DNA of 64,000 nt. Origin: a virus. Made by a program: the position numbers and the translations under genes. The stretch lies in IMG/VR virus record IMGVR_UViG_3300006310_000001, one strand, 5' to 3'. The notes below the pieces were generated by a model that was not told the origin of the DNA, made no database searches, and worked only from the letters and a program-made list of their open reading frames with translations. Below, piece after piece: positions 1 through 64,000 of the stretch; within the stretch, counting starts at the first letter, position 1, and every line of letters begins with the position of its first letter.

Positions 1-133
1 CTTTTTTTTGAGATTCTAATGTTTCAACTTTCGCTGTTTTTAATTTCATCATTATTTGGTCTTCAGGTGTAGTAAAATTACTAATCTTATTCTTCTCTAA
101 TATCTTCAAAACTTCTTTTTTACTATGTGCCAT
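1..133 (-). CDS. Hypothetical protein, 5' part only (MAHSKKEVLKILEKNKISNF...), runs off the window start
   Basis: Hand-translated; not in the ORF track. ATG at 133 overlaps the TAA of the upstream ORF (TAATG coupling); open to position 1. Confidence 0.6.
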   Translation of the reverse strand, partial: MAHSKKEVLKILEKNKISNFTTPEDQIMMKLKTAKVETLESQKK

Positions 134-291
134 TAAAGTATCTTTAATAAAATTATTGTTTGCATAACTAACAAAATAACTGGAAGTATAGTTCTAATTA
201 ATTCCATTGTATGGTTATGTCTATCTAAAAATCTTTCTAATTTATTTCTTTTGTTTTGTTTCTTCATATATTCGCTATAAAAATCGTTCAT
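133..291 (-). CDS. 52-aa hypothetical protein with a C-terminal hydrophobic segment (MNDFYSEYMKK...LIRTILPVILLVMQTIILLKIL)
   Basis: Hand-translated; AAAGGA Shine-Dalgarno just upstream of the ATG; the stop overlaps the next ATG. Confidence 0.65.
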   Translation of the reverse strand: MNDFYSEYMKKQNKRNKLERFLDRHNHTMELIRTILPVILLVMQTIILLKIL

Positions 292-303
292 AGTTCCTTT
301 CAA

Positions 304-349
304 GTGTAGTTTATGAAGCGGAGCACTACCTCCGCTTCAGGACTTACAC
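304..349. terminator. GC-rich stem-loop downstream of the cobS-like gene (terminator or processing/stabilising hairpin)
   Basis: Perfect 10-bp inverted repeat TGAAGCGGAG (314-323) / CTCCGCTTCA (330-339) with a 6-nt loop and outer GTGTA/TACAC pairing; no clear U-tract. Confidence 0.5.
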
Positions 350-364
350 TATGATTGAGAGTTT

Positions 365-1612
365 TTAAATATGAGCTGATGTATCATTGTCTGATTCAGC
401 AGCGTCATCTTTTGAGTCACTCTCTTCCTCTTTCACTTGGTCAGCTACTTCTTGTTTTCTTTGGTCTTCAGCAATTGTTTCTGCTGTAGCACCTCCGTCA
501 ACTTTAGAATATAACTCTACAAATGAATTCTTTGTATCTTCATCAAATCTATTAGTACATACTTCAATAGCTTTTATCTTATCTTTAAAGATAGTAAATG
601 CTTGAACTATGTGGACTAATCTTCTTGTTGAGATAATCTCATCTACGCCTCCGTCAAAGAAAGTTTTTCTTATAACGTCTGCCCAAGTGACTAACTTTTT
701 ACAGAAGTCTTTATCTTTTTTTCCACTTCTTTCAAGAGTTTTAATTAAGATTTTTTCTTCAATCTTAACACTTGGATATTTCTGTTCAAATGTAATCGGA
801 AATCTTTCTAAAAATGCTTCGTTAAGCACGTTAGTTCCGATAAATTTTCCGTCTTCACTACCTTGTCCTTTAGTATTAGCAGTAGCAATCACGTTGAATC
901 CGTCGGCAGGTTTCACGAATTTATTAATCTTCTTAACAAAGATTCCAGAACCTTCAAGAATTGGTTGTAAACACATTATCTTATTACTTGCAAGGTCTAT
1001 CTCATCAAGTAAAAGAATTGCGCCTCTTTCCATTGCTTCTATAACAGGTCCATTTTGCCATACGGTTTGTCCTTCTCTTAATCTATAACCGCCGAGCAAA
1101 TCATCCTCGTCTGTTTCTATTGTTACATTGACTCTAATCATTTCACGTCTGTTTTCGGCACAAGCTTGGGTAACTCCCATAGTCTTACCGTTTCCTGAAA
1201 GTCCTGTAATAAAAACAGGATAAAACATTCTGGATTTGACGATTGATTTTAAGTCAGGATAACTACCAAATGATACGAATACTGAATCCTTTTTAGGTAC
1301 AATATCGCCAGTCAAAGAAGAAACTATATAAGCTGCTTCACTTACTTTATTCTCTTTAACGGTTTCAGTTTTAGAAACTTTTGTTTCTTCAACTTTATCA
1401 TCTATGTTTGGTAATCTAAATAATCCCCTATCAACTTTTAGGTTCTTATTTTTTGTTAACCATTGCGGTTCGTACTTATGTCCAAATTCTTTATTGGCAA
1501 GTACTAAATCAGCAAGTGTTAATTCAACTTTGTTTGGAAACAACTTCTTAGCGTGTTTAACAAAGTCTATTTGTTTCTGATTTAACATAGTGTTTTCACG
1601 TCCTTTCATCAT
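365..1612 (-). CDS. cobS: CobS-like MoxR-family AAA+ ATPase
   Basis: Walker A GLSGNGKT, Walker B LLLDEID, ATANTKG and AFLERF motifs, ISTRRL C-terminus. The real start may be the ATG at 1588 (AAAGGA upstream). Confidence 0.85.
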   Translation of the reverse strand: MMKGRENTMLNQKQIDFVKHAKKLFPNKVELTLADLVLANKEFGHKYEPQWLTKNKNLKVDRGLFRLPNIDDKVEETKVSKTETVKENKVSEAAYIVSSLTGDIVPKKDSVFVSFGSYPDLKSIVKSRMFYPVFITGLSGNGKTMGVTQACAENRREMIRVNVTIETDEDDLLGGYRLREGQTVWQNGPVIEAMERGAILLLDEIDLASNKIMCLQPILEGSGIFVKKINKFVKPADGFNVIATANTKGQGSEDGKFIGTNVLNEAFLERFPITFEQKYPSVKIEEKILIKTLERSGKKDKDFCKKLVTWADVIRKTFFDGGVDEIISTRRLVHIVQAFTIFKDKIKAIEVCTNRFDEDTKNSFVELYSKVDGGATAETIAEDQRKQEVADQVKEEESDSKDDAAESDNDTSAHI

Positions 1613-1626
1613 TATATTATAAGTAT

Positions 1627-1655
1627 ATTATACAGGACTTTTTTAGAAAAGTCAA
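1627..1655 (-). promoter_or_regulatory. Sigma70-type early promoter of the cobS-like gene
   Basis: TTGACT-17 bp-TATAAT with TG before the -10; contains the inverted repeat GACTTTT-N4-AAAAGTC. Confidence 0.85.
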
Positions 1656-1695
1656 TATACAAAATACCCTTATTTTTCAATGTTTTTTTCATTGT

Positions 1696-4014
1696 TTATG
1701 CGACCTCCGCTATAAATTTGTTTAAAACTACTCTTGAAACTAGTCGATTCTTCATACTCTTACCGAAGATTCTTTTTAGTTCAGCACCAGTTCCTTTTTT
1801 AACTGTTGCGTCTTGTAGGTTAAAATTCTGTACTTTCAATTTCTTGCCGTTTAGTAAGAAATACTTATCATATCCACTTTGGTATACTATAGCAGCGTTA
1901 TCAGTTCTAAAACTTTTTTGTATTTTAAGTCTTAATTTTTCTTTATGTTCATAATCTTTATAATCACTTCCGATAAATCTATCTAGTTCCCAACGTCTAA
2001 TTCTTTTTATAATATAGAAACCGACTATTGTAGGATTGTGGTCTGATTTTATCATACTTAATAATGTATCGGTCATAGCACTACCGTACCAACCGTCTGT
2101 TAAAATTATCTTTTTATTCTTATGTGTAATAACTACTTTAGATTCATAATCAATACTTCTTTTTATATAATTTTGTTTCTTTGCTTTTGCGTCTTTAATT
2201 TCATACTCATCAATTGCTCTAGTAGGTTTATCTGGTATAGGTATTATCTGATTGTGTCTGAAACTGTTTCCGCCTCCGTCAGTTAAAGTAATAAAAGTAA
2301 GTTTTTCAACTTTATATTTCTTTTGAAATTCTGGTATTATATTATTACATACTATCAATGCTTCATTTAAAGGTGTATTTCCTAAATAATATTTGTCTGG
2401 TATATGATAGTTACTTCCTTTTGGATATTCTGGATCACTCCAATTTCTTGACCATCTTTGGTCATAATCTTTTGCCATATGATACATATATAATAGTGCT
2501 TCTTCAAATTCATTTTTTTTCATTCTATGACTTAAACAATTCACTAATTTAAATTCATCAAAACAAAAATCACCGTACTTATAATTCCAATATTGTTTAT
2601 CTCTTTCATCTGAATCTCTTTCACTTGTAAAAAAGTATACTTCAAATGGTATATTAACTTTTCTTGTAAATTCTACTAGGTTAATTAATTGAGCAACAGT
2701 ATCAGCAATACAATCACTCATACTTCCTGACCAATCTAATAACATTATCATACCGTGGTTCTTACCGTCAGGTATAATAGTCATTCTTTTAAATATGTCT
2801 TCACTAAATTTGTAATTTCTTAATTTTAAAGGATCAATAACTCCTGTTTTATCAGTATTTGCTCTTTTATAAGCAGACGCTGCTTTTTTCATTTCAAATT
2901 CTTTAACAAGATACATAACTGTCTTCTTGTTTTCAGTTCTAAATTTTTTAAACTTATCTAAAATCCATCTTTTATATTCAAGTGTACTTTCTGGATTAGA
3001 TTGTACTTGGTCACTTATATGTTTTCTGAAATCATTTAAAAAAGTTTTATATGATACTAAACATTGGTTAAGATTTGGTTTTGGTAATGTTCCGTATACA
3101 TAAGAAGTCTTTTTATCTAACAACGATTCTTTTTTCTGTTCAAAGAAATCATTTGTAATAGCTTTTAATTTTTTAGGTTTAGGGTCTCCGTCAGCACCTT
3201 TGGCGTGTTGTGTTGCTGTTTTAGCGTTTTCTTTTTCTTTATCTTTTAAATCTTTGTCTGTTGCTTTTTCTTCTGAATCTCTTTTATCATTTTTTTCATC
3301 TTGTACATCTGGATTATCAGCACTTTCAGAATTTTGGTCTTGTTCTTTTTTATCTTGTGGATCAGTTGCGTCTTCATCTGATAATTCATAATTTTTAATT
3401 AATGGGTGGTCATCAAAATCTGGTAATTTCTTCATTTGTTCAACTTGTTTTTTCTGCCAATTTAACATATCTTTAGCAACTCTAACAACGTCTGTAAATG
3501 ATTTAATTGAATCAACTTTATCTAACCAATTGTTTGCTTTATCATCAAATATAAATGGTAATCTATTACTTGATTTACTTCTTAAATTAATCTTATCAAT
3601 TAACATAAGTTCTTTATTTAAATCTTTATCTTTCATACCAAAGAAGTTTTGTTTTTCTAATATATCAAAACCGTTGATATAATTTCTAACAACTCCTGGG
3701 TATTTCTTTTGAATTTTTTTATCTATTCTAGTATCTTCTAAAACATTAACGTAAGTTCTTAACTCATCATCATCTTGAATTTTTTTCCAACCGTTTTGTG
3801 GAGTAAATAATGCGTGGGCACATTCGTGAGCAATTAACATATCATAAACATCACCGTGTGATTCTTTAAATATAGGGAGAGTTAACACACGAGTCTTTGT
3901 ATTAAAAGACGCTGTTGAAACGTTGTTGTGTTGTATGATTATATTTTCTGTTGCAAGTAATTTAGCTAACTGACTTTTTGTATCTAAATTTATTGTTGTA
4001 GTGCCTTTTTTCAT
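1696..4014 (-). CDS. CobT-like protein: N-terminal HExxH metallopeptidase-like domain, acidic linker, C-terminal VWA domain
   Basis: AHECAH, VNVLEDTRID, MIDAS-like LLDWSGSM, GNTPLNEAL, FITLTDG; adjacent to the CobS-like ATPase. Confidence 0.75.
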   Translation of the reverse strand: MKKGTTTINLDTKSQLAKLLATENIIIQHNNVSTASFNTKTRVLTLPIFKESHGDVYDMLIAHECAHALFTPQNGWKKIQDDDELRTYVNVLEDTRIDKKIQKKYPGVVRNYINGFDILEKQNFFGMKDKDLNKELMLIDKINLRSKSSNRLPFIFDDKANNWLDKVDSIKSFTDVVRVAKDMLNWQKKQVEQMKKLPDFDDHPLIKNYELSDEDATDPQDKKEQDQNSESADNPDVQDEKNDKRDSEEKATDKDLKDKEKENAKTATQHAKGADGDPKPKKLKAITNDFFEQKKESLLDKKTSYVYGTLPKPNLNQCLVSYKTFLNDFRKHISDQVQSNPESTLEYKRWILDKFKKFRTENKKTVMYLVKEFEMKKAASAYKRANTDKTGVIDPLKLRNYKFSEDIFKRMTIIPDGKNHGMIMLLDWSGSMSDCIADTVAQLINLVEFTRKVNIPFEVYFFTSERDSDERDKQYWNYKYGDFCFDEFKLVNCLSHRMKKNEFEEALLYMYHMAKDYDQRWSRNWSDPEYPKGSNYHIPDKYYLGNTPLNEALIVCNNIIPEFQKKYKVEKLTFITLTDGGGNSFRHNQIIPIPDKPTRAIDEYEIKDAKAKKQNYIKRSIDYESKVVITHKNKKIILTDGWYGSAMTDTLLSMIKSDHNPTIVGFYIIKRIRRWELDRFIGSDYKDYEHKEKLRLKIQKSFRTDNAAIVYQSGYDKYFLLNGKKLKVQNFNLQDATVKKGTGAELKRIFGKSMKNRLVSRVVLNKFIAEVA

Positions 4015-4025
4015 AGTATGTATAT

Positions 4026-4054
4026 ATCATACAGGAAAAAATCGGGAAAGTCAA
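4026..4054 (-). promoter_or_regulatory. Sigma70-type early promoter of the cobT-like gene
   Basis: TTGACT-17 bp-TATGAT; shares TTGACTTT...CCTGTAT with the promoter at 1627-1655. Confidence 0.8.
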
Positions 4055-4094
4055 GTGTTCATTTCCCCTTATTTTATGCGGCTTCCAGACGATC

Positions 4095-5246
4095 CTATTT
4101 CTTAAATATGAAAATTGGCTCGTATTTTGCACCTGATTCTTGCGAGGATAACTGTAATTTGTACGTATCCGTATGTTCAAATCCTTCTTCTACAGCGATT
4201 CGTACTGTATCATCTTCAAAGGTTTTATGTGATTTAATGTTCGCTACATTTAACCCCATATACTTACCTTTTTTTAATCCTATATATGCATTTTGTATTG
4301 TTGTTCTTAAAAAGCCATTGTTCCACTCTTCATTACCACTATATTGATTAAATGATTGTTCTGCTTCATCACCATATTGTTCCCAATTGAAATAAGGTGG
4401 ACTTGTAAATGCAAAATCTAAAGTGTTTTCTTTTGGAACAAAGGTTTCACTACCACACTTGTTTAAAAAGTAATGTCTATTCTCTCTACCAAAATCTTTC
4501 TTAATTTCTTTTAATCCTTTAAATGTTAATTCAGCTGGATCAGTACCTATATAGTTAATATCTGATATAATTGCACCTAATATACGACCACCATATCCCA
4601 TTGACATATCCCATACCATAGCACCTGGGTGGGCAAAGTGTGAATATAAACACGCCGCTGCTGTAGGTCTAAAATTAGATACACATTGAGTTCCTGTATA
4701 TCTTCTTAATAAAGACCTCATAACACTTTCTGATTTATGTTTTGAAGCAGGAGATATTTCAGTTATTTCACCATATAAATTACTTGCAAGTGGCATTAAA
4801 TCATCTACTGATACTTGACCAAAGAAACTACCTGTTAATAACTTACGTATACCCTTTTTAAAATGCTCTTCGTTAGTGTATATCTCCATAGGAGTTCTCA
4901 TTTTACCACAACGAATACCAAAACTATGTGGCATATATGACCACGCTAAAGATAGACCTGTTTGATTTGGTTTAATAACTTTCTCTTGCGTTAATAACCC
5001 CTTAAAATCTGTTGATTGTAATGTTTTAAATTGTGATTCTCTATACTGTTTATCTGTAGCATAATAAGGAAATCCTCTTTTCATCCAATACTCATAAACT
5101 TTATCAATATTAGATTGTAATTCTTCTTCGTCTTTAACTACACCCTTTAGGTTACCCTTACTAGTAATAAGGTCTTCACCCATTATCTCTACACCAAATG
5201 CTTCTAATGCATTTTTTGTATCAGTTCTATTTGTTAGTTTTTTCAT
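4095..5246 (-). CDS. SAM-dependent amino (N6-A or N4-C) DNA methyltransferase-like protein
   Basis: WDMSMGYGGR SAM-binding-like motif, IGTDP and catalytic FTSPPYF motif. Confidence 0.7.
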   Translation of the reverse strand: MKKLTNRTDTKNALEAFGVEIMGEDLITSKGNLKGVVKDEEELQSNIDKVYEYWMKRGFPYYATDKQYRESQFKTLQSTDFKGLLTQEKVIKPNQTGLSLAWSYMPHSFGIRCGKMRTPMEIYTNEEHFKKGIRKLLTGSFFGQVSVDDLMPLASNLYGEITEISPASKHKSESVMRSLLRRYTGTQCVSNFRPTAAACLYSHFAHPGAMVWDMSMGYGGRILGAIISDINYIGTDPAELTFKGLKEIKKDFGRENRHYFLNKCGSETFVPKENTLDFAFTSPPYFNWEQYGDEAEQSFNQYSGNEEWNNGFLRTTIQNAYIGLKKGKYMGLNVANIKSHKTFEDDTVRIAVEEGFEHTDTYKLQLSSQESGAKYEPIFIFKK

Positions 5247-5805
5247 TTCTTCTTTTTTGGTACGCCAACCACATCTTCTTTGCCTTTTTTTCTGCCATTT
5301 CCAACTTCATTTTACTTGCGTGTTCTGTAAAAGTTCTACCTAACATATGTTCATATTCGTGTTGGAATATTCTACTTATCATACCATCTAATTGTCCTTC
5401 TTTTAAATCACCATTTTCATCTGTATATTTTGCTACACATTTTCTAGGTCTTACTATTGATAAAAATAAAAAAGGATATGTTAAACAACCTTCTTTCATT
5501 AATACTGTTTCCTCACTTGTACTAACTATCATAGGATTAAAACAAGTCATTTTTAAACCATTTTCTAAATTTAAATGGTCACCTAATACAAACATATTAA
5601 ATGGTAACCCTACTTGATTAGCAGATAAACCTATACCACCATATCTTAACATTGTTTTAAACATTAAATCTGATAGTTCTTTTCTATCTTTTAAATCGTG
5701 TTCCTTTAACATATCATCTGTAAAAGGTGCTATTGCTGATTTAACTCTAGGGTCACTAGGTGGTATCAACTGTAAAAATCTTTCTTTCTTTTTCTCTTCT
5801 GGCAT
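5227..5805 (-). CDS. def: Peptide deformylase
   Basis: GIGLSANQVG, EGCLT and QHEYEH motifs. Confidence 0.9.
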   Translation of the reverse strand: MPEEKKKERFLQLIPPSDPRVKSAIAPFTDDMLKEHDLKDRKELSDLMFKTMLRYGGIGLSANQVGLPFNMFVLGDHLNLENGLKMTCFNPMIVSTSEETVLMKEGCLTYPFLFLSIVRPRKCVAKYTDENGDLKEGQLDGMISRIFQHEYEHMLGRTFTEHASKMKLEMAEKKAKKMWLAYQKRRNEKTNK

Positions 5806-7520
5806 TATATCCTATCTAGTACTGAAAAGTTTTGGTCTTTTTTGTACTTAATTATATTTGTAAATTTATCAAATAGTATATCACCTTTATGTGAAATAAT
5901 AAAGACATTTTCGTTTGATAATTTCTGTACTATTTTAAAGAAATCATCTGTTCCAGCAAGGTCTAAACTTGAATCAAATATCTCATCTAGTATTAATAGA
6001 TTTGTATTAGTAGAGTTTTTAAGTTTAGCTATATCTCTCCAAGTAAATAACAATGCTAAATCTATTCTCATCTTTTCACCTTCACTAAAGTTATTATAAT
6101 TAAATGTATCTCTAAATCTACTCTTTACTGTTTCATTAAACTCTTCATCTAAATGAAACGATACATAAAATTCCATTGCTTGTAAATATTTATTAATCAA
6201 TTGGTTCATTATAGGTATGTACTTCTTAATGATTTGTGCCTTGGCACCTTTGTCATTTAATACTTGTCTTAATACATCTTGATACTTTTTATCTTCAACA
6301 ATCTTATCTAATTCTATTTTACAATGTCTTAATTGGTCTTTCATTTCATTTAATTGTTTTCTAATATTTGCTATATCTTCATCCTTATTTTTAAATACTT
6401 TTAAATCTTCTTCTATGCTATCACTATGAGTTTTTAAACTATCTAATGACGTTTCTACTTTTGATAAATCAACATTTAAACTATAAATCTTATCTGCTAC
6501 TTTATCGTATTCAGTTATTTTTTCACCCATACTTACAAGTTCTTTTAATAACTTTTCCATACCATCTTGTAATGTATTAATCTTACTCTTCTCTTCATCA
6601 CATTTTTGATGTTTAAATTCTGGAGATAATGGTTGTGTACAGGTTGGACATACATCATTTTCTTCAAAAAATTTTAAAGAGTTCTTATGTCTTTCTAAAT
6701 TCTGTTCAATCTTCGCTTCTATTTTATTTAATTTTGTATTCTTGTTATCAACATCAACTCTATCTTTTACACTCTCTTTAGCTGAATCTATCTCTTTATT
6801 AATCGTAACCATCTTACTCTCATATTCTAGTCTATCCTTGGTGTTCTGCTCAACCACCCTATTTCTATGCGTTTGGACGTCTATATCCTTGTGGAGAAGG
6901 GTGTCCAAGTACTTTGCTTCAGTCTGATACTTGGTTTCTATAAGTTCACATTGATGTCTTACTTCTGTTATTTTGTTCTGTAAATCTCTTTGTTGACCAC
7001 TCAATATAGTATCCATTCTACTAAATGCTCTTATGTCTAAAATCTCTTCAACGACCTCTCTTCTAAAACTTGCTCTCATTTTCATAAATGGCATATAAGA
7101 AGAAGACCCTAATAATACTACTTGACAAAATGACCTATAGTTACACCTCATAATATTTGCTTCAAGATACTTTTGATAATCAATTGCGCTTGCGTCTTGA
7201 CTCATTAATTGTCCATCACAATGTATTTCAAAGAAGTTTGGTTTAACTCCTCTCTTAACAACGTACTCTTTAGGTCCTACATTAAATTCTAATTCAACCT
7301 CACAACCACCATTGTTAATAGTGTTCACCATCTGGTCTTTTTTAATAATACGAAATGGTCTATTAAATAAAGCAAAACATAATGCGTCTAACAAAGTAGA
7401 TTTACCACTTCCATTAGAACCTATAACTAATGTTAGTTGAGATTTATTTAAATCAATAACAATTGGAACATTGCCTGTTGATAAAAAATTCTTATAAGAT
7501 ATTCGCTTAAACTTTATCAT
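5805..7520 (-). CDS. gp46: Recombination endonuclease ATPase subunit (Rad50/SbcC-like)
   Basis: YKNFLSTGN, GSNGSGKST, CPTC zinc hook, FSEGEKMRIDLA signature, LILDEIFD. Confidence 0.95.
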   Translation of the reverse strand: MIKFKRISYKNFLSTGNVPIVIDLNKSQLTLVIGSNGSGKSTLLDALCFALFNRPFRIIKKDQMVNTINNGGCEVELEFNVGPKEYVVKRGVKPNFFEIHCDGQLMSQDASAIDYQKYLEANIMRCNYRSFCQVVLLGSSSYMPFMKMRASFRREVVEEILDIRAFSRMDTILSGQQRDLQNKITEVRHQCELIETKYQTEAKYLDTLLHKDIDVQTHRNRVVEQNTKDRLEYESKMVTINKEIDSAKESVKDRVDVDNKNTKLNKIEAKIEQNLERHKNSLKFFEENDVCPTCTQPLSPEFKHQKCDEEKSKINTLQDGMEKLLKELVSMGEKITEYDKVADKIYSLNVDLSKVETSLDSLKTHSDSIEEDLKVFKNKDEDIANIRKQLNEMKDQLRHCKIELDKIVEDKKYQDVLRQVLNDKGAKAQIIKKYIPIMNQLINKYLQAMEFYVSFHLDEEFNETVKSRFRDTFNYNNFSEGEKMRIDLALLFTWRDIAKLKNSTNTNLLILDEIFDSSLDLAGTDDFFKIVQKLSNENVFIISHKGDILFDKFTNIIKYKKDQNFSVLDRI

Positions 7521-7539
7521 AATATAAAACTTAAATGTT

Positions 7540-8448
7540 TTATTGCGGTTTCAAATTCTTTCCTAATCCAACATAAGGGTGGAACCCTGGAGATAATATT
7601 TTTGATTTTTGGTTTGGAGGATTCATAAAACAATTACCTGATACACTTATTCTTTCTCCTGGTGTTCTATAAGGAAATACTTCGTGTCTTAATTGAGCAG
7701 GAAATATCCACATATAACCTGCTTCAGGTAAATATTTGTATGTGTGTTCTGCCCATTTTGGTTGAGAGTTTTCCCCATAATGAAATCCTATAACTCCTGG
7801 ACCAAGACCAGTTCCTTGAAATGCTTTTCTTTCTGCTTCTAGGTCTGGTACTTTTAAATACATAACCCAAGTGAATTGTCCACCGTGTGTATGGCTAGGA
7901 TTCATTTCGGTTTCTTTCATAAAATTAATCCACAAATCCATTAATGTAAATGATTTTGAAAACTGACTTTCATCATATGGTTGTCCAATAAATGCACAAG
8001 CACCTTCAACATATGAGTCCATATATGGTTGAAATTTTTGTATAAACCAATTTTTATCTTCATCACTATAAGTTCTTTGGTCACCTAATAGACCTGCTAA
8101 TTTTTTATTACTTGAACCTGGTGTACTGTCTTTACCTCTTTTTAAAAGTCCTTTAAAAAAATCATCATCTATTTTCATATAAGCACAATATGGTCCAAAA
8201 TTTAAATGTCCTAATACTTGTGCTTGTTCTTGATTATCAGGATTATTCATCTGTGCCTCAACTTTTTGTTGAAATTCTTCCCTTAATTTTTTTTCTTTTT
8301 GTTCTGTTTCTTCATCTCTTTTTTGTTTTACTTCTTCACCCTCTGGTTCGCCAATTACCCAATTGTGTTCCCTTGATTTTTCTTCTTTTAATCTTTCAAA
8401 CTCTTTTGCCTTTTGTTCTTTTTCTTTTTCTCTACTCTTTATACTCAT
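7540..8448 (-). CDS. 2OG-Fe(II) oxygenase-like protein with a charged N-terminal extension
   Basis: NPSHTH...WVMYLKVP...IFPAQLRHEVFP...RISVSGN double-stranded beta-helix pattern. Confidence 0.7.
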   Translation of the reverse strand: MSIKSREKEKEQKAKEFERLKEEKSREHNWVIGEPEGEEVKQKRDEETEQKEKKLREEFQQKVEAQMNNPDNQEQAQVLGHLNFGPYCAYMKIDDDFFKGLLKRGKDSTPGSSNKKLAGLLGDQRTYSDEDKNWFIQKFQPYMDSYVEGACAFIGQPYDESQFSKSFTLMDLWINFMKETEMNPSHTHGGQFTWVMYLKVPDLEAERKAFQGTGLGPGVIGFHYGENSQPKWAEHTYKYLPEAGYMWIFPAQLRHEVFPYRTPGERISVSGNCFMNPPNQKSKILSPGFHPYVGLGKNLKPQ

Positions 8449-9503
8449 TGATTTACCTCACTATATAGTTCTTTAGTATAATCTTTCAATTTACTTTTGT
8501 CAAGGTCTGTATCAAGTTGGTCTATATACTTGCCCAAAAATGTAAGTGTATCTTCACCTTGTTCTATTAAATCTTCTTTTACACTAGCAGTTACATCACT
8601 AGTATCCTCAAATATATTTAGTTCGTGTATATTTAATGTACTATACAACCTATTGATAAACTTATCATACATATCTTCATCTGTTTTTTGAGATATAAAC
8701 AGTTTAATATAACTGTTATCAAATCTTGATATGTTTAACGTATTATAATCGTGTTGTGTATCATCATACACTATCTTTTTAAAGATTCTTATTGGGTTAG
8801 GTATTCTAGTTAACTCTCTAGTGTCTGTATCAAATATATGAAACCCTTTAGGGTCTTTATAATCGTTCCAAGTAATTTCATATTGTGTACCTAAATAATA
8901 TATCCGACCATCATCTGATTTCTTATGAAAGTGTCCTGATATAACTTTTTCAAATCTATGAAACATTGATTTATCTAACCCTTGTTCGTTCATAAATCCT
9001 CTATTCATTTCAAACCCTTTAATTTCTAAATGCCCCATACATATTTCCGCATTTGAATTTTCAATAGCATATAAAGAATCTTCATACGTATCATCACATA
9101 TCCAAGGCATAAACAAAATCTTTAAACCATCTAGGGTTACTTCTTTTGGTTTTGCATATATCCAAGGTTCATTTTGACCATCATAAGTTGTACATAATTC
9201 AGTAATTGCATTTACATTATTTGTATTCTTATAATAAGTATCGTGATTACCTAATATAATATGTGTATCTACTTTTTCTTTCCAAAGTCTTTTCATAAAC
9301 TTTTGGCGAAAGAAATTAGCCGTCTTATAGTTTATAAATTTACGTCTATCAACTACGTCACCTAAATGTACTAACGTTGTGATGTTGTGTTCTTTTATAT
9401 ATGGAAAAAACACTTCATTATAAAACCGTTCTTGATACTGTACAAAATGAGGACTATCATTCCGACAACCAAAGTGTGTATCGTTTAGTAGGGCAATCTT
9501 CAC
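8445..9503 (-). CDS. gp47: Recombination endonuclease nuclease subunit (Mre11/SbcD-like)
   Basis: DTHFG, HLGDVVD, GNHD and GHFH phosphoesterase motifs; GTG start overlaps the upstream stop. Confidence 0.95.
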   Translation of the reverse strand: MKIALLNDTHFGCRNDSPHFVQYQERFYNEVFFPYIKEHNITTLVHLGDVVDRRKFINYKTANFFRQKFMKRLWKEKVDTHIILGNHDTYYKNTNNVNAITELCTTYDGQNEPWIYAKPKEVTLDGLKILFMPWICDDTYEDSLYAIENSNAEICMGHLEIKGFEMNRGFMNEQGLDKSMFHRFEKVISGHFHKKSDDGRIYYLGTQYEITWNDYKDPKGFHIFDTDTRELTRIPNPIRIFKKIVYDDTQHDYNTLNISRFDNSYIKLFISQKTDEDMYDKFINRLYSTLNIHELNIFEDTSDVTASVKEDLIEQGEDTLTFLGKYIDQLDTDLDKSKLKDYTKELYSEVNQ

Positions 9504-11056
9504 TTGTAATAATTCTCCAATAGAAAGTGGTAATAACTTGGAAACTTTTCAACTTCCTTTTTCCATTTTTCTTTACGTTCATCTAGTTTCTTTATGTATG
9601 GTTTCATAAATTCTTTTATATATTTCTCACTCTTATGTGTTAGATTTATCATATTAGGTAAATCAGTTGGTGCCCAATTGAAACCAGCCGCTATATAATG
9701 TAATCCATATTTACCTGGCGTAAGAGCAGGATCAACAGGAAACTCCGAATTAAGATTTCTTTGTAAAGCAGCTTGTAAATATCCAAGCATAATTTTAGGT
9801 TTAAAATTAGATAAACTTTCTTCCCATACTGTTTCGTTATTTGCTTTCCAATATGGTGTATCATTTCTTGTTGATAATGCATAATGCAACCCAACAAATT
9901 CAGCAAATCCATAATAGATAGATTTACAAGAAAATGTGAAGTTGTCTTTATCCCATTGTGTAATTTCACCTCTTCTTAAATTTCTTACCAACATCATTAA
10001 AAATTCGTGTACTGAAAACAAACCATTACTTTCTAATGGTTCAATAAATCCAGCAGATAGTCCTATAGCAACAACATTTTTTACAAATAATCTTTCGTGT
10101 GTACCAGTTCTCATTTTAATATTTCTAAATTCGTGTTCTTCATTACCAAACCCAGGTCGTACACCTGCTAAATGATTTTTAAATTCTTTTAAAGCAGTTT
10201 CATCATCTACAAATTTATCTGAATAAACATAACCTGTACCAACTCTACTCCACAATGGTATATTCCATACCCAACCGTTCTCTATTGCTGTGCAATTGGT
10301 AAACGCTTCTATTTCTTTTTCTTTATCAACATAAGGAATCTTTGTTACCCACGCTTTATTATTTGGTAGATTTTGTAAAGGTTCAAAAGATTCTTTTAAT
10401 GCACCACCTAAAAGCATTGATTTAAAACCTGTACAATCAACATATAAATCTGCTGTATGTTTGTTTAAAGAAACAATACCATTTTCATCTTGTTTAATAT
10501 CTTTTATATCTTCTTGAATATATTTGACACCTCTAGGGATACAATAATTAACCTTCAACCATATACCAAATTTAATTGCGTCAAACTGATAAGCAGAATC
10601 ACGGTCAACTTTAAAATCGTAAAAATTATAAGTACCCTTACGTTGATTAATTAATGCCATATTAGGAGCAAAACTATCAGCATAATCTGAAACAGGTGTT
10701 TCTGGATTAAATGCCTTTTTCATCCACCAATCATTATAATTTAATTTAGTTCCTTGTATGTCAACTGAACCAAAAGGATAGTGAAATGCCGCCTCATCTT
10801 TTCCATTAAAGTCTGTAAACTTAATACTAAATTTAAGAGTGCCATCTGTTTCTGCTAAAAATTCTTTATCATTAATGTCTAAAAATTTTGTCCATTGTCT
10901 AATTTTTTGTATTGTACTTTCACCAACTGATATTGTTGGAACGTTAGGTGATTCTATTACTGTTATATCTTTGTTGGGAAATGCTCTAACTAAAGTAGCA
11001 GCCGTCATCCAGCCAGCAGAACCTCCACCCACTATCAAAATCTTATCACACTTCAT
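9500..11056 (-). CDS. Flavin-dependent (tryptophan-type) halogenase
   Basis: GGGSAGW FAD motif, VGEST, KFSIKF, DCTGF, WxWxIP halogenase motif (GWVWNIP), FIEPLES. Confidence 0.85.
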   Translation of the reverse strand: MKCDKILIVGGGSAGWMTAATLVRAFPNKDITVIESPNVPTISVGESTIQKIRQWTKFLDINDKEFLAETDGTLKFSIKFTDFNGKDEAAFHYPFGSVDIQGTKLNYNDWWMKKAFNPETPVSDYADSFAPNMALINQRKGTYNFYDFKVDRDSAYQFDAIKFGIWLKVNYCIPRGVKYIQEDIKDIKQDENGIVSLNKHTADLYVDCTGFKSMLLGGALKESFEPLQNLPNNKAWVTKIPYVDKEKEIEAFTNCTAIENGWVWNIPLWSRVGTGYVYSDKFVDDETALKEFKNHLAGVRPGFGNEEHEFRNIKMRTGTHERLFVKNVVAIGLSAGFIEPLESNGLFSVHEFLMMLVRNLRRGEITQWDKDNFTFSCKSIYYGFAEFVGLHYALSTRNDTPYWKANNETVWEESLSNFKPKIMLGYLQAALQRNLNSEFPVDPALTPGKYGLHYIAAGFNWAPTDLPNMINLTHKSEKYIKEFMKPYIKKLDERKEKWKKEVEKFPSYYHFLLENYYK

Positions 11057-11058
11057 AA

Positions 11059-11595
11059 TTATTTTTTTCTTTTATAAAAACTTTTAACTGGTTTCTTTTT
11101 TTTCTTAACTGGTTCTTCCGCTGGTATATTCTTTCGTAGAAATTCTGTAAATTGATTTTTAAACTCTCTATCTTCTCCAGGTTGCAAAGTCATATCATCA
11201 TAGTTTGCATTTTGAATCATACGGTGTTTAATAGTTGTTTGTTTCTTCTCTTTCTGTATTCTCCGTACAAAAGCATAGTAGATAATTTGTGTGAAATATG
11301 CAAAGGGATTGTTAGTTTTTTTAGGATTAAAATTGTCAAGATACTGTAAACAGTTTTCTATACCATCTGATATCATATCATCACGATAGGTATAATTTAT
11401 AAAATTTGGTCTATAAGATAAGTGATTCGCTATTTTCAAAAAACACTCACCAACATAGTCTGGTACAACTGGTTTATTTCGTTTTTCTCTTTTTGCTTTA
11501 TTAACAGACTTTCTATAGTCCACCATAGCGGCAAAAAATTCTTTATTATTTACGTAATGTTCTGGTTTTTTCTTTGTTCTTGTTGAATTCATCAT
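11059..11595 (-). CDS. gp55: T4-like late sigma factor
   Basis: HYVNNKEF, KIANHLSYRPNFINYTYRDDMISDGIENCLQY, NPFAYFTQIIYYAFVRRIQKEKKQ. Confidence 0.95.
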   Translation of the reverse strand: MMNSTRTKKKPEHYVNNKEFFAAMVDYRKSVNKAKREKRNKPVVPDYVGECFLKIANHLSYRPNFINYTYRDDMISDGIENCLQYLDNFNPKKTNNPFAYFTQIIYYAFVRRIQKEKKQTTIKHRMIQNANYDDMTLQPGEDREFKNQFTEFLRKNIPAEEPVKKKKKPVKSFYKRKK

Positions 11596-11601
11596 AATTA
11601 C

Positions 11602-11630
11602 ATATTACACCATTTTTTATATATTGTCAA
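11602..11630 (-). promoter_or_regulatory. Sigma70-type promoter of gp55
   Basis: TTGACA-17 bp-TAATAT with TG before the -10. Confidence 0.75.
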
Positions 11631-11644
11631 TGCTGAAACCAACA

Positions 11645-11672
11645 TTGACTTTTCCCAAATTTTGTGTATAAT
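11645..11672 (+). promoter_or_regulatory. Sigma70-type promoter facing antisense into the 142-aa gene and uvsW
   Basis: TTGACT-16 bp-TATAAT with TG extension; resembles the early promoters at 1627 and 4026; no downstream plus-strand gene. Confidence 0.6.
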
Positions 11673-11708
11673 GGACTATGTAGTCTGTTGGAGAACGCTC
11701 CAAGCACC

Positions 11709-12137
11709 CTAGTGGAGAGTTCTTTTCGTTGCCTTATCTTTAAAGATTTCATTTAACATTTCATTATCTTCTTCTGACAATTGTTCTCGTTGAAAGAACC
11801 CACCCTTGCCCTTTTTAGGTTGGTCTAATTTATCATAATCATTTGCCAGGTTTAAATAACTTTTTGACATATCTCCAGACGCCATAGTTATTGTCATTAT
11901 CTTATCTTTCGGAATAGTAACTACCTTATCTGGTGTATAATTAACCCATTTAATAAGAGCAATATAATCTCTTATTCCCATAGGTGTCATCTGTGGAATA
12001 TACTTAATCTGTAATGGTTTGCTGATTCGTAGCAAAGGAGATTTGTCTGGTAGTTGTTTCTCTCCAGCTGGTAAATGTGCAACAACATCATCACCATTAA
12101 CTAGTTTGATTATTCTTATGTCAGCTTTTACTTCCAT
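11709..12137 (-). CDS. Conserved T4-like phage hypothetical protein (Sm-like fold suspected)
   Basis: IRIIKLVNGDDVVA N-terminus; lies between uvsW and gp55. Confidence 0.6.
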   Translation of the reverse strand: MEVKADIRIIKLVNGDDVVAHLPAGEKQLPDKSPLLRISKPLQIKYIPQMTPMGIRDYIALIKWVNYTPDKVVTIPKDKIMTITMASGDMSKSYLNLANDYDKLDQPKKGKGGFFQREQLSEEDNEMLNEIFKDKATKRTLH

Positions 12138-13611
12138 TTTTCTCCAGTTCTATGTTGTGGATTTCATAGTCAAAATCTTCACTATTGTATATATTTATAC
12201 GCTCTCTAAAGTGTTGTAAAGTGTAATTTTCCTTTTCCCCATAGGAAAGGTCATCAGCAATGTCATATAACGTTGCGTGTGATTTGTTATCTTTTAATCT
12301 CAATCCTCTTCCAATAGATTGTAAATTTCTTATACGAGATTTACTAGGGCTACTAAAAACAATATTGTGTAGATTGCGGATATTAATACCAGTACTGAAC
12401 GTCCCATAAGAAGCGACAATAATCGCATTATCAGACTTCTCGGTAATTGCTCGGACTTGTTCTCGTTCATCAGCTTCCACTCCTCCGTGGATATAGAATA
12501 TAGGTCGGTCACCTGCCTTCTCTTTTATTAGTTCAAATAATAACTTACCGTGCTTTTCTACATACTGAAACAAGCATAAAGTGTTGCCGTGCAAATTAGT
12601 GACCAGATTTTTTATGTATTTATTTCTTTTAACATTTCTAACTAAAAAATCCATTTCTTCTTGGTATGTTTTATTTTTTAAGAATTCTCTTTGTACTTTA
12701 CTGTATTGTAATACTAAACAGAAAATTTTAAGTTTAGCTAGTTGTTCTTTGTCTTGGAGTTCAGTTGTTGTAGTGACTTTATTGACTGCACCAAACAGTC
12801 CTTCTAATACTAGTTTGTGTGTCTTACTATCATCTAGGGTACCTGTACAACCTACTTTATATTTACAATTAGTTAACTTCGTTAGTATTTTAGTTAATGA
12901 TATTGCTTTAAATAGATGTGCTTCGTCACCAATTATCATACCATAGTCGCTAAAATAGTTCTTTGATAGATTATAGATTGATTGCCAAGTAGATATGACT
13001 ACTCTTTTAGGTGTTATCTTACTATGTCCTTCATAGATTCTATGTACATTTTTTAAACTATCATAACCATAGTCTTTAAAATCTTTATATAGTTGTTCTA
13101 CTAGTGATGTGGTAGGTACTATAATTAATATCTTCTTATTTTTAGGTAGTCTTAATAGATTGAAACGTACTAATAGATATAGAATTAGTGATTTACCACT
13201 AGCAGTTGGAGATAGTAATAAACATCTATTCTTTCTGACAGCATATGTAAATGCCTTTTTTTGATAATCTCTTACGTCCATAGGAACTTTAAGAGCATTA
13301 ATAAACTTTTCTACTTTACTATCGTCAACTTTAGTATCTTCTATCTTTGATCCATCAACAACTTCTATTTCATTTTCTTTGCACCAGTTAAGTATATATG
13401 GATACAACCCAACATATATTTGACCAGTTGCATATGAAAATAATCTTATCTTACCGTCCCATACTCTATTACGAAATTGAGGCATAAAACGAAAACCAGG
13501 TACTTCAAAAGTAAAGTGTTGACCTAATTCTCTTCTAATAGAATCTTCTGCTTCTATCTTTAAATAGACATCATCCTTCTTGTCTATTACAAGATATCTT
13601 ACATTTTTCAT
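12121..13611 (-). CDS. uvsW: RNA-DNA/DNA helicase UvsW
   Basis: SPTASGKS, IVPTTSLVEQ, IGDEAH, GCTGT, SIGRGLR. Confidence 0.95.
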   Translation of the reverse strand: MKNVRYLVIDKKDDVYLKIEAEDSIRRELGQHFTFEVPGFRFMPQFRNRVWDGKIRLFSYATGQIYVGLYPYILNWCKENEIEVVDGSKIEDTKVDDSKVEKFINALKVPMDVRDYQKKAFTYAVRKNRCLLLSPTASGKSLILYLLVRFNLLRLPKNKKILIIVPTTSLVEQLYKDFKDYGYDSLKNVHRIYEGHSKITPKRVVISTWQSIYNLSKNYFSDYGMIIGDEAHLFKAISLTKILTKLTNCKYKVGCTGTLDDSKTHKLVLEGLFGAVNKVTTTTELQDKEQLAKLKIFCLVLQYSKVQREFLKNKTYQEEMDFLVRNVKRNKYIKNLVTNLHGNTLCLFQYVEKHGKLLFELIKEKAGDRPIFYIHGGVEADEREQVRAITEKSDNAIIVASYGTFSTGINIRNLHNIVFSSPSKSRIRNLQSIGRGLRLKDNKSHATLYDIADDLSYGEKENYTLQHFRERINIYNSEDFDYEIHNIELEKNGSKS

Positions 13612-14306
13612 ATTAACTTTAAATAGTTATCTTTGTATGGATTTTCTGCTAATAAATCAAATGCAATTGTTATTCTTTCTTTATCTGAATTGTGTATATC
13701 TGTATAGTGTGGTACATTATCTGGAAATATAGTCATTTTACCTACATCATTTTTACTACTATATGTCATAGGGTCATTAATTTGATTTATTGGATTGATA
13801 TAATGGGTAGATGTATCATCACATTGTACGCAAATATGACCTCCTAAATAACAGCTTGGTCCTATATTATGTAGATGAGGTTTTATTTGTTCTCCTTTTC
13901 TCATTATATTAGTCCAACATTGTATATACAATTCATTAGCAGGTGGTTGTTTAAAATATTTTAAAATGTGATTATGAAAACTTATTATGTTTCCTTTTAT
14001 ATGCTGTATATTTTCACCGTCCCATTTTAAAACATTATACTTATCAAATCTAGTTGTTGTACTATCCTTTTTTAGTCCTGTGTAAGCGTCACCTGATGTA
14101 GTTGATATAGGCAAACTTAATAGTTCTTTTTCTTTGCTTAAGATAAGTTTTGCTAACTCTTTAAAATCAATTTCAAATGCTTGAGTTTCAAATATTGTAT
14201 AATCATACTCGGGAGCAAAAAAAGTTCTTTTATCTTCACTTTTAAATTTTATTATATTAACTGCACCCATATTAAATGGCTCCTGATGTAAACTTCTTCC
14301 AATCAA
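13608..14306 (-). CDS. 2OG-Fe(II) oxygenase-like protein
   Basis: WTNIMRKGEQIKPHLH...FPDNVPHYT...RITIAFD; the true start may be the ATG at 14270. Confidence 0.7.
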   Translation of the reverse strand: MIGRSLHQEPFNMGAVNIIKFKSEDKRTFFAPEYDYTIFETQAFEIDFKELAKLILSKEKELLSLPISTTSGDAYTGLKKDSTTTRFDKYNVLKWDGENIQHIKGNIISFHNHILKYFKQPPANELYIQCWTNIMRKGEQIKPHLHNIGPSCYLGGHICVQCDDTSTHYINPINQINDPMTYSSKNDVGKMTIFPDNVPHYTDIHNSDKERITIAFDLLAENPYKDNYLKLI

Positions 14307-14700
14307 TTGCGTTCTTAATAGTAAATGTTCTGTTTGAAATTTGTCTAATACTTCTATCTAAAAAATCTACTACTGTAGTAAGGTAATCAACCTTTTGTTT
14401 TGCTTTAATAACTTCTTCATCTGAATCAATATACTTGTCAACATCTTGTCTTAATATTTTTAAGTTAAAAGGTTTTTCAACATAAACAGTAGAGTCTGCT
14501 TTACCTGTATAGTATTCCCATTTTGTTCTTTTAACTATATGTAATTCACTTTCGGCCCTACTTAACATTAACTTAAACTTGCTTAAGTGCTTCATATATT
14601 TGTTATGTATTTGTGGAGTTTTGATTGATTCTAAATCAAGTTCACTATCGTTAATCTTTAAATCTTTGTCTGCTAATTCTTGCAATTCTTCTAATGTCAT
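14272..14700 (-). CDS. uvsY: Recombination mediator UvsY
   Basis: DLESIKTPQIHNKY, KWEYYTGKA, IKNAIDWKKF; sits next to uvsW as in T4-like phages. Confidence 0.9.
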   Translation of the reverse strand: MTLEELQELADKDLKINDSELDLESIKTPQIHNKYMKHLSKFKLMLSRAESELHIVKRTKWEYYTGKADSTVYVEKPFNLKILRQDVDKYIDSDEEVIKAKQKVDYLTTVVDFLDRSIRQISNRTFTIKNAIDWKKFTSGAI

Positions 14701-14747
14701 AATCTCCTTATATACTATATCATACTATAATAAAAAAGTAAAGTTTG

Positions 14748-15374
14748 TTACGAAACCGTTACCGAAGTTTGTCCGCTTCCTTCTGCAAATTCATATATTT
14801 TGTACTGAAACGTAACTGTTGCTATTAAATAGTTGACATCTGTTTGTTGTTGGTTGTAATTCAATCCAGATAATGCTGTAGGAAATACATCACTAAATCT
14901 TACTTGAATATTTGTTGTATTTTTACTTGTTAATATACTTAATGTTGCGTCTGAATAAACGGCACCTGAATCTCCTGCACTAAATTTCTGTTTACCTGCG
15001 TCTGTTTCTTGATTCGCACCAGTAGATGTTGGAAATCTATCTGTACCACCACCTAATAGGTCTCTAAATTCTTTTCTATCTTTAGGAAAACCTAAACCAG
15101 TTAACCAACCGTGTACTTCTCTATAGTTTTCTAAATTTTCATCAACCATAAAATCCATAGATAGTGGACTATATGATAGTTTATCTCCAGGAATAGGTAT
15201 ATCTTTCAATGGTGTTTCTTGCGCCATATTACCTTCTAATGATATGCCTGGTAAGTTAACTGCTGTACAAAAGAATTCTACTTTAGGAAGTTTTGTAATA
15301 GTAAATTTAAACTGCGTTGGAGCAGCATAATCAAATTTAGTTGGTTGTCTTTTGTATGATTGTTTTATTGTCAT
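14748..15374 (-). CDS. gp3: Tail completion/tube terminator protein
   Basis: FKFTITKLPKVEFFCTAVNLPG, FMVDENLENY, SDATLSIL; follows gp23. Confidence 0.85.
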   Translation of the reverse strand: MTIKQSYKRQPTKFDYAAPTQFKFTITKLPKVEFFCTAVNLPGISLEGNMAQETPLKDIPIPGDKLSYSPLSMDFMVDENLENYREVHGWLTGLGFPKDRKEFRDLLGGGTDRFPTSTGANQETDAGKQKFSAGDSGAVYSDATLSILTSKNTTNIQVRFSDVFPTALSGLNYNQQQTDVNYLIATVTFQYKIYEFAEGSGQTSVTVS

Positions 15375-15379
15375 AATAC

Positions 15380-15387
15380 TATTTATA
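15380..15387 (-). promoter_or_regulatory. T4-type late promoter TATAAATA (gp3)
   Basis: Exact TATAAATA 5 nt upstream of the gp3 ATG. Confidence 0.8.
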
Positions 15388-15400
15388 AGTCATCTAGGCC

Positions 15401-15429
15401 AAAAAAAAGGGGAGTAAAAACTCCCCCTT
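15401..15429 (-). terminator. Rho-independent terminator after gp23
   Basis: GGGGAG/CTCCCC stem followed by T8 on the minus strand. Confidence 0.9.
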
Positions 15430-15465
15430 AATTCTGTTTGAAAAATGTTTTTCAAACCAATGAAA

Positions 15466-16806
15466 TTACATCAAGTTCGCAACTTGAACTTTTTGGTAAT
15501 ATCTGTTAGCGTTAGCACTTCCAGCGTCATTTACTGCTGTAGCAGCACCTGATTGAGCACCAGTTTCAGCGAATGGATTAGCAATTAAGCCATATCTAGT
15601 CTTGAATCCGATTTTCGGTTGGAAAGTGTCTTGACCAACTGCACGAACCATTTGTAAAGGAACATATGGGCAGTAAAAAATACCTGCGTCATATGGTGAT
15701 GTTCCTTTATATCCAACAACATAATACTGTTTAGCAGTACTGTTTGCTGAATAAGGATCAATGTATACTTTAAATCTACCGTTAAGAACACCTGCAAAAG
15801 TATTGCCTGTGTCATCAACATTTAGGTTGTTATTTAAAGCTGGAGTGTAATCTAATACACCTGCCATTTGAAGAGCAGAAGCTACATCAGATGAACAGAT
15901 AATTATATTACCTTTTCCTCTTCTGGTTCTTTGAGCGATTCTATTAGCATCACGTTCCAATTGGAACATTAAGCCTTTGAATCTTTCAACAGACCATCTA
16001 CCATTAGAGTCTGTATCTAGGTCAAAAATACCAGCAGTTGTTACGTTACCAGTTTGAGCACCTTTTTCTGAATTAATGTAAATAGTTCTTACAACTTCTC
16101 TATTAATTTCTGCTAAAATTTCAGCAGATAAGATGTTTGCAAGTTCTGTTTCAGCATCTAAACCGTGGATTGCTTTTAAATCTTGAGCAAGTTCCATAGT
16201 GTATTCAGCCTTTAGAGCTCTTGATTTAGCAGTTACAGTAGATTTCTCTATTGAGAAAGCCATTTCTGCAAATGCATTACCGCTAGCGTCGCCTAATGCT
16301 TCAGCTTTCGCTGTAGTCATAGCTGTTCCAGCTGTATATGTTCCAGGTGAACCGTCGTTTAAGACAGCTGGGTTTGCACCCGAGTGGTCAGTCGCTGAGT
16401 AGCCATCAACAGAAGATCCAGCAGCATTTCTGCCTGAAAAGTCTGTGTCTGCTTCGTCAAAGAATGATTCTCCGCCTGCTTGTGAAGTATATCTACTTCT
16501 CATTGCGAAAATTAGTCCTGTCGGACCAGTCATTGGTTGAACACCTGCGATATCGTATGCAATTAAATTCGGCATTGCTCTACGTACTAATGAAATTAGA
16601 ATTGGATCCCAATTCGCTACAGCACTACCTGTTGCGTTTGTTGGAGCCGCTTCTGCCAAGTAAGCAGAGTCTTCTTTAGAAGCTCTTTCTTGGTTTTCTA
16701 ATATCACGGATGTAACGGCACGTCTATAAGCATCAGTAATTTTTGGTAAATCAGGATGCTCTAGTACTGGCTGCCATTTTTTTTCGTGTGTTTCAGATAA
16801 GTACAT
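15466..16806 (-). CDS. gp23: Major capsid protein
   Basis: KKWQPVLEH, LISLVRRAMPNLIAYDIAGVQPMTGPTGLIFAMR, AELAQDLKAIHGLDAE, YCPYVPL, GFKTRYG. Confidence 0.97.
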   Translation of the reverse strand: MYLSETHEKKWQPVLEHPDLPKITDAYRRAVTSVILENQERASKEDSAYLAEAAPTNATGSAVANWDPILISLVRRAMPNLIAYDIAGVQPMTGPTGLIFAMRSRYTSQAGGESFFDEADTDFSGRNAAGSSVDGYSATDHSGANPAVLNDGSPGTYTAGTAMTTAKAEALGDASGNAFAEMAFSIEKSTVTAKSRALKAEYTMELAQDLKAIHGLDAETELANILSAEILAEINREVVRTIYINSEKGAQTGNVTTAGIFDLDTDSNGRWSVERFKGLMFQLERDANRIAQRTRRGKGNIIICSSDVASALQMAGVLDYTPALNNNLNVDDTGNTFAGVLNGRFKVYIDPYSANSTAKQYYVVGYKGTSPYDAGIFYCPYVPLQMVRAVGQDTFQPKIGFKTRYGLIANPFAETGAQSGAATAVNDAGSANANRYYQKVQVANLM

Positions 16807-16828
16807 ATGTGTTTATCTCCCTTTATAT

Positions 16829-18046
16829 TTACTTAATAGACAGTTTAATGTCTTTAGTTTTGCTTATAGCGGCGCTGTAAGCAGCCATAGAATTTGATAA
16901 ATCAGGATTAACTGATCCATCTGCCGCCACATCATCTAGGTTCTCTTTCGCTTCATTATTTTTCTTTCCAAAATAAGATTCTTTAACAGTTTCTAATTTC
17001 TTCTGATAGTCTTTTGCGTTAGAGTATTCAATTCCTTCGGCAAGTTTAGCAAACTTTTCTTTTGCTGTGTCAGCAAGGTCTTCAGAAACTTTAGTTTTGA
17101 TTTCATCTCTAACTTTAGTTCCAACTTCCTTATTTAACTCAACATTTTTTTGAATTTGCTCATTGAGGTCTTTTTCCAGTTTTTCAATTTTACCTGCTTG
17201 GTCTTCAAGCACATTATATTTTTCATCTGGTACATCAATGTAATGGTCTTCAAATAATTTTTTCAGACCATTGATAAAGTCTTCAGCAATTTCTCCTTTG
17301 ATACCTCGTTCAAGAGCGATTTCGTTTTCTTTCATCCACTCTTCAACAACATATGCTAAGTAAGAATCAACTTTTTCAGTTAATTCAGATTTTGCTTTAG
17401 CACTTTCTTGCTCAAATTTTTTGTTATAATCTGTTTCCAATTCTTCAGTAATTTCTTTTACTTTAGATTTGATAGCCGCTTCAAAAATAGTAGCAGCTTT
17501 AGCCTTAAACTCTTCGGTTAAGTCTTTTTCTCCAGCGATAAGAGCGTCAACGTGTTCTTTTACGTCAATCTCTTTTTTCTTTTCTTTGTCTTCGTCTTCT
17601 GTTCTTACTTCAGCGTCATCTTTTTTCTTATCGTCTTTCTTTTCGTCAGACTCTTTGACATCTTTTTTATCTTTTTTAGCGTCAATAGCTTTTTGAAGTG
17701 CTGGTGGTAAGTCGCCTTCCTTAATTTCTTTACCGTCTTTGTCTTTAGTTTCTTTATTCTCCAATTTAGTGTTGTGTCCACTCAATTTAGGCATTGCGTC
17801 AGCAGCGCCTTGTGATTTTTGAGGAGCTTGTCCAGAAACTTTTTTCATCTTTTTAGTTGCGTCAGGATTGCTGTCTGTAGGTTTAACTACTGCCTTACCT
17901 AAATCTTCATATTCACTCATTTTAGCAATATGAGAAGGTTCAGCCGCCACAGCATTCTTTTTAGGAGCATCCGCTTGAGGATTAGGTGAATTCGCCTCTT
18001 CCACTGCTTTTGCTTCTAACGCTTCTATTTTGTCTGTTTCAGCCAT
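16829..18046 (-). CDS. gp22: Prohead core scaffolding protein
   Basis: FKAKAATIFEAAI, YLAYVVEEWMKENE, LKKLFEDHYIDVP; lies between gp21 and gp23. Confidence 0.9.
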   Translation of the reverse strand: MAETDKIEALEAKAVEEANSPNPQADAPKKNAVAAEPSHIAKMSEYEDLGKAVVKPTDSNPDATKKMKKVSGQAPQKSQGAADAMPKLSGHNTKLENKETKDKDGKEIKEGDLPPALQKAIDAKKDKKDVKESDEKKDDKKKDDAEVRTEDEDKEKKKEIDVKEHVDALIAGEKDLTEEFKAKAATIFEAAIKSKVKEITEELETDYNKKFEQESAKAKSELTEKVDSYLAYVVEEWMKENEIALERGIKGEIAEDFINGLKKLFEDHYIDVPDEKYNVLEDQAGKIEKLEKDLNEQIQKNVELNKEVGTKVRDEIKTKVSEDLADTAKEKFAKLAEGIEYSNAKDYQKKLETVKESYFGKKNNEAKENLDDVAADGSVNPDLSNSMAAYSAAISKTKDIKLSIK

Positions 18047-18064
18047 TTGAAAACTCTCCTTAAT

Positions 18065-18084
18065 TAATTTAAACGTTTAAATTA
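18065..18084. repeat. Perfect 20-bp palindrome TAATTTAAACGTTTAAATTA directly upstream of the gp22 SD
   Basis: Read directly from the sequence. Confidence 0.8.
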
Positions 18085-18104
18085 GTTCTCTCTTTGTTAA
18101 TAGA

Positions 18105-18112
18105 TATTTATA
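18105..18112 (-). promoter_or_regulatory. Late promoter TATAAATA (gp22)
   Basis: Exact motif at the gp21 stop / intergenic junction. Confidence 0.8.
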
Positions 18113-18115
18113 AGA

Positions 18116-18763
18116 TTATAGATTTTCAATGAATTTTTTGAATACATCTGCCTTTGCTTCTGCTAAACGTAGTCTTTTTGCTTCATTTATGTACTGTTTC
18201 CACTCTTCAATATCTCTCTCTTTGATAACACCATTGTCCCATACCCACTCTTTGTTTTCCATAATACCTTCTACGAAAGCGTCTGGAGCACTCGGGTCTG
18301 CAACAATATCAGCGGCAGTTGCTAAGTAAAAATCTCTTCCTACTTCGTTAACTCCACCTCGTCCACGCACTAGTGATCCCATACCTCTTGAAGATACTCC
18401 TAATTGAGCACCTTCCTGAATAAGATTTTTAACAATCTTACCATATGGTGTGTCCATCACTTTTGCTTCACCAACAAAATTATGTCCATCAGGATGTAAG
18501 TCTGTTATCATATGACTTACTCTTTCAAGATTTACAACTGGTCCATCAGGATGTCCTAACTCGCCAAATGCACGTCTTTTATTGATAAATTCTCTATTGT
18601 ATCTTGAAACTTCTTTTTGCAATATCTCTTTAGGATAGACTCTGCCATTCCTATTTTTGATATCTGCTTGTAAAAAGATACCTTTAATTTTAAATTGTTT
18701 TTTGCCGCCAACTTCTTCTACAATAAACTTTGAATCGGCTGCTTCTTCTGTAATTAGTTTCAT
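18116..18763 (-). CDS. gp21: Prohead core protease
   Basis: GIFLQADIKNRNGRVYP, GELGHP, GVSSRGMGS, DIVADPSAPDAFV. Confidence 0.95.
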   Translation of the reverse strand: MKLITEEAADSKFIVEEVGGKKQFKIKGIFLQADIKNRNGRVYPKEILQKEVSRYNREFINKRRAFGELGHPDGPVVNLERVSHMITDLHPDGHNFVGEAKVMDTPYGKIVKNLIQEGAQLGVSSRGMGSLVRGRGGVNEVGRDFYLATAADIVADPSAPDAFVEGIMENKEWVWDNGVIKERDIEEWKQYINEAKRLRLAEAKADVFKKFIENL

Positions 18764-18778
18764 AGTTCTCTCTCTTAC

Positions 18779-18786
18779 TATTTATA
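18779..18786 (-). promoter_or_regulatory. Late promoter TATAAATA (gp21)
   Basis: Exact intergenic motif. Confidence 0.8.
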
Positions 18787-18793
18787 AGATTTT

Positions 18794-19186
18794 TTATCTA
18801 AATTCAACAAGTATTGAGTAGTTATCGCCCTTAGCAAAGTTCTTTGTACTTAACAATACATCACCTGTAGGTGTTGTAGCATTGTTTGGAAATGAGTTTC
18901 CATCAGTTCTTAAATCTATTGTTCCTTGTCCTGATAAAAATAAAGCAGTAGCATTTGCAACACCGCCCCATATTAATTCTACTCCTGATTTATTATCAGA
19001 CGTATTGATAGAATAATACACTCTTGCTATACGTCTTTCACCATCTTCGGTCATAAAAGTTGTTTCTGAAGCGTCTATTTTTAGTACGTTATTTTCACCA
19101 GAACCATCTGATAAGTTAGTCATCTTAATTACGTACTTAACTCCAGATGTATCTGCTATTGTTTGTGTTGTAACTGTATCTGCCAT
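18794..19186 (-). CDS. Hypothetical protein in the head module, probably structural
   Basis: 130-aa ORF (MADTVTTQTIADTSG...) co-oriented between gp20 and gp21. Confidence 0.6.
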   Translation of the reverse strand: MADTVTTQTIADTSGVKYVIKMTNLSDGSGENNVLKIDASETTFMTEDGERRIARVYYSINTSDNKSGVELIWGGVANATALFLSGQGTIDLRTDGNSFPNNATTPTGDVLLSTKNFAKGDNYSILVEFR

Positions 19187-19187
19187 A

Positions 19188-19424
19188 TTAGAATCCTACG
19201 TGTGTAGCATCAAAAAAATCTTTTGATAATTCGCCACGTTCTACTGTTGTTCCTTTTTTTCTACATCTAGCATAAATCTTATTTACTTGTCCTGTTCCAG
19301 GAGTTGTATAAGTTCTTATGCCACCTGAATAAGTTCCAGGTGCGTCTGCATACGTATTGGATGCTGTGGCACTATTTTCATATTGCCAAATACTATTTGA
19401 TCCTGGTACATCTACCCACGCCAT
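19188..19424 (-). CDS. Hypothetical protein
   Basis: 78-aa ORF tightly packed in the operon. Confidence 0.6.
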   Translation of the reverse strand: MAWVDVPGSNSIWQYENSATASNTYADAPGTYSGGIRTYTTPGTGQVNKIYARCRKKGTTVERGELSKDFFDATHVGF

Positions 19425-19425
19425 A

Positions 19426-19680
19426 TTACTCTCCTAATTGTTCTTCTACTTCTTTGTCAAAATATTGATATAGTTCTTCTTTATTTATTTTTCTTGCTTC
19501 AGCAACTCTCTCTACTGAATTTTCAAATTTACTTATAATATCTCCAGATGTTCTTTCAATTAGATTGAAAGTATCTTGTACTGCTAACTTTAGTTTAGGA
19601 GATAAATCTCCATAACTTTTAGAGTCAAGATACTTACTATCTTCAACTATCTTACTTGTAAAAAGTAAACTCGTATCCAT
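19426..19680 (-). CDS. Hypothetical protein, possibly a prohead core component
   Basis: 84-aa acidic ORF at the position where T4-like phages carry gp67/gp68. Confidence 0.5.
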   Translation of the reverse strand: MDTSLLFTSKIVEDSKYLDSKSYGDLSPKLKLAVQDTFNLIERTSGDIISKFENSVERVAEARKINKEELYQYFDKEVEEQLGE

Positions 19681-19682
19681 TT

Positions 19683-20066
19683 CTATACACCTGCGTCTGG
19701 CGCTGGTGTTCCTACACCTGCGTCTGGTGGTGTTTCGTGTCCTGGTGCCATAGTTGGCGCTTCAGGTTTACTTGCTTCTGGACTCGGTTCTTTAGTCGGT
19801 TCAAAAGCTATTTCTTTTCCATCTGTATCCATAATTTTATCAGTTCTCGGACTTGCTGACGTTACCGCAGGTTTAGGGTCACTAAATTTTTCAGGTTCTA
19901 TACCTTTAAAAATTTTGCCAGCAACATCTACTCTTTGTCTATCAAGAGCACTTGCTACTTTATCTCTTAAAGCATCCTTAAATGCTTCTCCTGCGTCTGC
20001 GTTTTTACCCGCTTGTAATTTGTCAATAAACTCCGCTGTCTTACTTGGAACGCTTGGGTCTGCCAT
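19683..20066 (-). CDS. Probable prohead core protein (gp67/gp68 position) with a Pro-rich tail
   Basis: Immediately downstream of the portal gene (TAATG overlap); helical N-terminal half. Confidence 0.5.
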   Translation of the reverse strand: MADPSVPSKTAEFIDKLQAGKNADAGEAFKDALRDKVASALDRQRVDVAGKIFKGIEPEKFSDPKPAVTSASPRTDKIMDTDGKEIAFEPTKEPSPEASKPEAPTMAPGHETPPDAGVGTPAPDAGV

Positions 20067-21595
20067 TACATATCTCCTTCTATACTATCTTTATTTGCTG
20101 TATATTGTTGCATAGGGTCTGCAAGTATACCATCTTTAACTTCTCTTTTAATTTGACTGTTTATGTCTTCAATATCCCTATCGTTTTGTCGTAAAATTTT
20201 CTTACGAACATACTCTACTGAATAATACTTACCTACATAATCTCTTACTGAATCGGCAAGTCTTAATCTTTCTAATAACATTTCAGAATCTTTTAGTTCA
20301 GCAAAATGTCCATCTTGCAAAAAGTCATATTGGATTACATCCCTTATAACTAACCAATCTTCATCCGTAATAACGGCTTTTAAAACTAATTGAGTTCTTA
20401 ATATATCGTTAAATATTTCAGTAAATTTCTTTCTTAATCTTTGTACAAATTTCGTAAATTTAAGTTCATCTCTAGTAATTTCAGTTGAACGTCCTAGATT
20501 AAATCCAGTTGACGCTTCTAATCTACTAGCAGGAACATTTAAAGAACGATATAATTTACTTCTAAAGTATTCTATATCTCCCATTTCACCAAGATTTTGT
20601 CCACCTTGTAAAGTAGTAATATCAGTTCCTCTTCCACCTTCTCTACTTGGTAACCAAAAGTCTTCAAGCATTGACATATAATTTCTGTCATCACGTATCT
20701 CACCTGTACTTGCGTCATAGACAAGTTTGTTTCTATATCTTGCCATAACATCACGTAAGTATTGTTCTGCTTTTACTTTAGGTAAATTACCAACATCAAT
20801 TTTAAATATACGTCTTTCTGGTGCTCTTGCAATTCTGTATATAACACTTGCGTCCTCAATCATACGTAATTGATTAACAGGTTTAATTGCTTTATGTAAA
20901 TATGATAAGACCATATTTTTGTTTTGGTCTATCAGTCCACTTGGACAAAATGCTATTGCGTCAACAGCAATTTTAATTCCACCAGATGTAGTATTTGTAA
21001 CACCTTTTTCATTAAACAAAAAGTATTCTTTAACTTCATCAATAACATTTAAACCATATGGAGTAGGTCCATCTGGTCTTCTCTTTCTTACTTCTCTAAT
21101 CTTTTTAATTTTTCTAGGGTCTATATATCTTAATTCTGTAATACCCTTTCTTGTAGATTCTCTATCAATTACTTTATGATAATATAATCTACCGTCCACG
21201 TACCATCTTCTAAAGATATCGTGACCTCTAGTATGGAAGTTCATCAATCTTAAAACTTCTTTAAACTCGTCTTCTATTTTTCTTCTGACATCTTTACCGA
21301 ATGGTAAATATTCTAGGTTTAATCTTATTGCGTCTTTGACTTCGTTTGCAACAATTGATTCATTTATTATATCCTCAATTGCCATATCGCACTCGGGATG
21401 TAAAGCGATTTCTCTATAACGTCTGATAAGGTCTTGCTCGGTCTTTGTCTGACCTTCCATATCCAAGTATTGACCGTAATACCCACCAGCGGCGATGGTT
21501 TGTGTTCCATCATCCGCTTGTGGTTGTGTAAATGCTTGTTTTGGATCTTGAGGTTTCTTAACCCTTGTTATAGAAAATCCAAATAGTTCAGCCAT
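20066..21595 (-). CDS. gp20: Portal vertex protein
   Basis: MAELFGFSI, FRRWYVDGRL, IYRIARAPERRIFKIDVGNLPK, EDFWLPSREGGRGT. Confidence 0.97.
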   Translation of the reverse strand: MAELFGFSITRVKKPQDPKQAFTQPQADDGTQTIAAGGYYGQYLDMEGQTKTEQDLIRRYREIALHPECDMAIEDIINESIVANEVKDAIRLNLEYLPFGKDVRRKIEDEFKEVLRLMNFHTRGHDIFRRWYVDGRLYYHKVIDRESTRKGITELRYIDPRKIKKIREVRKRRPDGPTPYGLNVIDEVKEYFLFNEKGVTNTTSGGIKIAVDAIAFCPSGLIDQNKNMVLSYLHKAIKPVNQLRMIEDASVIYRIARAPERRIFKIDVGNLPKVKAEQYLRDVMARYRNKLVYDASTGEIRDDRNYMSMLEDFWLPSREGGRGTDITTLQGGQNLGEMGDIEYFRSKLYRSLNVPASRLEASTGFNLGRSTEITRDELKFTKFVQRLRKKFTEIFNDILRTQLVLKAVITDEDWLVIRDVIQYDFLQDGHFAELKDSEMLLERLRLADSVRDYVGKYYSVEYVRKKILRQNDRDIEDINSQIKREVKDGILADPMQQYTANKDSIEGDM

Positions 21596-21622
21596 AATTT
21601 ATTCTCCTTAAAAATACACTAC

Positions 21623-21630
21623 TATTTATA
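21623..21630 (-). promoter_or_regulatory. Late promoter TATAAATA (gp20)
   Basis: Exact intergenic motif followed by an AAGGAG SD. Confidence 0.8.
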
Positions 21631-21638
21631 AGTAGTTT

Positions 21639-22166
21639 TTAAGTAGTTGTAGTACTTTCAAAGTATTGGAACGCTAACGTAACACTTGTTTCTGATATAT
21701 CAGTTTTAGCAGCATAATCCAATGGAATTGCGTTAATCGCTGTAGGAAATACACCTCTTAAAGTGTAAGTCTTAATTTGATTACCGTTTCTGTCCAATTG
21801 GTCTACGAATGCGTCAACTTGATAGTCAACAGGATTTGTTAATCCTTCGTTATCAGTCATATTGTTTATACCGTTCATCCATCTTTCAAATGCATTACGC
21901 AATTTGAAATTAGTATCATTTATTACTTTGATAGACCAGTCTGCAATTGTTCTATCTCCAGCGATTTTTATAGCTCGTCCTCTAAAAGGAACTTCTATTG
22001 CTGTAATTGCCATTCCTGGTAATTCAGCACCTTGACATAAAAATGCTAGGTCTTCTATTTCTCCACCAACTTGAGCGTAGCCTGGGAAAGGCATAACCAC
22101 TTTATACTGGTTACTTCTTGCGCCGCCGCCCGAAAGTTTAGCTTTGAAATCATTTATGTTTGCCAT
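21639..22166 (-). CDS. gp19: Tail tube protein
   Basis: GGGARSNQY, LPGMAIT, VPFRGRAIKIAGDRT, QLDRNG. Confidence 0.95.
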   Translation of the reverse strand: MANINDFKAKLSGGGARSNQYKVVMPFPGYAQVGGEIEDLAFLCQGAELPGMAITAIEVPFRGRAIKIAGDRTIADWSIKVINDTNFKLRNAFERWMNGINNMTDNEGLTNPVDYQVDAFVDQLDRNGNQIKTYTLRGVFPTAINAIPLDYAAKTDISETSVTLAFQYFESTTTT

Positions 22167-22190
22167 TTTATTTCTCCGTTATTCTCTCTA

Positions 22191-24110
22191 TTAGCTAGCG
22201 ACCTCTTCAAAGGAAACGCCTGTTCTTGTTGCAACGAATTGCAATGAGATAAAGTTGATACTTCTAGCAGGTTTAACAAAAATTTCTGCTACAAATTCGT
22301 TTCTATCTATTACTTCGCCTGTGTTGTTAGTTTCATCACACACTACTAAAAAGTCTGTGATACCTCTTCGTCCTTGTACTTCTCTTAAAAATGGTTCTAC
22401 CATATTTCTAAATCCAGCTCTAGTGAATTCATCATTGAATTCAAATAGTTGAACTTTAGAAGCAGATGATATTGCCTTTTCTAAAACGATAAACAATCTT
22501 CGTACATTGACTCTGTCAAATGCACTAGGATTTGTTAGTCCAGTTTTATCACCGAATAATACAGTTCCTTGTCCTGGGAACGTAGTCACAGGATTTACTC
22601 TTGCTCTGTATAATTCATCTCTTTGTGATTTAGTTGGATTAAATGCCAGTTTAACAGCACCTCTTACTACACCTCGGTTTAATCCTGCAGGTGAGTACCA
22701 AGCGTCTGCAAGCATATCAGTTCTTGCTGATAATCCTGCCATATCGCTATTTAAAGGTACATATCTATAAATGTCATTATATCTATCGTACATATATTTG
22801 TAACCGCTATCAAAAAACACATAAGAAGATGAAGAAATTCCATTAAAGAAATTTACAACATTATCTTTTTGTGTTGCTGAGTTAGTTACATTAACTACAT
22901 CACTTCTTTCAGGACTTGCAAAAACTACACAGTCTTTTCTGTTTTCAGCAATAGTAATTAAATTGTCTATATGTGTTGAGTCACCAGCACCTGCAATGAT
23001 TAATCCAACGTCTGTTGTTTCAGCGTCTTGGTATTTTTCATAAGCAGATTTAACTTGAGCAGTTGTAGCAGTTGTACCGTCAGAACCATTTGATAATGAT
23101 ACTTTGCTTACAGAAGTTACGTCTGTAAATGCAGTACTTGCTGCCGCCGTGCCCCAATTGGATCCAGAAGCGTTGTGGTCCATCCAGAAAACGTAATTAC
23201 TTGAATTGTAAAGTACGTCTGAATAGTAATTAGTGTCACCTTGAGGACTCTTAGCGTCTGAAGCTTTTGATACTGCTTCAAATTTTTCTAAAACTTCCCC
23301 TTTAGTTCCATTAATTCCACCGTCTTCGTCAACTACAATTATATGTAGTTCATCTCCACTTCCACCTCTTGATTGAGCGTAAGTAGATGTTCCTGGTGCT
23401 TTATTAAATAGGTCATAATATGTCCATCTTCGTCTTACATTAGCACCATTTGTAATAGTCTTTTGTAATCCAGAAGAGTCAGAAGTACCAATATATGTTG
23501 GTTCTTCTTTTCGCACAATGTTTAAGTCATTAGTAGCAACACTAATAACTCTATATTCATATTCATCACCAAAATTAACTATATCTCCAGCACTAATTCC
23601 TGTAGAGGATGTAACTGAAACTACTGTATCTCCGACATTTGTTGAAGCGTCAGCAACAGTTGTTTTAGCAGTTTCTTCATAAGCAGTAGCAGAAGGACAT
23701 TGAGAAATACATAAATTATTTCCCCACGCACCCGCTGTTCTACTAGCCCACATTCCTACAGAAGCAGAACCGTCAGCATAATTGTTTTGGTAATCAGTAG
23801 TATTCTTTATAACAAACGCACTACCACTTTCAGTTGCGTTTGAAACAGATGAGTTCTGTACACGAACTACTTTCAAGTTATTTGAATATTGTAAAAAGTT
23901 TGAAGCACTAAAATAACTCTCAAAATTAGAGCTATCTGGTTTTCCAAACGTTAACAATAAATCAGATTCGCTACCGATACTTACAACTTCGTCAAGAGGA
24001 CCCTTACTGAAAGTTCCAGCAAAAGCTCCAGAAGACGTTGAAACGGCAGGAATAATTCTTGTTAAGTCTTTTTCCTGTACGAGAACACCTGGTGATACTT
24101 GAAATGCCAT
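22191..24110 (-). CDS. gp18: Tail sheath protein
   Basis: MAFQVSPGVLVQEKDLT, WYSPAGLNRG, FDRVNVRRLF, KPARSINFI. Confidence 0.97.
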   Translation of the reverse strand: MAFQVSPGVLVQEKDLTRIIPAVSTSSGAFAGTFSKGPLDEVVSIGSESDLLLTFGKPDSSNFESYFSASNFLQYSNNLKVVRVQNSSVSNATESGSAFVIKNTTDYQNNYADGSASVGMWASRTAGAWGNNLCISQCPSATAYEETAKTTVADASTNVGDTVVSVTSSTGISAGDIVNFGDEYEYRVISVATNDLNIVRKEEPTYIGTSDSSGLQKTITNGANVRRRWTYYDLFNKAPGTSTYAQSRGGSGDELHIIVVDEDGGINGTKGEVLEKFEAVSKASDAKSPQGDTNYYSDVLYNSSNYVFWMDHNASGSNWGTAAASTAFTDVTSVSKVSLSNGSDGTTATTAQVKSAYEKYQDAETTDVGLIIAGAGDSTHIDNLITIAENRKDCVVFASPERSDVVNVTNSATQKDNVVNFFNGISSSSYVFFDSGYKYMYDRYNDIYRYVPLNSDMAGLSARTDMLADAWYSPAGLNRGVVRGAVKLAFNPTKSQRDELYRARVNPVTTFPGQGTVLFGDKTGLTNPSAFDRVNVRRLFIVLEKAISSASKVQLFEFNDEFTRAGFRNMVEPFLREVQGRRGITDFLVVCDETNNTGEVIDRNEFVAEIFVKPARSINFISLQFVATRTGVSFEEVAS

Positions 24111-24204
24111 TAGGTTTTCTCCTTATAATTAACTAATTAGTTTGTATCTTTTCGCATATTCCGTATGTTTTCATACGACCATAGTCAAATTTCATAACTA
24201 TGGA

Positions 24205-24212
24205 TATTTATA
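24205..24212 (-). promoter_or_regulatory. Late promoter TATAAATA (gp18), followed by a ~95-nt structured leader
   Basis: Exact intergenic motif. Confidence 0.8.
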
Positions 24213-24223
24213 TAATACTTAAT

Positions 24224-25858
24224 TTAGAGCCCTTTTCTGACAACTGGATACCAGACTGTTCCATATTCATCTACTTCTGTTTTCTCCCAATCAGGAGTAC
24301 CATCATCTACAAAACCAAAAGGAGCCATATCTTGCTCTATTAATTTTTCTTGTTCTTCATATAATTGTTGTCTAGCATTTGTATTAGTCATTTCTTTAAA
24401 GTAAGGTTGATTAGACAACCAACCAAATAATACAAGACAAGTCATTAAATCATCATTACATCCTTCTTCCGCTTGCCAAGAATTTCCTTTACGAGCATAA
24501 GTTGACATTTCTTCTATGATATTGAAGTCATTAATAATAACTTTATCTCCTTCAATCAATGTCTTAATGTTAGAACAACCAACTTTTTTAATCTGTTTTG
24601 TCATACGAACACCAAAACCAGAACCTCTTCCACTATATCCTGCACCCAATATCTGACCTGCTCTACCTCTTTGAGTAGTCATTAATAGATTAGGATATTC
24701 TAATTCATAGTTTAATGATTCACCTATTTGTTGACCTATATCATTTGTTTCACAAAGAATATCTGCCGTGTTATAACCCTTACACGCTTTTTGTATTAAG
24801 TGTGGAAATAGAATTGGTTTAACTTCATTACTTCTATATTTGGCAACAACTCTATAAGGCATTTGAGTAACATCAAACATTAAAAATGCTGAATAATCTC
24901 TATCTACACCTCTCGCTACATCAACACAACAAACATAATTTCTACCATTTACAACCTTTTCAAATACATCTAAACCACCACTTGAAGTTAATGGTGTCAT
25001 ATAAGGTGTTTGTTTAATCTTAACTGGTGAAATTAATGTATCTACTGATCCTAAAAATTCACACTCAAATTCTTGTTGAAATTGTGCTGCTGATGTATTA
25101 CGTATAGTTGTTTCTTTCCATTTTTCATCTCTACCTGGAACTTCTGACCAATGTACTTCAATAGGTTTATAATCATTTCTTCCATTTTCAGCGTCTGTCC
25201 ATAATTTATAAAATTGATTCATTCCGTGAGGTGTTGATACGATAATAACTTTTGAAGTTTTACCAGATGTAATAGTAGGATAAACTGAACTAAAAAACAT
25301 TTCTGCTATATTAGCAGGTACGAAAGCAAACTCATCAAGAAATATTATATTATATGTTCCTCCTCGTATTGCACTTGAAGATGTAGCAGCAGCAATAATA
25401 GTAGATTTATTTTCTAATTCTATATTACCTTTGTTCCAATTAATAACTCCTTGTTGCAACCATTTAGGCAAATTTTCATATGCCAATTGTAATCTTCCTA
25501 ATATATCTCTAGCAGTAGAAGATTTATTAGCAAGAATTGCTATGTTTGAATTTGGATTAAATATTGCATAGTGTAAAAGATATGCAATTGTTGTAGTTGA
25601 TTTACCTGATTGTCTAGGCAATTTGCAAATAGTAAATCTTTCTTTATCTATTGTAGTTACAATCTTCTTTTGGAAATCATATAGTTTAAAAGATATAAGT
25701 CCTTCATCAAGAGAAACGATTTTCATCCATTTCTCCATAAAATATATTGGATCTGTTTTACATTTCTGAAATTCTACAATTTGGTCTTCAGTAAATTCAA
25801 CTGGTATATTTACTTTTTTTAAATTAGGATTTCCTAAATATGCGTCTGTTACTGGCAT
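24224..25858 (-). CDS. gp17: Terminase large subunit
   Basis: YLGNPNLKK, PRQSGKST, IFLDEFAF, VSTPHG, QEFECEFLGS, DDLMTCLV. Start moved to the ATG at 25858 (MPVTDAYLGNP). Confidence 0.95.
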   Translation of the reverse strand: MPVTDAYLGNPNLKKVNIPVEFTEDQIVEFQKCKTDPIYFMEKWMKIVSLDEGLISFKLYDFQKKIVTTIDKERFTICKLPRQSGKSTTTIAYLLHYAIFNPNSNIAILANKSSTARDILGRLQLAYENLPKWLQQGVINWNKGNIELENKSTIIAAATSSSAIRGGTYNIIFLDEFAFVPANIAEMFFSSVYPTITSGKTSKVIIVSTPHGMNQFYKLWTDAENGRNDYKPIEVHWSEVPGRDEKWKETTIRNTSAAQFQQEFECEFLGSVDTLISPVKIKQTPYMTPLTSSGGLDVFEKVVNGRNYVCCVDVARGVDRDYSAFLMFDVTQMPYRVVAKYRSNEVKPILFPHLIQKACKGYNTADILCETNDIGQQIGESLNYELEYPNLLMTTQRGRAGQILGAGYSGRGSGFGVRMTKQIKKVGCSNIKTLIEGDKVIINDFNIIEEMSTYARKGNSWQAEEGCNDDLMTCLVLFGWLSNQPYFKEMTNTNARQQLYEEQEKLIEQDMAPFGFVDDGTPDWEKTEVDEYGTVWYPVVRKGL

Positions 25859-25863
25859 ATTAC

Positions 25864-25871
25864 TATTTATA
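25864..25871 (-). promoter_or_regulatory. Late promoter TATAAATA (gp17)
   Basis: Exact motif 5 nt upstream of the ATG at 25858; overlaps the oxygenase stop. Confidence 0.75.
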
Positions 25872-26475
25872 ATTGATACCCAAACCAACCAGTTATGATA
25901 TATTTTTCGTGGGTCTTGGAAATTTGTCCGCTATGTGTATGTGTAAAGTCAGTCGGCCAAATCAAAGTCAAACCTTTTTCAGCAGGAGTTGTTGCATTTT
26001 GATATTTAAAATGTGTACCACCGTTAGGAACATCATTTAAATAAGTCATCCAAACAAGACAACGGTTTTCGTGCCTGGAAGTTCTTTCACAATGCTTAGT
26101 AAAATAACCTCCACCTGGTGGATAGTATTGTAAATTTCCTCCTTCAACCATTCCATATCTTTCAAACTCTTTAACTTCAGGATATTTCTCTTCGTATAGA
26201 CCAACACATTCTTTCAACGCATTTTTATATTTCATAAACCTTGGTTCTTCCCAATTTGGATCTAATCCAATATCTATAGAATCTTTTACTTCTTTATTAA
26301 TTTTTGAAGTGAAACCTACAACACCTGGTTTTTGTGCTTGTTTATTCTCTTTAAATAAATTTATAAGTCCATCACAAATACCAGAAGGAATATACCAACC
26401 TCCTATACAAGAAGTTGTTGGTATAATATATTCTCTATGTTTTGGCATTACTTTGTATTGCACTTTTACCTCCAC
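25867..26475 (-). CDS. 2OG-Fe(II) oxygenase (prolyl-hydroxylase-like)
   Basis: LQYYPPGGGY..HCE, WMTYLNDV, GGTHF, IWPTDFTHTH, KYIITGW. Confidence 0.8.
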   Translation of the reverse strand: MEVKVQYKVMPKHREYIIPTTSCIGGWYIPSGICDGLINLFKENKQAQKPGVVGFTSKINKEVKDSIDIGLDPNWEEPRFMKYKNALKECVGLYEEKYPEVKEFERYGMVEGGNLQYYPPGGGYFTKHCERTSRHENRCLVWMTYLNDVPNGGTHFKYQNATTPAEKGLTLIWPTDFTHTHSGQISKTHEKYIITGWFGYQL

Positions 26476-27652
26476 ATTTTTTCATAGCCGCTTTTAGTTT
26501 TACTACCATATCAAAGATTAATGCGTCTGTATGAAATGGTGTAGGAGTAAATCTTAATCTTTCAGTACCTACAGGAACAGTCGGCCAATTAATAGGTTGT
26601 ACATAGATACCTTCTTTATATAAAAGTTCATCTGATATTGCTTTAGCTCTTTTAGGGTCTCCAATAATTACAGGAACAATATGACTATCATTTTTCATAA
26701 CTTCTATACCTTGTCTAGCAAGTTCTAATTTAGTTTTATTTGCTCTTTCGTGTATTTGTTCTCTTAATTCAGGATGGTCTCTAACATATTTAATACTTGT
26801 TAAAGCACCAGCACAAATTACTGGACTTAAACTAGTTGTAAATATAAAAGCACTTGCCAAACTTCTTATGGCGTCAATAAAATCTTTTTTTCCTGCAATG
26901 TATCCACCTTGTACTCCAAATGCTTTTGCTAATGTTCCATTAATAATATCTACTTCTATATTATCTCTTTCAGTAATACCACCACCTGTTGCACCATATA
27001 AACCAACAGCGTGTACTTCATCTAAAAATGTTATTGCATTATATTTTTTAGCTAGTTCTACTATTTCTTTTACTGGTCCAATATCTCCGTCCATAGAATA
27101 TACACTTTCAAATACTACACATTTTGGACCTTCGTATGATTTTAAAATTCTTTCTAAATCTTCTACATCATTATGTTTAAATATTTCTTTCTTACATCTA
27201 CTATGCCTAATGCCTTGTATAAGAGAAGAGTGATTTAATGAGTCTGATATATACAATAAGTCAGGTATAATTTTTCCTAAAGTTTCTAAAGTTGTTTGAT
27301 TAGCATTATATGCTGAAGTAAATATTAATGCCTTTTCTTTTTTATGAAAATCTGCTAATTCGGTTTCTAAAGCATTATGGTAGTGAGTAGAACCAGATAT
27401 GTTTCTTGTACCTCCAGCACCTGCCCCACTTGATTCTAATGCTGTTTTCATTGAGTCTATAACATAAGAGTGTTGTCCCATACCTAAATAATCGTTAGAA
27501 CACCAATTGACTATTTTTTTAATTGAGTATTTTGAATACCAAATAGCGTGAGGAAAGTTTCCTCTAGTCCTAACTATATCATTAAAGACTCGGTATCTTC
27601 CATCTTCTTTATATTCATTTATTATTTTTGTAAATTCTTCTAAATGTTTCAC
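26435..27652 (-). CDS. hemA: 5-aminolevulinate synthase (PLP-dependent, Shemin pathway)
   Basis: WCSNDYLGM, GAGAGGTRNISG, SDSLNHSS, FESVYSMDG, DEVHAVGLYG, GTLAKAFG (PLP lysine), PTVPVGTERLR. Confidence 0.92.
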   Translation of the reverse strand: MKHLEEFTKIINEYKEDGRYRVFNDIVRTRGNFPHAIWYSKYSIKKIVNWCSNDYLGMGQHSYVIDSMKTALESSGAGAGGTRNISGSTHYHNALETELADFHKKEKALIFTSAYNANQTTLETLGKIIPDLLYISDSLNHSSLIQGIRHSRCKKEIFKHNDVEDLERILKSYEGPKCVVFESVYSMDGDIGPVKEIVELAKKYNAITFLDEVHAVGLYGATGGGITERDNIEVDIINGTLAKAFGVQGGYIAGKKDFIDAIRSLASAFIFTTSLSPVICAGALTSIKYVRDHPELREQIHERANKTKLELARQGIEVMKNDSHIVPVIIGDPKRAKAISDELLYKEGIYVQPINWPTVPVGTERLRFTPTPFHTDALIFDMVVKLKAAMKKCGGKSAIQSNAKT

Positions 27653-27939
27653 TTAACTATAACTCCTTCTATATGGGTATAACCTAATTGTATAGCAGCC
27701 TGCACTCGTTGACTACCTTTCCACACACTATATTCTTTTTCTATATATGGTATACCCATAGGACCATATCTAGGTACTTCGGATACAATGTGTTCTTTTA
27801 CTTCTATTGGATAATTTAGTGATTCACCATCTAATAATTCTTTTAATGGTGTCATTGACTTAATATAAATTAAGTCTTTTAGTACGATAGGAATTTTATT
27901 CGCTATCTTTTGATTTGCCGTCAATAGTTTCATTTTCAA
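27649..27939 (-). CDS. Small ParB/sulfiredoxin-like domain protein
   Basis: C-terminal WKGSQRVQAAIQLGYTHIEGVIV resembles the ParB-N 'G..R..AA..LG...I' pattern; the stop overlaps the ALAS GTG. Confidence 0.45.
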   Translation of the reverse strand: MKMKLLTANQKIANKIPIVLKDLIYIKSMTPLKELLDGESLNYPIEVKEHIVSEVPRYGPMGIPYIEKEYSVWKGSQRVQAAIQLGYTHIEGVIVK

Positions 27940-28402
27940 TTCTCTTTTCTTTTTTAGTTTCCATACTTTGTTTATTCAACATCTTTTGTAATTCTGCTGT
28001 TGAACCTACAAATAAAGCATTTTTTATATTTGCGTTTGTTCTGCCAGGTAATTCTTTTAAGTCTTTAAATTTCTTTTGTAGGTCTTGTAATTTATCAACT
28101 GTAGTACCAACTTGTCCTATCAATTGCCCAACAACTTCATATGCTCTAGGGTGTTGTCCTTCTTTTGCAATATCTAATATGCCTTGTATTGCTTCTTGTC
28201 CTTTTTCTATTATACTGTAATAACTTTCTCTACTGTAATCATAGTCAGTATTAATATCCTTTTCAACTTTTAAAGGAACTTCTCCATTCTTTCTAGGAAC
28301 AGGTGGTTTAAAACCTTTTTGTGGTTCAAGGTTCTCTGGAACAACTTTATTTGTTCCTTCTAATCCCAATATTTCATTTACACTATCTTCCAATTTAGCC
28401 AT
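27896..28402 (-). CDS. gp16: Terminase small subunit
   Basis: DYDYSRE, GQHPRAYEV, NALFVGSTAELQKML. Confidence 0.9.
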   Translation of the reverse strand: MAKLEDSVNEILGLEGTNKVVPENLEPQKGFKPPVPRKNGEVPLKVEKDINTDYDYSRESYYSIIEKGQEAIQGILDIAKEGQHPRAYEVVGQLIGQVGTTVDKLQDLQKKFKDLKELPGRTNANIKNALFVGSTAELQKMLNKQSMETKKEKRIENETIDGKSKDSE

Positions 28403-29205
28403 TATTCATCTTCTCCTGTTACTGGATTATATTTCTTTGTATCATCATAGAAACTAATCTTTGTTGTAAATCCAAAATCATCATCTGCATTAGCACTTTC
28501 AGGATTTGGTATTACTATAATTCTTTCTTCTCTTGATAAAGGAGCATCCGTAGATGTTCCTAAATCTGCTTGTGATTTTCTAATAACTTTACTTTGTGCC
28601 ATAGGTCCATATAAGTAAGTTTTAGCAGTAAACGCTAAAGTATATATAACAGCTCTTCGCTTATTAAAATCACCATCATAAGTATCTTCATAACTTACAT
28701 CATCTAAAACAATAGGTACGTCCCTTTTAATATTTAATTCTGGTATTGCATTAATAGTTACTGTATAATCTGGTGCAAAGTATGGTAATATTTGTTCAAT
28801 TATCTGTAGTCCATTTTCTGCTGTAGCAGTAAAAGAATAAAGATTAAATTGTATATCATAGGGTACAGGTGAATAATTAAAATTATGTATAGTAGAATCA
28901 GAAGTTTTAACTCTAACTGTTTTTTGAAGTTTGTTTAGTTTTCTAGTAGCGTCATACTTTAAACCTTTTAATTCAAATCCCATTCTAGGTAAAACAATTG
29001 CAAAAGTTCTACCTTTCTGCAAATTTGATTGTTGGTCTATTCTGGCTATAAACTTTTCTTTAGGAGCGTATGCTAAAGGCACACGTATTCTTTTAGTAAC
29101 AGCACCTGTACTAGATTTTTGTTGAACGATTATATTATTAAAAATTTGTCCAAATGCAATAGTTAGTCTTCTTAAACTTTGATTATAAAAATGTGTTCCG
29201 AACAT
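28402..29205 (-). CDS. gp15: Tail sheath stabiliser/completion protein
   Basis: FYNQSLRRLTIAFGQIFN, VPLAYAPKEKF, LPRMGFE, QIIEQILPYF. Confidence 0.92.
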   Translation of the reverse strand: MFGTHFYNQSLRRLTIAFGQIFNNIIVQQKSSTGAVTKRIRVPLAYAPKEKFIARIDQQSNLQKGRTFAIVLPRMGFELKGLKYDATRKLNKLQKTVRVKTSDSTIHNFNYSPVPYDIQFNLYSFTATAENGLQIIEQILPYFAPDYTVTINAIPELNIKRDVPIVLDDVSYEDTYDGDFNKRRAVIYTLAFTAKTYLYGPMAQSKVIRKSQADLGTSTDAPLSREERIIVIPNPESANADDDFGFTTKISFYDDTKKYNPVTGEDE

Positions 29206-29210
29206 ATAGT

Positions 29211-30044
29211 CTACTCGTCAATTTCCCCGAATGGATTTCTTTCTGTAAAGTCAAGTATATCATCCGCTGTTGAAACAGTATCATATCCTGCTTCTTTATT
29301 CAAGTCTAAATTATCTGCATATGGAGATTGTGTCTGTATATTAGACTCTGTAAAATCTTCGTTCATTAAAAGTGCTGGTTGACCAGTTGAATAATCGTGA
29401 TAACTTTCTAATTGTACTGAACCTGCACCTGTCATAACTTCTTGTCCATATTCTAAAGTAAACTTATATGCTAATTGGTCTAGTGTATGTGTATCTTCGT
29501 GTGAGTCAATAGTAGATAAACCAGTATCAAGTTTTTCACTTGAATATTCCCAACGAGTTACTTTTAATTTATAAACTGGCAGATTGCCTAATTGGAAAAA
29601 TGGTTCTTGGTCTTCTACAAATAAAATTTCAAAAAAAGATTTCATCAAAGGCACATATATAATATCACCTTCGTTTGGTCTTCCTGTAACTGATAAAGAA
29701 GAACCAACCTGTGTTGCCTTATTACCAACTAAATTTGTCCAACTTCTTTTTGAAACCATTAATGATGTATCATCACGAATTTCTAATCCAAACTTACTTA
29801 TGATTTCTTGTTCACCAGCAAATCCTGTATTATTTTCAAAATACATTTCTATCAAATAAGAATCATCAAATCTACTAGATACATCTTCTCCTAGTATTAA
29901 ATCTTTATTGACTAATGTTCGTGGTAAGTAGTAGACATCCTGACCGTAAATTTTAAGACCTTCAACTATTATATCTTCGTGTAGTCTTTGTTCGGCAGCA
30001 TTACCTATGCCTTTTCCACCTTGAAAGTAATGATTAACTGGCAT
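29211..30044 (-). CDS. gp14: Neck protein
   Basis: EQRLHEDII, GQDVYYLPR, SKFGLEIRD, PNEGDIIYVP, FTERNPFG. Confidence 0.92.
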   Translation of the reverse strand: MPVNHYFQGGKGIGNAAEQRLHEDIIVEGLKIYGQDVYYLPRTLVNKDLILGEDVSSRFDDSYLIEMYFENNTGFAGEQEIISKFGLEIRDDTSLMVSKRSWTNLVGNKATQVGSSLSVTGRPNEGDIIYVPLMKSFFEILFVEDQEPFFQLGNLPVYKLKVTRWEYSSEKLDTGLSTIDSHEDTHTLDQLAYKFTLEYGQEVMTGAGSVQLESYHDYSTGQPALLMNEDFTESNIQTQSPYADNLDLNKEAGYDTVSTADDILDFTERNPFGEIDE

Positions 30045-30048
30045 AGCA

Positions 30049-30870
30049 TTATCCTATCATAAAAGGTTGCGGTTCTTCAAACTCGCTTCTTAATTTTATT
30101 TCCAATTTATCCAAATCTTCTAGTGCTTCACTATAAATTTGTTTACCGTTTAATGTAACTCCACCAAGCATTGCAACACCATCAAACTTACTTAAATTGG
30201 CTCCCCATTGTTTTTTAAATAAAGCAGTTACGTATCTTTTTAACCAAATATCATTAAAGACATCTGTATATGTGTTAGGGTCTAATTTTCTCCAGCATTC
30301 TATTACAAGAAATTCATCTACTTGTAAATCATTTTTCCAATCCATATCAACATAAAGTCTATTATCTAATTGGTTAAATCTATAAGGTTTTTCTCCGACT
30401 AATATATGGTCTAAAAAATCTAAATGTCTTAATACAACATCATAGTTAATAACAGACGTTGAAGAAAAATCATATAGGTCATTTAATCTTAATTGATATC
30501 TAACATCAAATAAATTTAAATTACCTTTATTTGAAAATGGAAAAATGTTAATTACAGATATAACAGATTCAGGACATACAATATACTGATTGCCTTCTTT
30601 CCATTCTGTATTTACTACAGAAGAATCACCATATGTTTTAGATTCAGTTTCAGTACTATCTGCTAAAATTCTAGCTTTATCTGCCGCTGTATACTTGTAT
30701 TTTAAATAGGTTCTTTTAACACCATCATAGTGGTATTGAGCAAAATATTGTAATGCTTCATCAAGTCTATCTTCCAGTTGGTCGTCATCAACGTTGATTT
30801 CAATTACTGGTTTACCTAATGCTCTTAAAGCGTATTGTTTTACTGTTTCTCTGGATGCTGGTTCTGCCAT
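30049..30870 (-). CDS. gp13: Neck protein
   Basis: YALRALGKPVIEINVDDDQLEDR, WLKRYVTAL, QWGANLSKF, GGVTLNG. Confidence 0.92.
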   Translation of the reverse strand: MAEPASRETVKQYALRALGKPVIEINVDDDQLEDRLDEALQYFAQYHYDGVKRTYLKYKYTAADKARILADSTETESKTYGDSSVVNTEWKEGNQYIVCPESVISVINIFPFSNKGNLNLFDVRYQLRLNDLYDFSSTSVINYDVVLRHLDFLDHILVGEKPYRFNQLDNRLYVDMDWKNDLQVDEFLVIECWRKLDPNTYTDVFNDIWLKRYVTALFKKQWGANLSKFDGVAMLGGVTLNGKQIYSEALEDLDKLEIKLRSEFEEPQPFMIG

Positions 30871-30888
30871 ACTGGTTCCTTTATTGTA

Positions 30889-30896
30889 TATTTATA
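30889..30896 (-). promoter_or_regulatory. Late promoter TATAAATA (gp13 operon)
   Basis: Exact intergenic motif followed by AAAGGA. Confidence 0.8.
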
Positions 30897-30903
30897 ATAA
30901 CAA

Positions 30904-31581
30904 TTATATCTTCGGAAACAAATTATCAGTACAGAATAGTTTTATATCATCTTCAGGCAGTCCAAGAGTTTTCATTACTCTAGGGGTGTGTGGATTTTGT
31001 TGTTGGTGTTCGCAATAGAAGTTTTGCGCTCTTATTACATCTTCTTCCTTTGAATCGCTATTATAATGACCAATTTTGTCAAGATAATTTTCTAAATTAG
31101 ACGTAGCTAGAGTACATATTTGGTTTAATTCTTTTTCTTCTGTTACTCTACCAGCAGCAATCATACCAGGACTAAAGATAGCCTTTGCCCAATCAGGCAA
31201 TTCTCTTTCTTTAGATGGTTTAAACCATTTATTCTCTTCTATAAAATACTTTGTTAAGGGATGGTCTTTTAATAATAGTGGACTAAAATCGTGAAAGACA
31301 CCTGTTATCTTTTTCTTACCTGCAATAACATCAAATCCATAAATTGGACCACCATTTGTTAAATTTGGAAATAAACATATATGTGCCATCCAAAGACCTT
31401 TTGTTTCTCTGGCGTCCACTACGTCTACGTGAGCACGTCTTACACTCATATTAGACCAAGTACGGTTGGTCCAAGTATCATTATTAAATCTATCCATACC
31501 CTCTTCGTTGTATTCTTTACAACGTCTATCAAGTATAGCGATTATTTCTTTTTCTAATTTAATTAGTCGTTCCCAAATCAT
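30904..31581 (-). CDS. pcyX: Ferredoxin-dependent bilin reductase (PcyA/PcyX-like)
   Basis: RRAHVDV, GLWMAHICLFP (PcyA His88-like), PIYGFDVI (Asp105-like), HDFSP, RELPDWAKAIFS, QQQNPHTPRVM; adjacent to heme oxygenase. The subfamily assignment is tentative. Confidence 0.8.
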   Translation of the reverse strand: MIWERLIKLEKEIIAILDRRCKEYNEEGMDRFNNDTWTNRTWSNMSVRRAHVDVVDARETKGLWMAHICLFPNLTNGGPIYGFDVIAGKKKITGVFHDFSPLLLKDHPLTKYFIEENKWFKPSKERELPDWAKAIFSPGMIAAGRVTEEKELNQICTLATSNLENYLDKIGHYNSDSKEEDVIRAQNFYCEHQQQNPHTPRVMKTLGLPEDDIKLFCTDNLFPKI

Positions 31582-32179
31582 CTTTAACCTCGTTAGTTAA
31601 AATTAAAGGTTTTGAATAATCCATATCGTTCATTTCTTTGAACAATTGTGTAGCAGTTGCAAAACAAAATTTAACTTCATTTAGAATATTAAGTTTATAA
31701 ACATTTAAATAACTGTTTATCATTTCTCTTACTATTCGTTTATACTCTTTTATTTCTTTATGTTTAAACTTGTAATAACGATTAGGTCCTGGTGTTCTTT
31801 TCATTATCATTTGACCACCAGATACATCTCCTAAATGTCTAGTATAGATATGACCGTATAATTTTTCTGCGTCTTCTTTGATTGTTTCAATATGAGCAAC
31901 ATAATCTTTAGTACTTTGAGTTACTGTTGGAAGGTCTTCACTTGTCCATAATGCTTTAAAATCATAATGTAAATGTTCTGCTCTAGGTAAATTAGGAGTT
32001 GTACGAAATAGAGAATTTTCTATTCCATATTTTTCTAATATAGCATAACATTGTAATTGATTGTAAAGATAGGTTGCATAAAGTCTAGGTTCAATAGAAC
32101 CTGACATAAGAGTTTTGACAAACTCTTGTCTTTCAGCGTTTTGGTGTATATCTTTGGTTAATTCTTTGATGTCATACAT
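31559..32179 (-). CDS. hemO: Heme oxygenase
   Basis: TKDIHQNAE (proximal His) and YTRHLGDVSGGQ (distal helix). Confidence 0.88.
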   Translation of the reverse strand: MYDIKELTKDIHQNAERQEFVKTLMSGSIEPRLYATYLYNQLQCYAILEKYGIENSLFRTTPNLPRAEHLHYDFKALWTSEDLPTVTQSTKDYVAHIETIKEDAEKLYGHIYTRHLGDVSGGQMIMKRTPGPNRYYKFKHKEIKEYKRIVREMINSYLNVYKLNILNEVKFCFATATQLFKEMNDMDYSKPLILTNEVKDDLGTTN

Positions 32180-32215
32180 AATATAATACTTATCATAATA
32201 AAATCACTACATAAA

Positions 32216-32536
32216 TTAAGCTAGACCAGCGTCTGAAAGTCTTTTTGCTTCTGCAATTTTAGCTTTATTTAAATCATCAGATTTTGTTTTCTCAGCAGCG
32301 TCTTCATCTGTTTGCGCTTGTTCTTTTGCTGTTAGAGCAGCCGCTTCATCACCGCCAGCTCCGCCAACTATTGTCAATTCTTTTGTATCTGGATTGATTG
32401 ACATTCTCCACGCTTCAATGTTATCAGGAACGTCATCAACTTTGATTGCTTGTCCTTTTGCTACTGCGTCATCTCCAGTTTCAGCATTTGGTGAAAAAGG
32501 TTCGCCTGCTAGTGTAAAGTAATATGTTCTTGCCAT
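32216..32536 (-). CDS. Hypothetical Ala/Asp-rich protein
   Basis: 106-aa ORF with an AGGAG SD. Confidence 0.6.
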   Translation of the reverse strand: MARTYYFTLAGEPFSPNAETGDDAVAKGQAIKVDDVPDNIEAWRMSINPDTKELTIVGGAGGDEAAALTAKEQAQTDEDAAEKTKSDDLNKAKIAEAKRLSDAGLA

Positions 32537-32548
32537 CTCTATAATCTC

Positions 32549-34045
32549 CTATGTTCCGTATTTTCCACCGTAAGTATTTTCGGCATTTCCGAACTGACCC
32601 CACCAGTCAATTTGCATTAATAGTGGATAGTTAGTTGAGTAGAAACCTCCGTGTAGCCAAGTTCTAGCAGCGAATAAACCGTAATTTCCAGTTTTATTAG
32701 TTACTGTAGTTCCAACGTGTGAGTTGTTATTTGGTATAACTTCATCTCCTGAAGAACCACCTTGATAAACAAGTGTACTTACTGTTTCATCTGAATCCGT
32801 AGGATCAAAAGACCAAGCATATGTTCTATGAGACTCTGAATCGCAGTTGTCTGACCAACCTCCGTGGAAACCTGTACGTCCCCAAGCAAAGTAAGGATTG
32901 GCTCTACTTGATTTAGTTTGGTTTATACAAATAAATTTTCTAGGGTTTTCTATATTCATACAGAAACCATTGATACCTGGACCATAGTAATAATATGGTG
33001 AATAAATCATTCCCCAAGTTCCATCCCAAGTCGTCATAAATTTACTGTAGTATTGGTGTCCGTTATTAGCACCGTAAGATGTAGTTGTTGATCCTGTAAA
33101 ATCTTGCCAAGTTGACCATTGTCTACTTGCACCAGTTTGGTGAGCAGTTCCGCCTTTGACTGAACAATCAAATACACCGTATCTTTTACTATTACTTTGT
33201 TTTAATCCAAATCCAACATAGTCATTATTACCAACAACAACGCACCAATCTTTAACATTTTGATTAGTCCAAGTGTCAGAAAAATATTCAGTTGAAGTTA
33301 AGTTATCAAAGTATTCTTTAATTCTGTCTATTTTATTTAAACATTTAGCAGATTTGAAAATGTGAATCTTTTTAGAAGTATTTCCACCTTCGTCACCAGA
33401 GTGAACCATAACTAAAGTTTTTGTTTTCTCATTGTATCCAGTACCAGTTGAATAAGTTTGGTCTGTATTCAACATATGAGAAGTATAATCATACGTGTCT
33501 ATATTTGGAGCACCGTGCTGACCTGGATATCTTTCTCTTAACGTAAATCGTCTATTAACAAACATACGTCTAGGTCTAATTCCTTCTGGAAGAACCATAT
33601 TTAATTTTGTCCAACCATTTTGATATTCAAAAGAAGATGTGTATTGGTGATAAGAATGCCAAGATACGAATCCATCTCTTGAAGATGAATAATATTGTGC
33701 GTGTGGATATTGGTCACATTGGTACGTACTTTTGTTCCAATATGTCCAAGATGTATAATCTTGTGTTGTTAAATTTTCGTGAGATACGTGTTGACCGTGG
33801 TCATTATCTGTATAAGCGTGAGAAGCATCCGACAACATACCAAATCTATAGTTTGTTGTTGAGTTACATACAGCACCCCAAGGTGACCCTACGTTTTGAA
33901 AACCAGAATCAAAGACTCTGTAGTTTACGTTGTGATTACCGTCGGAGTTATCTCCCCACATACCGAATAGTGGAAGACCTTCTTTTCTGTGGTCTATTGC
34001 ACCAGCTGAACTGCCGCCGCTTAAAAGTGTTGTTAATGAACTCAT
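32549..34045 (-). CDS. Probable virion structural/fibre-associated protein
   Basis: 498 aa, rich in Gly/Ser/Thr/Asn/Trp/Tyr; MSSLTTLLSGGSS N-terminus; late promoter upstream. Confidence 0.55.
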   Translation of the reverse strand: MSSLTTLLSGGSSAGAIDHRKEGLPLFGMWGDNSDGNHNVNYRVFDSGFQNVGSPWGAVCNSTTNYRFGMLSDASHAYTDNDHGQHVSHENLTTQDYTSWTYWNKSTYQCDQYPHAQYYSSSRDGFVSWHSYHQYTSSFEYQNGWTKLNMVLPEGIRPRRMFVNRRFTLRERYPGQHGAPNIDTYDYTSHMLNTDQTYSTGTGYNEKTKTLVMVHSGDEGGNTSKKIHIFKSAKCLNKIDRIKEYFDNLTSTEYFSDTWTNQNVKDWCVVVGNNDYVGFGLKQSNSKRYGVFDCSVKGGTAHQTGASRQWSTWQDFTGSTTTSYGANNGHQYYSKFMTTWDGTWGMIYSPYYYYGPGINGFCMNIENPRKFICINQTKSSRANPYFAWGRTGFHGGWSDNCDSESHRTYAWSFDPTDSDETVSTLVYQGGSSGDEVIPNNNSHVGTTVTNKTGNYGLFAARTWLHGGFYSTNYPLLMQIDWWGQFGNAENTYGGKYGT

Positions 34046-34079
34046 TAAATGTTCTCCCCTAAAATTTTGTTTGTAATAC

Positions 34080-34087
34080 TATTTATA
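34080..34087 (-). promoter_or_regulatory. Late promoter TATAAATA
   Basis: Exact intergenic motif. Confidence 0.75.
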
Positions 34088-34103
34088 TAGTTTATATCTT
34101 TCA

Positions 34104-34730
34104 TTATGAAATTAACCACCCAATAAAAGATGAAGTTACATCTGGTATTGTTTTATATGTTAGTCTGAAAGTAGCATACTTTTTGTCTACTATTAAATCT
34201 GTAGCACTTCCTGCTATGTTTTCACCATTTCTATCAACTGTAAGATTTTTTGTATCAAAAACTCCCATACCATCATTGATAATAACAAAGTCGTTATCTG
34301 CTGGTGAAGCAGGTAGTGTCATTGTAAATACACCGTCTGTTGTATTGCATATATATGCACCGCCAGAAACAGCAGTAAAGTTAGCTGTTTTTGCTTCCCA
34401 TAAAATTGAAGTTGAAGAACCCCAAACAGGATCAGCACTAGCACCTTTAGTTACTAACATTTGATTTGGTGTGCCTGCCGCTAATCTTTGTACACCACTT
34501 GCATCCCTAAACAGCATATCGCCGTGGGTAGTAAGTTGTGTTACGTCATCACCTTTTTTGGCTATTTTAGACCAATAGGTTGCATTTGAAGTTGCGTTTC
34601 CAGTTGAAGCTAAAATGCAAATAAAAGTTTCGCCTCCATAGGTAGCAATGTCGTCCACTACATAAGCAGTAGCAGCATTATATGCCCCTTGAAATACTGG
34701 TTTAATTCTTCCTAAATTTATAGTTGCCAT
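34104..34730 (-). CDS. Tail-fibre-associated protein
   Basis: N-terminal LGRIKPVFQGAY...YVVDD..YGG module like the 2429-aa protein; C-terminal TLPASP..D...D....F....LTVDRNG module shared with it. Confidence 0.65.
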   Translation of the reverse strand: MATINLGRIKPVFQGAYNAATAYVVDDIATYGGETFICILASTGNATSNATYWSKIAKKGDDVTQLTTHGDMLFRDASGVQRLAAGTPNQMLVTKGASADPVWGSSTSILWEAKTANFTAVSGGAYICNTTDGVFTMTLPASPADNDFVIINDGMGVFDTKNLTVDRNGENIAGSATDLIVDKKYATFRLTYKTIPDVTSSFIGWLIS

Positions 34731-34745
34731 AATTCTCTTGATCCT

Positions 34746-34759
34746 TATTTATATTTATA
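34746..34759 (-). promoter_or_regulatory. Two overlapping late promoters TATAAATA
   Basis: TATTTATA on the plus strand at 34746-34753 and 34752-34759. Confidence 0.75.
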
Positions 34760-34799
34760 ATAGTTCTCTTCTACCATTTTAGTTAATTCAGATAATTTT

Positions 34800-36233
34800 T
34801 TATCCCATTTCTATGGTTAGGTTTCCGTTGACTACCGTAAATGCCAACCCTCTTTTCCATAGTACACTATCCTCAAATATATCTTCTTGATGTTTAGTTT
34901 TATATCTAGTGTCAATATCATCAAGTCCATTTGTGTAAGTTATCTGTAAATTGCCTTTCCATTCAGGTGTAAAAATTTCACCACCTTGACTTGGATGACC
35001 ACCATTATAATAATACAACTTATCTACAGCACTTCCTGGGTCTGTACTTGGTGTTTTACTTGGAACAATAATTGTTGTTGTAGCTCCAGGAGTTCCAGGA
35101 GTTCCAGATGAACTTACTCCTGTTACATATTCAGTTCCACCTGCTTTATGTGTACCATCAACTGTTGTTGAGAATTTTAATGAGTGTCCGACTAAAGCAG
35201 TTTGAGAAACATCAAACACATACGTATTTCCTTCAAGAAATGTCATAGTGTTTTGACTTCTAGCTACGTGACTATATGGTAATTCATCTTCGCCACCATC
35301 AATCATTAACGTACCAGCAGTTCCTAAAACATACAGTTTTGTTCCATCAGCATTAAAAGTTAAACCACGTGGGTTCATTGTTGGTGCTGAAGGAGCATTA
35401 GTTAAACCAACTTCGTGTGTAAGTGCTTGTGTAGTTGAAACATCAAAACCTGTTACTAATGGATATTGTATAACATCATCACCATCTGTTCCTGCAATAA
35501 ACATTCTTGTTCCATCTGTATTAAAACCTAAACCAGCTGGTGCTGTTTCTTGAGCGCCGATAGAAAAAGCATCTACGAAAGTTGCTGTAGAAACATCATA
35601 CGCTGTACTTAAATCATATTCATTAACATCATTACCAGTATCGCCAAGAACAATTAATAAAGTTCCATCAGCATTAAATTGCATATCACTAATAGCAGTA
35701 TCTTGAGCAAGACAAGAAAATAAATCTGTATAAGTTGCTGTAGTAATATCCCAAGCTGTAGTTAATGCATATTCATTAATATTACAAGCAGCTATACCTG
35801 CACTTGGTACTCCATCTCTACCCACAACATACATTTTAGTTCCTGTTGGATTAAATCTTACTGACCTTGGATTATCATCTTGAGCAGATACATCTTTATG
35901 TGTTCTCCAACTTGCTGTAGAAACATCAAAAGCTGTAGTCAATGTATATTCATCAACGTGTTTATCTGCATTACCCATAACAAACATTTTTGTTCCATCA
36001 GTACTAAACGTTGTGTTTAATGGATTTGAATCATTAAACCCTATGTAATAAGATGTTGTATATGCTAATGTAGAAATATCCCAACCTGTTCCTAATGTAT
36101 ATTCATATACACTTTCATTACCAGTAATTAAGGTAAGGGTTCTATGTATCGTTTGAGAAGGAGCAACTCTATGGAATCCATAAAAGTCATCTTTCTCAGC
36201 GGATGTGACTGTAAAATCTGTTAATCTACTCAT
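34800..36233 (-). CDS. Virion protein with beta-propeller repeats and a cupredoxin-like C-terminal domain
   Basis: About five repeats of F(N/S)xDGTKMFVxG...DVxEYxLxTxFDVSTA; TMTFLEGNTYVFDVS...GHSLKFS...LYYYNGGHPSQGG. Confidence 0.6.
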   Translation of the reverse strand: MSRLTDFTVTSAEKDDFYGFHRVAPSQTIHRTLTLITGNESVYEYTLGTGWDISTLAYTTSYYIGFNDSNPLNTTFSTDGTKMFVMGNADKHVDEYTLTTAFDVSTASWRTHKDVSAQDDNPRSVRFNPTGTKMYVVGRDGVPSAGIAACNINEYALTTAWDITTATYTDLFSCLAQDTAISDMQFNADGTLLIVLGDTGNDVNEYDLSTAYDVSTATFVDAFSIGAQETAPAGLGFNTDGTRMFIAGTDGDDVIQYPLVTGFDVSTTQALTHEVGLTNAPSAPTMNPRGLTFNADGTKLYVLGTAGTLMIDGGEDELPYSHVARSQNTMTFLEGNTYVFDVSQTALVGHSLKFSTTVDGTHKAGGTEYVTGVSSSGTPGTPGATTTIIVPSKTPSTDPGSAVDKLYYYNGGHPSQGGEIFTPEWKGNLQITYTNGLDDIDTRYKTKHQEDIFEDSVLWKRGLAFTVVNGNLTIEMG

Positions 36234-36259
36234 TTATAATTCTCTTCTATATTTATTTA

Positions 36260-39200
36260 TTACGCTACTTCTACTAATTTCCAACCATTTGTTGATCCAG
36301 TATAAACTAAAGTGAATCCTGCGTGGTTGATATCAGCAATCATATCTTGTTGTAAATTCATAATATCTTGACCATTTCTATCAACAGTTAAAGGTCTTAA
36401 TTGAAATGATCCGTTTAAATCTAAAAATACAAGTGAATCTCCTACTAGTGGACTAGCAGGCAATTTAACTGTCATTGCAAATAAACTTGTATCTATTAAT
36501 AATCTTTGTCCACCTATTGCTACAGGTACAGTTGAACCATCTCCAACTAGAGTTGTCCAAGGAGTTCCTCCAGCTAGACCTGTCCAACTTGTTCCATTAT
36601 AACCTTCCCAAGAAATTATTGAAGAATTGTATCTTAAAGCACCTGCAAATAATTCACCGCCTACAGGTCTTTGTGCTGATGTTCCTGTTGGTGGAACCCA
36701 CGCACCTGTACCTGCATTATCTCTTGTCATATAACCGACAACAGCATTTTCAGTAGGTATGGCTGTATTTGAATTACCGCCTAAAGTTGCGTCTGTACTA
36801 AATTCATTTATGGCAGCACCTAATTCTGCACCAATAGAACCAAGTTTTAATTCACTTAATCCTGAAAGGTTAAATGCGTCTGCGTTTAATGTTGCACTAC
36901 CAGTCGCTTGTTCAATTTTGAATAAATCACCAACTCTAAAGTCACCAGTTTGGTCAGTTGATACCCAATATACACGACCACCGTTAACTTCAATTACTTC
37001 ATCTGACTGGTCAGACGCTTGTAAAGGTGGTAATGGATAATTAGTTGAAGTAAAATCACCAGTACCTATATCCAAGAAATCGTGACCTGTTAAACGAATA
37101 TTTGAATATTCTTTTGTTATGTCATTTACTGTATCCTCATTTTTGGCTTTACTCAAACCAATGCTACTAGTTAATCTTATTACTGCTGTTCCAGCACTCG
37201 TATCTTCTTCTGATACTAACCCTACTCTATAAAATGTATTATCATTAGGGAATTTAACATTACTTGCTAATGCTATCATATCAACAGCATTTAAAGTTGT
37301 TGTACCTGATTTCATTGCAATCAAAGGACCCCTTTGTCCTTGTTGAGCAGCAGCTGTTCTGTTGAAAACAAAACCTGAAACGTTAACACTATTACTTGTA
37401 GCGATGGTAACTTTTTGTGAAGTACCACCAATTACATAAGTATGAGCAATTGCTGATTTATCAACACCAAAGATATATGTATTTGCGTCAGGCACATCAT
37501 AAACTTTAAATATTCCTGAACTTAATATATCATCAGGATATGCTTTACTACCTGTTGAACAAGTGAATTGCATTCCTTGTACTTGTACTAAATCATTAAC
37601 TATTAAACCGTGACCAGTTGATCCTACCGTAATAAGTCCTGTTACATTATCATAACTAGCACTACTAATTTCAGTTGCACTACCAACACTAGTTGGTGTT
37701 GCTGATTTAACTGTACCACCACTAACATAAGTATGTTCAATATCACTTGGTGCTAAAAAGAAATTTAATTTAGTAGCTGAACTAGATGATTTAACATTAA
37801 AGATTCCTGAAGTAGGTACTTGTGGATATATTTTAACTCCATATACACAACTTGTTTTAATTCCGAATAAATTTACAGTATCACTCGCTGATAATCCGTG
37901 TGTTGGTGTAGTAATTATTGCTTTACCTGTCGCTATATCATAAACAAAATTTGAAATTGATAATCTAGTACCACCAGTTTTAAGAAGTGTACCACCACTA
38001 ACATAAGATTGTGCTGTATTACTTGTTCCTAAATCAACTTGGAATGTTGTTCCTGTTAAATTTGGTGCCTCTACAGTAAATTGTGTAGTAGTAGATGATA
38101 CAGGATATGTTTTATTTCCTATAACTGTTGAATCAGAAGAAAGACAACTCAATATTACATCTGATACTTCAATTAATTCTCCAGAACTTCTTCCGTGAGC
38201 AAGTGCTGTAGTTACATCTGCGCCTGTAGAACCTGATTGACCACCAAAGTAACCATCCAAATCAACAGTAAATGTTGTTGAATCTTCTTTTGTAATTGTA
38301 ACTGTTTCACCTTGTTTAAAGTTACCAGTAATATTTTCTATATGTAAATATAGTAATGATACATTATATCTGAAAAGTGTAGCAGTTGCGCCAGATTCAC
38401 TACCTACTATTGTAGCTGTACCTTGACCTTGTACTGCAATTGAATTTTCTATATCTGAAGCAGTTGCTGTTCCACCAAAAGTATCTTTGTCCCATTGCAA
38501 CATCATACCACGAGATTTAAGATTGATAGGAACTTCTGCTTCGTTTGTACCTGAAGCAACAACACCTTGTTCTCCATATGCGTGTGAGCAGTTTAAGGCA
38601 CGAATAAATCCACCTGATTCTGCATAAACGGCTTTGTCGCAATAGTATACGAATACTGACACCGCTTCAACACGTCCATATCCTAAAATGTGAATACCAA
38701 TTCCATCTTCATTAATTTGTGTAAAGTCATTTGCCAACATTGATTTATAACTTCGTGGGAAAGGACGTAAGTGGAGATTACCGTCAATTTGAACTCCACA
38801 AGCACCTGGATTTAAAGATGTACAGTTTTGTACATAAGGTGAAGTAAGATATATATTACCAATTGGGTCTAAAGATGTAAGAGCTTGTTCGTAAGGACCA
38901 CTTGGATAAACTTTTTCTCCTAAATCACATTCAAATTTCATTTTCCCTAAAGTAACCCAATCACCTGTAGTTAAACTGTGAGAATTGCTTGTAGTAACTG
39001 TAACCCTACCGTTGGCATTATTGTAAAGAATATTAGATAATCCTAATTTAACTGATTCATTACCAACTGCTATAACGTGACCACCACTCTTATACGTATG
39101 TACAAAAGTTGATGTTCCCATTTGAACTGTAAATTCTGTTCCTGATGTTACTGTTACTTGATATAATCCTCCTGACTGTTTCTTTTCATTAAGATCCAAG

Positions 39201-42200
39201 AAAGTCATATTTCTTATATTATTTTTTTCGTTAAGTAATAACCAGTTACAAGCTTTGTTATTTTCTAATTTTTTAACTTTTAATGTTATGTCACCACCAG
39301 TACCAACATCTGCCGAGTTTAATGTAATTATATCATTAACTTCAAAATTAATACCACCGTGATAAGTTATAATTTGTGTTGCGACACCACCTGATATCAC
39401 TACGTTCCATACTGAAGCATCCCCATTTTGTGGATAAACTTTTTCTCCTTCATCACAATGATATTTTAAACCTGATAATTTGATAGTATCACTTGCTGAT
39501 AATCCGTGGTTAGTGGAAGTTGTAATTGTAATAACACCTGTACCGTGAACATATGGAGCATTTGTTACCGTAAATTTACCATAAGCGGCATTTGTAACTA
39601 TACCACCATCAACATATGAGTGTTCTCTAGGATCAGTACCTACATTGATTGTAAATGAATCAGCGGCTGGTACATCTAAAACTGTATAACTTCTTTCGGC
39701 TCTACCTTGGTGAATATAATTGTAAGCACCATCTGTTGCACCACTAGCATTTTGTAATAATTCTACTGTTGCAATTTGAGAACCTGTACCACTTGCTGGA
39801 TGTATTCTTGTATTTCTTAAACTTTCTCCAACTATTGAAACACCTTCTCTTACTCTCATTGGTAATTGTTCTGTGAAAGTACCGTTTTTAAGTCTGATTG
39901 TATCTCCTGCAGTACTCTTAACTTTAAAGTTTAAAACATTAGAACCACCAACTCGTTTATAAGTGAAAGCGTCAACAGATTTCTGTTCGCTAGTTACATA
40001 GGTAACTTTTTGAGAAGTACCACCACTTACATAAGTATGTGCAAATCCTGATTTGTCAGTACCAAAAATATATGTATTGGCGTCAACTACATTATAAACT
40101 TTAAATATTCCTGAACTAAAAGTATTATCAGGATATGTTTTACTTCCCATAGAACAAGAGAATAATATACTATCTAATTTAACTAAATCGCCATTTGCTA
40201 ATCCGTGTAAAGTAGCTGTTACTGTAATAAGTCCTGTTAGATTATCATAGACAGCATTAGTAACTGCTGATGAACTACCAACAGTTGAAACTGTTGCTAA
40301 TCTAACTGTACCACCACTAACGTAAGTATGTGCAACATCACTTGGTGGTAAAAAGAAATTTAATTCTGTAGCTGATTTTGTTGATACAACAGGATAAACT
40401 CCTGAAACTGGAACTTGTGGATAAACTTTATCACCAAATTCGCAATTTGTTTTAATTCCAAATAAGTTAACTGTATCACTTGCTGATAATCCATTCGTTG
40501 CTGTAGTAAGTACAGCTTTACCTGTCGCTATATTATAAACAAAATTTGTAACTGCTAGTCTACTGTTATCTGATTTAACAACTTCACCACCACTTACATA
40601 AGTTTGTGCAACAGTACTTGTTCCAATATCAACTTGAAATGTTGTTGTTGTTAAATTTGCTGCTTCTACTGTAAATGCTGTACTTGTTGAAATTACAGGA
40701 TATGTTTTATTTCCTGTAGGACAACTTACTAGTAAATCTCTTATTTCAACTAAATCTCCAACACTTCTAGCGTGAGGAATTGCTGTAGTTACATCTCCAC
40801 CTGTAGGACCTGTAAACCCTATATCATTACCATCAATTCTAACGCACTCATCTACTTTATGGTTAGCTGAACCGTTAACTATATCAACTTTAACAGAACC
40901 ACCTTTAGTATTAACTCTATAGAGTGATGGACCACCAACTTCTGGATATGTTTTTGCACCGTTAGAACAAGTATAATTTAATCCCCATAATCTTACTTTA
41001 TTAGTTGCTAATAATCCGTGAGCTGTAGAAGTGTGAATTGTAATAACACCTGAACCGTGAGCATATGGAGCGTTAGTTATTGTTAAAGTAGTATCATCTG
41101 CTTTTCTAACTGTACCACCACTTACATAAGTATGAGCATTGGTGTCAGTTCCCATTTGAATTTCAAAAGAATTAGCAGTTATATTATATTGACTAACTTC
41201 AAATTCTCTTGAAGAAATTCCACGAATATTATTATAAACGTCTTCCGTACCGCCGATACCACCAGACTGTTCTTTTATTTCTCTAATAGCGTGATGTTTT
41301 GCGTGTTTAACAGCATATGCTAATGTTTTATAAGGTTGACTTTCTGATCCTGAATCACCATCTACTCCTGTTGGAGAAACCCATATAACATTTTTAGCTG
41401 AATTACCAGACCATAGAACATCAAAACCATCATTAGTTAATACTGAACCTGGAAGACCTATAGGTAATCTAGCAGTACCAGCTTCGGACTGCGTAATCAT
41501 ATCACCACGAGTCTGTAATACAGCACCAGAGTCACCTAAAGCAATTCCTTGCCAAACTGTTCCATCTGTACCTGGTTCTATATTAAGAACTTGGTCTTTT
41601 AAATTAACATAAGAGTTAGAAAGATATCTAACTGTTTCACCAATATTATAAGTTGTAGATGTACTATATGCACCTGTCCATTTAAATCCTTCAACTACTA
41701 AAGACCAATAAGTTGTATTTACAATACCAGTATTTAATGAAGGTCTTTGACTTTGAGCGTCTAATACGCATACATAAGAATTACCACCATACTGAACTGT
41801 ATCACCAGTTTTGTATAATGTTCCGTGTACATAAACACCTTGTGCTTTAAAACCTGTAGTTACTACATCCCAAAACTTTTTATTTGACCGATTATAAATA
41901 AAGTTTGAAATATTTTTATCTGCGCTTGTAGTATATGAAATCTTTTGAGAAGTACCACCACTTACATAAGTATGAACAATTGCTGATTTATCAGTAGCAA
42001 CAACATATGTACTTGAATCAGGTACATCATAAACTTTAAATATTCCTGAATAGTTTGTAGTATTAGGATATGTTTTTTGTCCTGTTGAACATTCAACTAC
42101 TATACTATCTAATTTAACTAAATCATTTCTACTTAATCCGTGAGTAGCAGATGTTACTGTAATAAGTCCTGTTGCATTATCATAAGAAAAACCAGTAAGA

Positions 42201-43549
42201 GCAGTTGAACTTCCAACATTTGAAACTGTTGCTAATTTAACTGTACCACCACTTACATAAGTATGGTCAATATTACTTGGTGCTAAAAAGATACTTAATT
42301 TTGTAGCTGATGGACTTGCTTTAACAGGATAAAGTCCTGAATAAGGTGCTTGTGGATAAACTTTAGTTCCAAAAGCACAAGTTGTTTGAACTCCAAATAC
42401 ATCTATTGTATCACTTGCTGATAATCCGTGCGTTGCTGTAGTAATTACTACTTTACCAGTTGCTGTATTATAAACAAAACCTGTAATTGCTAATCTAGTA
42501 CCATTAGATTTAAGAACCGTACCACCACTAACATAAGATTGTGCAATAGCACTTGTTCCTAATTCAATTTGGAAATTAGTTGCTGTTAAATTTGTTGCCT
42601 CTACTGTAAATTGAGTAGAAGTTGAGTGTATTGGATATGTTTTCTGTCCTGTATCACATTGTACTACTATATCTCTTACTTCAATTAAATCGGAAACACT
42701 TCTTCCGTGAGCAGTTGATGTAGTAATATCTCCACCTGTTGTTTCTTGTACAGCTGGAGTTCCTGGTGTATTGCCAGAAGATTCATTTGATTGAACATAA
42801 ACATAAGAATACCCACCATAAGTTACTACATCACCTTGTTGGTAAACTGTAGCAGCGTTATAAGAATCTTCAAATTGTAAACCTTCTGAATAAACTGAAA
42901 AATTTTCTTCAGCAAAATCTGATAGAGCACCACCCGAAGTATGAGCAACAATACATTTATATTGATATGCACCAAATTTAACAACATCATCTAATTTGTA
43001 ATATGTGTTAACTTGGAAGTCGCCTTTAAATGCTAAACCTTCACTATAGATATCAAAGTTTCCTAAAACTATATTGATATCTCCACCAGCCGCTGATGTA
43101 TGTTCAGTAGTACATCTATATGTTCTACCACCATACTTAACTAGGTCGTTTAATTTGTATTGTGTACTAGAAGCATAATCACCTTTAAAAATAATACCAT
43201 CACTAAATTGTTCAAATTTAGACTGGTCTAAAACTGTGCCTGATGATGTGTATTGAGTAGTACAACGGTATTGTTTACCACCATAAGAAACTAGGTCGTT
43301 TAATTTGTACCAAGTTCCGTCAGCATATGCACCTTTAAAGTAAAATGATTCTTGGTGTAATTGCCAATATTCTGTAAATGTTCCAGGACTTGTATAAAAA
43401 TCTTGTTCTGTTGCTGGTGACGTGTGATTTTGAATACACACATAAGCATTACCACCATATTTTGCGATATCATCAATAACATAGCCAGTTGTTCCTGACC
43501 AATCGCCTCTCCATTTAAACTTTAATCGTCCTAATTTGAAATCTGCCAT
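36260..43549 (-). CDS. Giant tail fibre / receptor-binding protein (2429 aa)
   Basis: N-terminal carbohydrate-binding-like repeats (Y..DDV.YGG..Y.C...HTS), a parallel beta-helix-like core, 12 inserted ~95-aa modules and a C-terminal LPASP..GD..LTVDRNG domain. Confidence 0.75.
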   Translation of the reverse strand: MADFKLGRLKFKWRGDWSGTTGYVIDDIAKYGGNAYVCIQNHTSPATEQDFYTSPGTFTEYWQLHQESFYFKGAYADGTWYKLNDLVSYGGKQYRCTTQYTSSGTVLDQSKFEQFSDGIIFKGDYASSTQYKLNDLVKYGGRTYRCTTEHTSAAGGDINIVLGNFDIYSEGLAFKGDFQVNTYYKLDDVVKFGAYQYKCIVAHTSGGALSDFAEENFSVYSEGLQFEDSYNAATVYQQGDVVTYGGYSYVYVQSNESSGNTPGTPAVQETTGGDITTSTAHGRSVSDLIEVRDIVVQCDTGQKTYPIHSTSTQFTVEATNLTATNFQIELGTSAIAQSYVSGGTVLKSNGTRLAITGFVYNTATGKVVITTATHGLSASDTIDVFGVQTTCAFGTKVYPQAPYSGLYPVKASPSATKLSIFLAPSNIDHTYVSGGTVKLATVSNVGSSTALTGFSYDNATGLITVTSATHGLSRNDLVKLDSIVVECSTGQKTYPNTTNYSGIFKVYDVPDSSTYVVATDKSAIVHTYVSGGTSQKISYTTSADKNISNFIYNRSNKKFWDVVTTGFKAQGVYVHGTLYKTGDTVQYGGNSYVCVLDAQSQRPSLNTGIVNTTYWSLVVEGFKWTGAYSTSTTYNIGETVRYLSNSYVNLKDQVLNIEPGTDGTVWQGIALGDSGAVLQTRGDMITQSEAGTARLPIGLPGSVLTNDGFDVLWSGNSAKNVIWVSPTGVDGDSGSESQPYKTLAYAVKHAKHHAIREIKEQSGGIGGTEDVYNNIRGISSREFEVSQYNITANSFEIQMGTDTNAHTYVSGGTVRKADDTTLTITNAPYAHGSGVITIHTSTAHGLLATNKVRLWGLNYTCSNGAKTYPEVGGPSLYRVNTKGGSVKVDIVNGSANHKVDECVRIDGNDIGFTGPTGGDVTTAIPHARSVGDLVEIRDLLVSCPTGNKTYPVISTSTAFTVEAANLTTTTFQVDIGTSTVAQTYVSGGEVVKSDNSRLAVTNFVYNIATGKAVLTTATNGLSASDTVNLFGIKTNCEFGDKVYPQVPVSGVYPVVSTKSATELNFFLPPSDVAHTYVSGGTVRLATVSTVGSSSAVTNAVYDNLTGLITVTATLHGLANGDLVKLDSILFSCSMGSKTYPDNTFSSGIFKVYNVVDANTYIFGTDKSGFAHTYVSGGTSQKVTYVTSEQKSVDAFTYKRVGGSNVLNFKVKSTAGDTIRLKNGTFTEQLPMRVREGVSIVGESLRNTRIHPASGTGSQIATVELLQNASGATDGAYNYIHQGRAERSYTVLDVPAADSFTINVGTDPREHSYVDGGIVTNAAYGKFTVTNAPYVHGTGVITITTSTNHGLSASDTIKLSGLKYHCDEGEKVYPQNGDASVWNVVISGGVATQIITYHGGINFEVNDIITLNSADVGTGGDITLKVKKLENNKACNWLLLNEKNNIRNMTFLDLNEKKQSGGLYQVTVTSGTEFTVQMGTSTFVHTYKSGGHVIAVGNESVKLGLSNILYNNANGRVTVTTSNSHSLTTGDWVTLGKMKFECDLGEKVYPSGPYEQALTSLDPIGNIYLTSPYVQNCTSLNPGACGVQIDGNLHLRPFPRSYKSMLANDFTQINEDGIGIHILGYGRVEAVSVFVYYCDKAVYAESGGFIRALNCSHAYGEQGVVASGTNEAEVPINLKSRGMMLQWDKDTFGGTATASDIENSIAVQGQGTATIVGSESGATATLFRYNVSLLYLHIENITGNFKQGETVTITKEDSTTFTVDLDGYFGGQSGSTGADVTTALAHGRSSGELIEVSDVILSCLSSDSTVIGNKTYPVSSTTTQFTVEAPNLTGTTFQVDLGTSNTAQSYVSGGTLLKTGGTRLSISNFVYDIATGKAIITTPTHGLSASDTVNLFGIKTSCVYGVKIYPQVPTSGIFNVKSSSSATKLNFFLAPSDIEHTYVSGGTVKSATPTSVGSATEISSASYDNVTGLITVGSTGHGLIVNDLVQVQGMQFTCSTGSKAYPDDILSSGIFKVYDVPDANTYIFGVDKSAIAHTYVIGGTSQKVTIATSNSVNVSGFVFNRTAAAQQGQRGPLIAMKSGTTTLNAVDMIALASNVKFPNDNTFYRVGLVSEEDTSAGTAVIRLTSSIGLSKAKNEDTVNDITKEYSNIRLTGHDFLDIGTGDFTSTNYPLPPLQASDQSDEVIEVNGGRVYWVSTDQTGDFRVGDLFKIEQATGSATLNADAFNLSGLSELKLGSIGAELGAAINEFSTDATLGGNSNTAIPTENAVVGYMTRDNAGTGAWVPPTGTSAQRPVGGELFAGALRYNSSIISWEGYNGTSWTGLAGGTPWTTLVGDGSTVPVAIGGQRLLIDTSLFAMTVKLPASPLVGDSLVFLDLNGSFQLRPLTVDRNGQDIMNLQQDMIADINHAGFTLVYTGSTNGWKLVEVA
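37365..42743 (-). repeat. Three ~285-aa repeat blocks (about 41885-42743, 39955-40806 and 37365-38229) plus single modules inside the giant fibre gene
   Basis: Recurring HG...C-x-x-G-x-K-x-YP...HTYVSGG motifs; near-identical DNA GTACCACCACT(T/A)AC at about 37713, 37989, 40017, 40308, 41112, 41952, 42243 and 42519. Confidence 0.85.
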
Positions 43550-43583
43550 TTTTCTCTCTATTTACCTACTAATTTTGTCCATC

Positions 43584-44204
43584 TTAAACAGCGCTTTGAT
43601 AAGTCGTTGCATTAACCGTTGACGTTAAATCTTCAAAAGTATTAAAGTCATCAATTGCTAATTCTGACCTTATTGCTATTTGCTTACTTCTTCTAACTAA
43701 ATCTCCACTATCACTATTTATAAGAAATGTAGTTGTGGTATCATCTGAATATTTAATTTGTTGGTACCTATCGCTATCATTATTATAGTATCTTTTATTA
43801 ATTTGACCAACCACAATACTAGCACCTGACGCTGGAATTAATACGAAATTTAGTGATGTTCCACCTGTTAATGTATAGGTTGAAAATGCTTCTTGTCTAA
43901 CACCATCCATAAAACAAGCTATTCTTGTTTCATTTAAAACTGGTGTTGATATTGTAAATTGTTTGGTAGCACCGTCACCTGTGAAATATTGAACTTCAAA
44001 CATCTCTAATCTTTCTTCAAGGTAATCTCCTTCATCTCTAGCAACACTATCAGATTTACCATCTTCATAGTACTTTGATACTTCTATTGGTTGAGTAGTA
44101 AAATTTGGATCAATAGAAGATAGATAACACATACCCTCTTTAGTACGTCTTATACCATTGAATACTTTTTGTTTTTTGATTTCTCCTGGGATTATATAAG
44201 CCAT
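43584..44204 (-). CDS. Probable virion structural protein
   Basis: FTGDGATKQFTIS...FMDGVRQE...YTLTGGTSLNF..PASGASIVV module typical of aquatic phage tail proteins; AATAAATA upstream at 44217-44228. Confidence 0.55.
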   Translation of the reverse strand: MAYIIPGEIKKQKVFNGIRRTKEGMCYLSSIDPNFTTQPIEVSKYYEDGKSDSVARDEGDYLEERLEMFEVQYFTGDGATKQFTISTPVLNETRIACFMDGVRQEAFSTYTLTGGTSLNFVLIPASGASIVVGQINKRYYNNDSDRYQQIKYSDDTTTTFLINSDSGDLVRRSKQIAIRSELAIDDFNTFEDLTSTVNATTYQSAV

Positions 44205-44226
44205 TTTATTTCTCTATATTTATTTA

Positions 44227-44574
44227 TTAAGTTATTGCCAATATACTTGCTACTGCCTCAACATCAACAGAAGTTGAATCAGGAGAAGGATCAGCGACCA
44301 CTCTTAATATGTCATTGTTCTCCAAATTTACTGGTTTATCTAAAGTTAATGTATTACTAGCAGGAACTTCTAAATTTCTACCTATATGTCTATAAGTTGT
44401 TCCACCGTCAGTAGTAACTTTTACATTAACTCTTGCTGTACTGTATCCACTTTTATTTGAAATATATAATGCGTGAATTACAGCAGTTTCAGAACCGCCT
44501 GCTGTATATAAATCTGCTGAGGAATTATCTAAAACCCCTACAGTCATTCCTGCATTTTTAAATGTTGACGGCAT
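44227..44574 (-). CDS. Probable virion structural protein
   Basis: 115-aa beta-rich ORF (LYTAGG..TAVIHALYISN...DKPVNLENNDILRV). Confidence 0.55.
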   Translation of the reverse strand: MPSTFKNAGMTVGVLDNSSADLYTAGGSETAVIHALYISNKSGYSTARVNVKVTTDGGTTYRHIGRNLEVPASNTLTLDKPVNLENNDILRVVADPSPDSTSVDVEAVASILAIT

Positions 44575-44589
44575 AATCTTTCAACAAAC

Positions 44590-44970
44590 CTATGAACCAA
44601 AAACTACAGAATATGCTAATGCGTCATCCGAAGTACCAATAGTACCTGAAGTGTTAGGTAATTTTAATATTCTATCTGCTGTTGGTTCTTCTACTGATAA
44701 AGTAGTTTCAAACGCATTTTCTAAATTCCCTTCAAATATAAAATTTGATCCGTTCATAGTAATATCTCTATTTGTAATAGAACCATTACTAGTTGCGTCT
44801 TGCAAAGTTACCGAACCTGCACCACCAATTTCTTTAATCTGTCCAGCTGATTTTTTTATATAAAATTTACCATCTGTTACATTAACAGCCAACTCTCCAA
44901 CATCCATATTATTTGCGTCTGGAATACGAGTTGCTACTTCTGTACGGTATGGTTTTATTTTTGTTGCCAT
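44590..44970 (-). CDS. Tail-fibre-related protein
   Basis: GELAVNVTDGKFY N-terminal motif; FEG..NAFET..PTADR...LP module shared with 58782-59714. Confidence 0.55.
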   Translation of the reverse strand: MATKIKPYRTEVATRIPDANNMDVGELAVNVTDGKFYIKKSAGQIKEIGGAGSVTLQDATSNGSITNRDITMNGSNFIFEGNLENAFETTLSVEEPTADRILKLPNTSGTIGTSDDALAYSVVFGS

Positions 44971-44973
44971 AGT

Positions 44974-45195
44974 TTATTTCTTCCTTTTTAATTTCGCCCT
45001 AAATTTAATTCTATTTACTAATTTTGTTTTAGATAATCTTCTATCTAATTCAATTCCTAATTTTCTACCAATTCTCTCTAATTCTTTTTTTGTTTTGTTC
45101 TTTAAATCTTTAATTGTAATAGTAGTAGTCTTTGGTTTAACTGGTTCGTAAGAACTAACTGTTTTATTAATTAATCTTTTTATCCAACCAAACAT
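44974..45195 (-). CDS. Small basic hypothetical protein (possible Rho-N/HeH-like motif)
   Basis: LKNKTKKELERIGRKLGIELDRRLSKTKLVNRI. Confidence 0.5.
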   Translation of the reverse strand: MFGWIKRLINKTVSSYEPVKPKTTTITIKDLKNKTKKELERIGRKLGIELDRRLSKTKLVNRIKFRAKLKRKK

Positions 45196-46907
45196 TAGAA
45201 AGTTCCTCCATCTACTGTAGTTACTTCAACGTCACCAGCTGTTATTGTAAAGTTATCAGCAGAAAAAGAAGCAACACCAATGTTTGATGTACTTGCTAAT
45301 TCTCCAACTATTTGTAATTGATTGCCACTAGCAATTGTATTAATTCCTTCACCTGCTAAAAATTCTAAAGTGCCTCCAATTGAAACTTGTCCTTGTGTTG
45401 AAGACTCATCTTTGAAATAAAGAGGATCAGCAAATTTAGCACCTGTTAAAGTATTATTTGCAATCATTGAATCTGTAACACCTAAAGGTTTAACTCTTAT
45501 TTGGTCACCTGAAACTTCAATTGAACTATTATCAGGATTTGTATCTATCGTATTACCATCTTTAATCAAACCTGCACCTGCAGTAATTTGACCTGCACCA
45601 GAAAATTGTGATACATCTAAATCAGTTGTTCCAAATACTGGTTGTCCTGTATGTGTAAATGTATATCCATTGTTAGAACCAATAGTTCCTTCTTCTACAA
45701 ATACAAATGAACCACCACTTAATTCAGATGGTTGGTCTTCTGGAGTTGCTCTTGTTAATATAAAAGGAGTTGATCCAGTACCAACTTGGTCAACTTTATA
45801 AATACCGTTTTCGGTTGCGTCTGTTTGGTCTTTAACTAAAAGTCTATCGTTAACACTTAATGCTATATCGTCAACTGATATTGCACCGTTAAAATCTGCT
45901 GTTAATGTTGCACCAACACCTAATGTTCCATTATTATAAGTTGCTACTAAATCAGCAGTTGTTGCTGCTTTACAAGATGGTTTAGTATCTAAACCTTGAG
46001 CAACTTGGTCAACGTATGCTTTGTTTGCAACTGATTGATTTTGAAATCCTGCTCTATCTTCATAACCACTTGGTAAAATAACTGTACCTGTTCCGTGTGG
46101 TGTTAAATTAATATTTTTATTTGCCGCTGTTGTTGTAACTGATTGACCGTCAATTGTAATGTCATCAATTACTAAAGAAGTTAATCCTGCAATATCTGTT
46201 TCAGTAGCACCTAAAGTTAATACTGAACTACCTAATGTTGTAGTAGGATTTGCTAAATTAGAATTTGATATACCTGCACTACCCGATAAATTTGAATCTG
46301 TTAATGTGTTCGCCTGAATTTCTACATTGTTATCGGTAACAACTGTATCCATACCTGCGCCACCAGCGAAAGTTAATGTTTCAGCTGTATTGTAAGTATC
46401 TGTTCCTGTATCACCTGCTAAATCAATATATTGATTAACAGTCATAAACTCTAAATTACCAGCACCGTCAGTTTTTAAGAACTGACCAGGAGAACCATCA
46501 GCACCTGGTAATGCAAATGTTGTTGTAGCTGATAGTAAGTTAGGTGCTTTAAGTCCTACAAAGTTAGTACCGTTATTAGTACCTTCATTAAATTTTATTG
46601 TTCCACCTACACTAGTAGAATTACCTACAATGAATTCGTCTATTGCTTTATTTGAATCTATTATTACAGCACCGTTTGCTGTTAATGTACCTTGTACGTG
46701 ATCCAAAATTTCAGCGAAATATTGTCCACCGATAACTGATATATTATTTGCGTCACCATTTCCATCAACTCCACCTTCCCCAATGAATAATCTATCTCCT
46801 AGATTACCTTGAGTTCCTGTTCCATAAGTAAATGCTAATTCCCCAAGTTTTAATGTAGCTGGTGCTGAAGTACTTGATGAACGTTTTATCTGTATTACTG
46901 TTGCCAT
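45195..46907 (-). CDS. Tail fibre protein
   Basis: MATVIQIKRSS...LKLGELAFTY N-terminus, VANKAYVD, RLLVKDQTDATENGIY, DLDVSQFSGAG. Confidence 0.7.
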   Translation of the reverse strand: MATVIQIKRSSSTSAPATLKLGELAFTYGTGTQGNLGDRLFIGEGGVDGNGDANNISVIGGQYFAEILDHVQGTLTANGAVIIDSNKAIDEFIVGNSTSVGGTIKFNEGTNNGTNFVGLKAPNLLSATTTFALPGADGSPGQFLKTDGAGNLEFMTVNQYIDLAGDTGTDTYNTAETLTFAGGAGMDTVVTDNNVEIQANTLTDSNLSGSAGISNSNLANPTTTLGSSVLTLGATETDIAGLTSLVIDDITIDGQSVTTTAANKNINLTPHGTGTVILPSGYEDRAGFQNQSVANKAYVDQVAQGLDTKPSCKAATTADLVATYNNGTLGVGATLTADFNGAISVDDIALSVNDRLLVKDQTDATENGIYKVDQVGTGSTPFILTRATPEDQPSELSGGSFVFVEEGTIGSNNGYTFTHTGQPVFGTTDLDVSQFSGAGQITAGAGLIKDGNTIDTNPDNSSIEVSGDQIRVKPLGVTDSMIANNTLTGAKFADPLYFKDESSTQGQVSIGGTLEFLAGEGINTIASGNQLQIVGELASTSNIGVASFSADNFTITAGDVEVTTVDGGTF

Positions 46908-46917
46908 ATGCTAGTTT

Positions 46918-47196
46918 TTAAAAACTCCCACAATTAAATAATAGTGTTCCTGTTGTAGTAACTATTTCGGTTCTAGTTACAAATTTATTATCACTAGACC
47001 TATATTGAATCATTGCGCCATCATCTAAATGTGTTGTGTCAACATCACCAAGAAGAGCAAATTTTAGGGAAGAATTTTGTACTGCTACCGTAGATGGTAA
47101 AGTTACCGAAACTGCCTCTGGACCATCTCCAGTATTTACATTTATATTTGCTGTTGTAGTAGTTTTTTGCCCTACCGTGGCTGTAATATCTGCCAT
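46918..47196 (-). CDS. Hypothetical virion-associated protein
   Basis: 92-aa Thr-rich ORF with SD; LGDVDTTHLDDGAMIQY motif. Confidence 0.55.
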   Translation of the reverse strand: MADITATVGQKTTTTANINVNTGDGPEAVSVTLPSTVAVQNSSLKFALLGDVDTTHLDDGAMIQYRSSDNKFVTRTEIVTTTGTLLFNCGSF

Positions 47197-47214
47197 CCAA
47201 TTCTCTCCTGTGAA

Positions 47215-47222
47215 TATTTATA
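47215..47222 (-). promoter_or_regulatory. Late promoter TATAAATA
   Basis: Exact intergenic motif followed by AGGAGAG. Confidence 0.75.
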
Positions 47223-47230
47223 ATATTTAA

Positions 47231-47566
47231 TTAGACAGTAACCTGTGGTCTTACAGTTATAATGCCTTCAATAACTCTAGTAACTCCAGCATCCTTTGTA
47301 ATCTCAAGGTCGTACACATATCTCTCAGCATCCAAATCACCTGTTTCTGTTGCTGTTAATGAGAGAGTAACTACTCCTGTGGTAGCGTCTGCTGCTATTG
47401 AAGTAGACATATTAATTCTTGTTCTTGTGGAAGCAAAACCTTTAGCCATCTTCGCCGCCGCCGTATAACCAGTTAGGTCAAACGCCTGTCCATTAGCATC
47501 CTTTACAGTTACGTCTGAACTAAAGGTTGCGCCTTGGTCTATCGTTAGATTAGCTATTGCTGCCAT
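47231..47566 (-). CDS. Ig-like virion structural protein (BppU-like)
   Basis: LTIDQGATF...FDLTGYTA...GVVTLSLTATET...YVYDLEI...RVIEGIITVRP. Confidence 0.65.
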   Translation of the reverse strand: MAAIANLTIDQGATFSSDVTVKDANGQAFDLTGYTAAAKMAKGFASTRTRINMSTSIAADATTGVVTLSLTATETGDLDAERYVYDLEITKDAGVTRVIEGIITVRPQVTV

Positions 47567-47770
47567 TTACTTTTTCTCGGATTCTGGTACTTCTTTTTTA
47601 ATCAATTTGACTATTTTTTCGTTGTAATATTTAGTTAAAACATCTATCTTTTCAATCTCAATTAAATGTCTAGTTTTGCTTACCTGGATTTCTTGTCTTA
47701 CTGCTATGCAATTCTGTAATTCAGGACTAAACTTCGTTTCATCATACTCTTTTTTGTCAATTGTTATCAT
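47567..47770 (-). CDS. Small hypothetical protein
   Basis: 67-aa ORF with a GGAG SD. Confidence 0.6.
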   Translation of the reverse strand: MITIDKKEYDETKFSPELQNCIAVRQEIQVSKTRHLIEIEKIDVLTKYYNEKIVKLIKKEVPESEKK

Positions 47771-47801
47771 ACATTTATCTCCATTTTTAAACTCATATTA
47801 C

Positions 47802-47821
47802 TATTTATACAGGTATAAATA
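47802..47821. promoter_or_regulatory. Back-to-back divergent late promoters
   Basis: TATTTATA-CAGG-TATAAATA: TATAAATA on both strands, forming a 9-bp inverted repeat. Confidence 0.8.
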
Positions 47822-47851
47822 ATAATGTTACATATTAAAAGGAGAATATTT

Positions 47852-48181
47852 ATGAGTTTCTGGACACTAATTACATACACCAGACCAAATACTGATACGG
47901 AGTGGTATCAAGTTAATGATGAAGCAAAAGCATATATAGAAAGCTTAAAAGCAGATGATGGAGCTAATCCATCTATTATATCTTACGAAAAGCTTGAGTC
48001 AAATGATGGTTTAAAGCAATATTATAAATTAAATTACAAAGATGGAGCAACTGCCGATTTATTACAAGAAAGTGATATAGGAGTTGCTAATGAAACTGCT
48101 AGAGAAAACTATTGCTCAAGTAATAATATAGTATTTACTGAGGAACTAGTTGGTGAAACTGAACCTTCAGTTACGCTTTAA
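47852..48181 (+). CDS. 109-aa acidic hypothetical protein on the opposite strand
   Basis: AAAGGAG SD before the ATG at 47852 (MSFWTLITYTRPNTDTEWY...); own late promoter. Confidence 0.75.
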   Translation: MSFWTLITYTRPNTDTEWYQVNDEAKAYIESLKADDGANPSIISYEKLESNDGLKQYYKLNYKDGATADLLQESDIGVANETARENYCSSNNIVFTEELVGETEPSVTL

Positions 48182-48745
48182 TTCACGGTAAGGTAAATTA
48201 AAATTTTTATAACCATCAACGTCTAAAATTGCAACATTTTGCCAGCAAAAAATATCGTTTGGATTTTCATCAACATTTTGATTACAGGTAAAGTACATTT
48301 TAGGCAACAGCACTAATTTGTGTTTGTGATTAATATTCCACCTCTTTATCATCTTTTTCATAGCAGCTCTTCTTTTAATACCAGCTATTGAAAAGAAAGG
48401 TATCAAGTTTTTTTCTAACGCTATTTTTATATGTAAAGGTAATAAATGAGTTGTAGCAATTCCACCTGTTTGATAAGAATTCAATGTATTACTTCTTACC
48501 TTTTTAAAATAATAACATCTATCTAATACTCTTACAAAATTAGAAGGCCAAAATTTACTTTGAAACATTCCTGCCATTGCAATAACTTCATTTTCATATT
48601 CTACAATATGATAATTTAAATAATTTGATAGTCTTCTATCAAAATTGTGAAAATTATGATAAGAGTCTTTTACTGCTTTAGATGATAATTTAGATAATGT
48701 ATCTTTATCATTTAAAACATTTTTTATATTAATATCCGCCTTCAT
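48167..48745 (-). CDS. GNAT-like fold hypothetical protein
   Basis: YHIVEYENEVIAMAGM...VRVLDRCYYFKKVR strand/helix pattern resembles acyltransferases. Confidence 0.4.
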   Translation of the reverse strand: MKADINIKNVLNDKDTLSKLSSKAVKDSYHNFHNFDRRLSNYLNYHIVEYENEVIAMAGMFQSKFWPSNFVRVLDRCYYFKKVRSNTLNSYQTGGIATTHLLPLHIKIALEKNLIPFFSIAGIKRRAAMKKMIKRWNINHKHKLVLLPKMYFTCNQNVDENPNDIFCWQNVAILDVDGYKNFNLPYRELKRN

Positions 48746-49658
48746 TTGCTACCACGTGTTCAAAGAAAGGTGCAACTTTAAAATCAGGTGTTAATCTACC
48801 TCTTCTAGTTTGACCTGCAAAAGGTATTTTACCGCCATTGCCTTTCCAATTTGCTATTTTAAACCATATACCACTTTTATGTAATAGTTTACCTTCTTGT
48901 TCTTTTTTTAATGGAAAAATAAAACTATCTATTTCTGGTTCGGTGTTTTGATAGATAGGTTTGTTTCGCCACGATTCAATATAATCTACGCTAAGACCAG
49001 TTTGTTTACTTGCCAACCCTATCAAATCATCCATAGTATAATTTCCACTTTCATTATCATACATACTTCTACCAAGATTGCCTACATTTTTTATTCTAGC
49101 CATTACATTTTTAACTTCTAATCTTTCAAACATAGATAATAGTCTACTTATTACATCATCATTAATACCTTTTACAATAATTGTTCCTGTGTCAATAAGA
49201 AATTTATTATTTTTTAAATTTTCAAGAGCTTTTACTTTTTTAGTAGCACATCTTAACTCATCTATTTTCTCATACCAATCATCATTATCAGCACCATTCA
49301 TACTAATATAACAATGTGTTAAACCGTGTTGTTTTAAAGTTTTTACATATGAGTCATTTGCTAATCTTAAACCGTTTGTAATTAAAGTACACCTATGACC
49401 AGTTTTTTTAATAAGAGTTATCATTTCTGGTAAATCTTTACGCATAGTTGGTTCTGCACCAATAATTCGTATCATTGTTTTTTTAGGAAACTTTTTAATT
49501 GCCTCTAACATTTTGTTAATATCCATATCAGGTATTTCTCTATTTGGAATATAACAATTCTTACAATTCATATTACATCTATGTGTAACATCAATTACAA
49601 CATCTTGAAAAATGTTATTTTCAGGTTCTAGCTCGTAATAATTTGGTATTGTTTTCAT
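48729..49658 (-). CDS. Radical SAM enzyme without an obvious SPASM domain
   Basis: DVTHRCNMNCKNCY (CX3CX2C), IGAEPT, LITNGLRL. Confidence 0.85.
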   Translation of the reverse strand: MKTIPNYYELEPENNIFQDVVIDVTHRCNMNCKNCYIPNREIPDMDINKMLEAIKKFPKKTMIRIIGAEPTMRKDLPEMITLIKKTGHRCTLITNGLRLANDSYVKTLKQHGLTHCYISMNGADNDDWYEKIDELRCATKKVKALENLKNNKFLIDTGTIIVKGINDDVISRLLSMFERLEVKNVMARIKNVGNLGRSMYDNESGNYTMDDLIGLASKQTGLSVDYIESWRNKPIYQNTEPEIDSFIFPLKKEQEGKLLHKSGIWFKIANWKGNGGKIPFAGQTRRGRLTPDFKVAPFFEHVVANEGGY

Positions 49659-50166
49659 TAATCTCCATTTTTCCTAACAATGCAATTCTTTTATCTTTGT
49701 TAATATTGTATACCGAATGGTGATAAGCGGAGTTAATAAACCAAACCTCTCCTTCACGCATTATAATTTTATTTTTTTTTGAAATAAATTCGTGTTCGCC
49801 TTTTAACATAACAATTAATCTATAATAATAAGGGTTATCTAAATGTTCAGGTATATTTGATTTTTTTTCTAATTCTGCATATCTCCAATCAGATTTATCT
49901 ATAAAATTTTTTAAGCATTCTATATCAATATTAAAGTAATCTATATGCCTTTGATTATAAGTTTTTCCTGCTGGTGTTAAATAATTATGTTCTACACCAT
50001 ACACACCCTTTCTATTATTAATAGCACGTTCATTACTTATAGGTGTTTTATCAACATCTTTTAATAGAGATAATCTTTTACTTTCTTCAATATTACCAAG
50101 ATTAATAACTTCAGGAAGTTTTTTTAATCTAGCGTATTGGCGAAGAGTTTTTATATCTGTTTTCAT
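49621..50166 (-). CDS. Asp/Asn beta-hydroxylase-like 2OG-Fe(II) oxygenase
   Basis: IPEHLD, RLIVML, GEVWFINSAYHHSVYN, RIAL. Confidence 0.65.
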   Translation of the reverse strand: MKTDIKTLRQYARLKKLPEVINLGNIEESKRLSLLKDVDKTPISNERAINNRKGVYGVEHNYLTPAGKTYNQRHIDYFNIDIECLKNFIDKSDWRYAELEKKSNIPEHLDNPYYYRLIVMLKGEHEFISKKNKIIMREGEVWFINSAYHHSVYNINKDKRIALLGKMEINENNTKLLRART

Positions 50167-50711
50167 ATAAACAATTCTCCCTTTTGGTCTAATTCTGCCA
50201 ATTTTTCTATTGAATCATAAAAACATATTTGAAAAGTATATCTTGCTTTTTCACTTTTATTATCAACACTATGATTATTTCTAGTTGTAATGATTAAAGG
50301 TTTCTCTTTATAATATACAGCTTCATTAAAAGTTTCATCTTCATTATAATATTTTATGGGAGAAAAATCTTTTAATTCTGGATATAATGCCCAAGTAATA
50401 CAAGACGTTCTTCCAAGGTGGTCATCTTTATGAATACCATAGTTATTGTTACCTATTCCAGTTCCATCATTTGGAGCAAACTTCATAAAAACTGCTATAA
50501 AAAAATTCAATTTAGGGTTGGTCTTATTAATCATTTTTTTAACCAAACCTACTATAGGAACAGCTCCTTTGTATGTACTAACAACTTGTATTCCTGTAGG
50601 TGTTCCTTTATAAGTTTTATAATTTTCATAATTATAACTCATTGCTTCAGACAAAAGTTGCTTTCTTTCATCAATACTTATTATATCATTTATACATTGG
50701 TATGAGTTCAT
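50163..50711 (-). CDS. 2OG-Fe(II) oxygenase-like protein
   Basis: IHKDDHLGRTSCITW...TRNNHSVDN...RYTFQI. Confidence 0.55.
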   Translation of the reverse strand: MNSYQCINDIISIDERKQLLSEAMSYNYENYKTYKGTPTGIQVVSTYKGAVPIVGLVKKMINKTNPKLNFFIAVFMKFAPNDGTGIGNNNYGIHKDDHLGRTSCITWALYPELKDFSPIKYYNEDETFNEAVYYKEKPLIITTRNNHSVDNKSEKARYTFQICFYDSIEKLAELDQKGELFI

Positions 50712-51332
50712 TTAACTACTCATCATATTATGTAATATTAAATCAGTAGATTTTTCTGTTAAGATAGTATTTGCTACTATAAACATTGATTCTTGTTTAC
50801 TTGTAAATACTATATGTTCTTTAGCAGTATTTAAAAAATATAATCTTCCGTATTCAAAATTCAAAACTTTATTATCTAAAATAAAATAATTATATGGTGG
50901 ATTACAATTATAGATTGGAACAAATAATCTACACGTTGGTAATTCTCTATCAAAATGGTCTCTATGAGATGGAAATTGTCCACCCGCTGACATCTTAATA
51001 ATATGAGTTCTTCCTAAATGATTTTTAAATTTTGATAATACTGATTCAACATAAGGCCAAAAGGGGGTTAGAGTTTTAAAATCTGGTTCATTAAGTTTTA
51101 AATTATTTTCTCTATTATATTCTTTTATTGAATCCAAATCTGGTATGCCAGAAAAATTACCATCCAAACTAGTAATACTTAAACCATACCTAGCAATCTT
51201 TTTTCTAGGATTATATTGAACCCATTTATCATCAAATAATTTTAAACCTTCCTCAAATATTTTATACTTTAAATTACAATTCAAAGGAATAAGGTCGCCA
51301 TATCTTGCTATTGTGTCATATAAGTAACTCAT
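50712..51332 (-). CDS. Asp/Asn beta-hydroxylase-like 2OG-Fe(II) oxygenase
   Basis: GGQFPSHRD, RLFVPI, GRLYFLNTAKEHIVF. Confidence 0.65.
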   Translation of the reverse strand: MSYLYDTIARYGDLIPLNCNLKYKIFEEGLKLFDDKWVQYNPRKKIARYGLSITSLDGNFSGIPDLDSIKEYNRENNLKLNEPDFKTLTPFWPYVESVLSKFKNHLGRTHIIKMSAGGQFPSHRDHFDRELPTCRLFVPIYNCNPPYNYFILDNKVLNFEYGRLYFLNTAKEHIVFTSKQESMFIVANTILTEKSTDLILHNMMSS

Positions 51333-51334
51333 AT

Positions 51335-52087
51335 TTAATTCGTTCTCCTATTATCTTCAATATATTTCTTTACTTCATATTGAGGTTCCCAACCATAACT
51401 TGTCATTGCGTCTATGTTTGCTTTGTTGTCAAGTCTTTCAGTATCACCACCAACTCTTTTTTCAGGAGTAATTCCAAAGTAGTCCATCATATCAGTTAAC
51501 TTATTTGTAATACCTGTTCCTATATCTATTGCACCTGTCTTTTCAGGAAATGCTGTAATTGATTTTTGTCTTAATATAGATTCAATCGCTGAACAAATAT
51601 CATACACGTGTATAAAATCTCTACTATGATTTGTATTAACATATGGCACATCATTTTTTAAAATTTTTGGTATCAACATAGTATCTCTTGCACCTGGTCC
51701 ATATACAGTAGTAAATCTCATACCTAAACTATTTGCAGGAGCAATTTGTTCCATACTATACTTACTCATTGCATAAGGATTTCTCCAGGGTTCATATGCA
51801 GTACTTGAACTTGCATACAAAATTCTTGTATCTTTAAAATAGTCAAATATTCTTTGACTTACGATAACGTTTTGTTTCCAATAGTCTGTAGGATTTTCAA
51901 AACTTTGTCTGACACCAGATAGACCTGCCAGATGTACAACACAATCAACATCATATTTTAAATCACAGGTAAGTAATTCTTTACCTGTATTACGGTCTAA
52001 ACCAATTACATCAAAATGTTTTTCTGATAACCATACTGAAAGATTTTTACCAATAAATCCATCACTACCTGTTAATAATATCTTCAT
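51335..52087 (-). CDS. NAD-dependent nucleotide-sugar epimerase/dehydratase
   Basis: TGSDGFIG, VVHLAG, YASSS, PYAMSK (YxxxK), RFTTVYGP. Confidence 0.85.
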   Translation of the reverse strand: MKILLTGSDGFIGKNLSVWLSEKHFDVIGLDRNTGKELLTCDLKYDVDCVVHLAGLSGVRQSFENPTDYWKQNVIVSQRIFDYFKDTRILYASSSTAYEPWRNPYAMSKYSMEQIAPANSLGMRFTTVYGPGARDTMLIPKILKNDVPYVNTNHSRDFIHVYDICSAIESILRQKSITAFPEKTGAIDIGTGITNKLTDMMDYFGITPEKRVGGDTERLDNKANIDAMTSYGWEPQYEVKKYIEDNRRTN

Positions 52088-52650
52088 AATCCTATCACCA
52101 TATATCTTTCATACTTATCCAATTTTAAAGTGCCCCTATATAATACCTTTTCTAATTTTAAACTCTTCTCAAATTCTACTACACTATTATGACAATTAAT
52201 ATGCTCGTCAATTGAAAAATAATTATTTGATTGAAATATAACTAACGATCCTTTCTTTCTTCTCTTTAAAAAATCATCTATTAAATGTTGACCAAGATGT
52301 TCGCAAGAAGTACATATAACTATATTAAATCTTTTAATATCATAATACTTTACATCTGCTTCTGTAAATGTAATATCTTTATAAAGTCTTTGCCCAATCT
52401 TTTTACACATTAGGTCTTTATCAAAGGAAACAATCTCTCCTTTAGTATATTCTTTTAGCTTATTTGCTAAATGCCCATACCAACCTGCCGCTATAACTAC
52501 AGAAGGAGAATTAAAAAAGCTAAAGTATTTCGTTGACTTCTCTATAAGCCAATCTTTACTTTTCTCTTGATTTTCGTTTAGTGAATTTATAATAGACTTG
52601 ACCAGTCTATCCGTGGTCACTCCATCAATCACTTTTAATATAGTATCCAT
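52084..52650 (-). CDS. Class I SAM-dependent methyltransferase-like protein
   Basis: VVIAAGWYG glycine loop, SFDKD, IVICTSCEH. Confidence 0.55.
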   Translation of the reverse strand: MDTILKVIDGVTTDRLVKSIINSLNENQEKSKDWLIEKSTKYFSFFNSPSVVIAAGWYGHLANKLKEYTKGEIVSFDKDLMCKKIGQRLYKDITFTEADVKYYDIKRFNIVICTSCEHLGQHLIDDFLKRRKKGSLVIFQSNNYFSIDEHINCHNSVVEFEKSLKLEKVLYRGTLKLDKYERYMVIGL

Positions 52651-52657
52651 AATCTTT

Positions 52658-52682
52658 AATAAATAGTCTAGTATTATTTATA
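52658..52682. promoter_or_regulatory. Crossed divergent late promoters between the two arms of the island
   Basis: TATAAATA on the minus strand (52675-52682) and the variant AATAAATA on the plus strand (52658-52665); AATAAATA also occurs at the gene junctions 36250 and 44217. Confidence 0.65.
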
Positions 52683-53560
52683 TGAGTATGAAAAGAGCAA
52701 TTTACAGTATCTACATTGATGTGCCAGCGAAAGAGCATTATGGTAAATCAAAGCATAGAAAAGACACAGCAGAAAAGGCAATCATAACCGTTAATGCATT
52801 TAAAAAGCACTATAAAAGGTTAATTGAATCCAAACGCAACTATGCTGACACCATAGGTGCAACTTTTATTATGTTTGAATATGATAAACGTTATCAAACC
52901 TTTGAAAAAAATCTACGTAAAGACTTTCCAGAATTAACAGGTTATGAAATTGTAAATTTTTACAAGATACATTTACTATATGAACTAGCAAAAAAATATG
53001 ATGAAATTTTATATTTAGATTTTGATGCTGTACCTGTAACCAAAGATTCCTTTTTTGATATATGGGATATACAAAATCATATTGCTGTTTATAATAACAA
53101 TACTATGATTAATAAAATGATGATGAGTATAGATGAAATTAAACACGGCATTAGAAGTCCAACAGCAAAGTATTTTAATTGTCAAGCAATGCTTATAGAG
53201 AAAGGACTTGATCCTAAAAATGATGTTATCAATACTGGTATCATTGGTGCTTCAAAAGAACAAATTTTAAAATTAGATTTCTTTGGTGATTTTAAAGATA
53301 CAATAGATTTAATGACAAAATTAAGAAATGATAAAGATGGTATGTATCCACAAAATATTATTGATATGTTTAGATATGATAATGAAACAATCTTTTCATA
53401 TAAAGTAAATATAAATAAAATTGGTATACAATGGTTAGATAGAAGGTGGCATTACTTCTTTGATAGTCAACATTTTATACCAAAAGAAACAAAAATAGTA
53501 CACGCTGTCTGCAAAGACTTTGACGCCGTATGGAGATATGATGAAAAATATAATCTATAG
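52682..53560 (+). CDS. GT-A-fold glycosyltransferase-like protein
   Basis: YKIHLLY, ILYLDFDAVP (DxD), INTGIIG, WHYF, IVHAV. Confidence 0.65.
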   Translation: MSMKRAIYSIYIDVPAKEHYGKSKHRKDTAEKAIITVNAFKKHYKRLIESKRNYADTIGATFIMFEYDKRYQTFEKNLRKDFPELTGYEIVNFYKIHLLYELAKKYDEILYLDFDAVPVTKDSFFDIWDIQNHIAVYNNNTMINKMMMSIDEIKHGIRSPTAKYFNCQAMLIEKGLDPKNDVINTGIIGASKEQILKLDFFGDFKDTIDLMTKLRNDKDGMYPQNIIDMFRYDNETIFSYKVNINKIGIQWLDRRWHYFFDSQHFIPKETKIVHAVCKDFDAVWRYDEKYNL

Positions 53561-54398
53561 TATATACATAGAAAATAATGAACCTAATTTAAGTGAAAAA
53601 CATCAATTCACTAAAATACAATTAGCAAAACACTATCAAAAATTAATAGATGTTAAGAAAGAATATGCTAAGCATTGTAATGCTGAATATAGACTTTATG
53701 AAAACGACACCTATTGGCAAAAATTTAAAAAGAAATTTAGTGGTTATCAATTTGATATAATCAATCTATACAAGATACATATATGGGAAAAACTAGGTGA
53801 AGAATTTGACAATGTTCTTTATTTTGATTTTGATGTAGTACCAAATACAACTGAATCCTTTTTTGAAAAGTTTGATATGAATAAGATATGTGTTCACGCT
53901 CCCAATGCAACTAAAGAAAATATATGGAGTACAAGCGCATTAAAACGTTATAAGAAACAAATAAACACATATGAGGAAATAGTTAGCAATTTTGATGGAT
54001 ATAGTATGTACGTTAAAGCTATTGCTAAAAAATCAATGTTAGCATTAGATAACAATTTTGATACGGATTATTTAATAGCAAATACAGCTATATTAGGTGG
54101 CAATTCAAATGCTATAAAACAATTAAAATATACAGAAAAATTAGATGAACTTTTAGATGTTTTATATACAGCAAAAAAAGAAAAACTATTTGGAGAAGAA
54201 ATATCAAAACAATTTTTTCCTAACAATGAAGTCTTTTTCCATTATCTATTAGACAAGTATAATATAAATTGGTATAATATACCTAAAGAATGGCACACTT
54301 ATGTAATGCCAGAAGATGAACACACTAAAGAATTAAAATCTGCTAAACTAATACATTTAATTAGTAAGAAATTTGAAAAGTTATGGGAGATAATATAA
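53520..54398 (+). CDS. GT-A-fold glycosyltransferase-like protein, paralogue of the upstream gene
   Basis: YKIHIWE, VLYFDFDVVP, ANTAILG, NNEVFF, EWHTY, LIHLI. The true start is probably the ATG near 53538 after GGAG. Confidence 0.65.
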   Translation: MTPYGDMMKNIIYSIYIENNEPNLSEKHQFTKIQLAKHYQKLIDVKKEYAKHCNAEYRLYENDTYWQKFKKKFSGYQFDIINLYKIHIWEKLGEEFDNVLYFDFDVVPNTTESFFEKFDMNKICVHAPNATKENIWSTSALKRYKKQINTYEEIVSNFDGYSMYVKAIAKKSMLALDNNFDTDYLIANTAILGGNSNAIKQLKYTEKLDELLDVLYTAKKEKLFGEEISKQFFPNNEVFFHYLLDKYNINWYNIPKEWHTYVMPEDEHTKELKSAKLIHLISKKFEKLWEII

Positions 54399-55519
54399 TG
54401 TGGATATTTCCTATTGATTTAAAACTTGATATTACAACTAGATGTAATGCTGGATGTCCTCAATGTCATAGAACAAACTTAACTGGATTAAAAGCACACG
54501 AATGGTTACCAGATATTGTATGGTCTTTAGACCAATTTAAAAGAGCTTTTCCTGTACAAGTTGCTAAACACATTTATAATTATAATATTTGTGGTACGTG
54601 GGGAGACCCTTTAACAAATAATGACTTACTAGATATAGCAAGATATATTAGACAAGTAAATCCAGAAGCACATATTTCTATTAATACAAATGGTTCATTA
54701 AGAAATGAAGATTGGTGGTGGGAGTTTGGATCAATAGGAGGTAAAAACCTACACGTTGTTTTTGCTGTTGAAGGCACCACACAAAAAATGCACGAAAGAT
54801 ATAGACAGTTTACTTTTTTGGATAAAATTTTAAAAAATATGGAGATGTTATCTAACACTCCAGCAAGAATACGAGTTGATACTTTAGTATGGAAACATAA
54901 TGAAAATCATTTAGATGAAATTGAAAAATTAGTTATGGATCACGGAGCAACCAAACACAACAGAATTTTAACTGACCGTTGGGAAGGTCGTAATGAAATG
55001 ACTTTTTTTACTGGAAAAGAAACTGCAAGTTTAGAAAAAGCTGGTGTTGATTTTTCAAAAGAAGAAGAGACCTATAACAAACGTGAAGCAGATTGTTTTA
55101 CAGATGATGAAGGTAGAGAAAAAAAAGTTGGTGACTTTACTAAACAAACAACAAAATTAACAGTACTAGATAGTAAAATGGTTAAAAAAATAAGAAAAGA
55201 AAAAAAAGAAATAATAGATATAACTTGCAAATGGCAAAAAGCAAATAAACTTGAAATTGAATCAAGTGGTCAAGTTTTACCTTGCTGTTATTTCTCTAAT
55301 CCTTATTTTTTAGATGAACACAATCCTTCTAAAGAAAGTGATTTTATGAAACATCCAGTTATGAAAGAATATGAAAAATATAAAAAAGAACTTAATATTT
55401 TTACTTCTAGTTTACTAGATATAATAAATCATAAATGGTATACAGAAACATTACCTAATAGTTGGAATGATGTTAATGCTGTATGGCAATGCCAAAGACA
55501 TTGTGGAAAGTGTAAATGA
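54383..55519 (+). CDS. Radical SAM enzyme with a C-terminal SPASM/twitch-like Cys domain
   Basis: DITTRCNAGCPQC, CGTWGDP, INTNGS, GQVLPCCY, CQRHCGKC. Likely start is the ATG at 54398 (TAATG). Confidence 0.85.
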   Translation: MGDNIMWIFPIDLKLDITTRCNAGCPQCHRTNLTGLKAHEWLPDIVWSLDQFKRAFPVQVAKHIYNYNICGTWGDPLTNNDLLDIARYIRQVNPEAHISINTNGSLRNEDWWWEFGSIGGKNLHVVFAVEGTTQKMHERYRQFTFLDKILKNMEMLSNTPARIRVDTLVWKHNENHLDEIEKLVMDHGATKHNRILTDRWEGRNEMTFFTGKETASLEKAGVDFSKEEETYNKREADCFTDDEGREKKVGDFTKQTTKLTVLDSKMVKKIRKEKKEIIDITCKWQKANKLEIESSGQVLPCCYFSNPYFLDEHNPSKESDFMKHPVMKEYEKYKKELNIFTSSLLDIINHKWYTETLPNSWNDVNAVWQCQRHCGKCK

Positions 55520-56286
55520 TATACGATTTCTCAAATAGAAAAATTAATATAGACTCTAGTCATAAGTGTCCTTTAGAGTGTCCTAAATGTCAAAGACAAG
55601 CAATAAGAAGAACTGGACATCCAGTACCTGGACAAGATATGCCGTGGGATGATTTTATAAAAATTGCTAATTACTTTGAAAAGGGACTACTTTTTTGTGG
55701 TCAAATATCAGACCCTACTGCTAATCCTTTATTGATTAATATGTTAAAATATTGTTACAAAAAAAATATTCCAGTAACGATTAATACAGCATCCACACAC
55801 AAACCTGTAAAATGGTATGAAAAGGCATTTGAAGCAAACCCTAAAGGAGTTTGGTTGTTTGGTATTGATGGTCTACCTAAAGATAGTCACAAATATAGAA
55901 TTCATCAAGATGGTGAAAAATTATTTGAAATGGCAAAGTTATGTGCTAAAAAATGTAAAACTTCTGTTTGGCAATATATTGTTTTCAGATATAATGAATA
56001 TGATATAGAAGAAGCAAGAAGTATGGCAAAGGCAAACAATATTGAATTTGATTTAGTTTTTTCAGGTCGTTGGCATTACGGTGGTGACAAATATAAACCT
56101 AGAAATCCAAATTACTATGTTAACCGTTATAATGATGATTTACGAATGTTTAAAAATATAAAAAATAAAGGTTATAAAGATTGGAAAGTAGCATTAGATG
56201 AATTAAAAGATGAAAGATTTTTTAAAAATACACATAGTCCTAAAAAAACAATTTTATCAACTAGGAAAATAAATGAAAAAGATTAA
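55516..56286 (+). CDS. Radical SAM enzyme lacking a SPASM domain
   Basis: DSSHKCPLECPKC, CGQISDP, FGIDG, WQYIVFRYNE. Confidence 0.8.
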   Translation: MIYDFSNRKINIDSSHKCPLECPKCQRQAIRRTGHPVPGQDMPWDDFIKIANYFEKGLLFCGQISDPTANPLLINMLKYCYKKNIPVTINTASTHKPVKWYEKAFEANPKGVWLFGIDGLPKDSHKYRIHQDGEKLFEMAKLCAKKCKTSVWQYIVFRYNEYDIEEARSMAKANNIEFDLVFSGRWHYGGDKYKPRNPNYYVNRYNDDLRMFKNIKNKGYKDWKVALDELKDERFFKNTHSPKKTILSTRKINEKD

Positions 56287-57358
56287 TCCAAAATGTTTAT
56301 CGTTTAAAGAACTTTCTTATACAGCAACTGGTTATATAATGCCTTGTTGTTGGGTAGACACTCCTATAGCTTTAATAGAACCTCAAATAGCAAGATTAAG
56401 ACAAAAACATTTAAAACTTGCAAATAACGAAAAGATAGAAGATATTATTAATAGTAAAGAATGGAAAAACTTTTTTGAAGAATTAAAAACTAATCCAGCT
56501 ACACTTTGCCAAAGATTTTGTAGTGTACCTTTACATCATAGTGCTAATAGAGCAAGAGAAAACCCACACGACAAATACGCACTTACAGAAGATAGAAAAA
56601 CTAATATTAAAATATGTTGTGTTTATTTTGAAGGAAAATATTCACCTGATTATGTTGAAAAACTTTATAATGGATTAAAAAAATATTGTTTCCTACCATT
56701 TGAATTTATTTGTTATAGCGATAATCCAAATGTTAAAGCAGATAAAGTTATTCCTTTACCAAAAGATAGTAAAATAAAACGCCATTGGCATAAATTATCT
56801 TTCTTTAATCCAGAATTTATGGAACAAAATCCTAGAGATGAAATTATTATTATGGATATTGACCAGATTATTGTAAATAATATGGATGATTTAATAGGTT
56901 GGCCTGTAGTAGATAATGAATTAGTATCTTATGACAAATGGTGGGGATTACCAAAACCAAAAGTTCAAGGCGGTTTCTTTAAATTTAAATCTGGACAATG
57001 TAAAGTTATATGGGATACTTTTATAAAAGATCCAGAAAAATGGCAACTACATTATTATAATACAGGACAAGTACATTACAAATATTTTGGTGAACAAAAC
57101 TTTGTTGAAGATATAGCAACTAAAAATGATATAATAATATCTTTAGTTAAAGGTAAATGGATTGGTAAATATACTTTAGATAAAGAACAAAATTTAGAAA
57201 ATAATGTAGAGTATTGTAAAAGATTTGAAGAAGATTATATGATATTAGATAAACCACATCCTAATATAAAAATAGTACACTTTGCTGGACCCGAAACTGA
57301 TATACACTCTTGTAAAGAAGAATGGATTAAATCTTATTGGTATCTTCCCAAAGTTTAA
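56273..57358 (+). CDS. Fusion of an N-terminal SPASM-like Cys domain and a C-terminal glycosyltransferase-like domain
   Basis: PKC...GYIMPCCW...LCQRFC followed by CCVYFEGKYSPDYVEKLY, WHKLSFF, MDIDQII (DxD), GEQNF, IVHFAG. Confidence 0.7.
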   Translation: MKKINPKCLSFKELSYTATGYIMPCCWVDTPIALIEPQIARLRQKHLKLANNEKIEDIINSKEWKNFFEELKTNPATLCQRFCSVPLHHSANRARENPHDKYALTEDRKTNIKICCVYFEGKYSPDYVEKLYNGLKKYCFLPFEFICYSDNPNVKADKVIPLPKDSKIKRHWHKLSFFNPEFMEQNPRDEIIIMDIDQIIVNNMDDLIGWPVVDNELVSYDKWWGLPKPKVQGGFFKFKSGQCKVIWDTFIKDPEKWQLHYYNTGQVHYKYFGEQNFVEDIATKNDIIISLVKGKWIGKYTLDKEQNLENNVEYCKRFEEDYMILDKPHPNIKIVHFAGPETDIHSCKEEWIKSYWYLPKV

Positions 57359-57824
57359 TATAAATTTTAAGTGCTTCTAAAGGAGTTTTTGCTTTTCTAA
57401 TAGCAGATTTTGTACTTTGGTCTTTACAATTCTTTACTACATCTTGTTCAAACAAATATATTTTAAAATTGAATAAACGGTCTATATGTTCTTTCTTATT
57501 ACTTAAAAGAAAATCCATCATCAACTCAATAAATTTAGGATTAACCTCTTCTATTATATCTTTAATAAGACCTTCTTTTTGTGCTATATTTTTAATTTGA
57601 CTAATATAAGCTTTTCGTTCTTCTTGTTTTTTAGTATAAGTATTTTCGTGAAGTTGGTCTAAAGAACAAAGTTTTAATAACTCTTGACAATTTGGATTGT
57701 CAACATCATATTCAAGTATATGTGGATTGACTGCTGTTCCGTCATCACTTTTTAATAATACTTCAATATTTTTTCTTTCATTATCTATGAAATGTGCTGT
57801 TATAAAATTTTCTTCATTAATCAT
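57327..57824 (-). CDS. Hypothetical protein, possibly a fibre assembly factor
   Basis: 165-aa ORF with an AGGAG SD; its 3' end overlaps the plus-strand operon by 32 bp. Confidence 0.6.
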   Translation of the reverse strand: MINEENFITAHFIDNERKNIEVLLKSDDGTAVNPHILEYDVDNPNCQELLKLCSLDQLHENTYTKKQEERKAYISQIKNIAQKEGLIKDIIEEVNPKFIELMMDFLLSNKKEHIDRLFNFKIYLFEQDVVKNCKDQSTKSAIRKAKTPLEALKIYIKLWEDTNKI

Positions 57825-57840
57825 AATATACTCCTATAAT

Positions 57841-58770
57841 TTACGATTTTAATATTTTCAAATACCAAGTATTTGCTGTTGTAGGTGTACCATTTGGAAA
57901 CTCTTGCGCTCTATAATCATCTCCACCCGCTTGATGTGTTTGATAATCTCCTGTACCTGTCAGTATTGTATCTGCCATACCAGAACCTCTATTTACTCCA
58001 CTTGCATAACTATAAGTTATTTTATAACCATCTACTGAAGCAGCGGCAGTATATTTAATATGACTTGCTAATAATGTTTCAAAAGCAACTTCTGTAAAAT
58101 CTTGTAAATCATTTCCACCAGTTACATAAAGCGGACTTCTTGTTATAGTAGTATCAACACCATCTACTCTATGCAAATAATAACTTGCAATTGTTGTAGG
58201 TTGGTCTAAATCTTCAGGAATATCTCCAGCAGCATAAGCAGTTGTATCTGCTTGAGTATTTACATAAATTGGTGTTGCGTTAACTAAAGTAGAACCTGCA
58301 ACACTATTTGAAGCATTAATATGATATGTTCCAGCTTGTTCACTTGTTGTGGTCGCCGCTGTCAATAAATCAATAGCAGGATGTATAAATGTATCTTTAA
58401 CATCTTGTAAAGACATTGCTTGAATATCATTACCTGCTGTTCTATAGACAGGCCAACTTTTTCCTGAATCAGTTGGTGCTGAACCAGAGGTTACAGTTTG
58501 CTCTATTTTATCGTAAGTAATAGTTACCGTTGTAGGTTCTGGTGTTGTTGCTTCATTTGGAAATGCTGAAGCGTGTGTTAACATAGCACCCGCTTGTTGT
58601 CTTGTATCAGTTATTGATCCTACGTTTCCGCCAGAACCTACTACTGATAATACAACAGATGGTGTTTGTGAATATTGATAAATTGCTTGTGCTATTATTT
58701 GGTCTACTTCGGCAGAAGACATCTCTTTCAAATTGCCGCCGCTATAATATAAAGGAGCTCGTATAGCCAT
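57841..58770 (-). CDS. Probable virion structural protein with three internal repeats
   Basis: Repeats APLYYSGGNLKEMS / WPVYRTAGNDIQAMS / SPLYVTGGNDLQDFT; Thr/Ala-rich. Confidence 0.6.
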   Translation of the reverse strand: MAIRAPLYYSGGNLKEMSSAEVDQIIAQAIYQYSQTPSVVLSVVGSGGNVGSITDTRQQAGAMLTHASAFPNEATTPEPTTVTITYDKIEQTVTSGSAPTDSGKSWPVYRTAGNDIQAMSLQDVKDTFIHPAIDLLTAATTTSEQAGTYHINASNSVAGSTLVNATPIYVNTQADTTAYAAGDIPEDLDQPTTIASYYLHRVDGVDTTITRSPLYVTGGNDLQDFTEVAFETLLASHIKYTAAASVDGYKITYSYASGVNRGSGMADTILTGTGDYQTHQAGGDDYRAQEFPNGTPTTANTWYLKILKS

Positions 58771-58781
58771 AATTAAATCTC

Positions 58782-59714
58782 CTATGTAGCACTACCAACA
58801 ATCGTCTTTTGCGCTACTCCCGCTGAATTGTAGATTACTAAAGTTGATGAAGATGTAAAAATAGTACCATCAGCATATCCTGTCGTATTAGTTAAAGCAA
58901 CTGTTCCTGTTGAGTCAGGTAATGTTACTATTCTTTCTGCTGTAGGGTCTGTAGGTCTTATATATGTTTTAAATGCGTCATTTGTTGCACCTTCAAAATA
59001 AATACCTAAATTGCTATTTGCACCTGTTAAGTAAATAGCCCCACTTGTTGTTATATTATTTGTTGATATATGACTACCACCAAAATTAACACTATCTCCT
59101 GTGCGAGCAGTAATAGTATTTGTTTTTAATCCACCTTCAATTTGAACATCATCATCAAAATGAAGTACAGTAGAATCTGTAGATGAAAATGTATTACCAA
59201 CTACTGAAACTGTTCCTAAAGTATTCGTCCCACCTGTAGTTGTAATAGTCGGCGCTGTGATATTATTTGCTTGTATGTCACCAGTTGTTATTATATGGTC
59301 ATCTCCAAAATCTATAGAACCACTTGAATCTGTAATAGAACCATTTGTTAAAGTTAAACTTCCTGCAGATACAATTGGAGCTGATAAAGAAGTAGTAATA
59401 TTAACAACATTTGTTAAACCAATTGTTAAAATATCTGGAACAGATACAACAGCAGTTGTTTGGTTTGAAACACCTTTAAATTGAGCAGTTTGACCTGCAC
59501 CAATTTGCTGTACAGTTGAAGAAGAATCTTCCATCTTCCAACCTTCAGCAGCAAAAATTTGACTAGCTAATTCATTAACTGCACCAATAACACTAGTTGC
59601 CGACATTGAAGGGTCTAAAGTTCCAATATCTCCAAAATCATTTAGACACATATCGTTAAAATTTGTTCTAAATTGTTCTAGTGTATCTGTTAATGCTATA
59701 TTTCTTACAGCCAT
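58782..59714 (-). CDS. Fibre-like virion protein
   Basis: TDTLEQFRTNFN N-terminus; Thr/Ser/Gly-rich; FEGATNDAF..PTDPTAERIVTLPD module. Confidence 0.6.
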   Translation of the reverse strand: MAVRNIALTDTLEQFRTNFNDMCLNDFGDIGTLDPSMSATSVIGAVNELASQIFAAEGWKMEDSSSTVQQIGAGQTAQFKGVSNQTTAVVSVPDILTIGLTNVVNITTSLSAPIVSAGSLTLTNGSITDSSGSIDFGDDHIITTGDIQANNITAPTITTTGGTNTLGTVSVVGNTFSSTDSTVLHFDDDVQIEGGLKTNTITARTGDSVNFGGSHISTNNITTSGAIYLTGANSNLGIYFEGATNDAFKTYIRPTDPTAERIVTLPDSTGTVALTNTTGYADGTIFTSSSTLVIYNSAGVAQKTIVGSAT

Positions 59715-59715
59715 T

Positions 59716-59937
59716 TTATTTTATAACCTTCTTAATTAAATCTTTTATTTCTCTTAATTCTTTCTTTAAATTATTTATCTCGGAACACATACCTCTTAAT
59801 TGGTCTGCATTCTCTTCTCTTTGTCTTATTCTTTTCATATAGATAGCATATTCATTACTTGTTCTTACTATAGCATTAGTACTTATATCTCTAACTAAAT
59901 TTGAGTGTCCTTCAACTTTCAATATTCCGTTTGCCAT
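59716..59937 (-). CDS. Conserved small hypothetical protein
   Basis: LKVEGHSNLVRDISTNAIV followed by a coiled coil. Confidence 0.6.
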   Translation of the reverse strand: MANGILKVEGHSNLVRDISTNAIVRTSNEYAIYMKRIRQREENADQLRGMCSEINNLKKELREIKDLIKKVIK

Positions 59938-59941
59938 TTTA

Positions 59942-62900
59942 TTATATCGCCAATGCTACTGTTCTCATATCTCTTACAATTGGAGGATATGATGAGATAG
60001 ACCCTTTCATTACTATTTTAATTTGTAAAGATGTAAATGGATTTAAACTAGCTACTGAATATTTGTATTCTCTAAATGTTGTGTCATCTTCAGCAGGTGT
60101 TACTGTTGTATCTTCCGAACCATCTGTATTAAATGGTGTCCAAGATAAATCTTCAATCTTTCTATCATCTTCTGGTCCTAATGTTCTATGATAAACTTGT
60201 ACTACTGAACTTGACCTAACATTTGAAGTCAATCTAACGTCTAAAGAAGTTGATGAATTTTCTAATACTACAGGTTTAGTTAAATAAAGAGCAGCTGTAG
60301 ATGAACCAGTTGAAGCAATATCATCAACAAAATCTGGTGTATTACCAGAAGTTGGATTATTTAATCTATTTGAAATCATAAAAGCACTCATTCGTTGTGT
60401 ATCTAAAACTGGTGAAACTTTTGTATTAGTAGTTAAAAGTTTTAAATTTAACCAAAAAGATTTTTGACCTGACATTTCATTTGTTTCATTTATTTCACTC
60501 ATTACAGCTTTTGGATTGTTAAAGTGTACATTTTCAGAATTAACAACAGCAACTTTATTTGCCGTTGAAGTTAAACTAAATTCTGATTCTGCACCGTGCA
60601 TTGATTGTCCAGTAGTTGGTCTAATATACCATTCAATACTTGTACCAGGTAATTTCATTGTTTGAACACCTGATAAATTCATTACATCATATTTTCTATT
60701 TTGTGTTGCAGTTACAGTATTGCTTCCAATATCACCAGTAGCAGTTGCTGTTCCAGCTGTTGTAATATCATAACTATCTAGGGTTACATTTGAAATACTT
60801 GTATATGTTCCATTTAAATCAGTATGAGCAATACCATTATAGGTACCAGCCGACACTCCTGCAATGGTCACATTATTTGATGTGCCGTGCATTCCGTGAT
60901 TTGGATGATAAACTCTAACTACACCTGAAGCATTTGTTGTTCGTAATGGATTAAGTTTAAGTGTTCTAGCAGGTAAAGTATTATTTGTCAACATAACATC
61001 TCCAGTTACATTTTCAAATTCTGCTCTCTTCAATGTAAATTTAATATCTTCGTTTTGTTCAGTTGTCCAAGTCACACCATTTTGTGATTTAAACATTACA
61101 CCAGCATATGGTTGTGCTGATATTGTTCTATCTGAACCTATTACAGTTTCTCCCAATCTACCAACATAACAATTGTAATCAGTTGAGTTTGCCATTAATA
61201 CAAAAGAATATTCTGTATTTTCTTGTACATAAACAGGACTTGCAAAAGTAAATGTAGTTTTAACTGTTGCGTCAGCACTTATATTAACTGAAGGTGGATT
61301 TAATGATACTTCACTAAACGGTAATATATTTTGTCCTGGATAACCATTTACAGTATTTCTAATTTGTAAAGTTAAAGGTACATTAGCGTCTTTAGAACTG
61401 AAAAATAAATCCATAGATGTTAAGAAAACACCTCCAGCGTCATCAATCATAAATGTTTGTGCTAATGGATCGTGATAACCAACTTGTCTAGCTGCCCCTC
61501 GTTGGACATCCGTTCTAGTTACATTTTCTGTTTCATTAGTTGCTCTAAATTCTATAGCAGCTGTTCTTGTAGAAATAATTGTATTTTGTACTGTTTCTAT
61601 AATACCTCTAGCAATATATTCAGCATTAGCAGCTGTATCTGGTGCTTGTGTTAAAACGTTTGTAGATGAACTTGTTAATCTAAAAATTCTTTGACCTGTT
61701 CGCCATCTTGGATTTGAATTTACTTTTGGATCAGGTATTGCAAAAGTTCCCGTTACAGCACCGTTAGCATCCGTGACAAGATTACCACCTAAAGAACCAC
61801 CATCTGGTGTTATGTAAGTAGATATATCATCACTATCAAAGAAAGCATAAACTCTTGTATTTGGTCTCATTCTTGTAGCAGTAAATGATACTGTTCTACT
61901 TCTAATAAACGGAACAAATGCTACACTTATAATTCTATCACCAATACTATTTGTTATTGTTTTTGGAACTATTACTTGTCTAATTCCTGCTCTTGTTCTT
62001 GTTCCAGTTTGAGTAGTTGTTTGGATATCTCTTTGCATTACTCTCCAACCGTGACCACCTCTTTGTTCAAAATTTTCTGTAGTATTAGTTGTTGATGTTC
62101 CAGTCCAATTATTTGTCCACTCGTTCCATACTGTACCTATCTCTACTTCTTGAAGATTTGGATTACCAGAAACAGCAACTAAAGTATCCCAAGTACCATC
62201 ATCATTTGTAATTGTTAATTCTGGTGCTCTTTCTGTTTCTTTCCATTCATCATTTGCTGGTGTTAATGCAATTGAACCTATCCAAGTAAATATTCCAAAT
62301 GGGTTAACATTAATTGATTTACTTGCATACGGTTGAGTTATTAAAGCAGTTTCACTATAAGGTAATGTAATTAAATCTCCAGTTTTTTGGTATTGTCCAT
62401 CCGTTCTATCAGCGGCAACAATAGCTGTACCATCACCATCACGTTCAATAAGTTGAATAGCATCCTCGTGGAATGTTGGTCTCATTTCACCTTTCGCCAT
62501 ATCCATTGAAACTTTATAATCTACATTTCCTGGGTCACCTATTGCGTGTCCTGTAAAATTATCTACAACAAATCCATTTTTAAATCTATCAAATCCATCA
62601 GCGTCTTGTATTTGTAATGTTTGAGCAGCAACTTCTAATAAAGACAATTGAGTATAATATTCAACATTTGTTATTCTTCTTTCTAAATGTCCAATATCTC
62701 TCATTGTATATCTTCGGTTGTCAACTGTTTCTATACTAACATCAGCTGTATCTAATCCATAACTTGGTAAAAATAAAGTGTACATATGCATAGCATTATC
62801 TAAAGAACCAGGAACATCTGGTGTTGCTGAACTTGCACCACTCAATACTTGAAATTTTCCAGCTGAATCTAAATATATTTTATCAACTCTTTGTAAATAA

Positions 62901-64000
62901 TATTCAAAATCGGATGTTATGTCTGTACCAAATTTAACTGAATCAACTGTAGAAGCACCTACACCGTCATATGAACGGTCTTGGCTACCTGAATTTATTG
63001 TTGAAGCGTCATCAACTCTTGGTCTGAAATCTAAAGTATCTCTTAATTCAAATCTTTCATTAGTTGTTGATGATTCGTATGCTGGTATATTTTCATAATC
63101 AACAATACCTGAATAAGAGTCTACATCAAAATAATCTCCAGAACCGTGAGAGAAGTAATCAAAATTAACTAGTAATCTTCCTGTTGGTGTTAATGCACCA
63201 TTTTTTAATTTAATTCTTCCAATGTCATAGAAGTTATCTCTTTGTCCTGTATCTAAATCAAATCTATCTGTAATATCTGTATCACCAGCAATAGCATTTG
63301 TAGAAAAATCTGCTGCCATATAAATGTTATTAATTTTATAAACATCTGCTCTACCTAATCCACATACACCAGATTCAACAGTTGCTTGTGTAGCAATTTG
63401 TACTGTTTGTGCTGAATTTAATGTTTTAGTTTTAGAACTTGCAACTGAACGATTAACTGTTGCTAATATTTTTACTTTATGTCCTGCATAATTAGTACCA
63501 AAATTTAATGTTAAAGTTTTACCAGTTGGAGAACCTGCTAAAGTAAATATTGTTTGTGCTAAATGGTTAGTACCACTTAAACTTAATATATCTGATACTG
63601 CACCAGCACTACCACCACCAGTTGTCATAATAGAAACAGTAAAGTCTGATTCTTTTAATCCACTAAATGTTTCATTTGTTCCTGCTGTAATTGAAGCGTC
63701 ACCATTACCTGATAATGTTGCTGTGAAATGTCTTCTAATTGCAAAATTTGTATCTGTTATTCCTGAATTAACAGTTGTCTTTAATGTCTTAATAGTTTCA
63801 TAAGGCATTTTAAAGATAGAAATATTTTTACCTGGTTCTTTTACTGCACCACGTCCTCTAGTAAAAGATGATTTGGTAACATCAGCACCTGCACCTAAAG
63901 TTACTGCAAAACTTGTATCATTAATAACATAGGCTACTTCATTTGTTTCTGCAAGAGGAGTATTTGTTATATATGTAATTTTATCTCCAATTTTTAATTC
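59942..64000 (-). CDS. Large baseplate/tail structural protein, 5' end outside the window
   Basis: The frame stays open from 63808 to 64000 (hand-translated ELKIGDKITY...), so the ORF-track start is internal. DGFDRFKNGFVVDNF, NVNPFGIF and DPLAQTF motifs are typical of large T4-like aquatic phage virion proteins. Confidence 0.75.
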   Translation of the reverse strand, partial: ELKIGDKITYITNTPLAETNEVAYVINDTSFAVTLGAGADVTKSSFTRGRGAVKEPGKNISIFKMPYETIKTLKTTVNSGITDTNFAIRRHFTATLSGNGDASITAGTNETFSGLKESDFTVSIMTTGGGSAGAVSDILSLSGTNHLAQTIFTLAGSPTGKTLTLNFGTNYAGHKVKILATVNRSVASSKTKTLNSAQTVQIATQATVESGVCGLGRADVYKINNIYMAADFSTNAIAGDTDITDRFDLDTGQRDNFYDIGRIKLKNGALTPTGRLLVNFDYFSHGSGDYFDVDSYSGIVDYENIPAYESSTTNERFELRDTLDFRPRVDDASTINSGSQDRSYDGVGASTVDSVKFGTDITSDFEYYLQRVDKIYLDSAGKFQVLSGASSATPDVPGSLDNAMHMYTLFLPSYGLDTADVSIETVDNRRYTMRDIGHLERRITNVEYYTQLSLLEVAAQTLQIQDADGFDRFKNGFVVDNFTGHAIGDPGNVDYKVSMDMAKGEMRPTFHEDAIQLIERDGDGTAIVAADRTDGQYQKTGDLITLPYSETALITQPYASKSINVNPFGIFTWIGSIALTPANDEWKETERAPELTITNDDGTWDTLVAVSGNPNLQEVEIGTVWNEWTNNWTGTSTTNTTENFEQRGGHGWRVMQRDIQTTTQTGTRTRAGIRQVIVPKTITNSIGDRIISVAFVPFIRSRTVSFTATRMRPNTRVYAFFDSDDISTYITPDGGSLGGNLVTDANGAVTGTFAIPDPKVNSNPRWRTGQRIFRLTSSSTNVLTQAPDTAANAEYIARGIIETVQNTIISTRTAAIEFRATNETENVTRTDVQRGAARQVGYHDPLAQTFMIDDAGGVFLTSMDLFFSSKDANVPLTLQIRNTVNGYPGQNILPFSEVSLNPPSVNISADATVKTTFTFASPVYVQENTEYSFVLMANSTDYNCYVGRLGETVIGSDRTISAQPYAGVMFKSQNGVTWTTEQNEDIKFTLKRAEFENVTGDVMLTNNTLPARTLKLNPLRTTNASGVVRVYHPNHGMHGTSNNVTIAGVSAGTYNGIAHTDLNGTYTSISNVTLDSYDITTAGTATATGDIGSNTVTATQNRKYDVMNLSGVQTMKLPGTSIEWYIRPTTGQSMHGAESEFSLTSTANKVAVVNSENVHFNNPKAVMSEINETNEMSGQKSFWLNLKLLTTNTKVSPVLDTQRMSAFMISNRLNNPTSGNTPDFVDDIASTGSSTAALYLTKPVVLENSSTSLDVRLTSNVRSSSVVQVYHRTLGPEDDRKIEDLSWTPFNTDGSEDTTVTPAEDDTTFREYKYSVASLNPFTSLQIKIVMKGSISSYPPIVRDMRTVALAI

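Follow-up and report, generated by a model that had tools for sequence, protein, structure and literature searches.

A candidate late-expressed glycan-decoration module in the host recognition cluster of a Mosig-like pelagimyophage

The genomes of pelagimyophages contain a hypervariable host recognition cluster (HRC), which has been treated as non-syntenic (Zaragoza-Solas et al. 2020, PMC7029224). The same authors noted its GT8 and radical SAM cassettes and interpreted them as serving to modify the O-chain of the host (PMC7029224). Virion glycosylation by phage-encoded enzymes is known in mycobacteriophages, according to the account of Freeman 2023 in PMC12801897. We analyzed a 64,000-nt stretch of DNA (the window) from a Mosig-like T4-type pelagimyophage. 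Its host is SAR11, a bacterium abundant in the ocean, and a divergent island of enzyme genes lies among the tail genes of the phage. The island occupies the same genomic place as the HRC, between the genes for VrlC and the gp13/gp14-like neck proteins, and resembles it in its fibre genes, GT8 glycosyltransferases, radical SAM cassettes, and Asp/Asn beta-hydroxylases. The genes for o310, for a 73-aa protein, and for the VrlC-like protein form the upstream limit of the cluster. An earlier note, made from the letters of this DNA, had proposed a candidate for an undescribed system, but the island type belongs to the published HRC (PMC7029224). A cultured example is Pelagibacter phage Mosig EXVC030M (MT647606.1), which has orthologues of I06, I07, I08, I09, I12, the SPASM piece, the glycosyltransferase (GT) domain of I13, o165, and o309 (Table 1), but lacks I01-I05, the second GT8 gene (I10), and I11. 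In Mosig, a DegT-type gene is directly followed by a radical SAM gene; the window itself has no DegT gene.

All 13 ORFs of the island were recovered (47825-57358). They form a left arm on the minus strand (48167-52650), a right arm on the plus strand (52682-57358), and a lone plus-strand ORF, I01. Neighbouring ORFs abut or overlap by 0-38 nt, in agreement with the tight coupling described before. All other plus-strand ORFs of at least 120 aa in the window are nested in longer minus-strand genes, leaving the plus-strand units of the island as the only convincing ones, as the earlier note had proposed. The AT-richness suspected there was also borne out: the GC content is 0.279 in the island versus 0.327 in the rest of the window, the fourth lowest value of 218 sliding 9.5-kb windows, and the GC skew flips across the right arm. 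No island protein contains a hydrophobic 19-residue stretch above 1.2 (Kyte-Doolittle), and all are predicted to be soluble. Neither a flippase nor a polymerase, ligase, or lipid-carrier GT is encoded in the island. The Ser plus Thr content is 19-27% in the flanking structural proteins versus 7-16% in the island enzymes.

Table 1. Island genes, junctions, and neighbouring features of the window
Feature	Coordinates	Strand	Remarks
gp13/gp14-like neck genes	29211-30870
Back-to-back late-type promoter motifs	47802-47821	both	TATAAATA, minus at 47802-47809, plus at 47814-47821
I01, 109-aa acidic protein	47852-48181 (ORF opens at 47825)	+	Variable sub-cassette with I02
I02, 192-aa protein	48167-48745	-	Variable cassette; no supported family
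I03, radical SAM enzyme without SPASM domain	48729-49658	-	Radical_SAM 2.8e-18; CNMNCKNC motif; variable cassette
I04, Asp/Arg beta-hydroxylase-type cupin (2OG/Fe oxygenase)	49621-50166	-	Asp_Arg_Hydrox/cupin 9e-6; HxD..H motif; variable cassette
I05, 182-aa protein	50163-50711	-	HxD..H motif, invariant H94, D96, H147; variable cassette
I06, probable Asp/Arg-hydroxylase-like oxygenase	50712-51332	-	H123, D125, H173 invariant; Pfam 0.021
I07, short extended-SDR NDP-sugar 4-epimerase-like enzyme	51335-52087	-	Core; NAD epimerase 2.4e-26; GxxGxxG, YxxxK
I08, class-I SAM-dependent (methyl)transferase-fold protein	52084-52650	-	Core; profile 2.6e-5
Divergent junction, 31 bp	52651-52681	both	TATAAATA minus at 52675-52682; AATAAATA plus at 52659-52666
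I09, GT8 retaining glycosyltransferase	52682-53560	+	Core; 28.6 bits vs cut-off 24.3; DxD (D113, D115) invariant
I10, GT8 paralogue of I09	53520-54398	+	29-31% identical to I09; DxD motif kept
I11, radical SAM enzyme with full SPASM domain	54383-55519	+	Radical_SAM plus SPASM
I12, radical SAM core without own auxiliary-cluster domain	55516-56286	+	Radical_SAM; CPLECPKC motif
I13, SPASM-like piece fused to retaining GT-A glycosyltransferase	56273-57358	+	GT domain is core
o165, 165-aa helical protein, no known family	57327-57824	-	Outside range of earlier note
o309, 309-aa protein, anchor of module	57841-58770	-	In structural operon; Ser/Thr-rich (22%), Cys-free
Flanking structural genes	58782-63808	-	o310 (tail-fibre PHROG), 73-aa ORF, VrlC-like baseplate protein (59942-63808)

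The island is a real block of sugar-transferring, methylating, and radical enzymes, and 11 of the 13 family assignments made in the earlier note were supported. For comparison with relatives, 34 dereplicated loci anchored on o309, each with at least 8 kb downstream, were used. The two GTs, the radical SAM-SPASM enzyme, the radical SAM enzyme, and the SPASM-GT fusion assigned to the right arm correspond to I09-I13. I10, whose likely start is the ATG at 53538 or 53541, is found only in a subset of the relatives. True orthologues of I11 are present in some of the close relatives and in three distant phages (L010, L012, and L104), and I12 is semi-conserved (18/34 relatives within 10 kb). The N-terminus of I13 (about residues 1-100) is homologous to the SPASM domain of I11 (E 6e-5), and its C-terminal domain (residues 111-350) has a retaining GT-A fold with an invariant DID at 195-197. 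The best NCBIfam matches of the radical SAM/SPASM proteins were maturase families, all far below the cut-offs.

In the left arm, the epimerase (I07), radical SAM (I03), and methyltransferase (I08) assignments were supported by profile matches. The nearest solved relatives of the I03 radical SAM core are the GDGT-MAS and MoaA cores, and I07 lies between o309 and o165 in Mosig and most relatives. Three 2OG oxygenases had been proposed. A profile match supports I04, and I06, which is 46% identical to Mosig_00081, is a probable one; for I05 profile searches gave no match, and its invariant motif alone suggests that it is possibly a cupin oxygenase. The GNAT-like assignment of I02 was not upheld; the one hint of it is a neighbour cluster in the Atlas, 20% of whose members carry Acetyltransf_1. 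I01, whose likelier start (ATG 47852) is preceded by an AAGGAG Shine-Dalgarno sequence, had no match in Pfam or PHROG.

Both divergent junctions carry the expected late-type promoter motifs, and of the 11 distinct junctions examined in relatives, 10 have [TCA]ATAAATA on both strands at the same places. The 19 copies of TATAAATA in the window do not exceed those in shuffles (15.2 +/- 4), yet 13 of them fall into the intergenic DNA, which makes up 3.4% of the window. Sigma-70-like sites were not above chance (90 vs 79 +/- 10). Judged by the motifs, the island is probably expressed late; together with the gene families, they support the earlier view of a coherent module of glycan-building type that is probably late-expressed.

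The comparison with relatives shows that the island is a composite of a conserved core and a variable left arm (47825-51332). The core comprises the epimerase (31/34 relatives), two retaining GT-A transferases, namely the GT8 I09 (about 30/34) and the C-terminal domain of I13 (32/34), and the SAM-fold enzyme (27/34). A radical SAM gene often joins them, its SPASM piece being a separate ORF, fused to it (I12), or fused to the GT; fusion of two GT8 domains also occurs. The o165 gene follows o309 in 33/34 relatives, and this pair is followed by the core in about 30/34 and in six distant phages (L010/L011, L012, L102, L104, L106, L107), where o309 is 31-42% identical; L105 is too short to reach GT8. 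In L102 the pair has been duplicated together. The core genes remain linked, in several orders and with differing strand arrangements, among relatives with VrlC identities of 30-87%; in L104, where this identity is 30%, all genes of the module point in one direction and are flanked by baseplate and fibre genes. Part of the linkage among related phages is inherited, so it does not count as independent evidence. The left-arm genes at 47825-51332, in contrast, occur in 0-3 of the 34 relatives (I01 in one). Their distribution indicates rare, exchangeable cassettes: I01 and I02 are neighbours again in L094 and L041, and I02 is paired with I03 in L024 and L041. Random gene content at this locus, named in the earlier note as a refuting observation, was thus not found for the core (27-33/34 with o165). 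The "complete pathway" of 13 genes does not stand: the left arm consists of such cassettes, and two partners of the core, o165 and o309, fall beyond the coordinates given for it. Relatives additionally carry genes for DegT aminotransferases and NodU-type carbamoyltransferases, which are typical sugar-tailoring enzymes, as well as Asp_Arg_Hydrox and FA_desaturase genes. Searching 185,579 species genomes with the GT8 profile gave nine loci. In seven of them a GT8 gene could be recognised; these are pieces of pelagimyophages that had been mis-binned, and four also carry o309. The other two are too short to place; no close cellular homologue was found among these genomes. The o309 protein contains three internal repeats, and fold and family searches gave no known match. 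Its operon position and an 824-aa fused form in L010 suggest that it is a virion component.

Because the core adjoins the structural-operon protein o309, decoration of the virion with a modified sugar is the most likely function, and we tentatively regard the island as a module that is expressed late and attaches glycans to a structural protein of the phage (probability roughly 0.45). In the pathway that we infer, including its sugars, order of steps, and acceptor, a host UDP-hexose or UDP-hexuronate would be converted by the 4-epimerase-like SDR I07. Two or three soluble retaining GT-A transferases (I09, I10, and the GT domain of I13) would then add alpha-linked sugars in the cytoplasm to a co-produced virion protein, most likely the adjacent o309, otherwise the neighbouring Ser/Thr-rich fibres. 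The product would be methylated by I08, and I11, as well as I12 with the SPASM piece, would perform radical tailoring of the sugar or of the site to which it is attached. The fusion of the SPASM piece to I13 would physically tie I12 to the last transferase. The left-arm cassettes (hydroxylase-type cupins, I03, I02, and I01) would vary the decoration between lineages. Linkage to o309-o165 even in distant phages, embedding in the structural operon, conserved late-type motifs at both junctions, predicted solubility of the enzymes, and the apparently phage-specific GT8 family are consistent with this reading. The Ser/Thr-rich flanking proteins, the DegT and NodU-type genes of relatives, the states of the SPASM piece, and fold matches of the I13 GT domain that include protein-glycosylating enzymes point the same way. 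Against it, L082-type relatives have retained o309 (60% identity) but have no enzyme module.

In bacteria, GT8 enzymes act mainly in extension of the LPS core on the cytoplasmic side of the membrane, and the characterised ones known to us (WaaI/J/O/R/T type) are LPS-core transferases. Such an activity would equally need no phage membrane protein, which weakens the case for virion decoration and favours its main rival, host envelope remodelling. The enzymes would then modify lipid A-core or another glycolipid precursor on the inner side of the host membrane, and the altered SAR11 surface would block superinfection or stop progeny from adsorbing to debris. This is the published reading of GT8-rich HRCs, as O-chain modification (PMC7029224), and of comparable cyanomyophage genes (PMC12379486; PMC12801897). 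It is in line with the Asp_Arg_Hydrox genes (a family including LpxO) and FA_desaturase genes of related islands, with the similarity of the I03 core to a lipid-tail-coupling enzyme (7tol, 2e-20), and with a hypervariable content that fits a cell-surface arms race. We nevertheless consider it less likely than virion decoration: among 185,579 genomes no close cellular homologue of the GT8 family was found, the module shows strict linkage to o309-o165 and is embedded in the late structural operon, the motifs are late-type and not early-type with sigma-70-like sites at chance level, a surface change starting late would be of little use for exclusion, and genes for export or ligation are missing from the island. 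Clearly less probable is a mere accretion hotspot, a permissive insertion site in the HRC that collects unrelated auxiliary genes, with the 13 genes lacking a common product. The mobile left-arm sub-cassettes, the largely different enzymes of Mosig at the same place, a low GC content resembling other non-structural parts of the window, and structural variants reported in the cluster from natural populations (PMC12379486) fit such a site. The cohesion of the core across divergent phages and varied gene orders, the domain fusions (SPASM piece to GT, GT8 to GT8), and the gene overlaps, which suggest translational coupling, argue against it.

Two further readings concern the substrate. Peptides or proteins are the substrates of most SPASM enzymes characterised so far, and the radical SAM/SPASM enzymes and hydroxylases could crosslink or hydroxylate a ribosomal product (o309, I01, or a fibre) by RiPP- or anSME-like chemistry, with the GTs being secondary. 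The maturase families among the subthreshold NCBIfam matches and the small acidic I01 with its own promoter motif would suit this idea, which we regard as improbable: radical SAM genes occur in 18/34 relatives versus 27-32/34 for the GT, GT8, epimerase, and SAM-fold genes, I01 is rare, relatives add sugar-specific tailoring enzymes (DegT, NodU-type), and thioether links to o309 are excluded because it lacks cysteine. Hypermodification of the phage genome, with a modified base as the substrate of the GTs and tailoring enzymes, is very improbable. T-even phages glucosylate hmC DNA, but the T4 DNA glucosyltransferases are GT-B enzymes, whereas those of the island are GT-A/GT8. DNA glycosylation has been raised as a possible role of phage GTs in cyanomyophages (PMC12801897). 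The complete genome of Mosig, the nearest cultured relative, gave 0 matches to PF00303 and has no ThyA-family or hydroxymethylase homologue (search controls were positive in 10/14 genomes), and the late-type motifs and the location among tail genes also argue against a role in DNA modification.

Virion decoration, our preferred reading, has parallels elsewhere. In mycobacteriophages, phage GTs are likewise encoded near structural genes and presumably work in the cytoplasm, where they would O-glycosylate virion proteins; the glycan is reported to have been demonstrated on the virions. These systems differ in their actinobacterial hosts, siphovirus type, and GT families, and we know of none with a radical SAM/SPASM enzyme, epimerase, or hydroxylases. 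Giant viruses decorate capsid or fibre proteins with their own cytoplasmic GT-A transferases, sugar-nucleotide enzymes, and methyltransferase, as exemplified by the multidomain GT/methyltransferase A064R of PBCV-1 (chlorovirus) and the mimivirus fibril glycans with the hydroxylase-glucosyltransferase L230. They are viruses of eukaryotes, their machinery is unrelated in sequence, and to our knowledge includes no radical SAM enzymes. The I13 GT domain matches structures of the GT8/GT6 clade (Foldseek E about 1e-7, probability 1.0), among them glycogenin, GlyE, the UGGT catalytic domain, and LARGE1, beside glycan-acting GT6 enzymes; sequence-profile searches against the PDB gave no match for I09 or the I13 GT family. 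This clade comprises glycogenin, Streptococcus GlyE (a serine-rich-repeat protein GT), LARGE1, the blood-group GTA/GTB, and the LPS-core Waa transferases, sequence identity is 8-16%, and the fold fits a protein or glycolipid acceptor alike. Among radical SAM enzymes with SPASM/twitch domains, BtrN acts on sugars, and DesI/DesII pairs a radical SAM enzyme with a DegT-type aminotransferase. The island enzymes resemble them in the radical SAM core with a C-terminal Cys-rich auxiliary domain and in the sugar-tailoring gene context; a specific sequence relationship to BtrN or DesI/DesII was not found. Compared with the published HRC (PMC7029224), the o309-o165-epimerase-GT-GT8-SAM-fold core, the states of the SPASM piece, and the bidirectional late-promoter junction are new.

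The window derives from a T4-like marine myophage. Its prohead core protein shares 71% identity with the one encoded by Pelagibacter phage Mosig EXVC030M (Kyanoviridae), and remoter matches are found in HTVC008M, Melnitz methylophages and cyanomyophages. Myophages of SAR11 rank with the most abundant large phages in the sea, and no part of their genome differs more between populations than the host recognition cluster (HRC). This name was given by Zaragoza-Solas et al. (2020; PMC7029224) to the region from VrlC to gp14 of SAR11 myophages. Since the island lies between the VrlC-like gene and the neck genes, it is situated inside this HRC, and it shows the corresponding mixture of tail-fibre genes and variable non-structural genes (GT8, radical SAM). 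The 13 ORFs announced by the earlier note were all recovered in place, overlapping or abutting. A megablast search with the island matched none of 50,697 GenBank phage records; the nearest of the IMG/VR records searched (G001), a 38-kb fragment with only two weak matches of ~50 bp, is uninformative on the island.

Coordinates of the island genes, their neighbors and related loci
Feature	Coordinates	Strand	Remark
I01	47825-48181	+	left arm
I02	48167-48745	-	left arm
I03	48729-49658	-	left arm
I04	49621-50166	-	left arm
I05	50163-50711	-	left arm
I06	50712-51332	-	left arm
I07	51335-52087	-	epimerase
I08	52084-52650	-	SAM-fold gene
I09	52682-53560	+	GT8
I10	53520-54398	+	GT8 paralogue
I11	54383-55519	+	radical SAM and SPASM
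I12	55516-56286	+	radical SAM core
I13	56273-57358	+	SPASM-like piece and GT
o165	57327-57824	-	neighbor of the island
o309	57841-58770	-	neighbor of the island
VrlC-like baseplate gene	59942-63808	-	62.7% identical to Mosig_00100
gp13-like neck gene	30049-30870		Ad2 (gp13) PHROG family match
gp14-like neck gene	29211-30044		Hc2 (gp14) PHROG family match
Neck region	28402-30870		gp13-, gp14- and gp15-like genes
DegT/radical SAM/NodU-type combination, L003 (Mosig)	20095-22150
DegT/radical SAM/NodU-type combination, L107	13550-19020
DegT/radical SAM/NodU-type combination, L106	8758-10086
GTDB contigs L093-L099			short contigs with module genes: PAFP01000047.1, NZZP01000019.1, NYWG01000172.1, NYWC01000079.1, NZAX01000088.1, CAXGTL010000039.1, PAHC01000009.1

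A survey of related phages was anchored on o309 and yielded 272 IMG/VR contigs, dereplicated to 34 loci with at least 8 kb downstream. Most of these loci hold o165 (33), a GT of the I13 type (32), the epimerase (31), GT8 (~30) and the SAM-fold gene (27), while the I12-type radical SAM enzyme is semi-conserved (18/34) and I10 and I11 have true orthologues in few lineages only. Each of the left-arm genes I01-I06 was found in 0-3 of the 34 loci. The island is therefore composite, and random gene content among relatives, which the earlier note had named as the mark of mere accretion, is what the left arm shows and the core does not. In most relatives, Mosig included, the epimerase gene separates o309 from o165 within the structural operon, and the SAM-fold gene, GT8 and GT mostly converge on this o309/epimerase/o165 group. 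The linkage of o309 and o165 with the GT genes extends to six distant contexts with enough DNA (L010/L011, L012, L102, L104, L106, L107), where an o309-like gene is followed by an o165-like gene and by GT and GT8; L105 shows the start of the pattern. The o309-like genes of the distant contexts are 31-42% identical to that of the window. In L104 (VrlC 30% identical) all genes of the set, a split I11-type radical SAM and SPASM gene among them, run in one direction and are flanked by baseplate and fibre genes; in L010 the two GT8s are fused. A minority lineage of the L082 type carries o309 without any of the enzymes. Its HRC (L082, 9003-19801) is much shorter and lacks the large fibres as well as the enzyme module; o309 directly precedes co-directional genes of 398-641 aa, sizes that resemble those of the window's neck and sheath region.

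The family assignments were for the most part borne out by Pfam, PHROG and NCBIfam: three radical SAM enzymes (of which one bears a complete SPASM domain), one Asp/Arg-hydroxylase cupin, the SDR epimerase and GT8 stand, but the GNAT call for I02 found no match in any of the three collections. The sole lead for I02 is an ESM Atlas cluster with PF00583 in 20% of its members; otherwise both I02 and o165 fall into viral hypothetical clusters there. By tblastn of the window genes (E 1e-5), I02 has no hit in the Mosig region, the N-acetyltransferase gene Mosig_00073 included, and Pfam searches of the uncharacterized ORFs at permissive E-values returned nothing usable. The claim of three 2OG oxygenases held in part. 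I04 scores 26.0 bits against PF05118 (cut-off 22.6) and carries HLD..H, as expected of an Asp/Arg beta-hydroxylase-type 2OG/Fe cupin. I06 stays below the cut-off (15.1 bits), but its HxD..H triad is invariant, it shares 46% identity with a Mosig gene that carries the Asp/Arg beta-hydroxylase annotation, and it matches a beta-hydroxylase in the PDB at E 0.04; it is probably a second hydroxylase. I05 is at most a possible further member, with only the invariant metal triad HxD..H; it gave no profile match, a PDB sequence-profile search was likewise empty, and hhalign related it to I06 with a probability of only 1.7%. The start of I01 is likelier to be the ATG at 47852, which follows AAGGAG, than 47825.

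Judged by its motifs GSDGFIG (GxxGxxG) and YAMSK (YxxxK) and its matches to PF01370 (93.1 bits) and phrog_540 (7.8e-46), I07 is an extended SDR enzyme of the NDP-sugar epimerase/dehydratase family, closest among solved structures to MoeE5 and GalE. Class-I methyltransferases are recognized by a Rossmann-like SAM-binding fold, a motif I rich in Gly, and an acidic residue that follows strand 2. A profile of I08 built from 21 homologues matched spermidine synthases (2.6e-5) and methyltransferases (0.003-0.02), a distant homologue matches PF05175 at 0.0012, and motif I is an atypical GGWYG. I08 would thus be a protein of the class-I SAM-dependent fold, putatively a methyl- or aminopropyl-transferase.

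I09 reaches 28.6 bits against the GT8 family PF01501 (curated cut-off 24.3) and possesses the DxD motif, whose residues D113 and D115 are invariant across 22 sequences, I10 paralogues included. I10 alone has no Pfam match, and the proposal that it is a second glycosyltransferase is upheld by its being a GT8 paralogue with the invariant DxD. Its start is likelier to be ATG 53538 or 53541 than TTG 53520. Residues 111-350 of I13 were modeled at pLDDT >90 and include the invariant D195, I196 and D197. In Foldseek this domain matched GT6 blood-group transferases, glycogenin, GlyE, LARGE1 and UGGT (E 7e-8 to 6e-7, probability 1.0), with modest TM-scores of 0.33-0.48 by query length; as modeled, it is a retaining GT-A fold (GT6/GT8/GT24-like). 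PDB sequence-profile searches with the GT domain or GT8 found nothing. Among GenBank phages, tblastn with the I13 GT, I09 and o309 matched Mosig only, and I11 matched Mosig and, weakly, radical SAM cores of Campylobacter phages. Such confinement to few phages indicates lineage restriction and says nothing on function. The GT8 profile hit nine loci in 185,579 species genomes, two of them too short to place. The other seven (L093-L099) have a recognizable GT8 gene and look like binning contamination by mis-binned pelagimyophage fragments; 4/7 also hold o309. The names of the respective MAGs are Pelagibacter, Gammaproteobacteria, Verrucomicrobiales, Flavobacteriaceae, Woesearchaeota and Rhodobiaceae. 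No membrane segment was predicted in any island protein, and the island encodes no flippase, polymerase, ligase or lipid-carrier transferase.

Membership of the radical SAM superfamily is indicated by PF04055 scores of 67.1 (I03), 37.3 (I11) and 29.7 bits (I12; cut-off 29.5) and by the CX3CX2C motifs CNMNCKNC, CNAGCPQC and CPLECPKC, respectively; NCBIfam contributed generic radical SAM matches only, far under the cut-offs. The nearest solved relative of I03 is GDGT-MAS, the archaeal tetraether lipid synthase (7tol, E 2e-20), with the radical SAM core alone aligned. I11 ends in a SPASM domain (PF13186, 24.8 bits, cut-off 21.5). The N-terminus of I13 remains under that cut-off (17.3 bits) and was modeled at low confidence (residues 1-107); it matches the SPASM domain of I11 in BLASTP at E 6e-5. 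This SPASM-like piece of the I12-type enzyme exists in three states: as a separate ORF of 105-136 aa (Mosig and most loci), fused to the I12-type radical SAM core (L008, L052), or fused to the GT (I13 and close relatives). The three states link the I12-type radical enzyme functionally to the last transferase. A frameshift artefact behind the I12/I13 split was ruled out, as relatives keep the split with differing junction geometries and alternative fusions. In L010, a phage contig of 100-216 kb, genes for an IscA-type Fe-S assembly protein (PF01521) and Cpn10 lie a few kb from the module (3413-5153), and these may support the maturation of radical SAM enzymes. A further recurrent arrangement in the islands of relatives is a DegT-type aminotransferase gene with a radical SAM gene immediately behind it, a pairing that resembles DesI/DesII, together with a NodU-type carbamoyltransferase, which suggests amino- and carbamoyl-sugars in the Mosig, L106 and L107 lineages. 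The window carries neither the DegT-type nor the NodU-type gene.

The impression that the island is AT-rich was confirmed, with a GC content of 0.279 compared to 0.327 for the rest of the window (fourth lowest of 218 sliding 9.5-kb windows). The gp55-type motifs described for both divergent junctions are also present. The sequence TATAAATA occurs back to back at 47802-47821, and the 31-bp junction at 52651-52681 has an exact copy on the minus strand and a plus-strand copy agreeing at 7/8 positions; placed shortly upstream of genes, these are candidate late promoters of the T4 type. The raw count in the window (19) is not above chance; 13 of the 19 copies fall within the 3.4% intergenic DNA, 6-95 nt ahead of start codons. 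The motif is kept on both strands at the same positions in 10 of 11 distinct junctions of relatives, and the Mosig junction has a palindromic motif pair. At the divergent I08/I09 junction of L098 (668-766), a block of ~49 bp with the palindromic late-promoter pair is tandemly duplicated. A scan for sigma-70-like promoters gave nothing above chance.

Among 1.84 billion proteins, the o309 profile collected 739 clusters (50% identity), and gene context suggests a virion role for the protein, whose orthologue in Mosig is Mosig_00097. Its AlphaFold model is confident (pLDDT 83, pTM 0.82) and comprises three internal alpha/beta repeats. Neither PDB nor BFVD yielded a Foldseek match, and VIA-align reached a Z of 4.1 at best; we regard these fold-search results as noise, and they do not prove that the fold is new. 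L102 has a tandem duplication of the o309-o165 pair, and in L010 the o309 domain forms the N-terminus of an 824-aa protein; no Pfam domain was found in the extensions of longer family members, and o165 gave nothing in a PDB sequence-profile search. Thioether crosslinking of o309 was ruled out, since it has no cysteine, and so was a collagen-like substrate (viral hydroxylase and GT acting on collagen repeats), as the flanking proteins contain no GXY run >3.

From the gene families, their linkage, the motifs and the solubility of the encoded proteins we infer a late, cytoplasmic decoration of a structural protein with glycan (probability about 0.45); the acceptor would be o309 or the Ser/Thr-rich fibres next to it. 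Virion decoration is favored because the module tracks o309-o165 across deep divergence, sits in late structural operons and lacks a close counterpart among cellular genomes. The published alternative, a modification of the host LPS or envelope, appears somewhat unlikely to us. It agrees with the LPS core at the cytoplasmic face being the classical site of GT8 action and with LpxO-family and desaturase-type genes in related islands, but would leave the strict o309-o165 linkage to be explained. That the locus is an accretion hotspot without any common product is improbable, as the idea suits the left arm and is at odds with the core. Maturation of a peptide only is quite improbable, because the DegT aminotransferase and NodU-type carbamoyltransferase added by relatives point to sugar tailoring rather than RiPP chemistry. 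DNA modification is hardly credible: Mosig lacks a ThyA-family hydroxymethylase, which argues against DNA glycosylation.

Beyond decoration of a structural protein as such, it is conceivable, though doubtful, that the radical SAM enzyme and the retaining GT act as one complex via the transferred SPASM domain. They would then furnish o309 with an alpha-glycan that is methylated and tailored by radical chemistry; o309 would be a protein associated with the baseplate or the fibres, with an unrecognized fold and from a family widespread among marine T4-like phages. The exchangeable cassettes of hydroxylase and radical SAM genes would diversify the virion coat between lineages, a glyco-code for adsorption or for evading recognition by hosts or grazers.

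If the module decorates the virion, host range and adsorption would hinge both on fibre sequence and on a glycan made by the phage. The label "cell-wall AMG" for such pelagiphage and cyanophage genes would then need revision, and radical SAM/SPASM enzymes would join the toolset of viral protein glycosylation. Under either reading, the core set (o309, o165, epimerase, GT, GT8 and SAM-fold gene, with or without radical SAM) is a small experimental target in the cultivable Mosig. The island is not the undescribed system that the earlier note supposed, since its type has already been published as part of the HRC (PMC7029224). Not found in the papers searched, and new here, are a conserved core strictly paired with o309-o165, a SPASM piece that exists in three states, and a conserved bidirectional late-promoter junction. 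Should the complex of radical SAM enzyme and GT exist, its oxygen-sensitive radical chemistry would be of a kind that no virion glycosylation system is known to use.

Follow-up and report, generated by a model that had tools for sequence, protein, structure and literature searches.

The locus lies within the window, a stretch of 64,000 nucleotides from the IMG/VR virus record IMGVR_UViG_3300006310_000001. Its source is a marine SAR11-type phage, and Pelagibacter phage Mosig is the closest isolate to the phage of the window. We treat five plus-strand genes, of which 52682..53560 is the first, as an operon. These genes and their parts are given below, with radical SAM abbreviated to rSAM and glycosyltransferase to GT.

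52682..53560, plus strand: operon gene 1, a GT8-like glycosyltransferase (Pfam Glyco_transf_8)
53520..54398, plus strand: operon gene 2, a GT-like paralogue without a Pfam match
54383..55519, plus strand: ORF1, a complete rSAM enzyme with SPASM in cis (Pfam Radical_SAM and SPASM)
55516..56286, plus strand: ORF2, 256 residues, an rSAM core only (CPLECPKC, Pfam Radical_SAM)
56273..56286, plus strand: the 14-nt overlap of the ORF2 stop and the ORF3 start, with AGGA 6 nt 5' of the ATG
56273..57358, plus strand: ORF3, whole, 361 residues, comprising Cys module, linker and GT domain
56273..56557, plus strand: ORF3 residues 1–95, a Twitch/SPASM-like Cys domain (C8, G20, C25, C26, C79, C83)
56558..56602, plus strand: ORF3 residues 96–110, an interdomain linker of variable length and low pLDDT
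56603..57358, plus strand: ORF3 residues 111–361, a GT8-like GT domain of GT-A fold (D195-I-D197 and H336 invariant)

The first gene is a homologue of Mosig_00091 and matches Pfam Glyco_transf_8 with an E-value of 1.3e-6 (28.6 bits against a cutoff of 24.3). The second adjoins rSAM genes in loci L003 and L004 as well, a conserved position, and an internal ATG is its more likely start. ORF1 exceeds the Pfam cutoffs for both Radical_SAM (37.3 bits) and SPASM (24.8 bits), and is a distant paralogue of ORF2, with ~19% identity to the ORF2 core. A scan of the locus for promoters and terminators returned matches at chance level only.

ORF2 carries a CX3CX2C motif of the AdoMet-binding [4Fe-4S] type, CPLECPKC, whose cysteines (C18, C22 and C25) are conserved without exception across 30 homologues. 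The match to Pfam Radical_SAM (PF04055) is a marginal pass, at 29.7 bits against a gathering cutoff of 29.5, and many of the ORF2 homologues match the same family. Beyond residue ~146 the protein contains no Cys, so that C-terminal auxiliary cysteines are absent, and it ends in a variable, Lys-rich tail. A partial (β/α)6 barrel was found in the homologue P0150 (~52% identity to ORF2, core pLDDT >90), and Foldseek matched this core to SuiB, viperin, BlsE, anSME and DesII (E of 1e-7 to 1e-5). Sequence searches of the PDB with profiles of the core and of the small Cys-rich proteins described below gave nothing significant, with BtrN appearing only at an E-value of 0.95. A genome scan with the core alignment found eight marine MAG contigs only, which are probably mis-binned phage DNA.

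The N-terminal module of ORF3 has the motif C8-x11-G20-x4-C25-C26, followed by C79-x3-C83. Across 58 sequences of ~30–77% identity there is no variation at P6, C8, P24, C25, C26, W64 or C79, and G20 and C83 each persist in at least 90%. The Pfam SPASM family (PF13186, cutoff 21.5) gives a marginal score, 17.3 bits within the whole of ORF3 and 21.7 bits when the domain is scored alone, and is matched by 34 of the 58 module relatives at E<0.01. Comparison with the cis SPASM domain of ORF1 supports the relationship, by BLASTP (29% identity over 90 residues, E of 3e-4) and by profile comparison in hhalign (95% probability, E of 3e-8). Two-cluster SPASM domains are defined by a seven-Cys motif, CX9-15GX4C-gap-CX2CX5CX3C-gap-C (PMC6231123). 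The first half-motif, CX9-15GX4C, corresponds to C8-x11-G20-x4-C25 and is shared with SPASM enzymes such as anSME, PqqE and SuiB; the full seven-Cys motif is absent from the module, which has five conserved cysteines only. Because CX2CX5CX3C is missing, the module is Twitch-like, with a place for one cluster, and is not a full SPASM domain; two clusters are unlikely. In Twitch domains one Cys ligand precedes a β-hairpin, another lies behind it and two follow past helices (PMC6231123). The ORF3 model places a β-hairpin at residues 14–24 and then helices, and together with the alignment it reproduces this layout: C8, strands 14–16 and 22–24, C25/C26, helices, and C79/C83. Residues 1–95 of ORF3 are thus predicted to hold one auxiliary Fe–S cluster.

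The remainder of ORF3 is a glycosyltransferase. Residues ~111–361 match PHROG 1962, annotated as 'glycosyltransferase' (E of 3e-16), while no Pfam family, PF01501 (Glyco_transf_8) included, was matched by residues 111–361. The AlphaFold model of ORF3 (pLDDT of 80.9) aligns to GT8 enzymes, with structural Z-scores of 17.3 for GlyE, 16.4 for LgtC and 16.3 for both LARGE1 and glycogenin; the alignment to GlyE (VIA) covers 218 residues with an rmsd of 3.1. Foldseek supports the GT-A fold at an E-value of about 1e-7, and glycosyltransferases filled the matches listed in a wide structural search with ORF3. The DxD motif, D195-I-D197, is invariant in 29 sequences. Between the two domains, residues 84–109 have pLDDT below 50, and the linker varies in length in alignment A1. 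In dN, the module and the GT domain are similar, and the linker that they flank is ~3 times higher. The median dN/dS (NG86) of 0.48 for the module, less constrained than the 0.31 of the GT domain, is unreliable in AT-rich DNA, where NG86 dS is oddly low, and dN/dS is used here only for the contrast between domains and linker.

ORF3 has an ATG of its own, which lies 14 nt ahead of the ORF2 stop, in frame +1 relative to ORF2. Contigs from four studies are identical over 55400–57400, with 0 differences and 0 gaps, and all sampled words of the locus are present in 20 runs. The initial annotation had described an rSAM core without auxiliary cysteines, overlapping by 14 bp an ORF whose start resembles the C-terminal domain of ORF1 and which continues into a DxD GT-like domain, and had asked that the sequence around the junction be verified. 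This architecture, and with it the fusion of a SPASM-family domain to a GT-A glycosyltransferase, is upheld by the data above; its term 'SPASM-like' is right as to family and does not extend to a full SPASM domain.

We compared the locus with its relatives, taking gene contexts from IMG/VR and from genome loci. At all 25 of the distinct loci compared, the gene directly 3' of the core is small and Cys-rich and has its own ATG. The two genes overlap by 0 to 23 nt, and their relative frame is 0, +1 or +2 depending on the locus; in L002, an in-frame TAA is all that separates them. The commonest form of the module, found in most relatives, is a free protein of ~100 residues with no GT attached; Mosig gp85, which pairs with gp84, is an example. 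Smaller groups have the module joined to the core, which may come first or last, or to a GT-like domain of either of two paralogous kinds. Core and module, in that order, form a single polypeptide in P0150, P0156, L019 and about ten further clusters at 50% identity, and the reverse order is found in P0291 and P0327, giving at least 13 clusters with the two in cis. In the AlphaFold model of the natural fusion P0150, the core is confident and the module is poorly placed (pLDDT of 34–79), which leaves the model informative for the core only. Comparison of L017 with L013 indicates joint gain or loss of core and mini-gene. Two candidates were set aside: the Campylobacter phage CP220 homologues (26% identity, annotated at 326–342 residues), which are not evidently split and so do not serve as a model of the split, and P0242, the top match of a representative search, which is a spurious translation of a tandem repeat.

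Judged from these gene arrangements, the core and the putative Fe–S domain are normally split in this phage family, and their split is the old, family-wide key event. The earlier reading of the DNA had overlooked it. The existence of the module as a free protein, on either side of the core in fusions, and attached to a GT indicates an independently folding, portable unit, presumably an Fe–S one. We found no description of a free-standing SPASM or Twitch protein in the literature, and the split appears to be undescribed so far.

Fusion of the module to the GT came later, in a restricted set of lineages, and joined neighbouring genes. It is common to about 30 protein clusters of 58–89% identity and is present in eight distinct IMG/VR loci plus L086, so it does not reflect a stop codon lost in a single assembly, an outcome that the initial annotation had named as fatal to its proposal when it asked whether the fusion recurs. 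In L013 and L025, core, mini-gene and GT are three adjacent genes with stop/start overlaps of 1–4 nt, and these loci look like fusion intermediates. In L065 the module is fused to a second, paralogous GT-like family. In hundreds of relatives the GT stands alone, and the GT tree requires at least three changes of state. L017 has the GT and lacks the pair of core and mini-gene; thus the coupling of the two is not obligatory. The initial annotation had treated the fusion as a Rosetta stone linking radical chemistry to sugar transfer. That argument is strongest for the core and the Fe–S domain, which occur as one polypeptide in both orders, and is weaker for the link to the GT, because the GT also exists by itself and L017 has it without the pair. 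That the island serves a single pathway is suggested.

Since the GT is independent of the rSAM pair in this sense, its fusion to the module could be a tolerated by-product of gene adjacency in a compact genome. On this account the fusion is a neutral accident: the Fe–S module would still serve ORF2, and the stop between two overlapping neighbours would merely have been lost. The three-gene intermediates with their 1–4 nt junctions, the variable and unconstrained linker, the GT that works without the pair in L017 and the repeated changes of state in the GT tree all fit with this, but the same module has been captured by two different GT-like paralogues, and the fused form has been kept over deep divergence with key residues of both domains invariant. 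We therefore consider a purely neutral origin unlikely. The stability of the GT fusion over 58–89% identity could instead mean that the Cys domain belongs to the GT as an autonomous module, a structural metal site or small electron carrier that does not dock on ORF2 and owes its position to descent from an ancient rSAM–SPASM gene. The auxiliary clusters of PapB can indeed work by intermolecular electron transfer (PMC10470005). However, the module is found 3' of the core at every one of the 25 loci, the two are lost together, fusions to the core exist in both orders, and most copies of the module have no GT, which makes an autonomous role improbable.

Two further explanations concern what the small ORF encodes and whether the genes are separate at all. 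SCIFF-type peptides are short, Cys-rich and encoded beside an rSAM gene, and the same can be said of the small Cys-rich ORF, which might then be the substrate of the rSAM enzyme, a RiPP-like precursor peptide and not an enzyme domain. We hold this to be very improbable in view of the matches to the SPASM profile and to the cis SPASM domain of ORF1, the predicted folded hairpin-plus-helices and the place of the module in natural cis fusions, where it occupies the position of the auxiliary domain. It is scarcely credible that core, Fe–S domain and GT are truly one protein, separated by a sequencing or assembly error or joined by programmed frameshifting or read-through. A-rich runs flank the junction, and the lone TAA of L002 could be read in this way, but the contigs of four studies agree, no triple fusion of ~600 residues occurs among matches of up to 632 residues, and close relatives use all three frames with an ATG for each gene. 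Programmed frameshifting was rejected because this frame relation varies among relatives.

Like the Twitch enzymes BtrN, SkfB and MoaA, the phage proteins combine a barrel with a Cys-flanked hairpin and two later cysteines, with room for one cluster (PMC6231123). Sugars are the substrates of BtrN, BlsE and DesII, the latter two of which were structural matches of the phage core. The domain of Twitch enzymes is a C-terminal extension in the same polypeptide as the core. The phage module, in contrast, has an ORF distinct from that of the core, both in the window and in most relatives, and is made either as its own product or as part of a GT; it also differs in its CC pair and CX3C spacing, and shows no significant match to a solved structure. 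It differs from the SPASM enzymes anSME, PqqE and SuiB in lacking CX2CX5CX3C and in being encoded in trans. ORF1, beside the split pair, is an ordinary cis rSAM–SPASM enzyme. In PqqE/PqqD and similar systems, an rSAM accessory module is free or fused depending on the genome, and the phage accessory module likewise is either a small separate protein or fused. The mobile module of the PqqE/PqqD type, however, is a peptide-binding RRE and not an Fe–S auxiliary domain. The GT domain shares the GT-A fold (Z of 16–17 over ~210–220 residues), the DxD motif and a late conserved His with the retaining GT8 enzymes GlyE, LgtC, glycogenin and LARGE1, but differs in its low identity of ~13–16%, in having no Pfam GT8 match and in its N-terminal Fe–S-type domain. 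In passages on the pelagimyophage host-recognition cluster, Zaragoza-Solas et al. 2020 (PMC7029224) describe tail fibres, GT8 genes and rSAM cassettes that vary between close genomes; the island in the window is of the type described there, and those passages make no mention of a split rSAM enzyme or of an Fe–S/GT fusion.

We favour, with a probability of roughly 0.6, a split rSAM enzyme of two polypeptides, ORF2 and the N-terminal domain of ORF3, whose Twitch-type module is tethered to a neighbouring GT. This reading builds on the gene architecture, the domain identities, their recurrence, the evolutionary intermediates and the conserved set of Cys ligands; from these we infer Fe–S binding, docking in trans, coupling of activities and the nature of the substrate. 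ORF2 would provide the AdoMet-cleaving [4Fe-4S] barrel, and the next gene would provide a Twitch-type domain, ordinarily a C-terminal extension of the same chain, with one predicted auxiliary Fe–S cluster. The overlapping stop and start codons would couple translation of ORF2 and ORF3, and in the lineage of the window the module would have been joined to the GT8-like gene just 3' by loss of the short junction between stop and start. Provided that the module has retained its docking on the core, this fusion would put a radical enzyme beside a glycosyltransferase, such that the radical modification of a sugar (the nucleotide-sugar donor or else the residue being transferred) and its transfer may take place within one complex. 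This complex would form part of a glycan-building cassette in the pelagimyophage host-recognition island.

It is possible, at rather less than even odds, that marine T4-like phages possess a family of two-subunit rSAM enzymes with a dissociable Twitch subunit of ~100 residues, which in some lineages has been built into a GT8-like GT that thereby recruits the rSAM enzyme, one complex making a radically modified sugar and attaching it to glycans of the virion or host surface. The roles of SPASM and Twitch auxiliary clusters are still debated (PMC10470005, PMC6231123), and an auxiliary domain that is naturally a separate protein would make it possible to compare the activity of the core in the presence and absence of the module, with no protein engineering. 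Through its capture by two GT paralogues, the module offers a physical connection, open to testing, of radical chemistry with glycan assembly. This connection is located in the host-recognition island, rich in rSAM and GT genes, of phages that abound in the ocean.

The window is DNA of a T4-like phage whose hosts are SAR11-type bacteria; its nearest isolate is Pelagibacter phage Mosig. A published account of pelagimyophages (PMC7029224) describes a hypervariable "host recognition cluster" of tail fibres, GT8 glycosyltransferases and radical-SAM (rSAM) cassettes, and the split rSAM and fusion genes sit inside a cluster of this type. Five plus-strand genes occupy 52682-57358, in which every neighbouring pair overlaps or abuts.

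First of the five genes in 52682-57358, plus strand: GT8-like gene
Second of the five genes in 52682-57358, plus strand: GT-like paralogue
54383-55519, plus strand: ORF1, rSAM enzyme with its SPASM domain in cis
55516-56286, plus strand: ORF2, rSAM core with the motif CPLECPKC; its Radical_SAM match is marginal but above the cutoff
56273-57358, plus strand: ORF3, cysteine module fused to a glycosyltransferase (GT) domain, with its own ATG 14 nt ahead of the ORF2 stop

On either side of this enzyme island (36260-43549 and 57841-63808) lie fibre-like ORFs of very large size, 2429 and 1288 aa, together with two fibre-like genes of ~310 aa. One flanking gene matches a PHROG tail-fibre family, and the fibre-like genes are consistent with a host-recognition cluster. 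A conserved minus-strand ORF (57327-57824, 165 aa), for which no family match was found, overlaps the 3' end of ORF3 tail to tail by 32 nt (57327-57358); the arrangement is the same in the related locus L003, and a homologue lies downstream in L004.

The split core and the module-GT fusion, described in the initial annotation, are real. Twenty public runs, drawn from four or more studies, contain every sampled word of 55400-57400, and contigs of four studies match this region with 0 differences and 0 gaps; one of these contigs may be the source of the window DNA. The fusion also recurs elsewhere: the full-length ORF3 architecture is found in about 30 protein clusters (58–89% identity), in 8 distinct IMG/VR loci and in one MAG contig.

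Residues 1-95 of ORF3 carry the pattern C8-x11-G20-x4-C25-C26 and C79-x3-C83, and C8, G20, P24, C25, C26, W27, D29, C79 and C83 are invariant in 29 full-length relatives. Pfam SPASM scores 17.3 bits against the whole ORF3 and 21.7 bits against the isolated domain (cutoff 21.5) and matches 34 of 58 module relatives. Against the SPASM domain of ORF1, the module family profile reaches a probability of 95% (E 3e-8) and pairwise BLAST an E of 3e-4. The SPASM motif holds seven cysteines, CX9-15GX4C-gap-CX2CX5CX3C-gap-C, of which Twitch is the one-cluster half (PMC6231123); ORF3 has the first block only. The five conserved cysteines lie before a predicted β-hairpin (strands 14-16 and 22-24), after it and after the helices. 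This is the Twitch layout, and we therefore name the domain a Twitch-like, putative Fe-S module. The earlier description of a core without an auxiliary domain and of a SPASM-family module fused to a GT stands, but the module is Twitch-like rather than a full SPASM domain.

A linker of variable length (residues ~96-110, pLDDT <50) leads to residues 111-361, which match PHROG 1962 "glycosyltransferase" (E 3e-16). The C-terminal model adopts a GT-A fold nearest to GT8 enzymes (GlyE, Z 17.3; LgtC, 16.4; LARGE1 and glycogenin, 16.3; Foldseek E-values about 1e-7), and D195-I-D197 and H336 are invariant in the 29 relatives. Median dN, a rough estimate, is similar for the module (0.23) and the GT domain (0.26), and is 0.73 for the linker.

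The C-terminal part of ORF2 contains no cysteines. Its Lys-rich tail (aa ~195-256, 56100-56286) differs in length among close relatives and is the counterpart of the linker in cis-fused forms. The core totals 232–274 aa in close relatives and about 206 aa in distant ones, with the overwhelming majority of the family at 200–260 aa. Judged by Atlas neighbours the family is phage-only, and it is nearly absent among 185,579 species genomes. Contigs filed as bacterial MAGs also hold the core and module cassette (L087 and L088, 174 and 228 kb, Hyphomicrobiales; L086; L089-L092), and probably come from phages whose genomes were binned with those of bacteria. In structure, the core's neighbours include BlsE, DesII and viperin, which act on sugars or nucleotides, together with peptide-modifying rSAMs, a mixture that points to no single chemistry for ORF2.

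We assigned domains in 80 IMG/VR loci, in Mosig and in 8 genome contigs; among these, 25 distinct loci have a core homologue that is 40% or more identical. The module lies directly 3' of the core in 25/25, always with its own ATG, overlapping the core by 0, 1, 4, 7, 8, 11, 14 or 23 nt in frame 0 (L002, TAA then ATG), +1 or +2. The separate start codons, small overlaps and varied frame point to translational coupling of the two genes. Programmed frameshifting and sequencing error are excluded by the separate ATG and by the variable overlap and frame among loci.

Architectures of core, module and GT in related loci (L) and metagenome proteins (P).
Core and free mini-protein (the module alone), GT elsewhere: Mosig gp84/gp85, L055, L076, L077
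Core, mini-protein and GT as three adjacent genes with 1–4 nt junctions: L013, L025
Core-module single chain, then GT: L019; P0150, P0156
Module-core single chain in permuted order, the Fe-S module N-terminal and the rSAM core behind: P0291 (335 aa), P0327 (346 aa)
Core, then module-GT: the window's lineage
Core, then module joined to a second GT-like family, a paralogue of the first: L065

The L065 fusion protein shares 37% identity with a homologue that stands free in L004, and its hhalign comparison with the window's family reaches 99% probability. At L065:4378-5307, as in L066, L068 and L081, the module is joined to a shorter, different GT-like domain with a DLD motif, which stands free at L004:4722-5297, L013:4085-4690 and L017:3744-4334; this is a second fusion, and apparently an independent one. 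An exhaustive search with the 100-aa cysteine domain returned 314 clusters at 50% identity, and the best 150 comprise 129 free proteins of at most 170 aa, mostly with 5–6 cysteines, 13 core-module chains, 2 permuted chains and 1 standing for the GT fusion.

In the GT-domain tree one subclade holds the fused forms, the three-gene and core-module-then-GT forms are its neighbours, and at least three changes of architecture state are required. In L017, which lies within this subclade, the GT follows immediately on the preceding rSAM gene and the core/module pair is cleanly missing; the GT starts within the same overlap with that gene as the core of L013 does (L017:1857-3768 versus L013:1141-4109). 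The GT is thus independent of the pair, which, by these comparisons, behaves as a cassette of two genes that are inserted or deleted together. Relatives also carry, between their ORF1-type gene and their ORF2-type gene, a third rSAM gene (382–407 aa; L003:2139-3287, L013:1141-2364, L017:1857-3023) that the window lacks; it has the motif CNLxCYMC and, near its N-terminus, a Cys-rich stretch (YKLCCHA...).

Three observations argue for the module as the predicted auxiliary Fe-S domain of the core, supplied in trans: the two are fused in either order, they are strictly adjacent, and they are gained or lost together. Intermolecular electron transfer by an auxiliary cluster has been demonstrated for PapB (PMC10470005), which makes such action plausible here by analogy. 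A literature search for a free-standing SPASM/Twitch protein found no paper describing one. The initial annotation took the fusion as a link to sugar transfer within a single pathway. The capture of the module by two different GT paralogues suggests, and does not prove, such a functional link; the module-GT fusion could also have arisen from adjacency in a compact genome. A split rSAM enzyme with a GT-fused module is of real interest for radical-SAM enzymology and for phage glycobiology.
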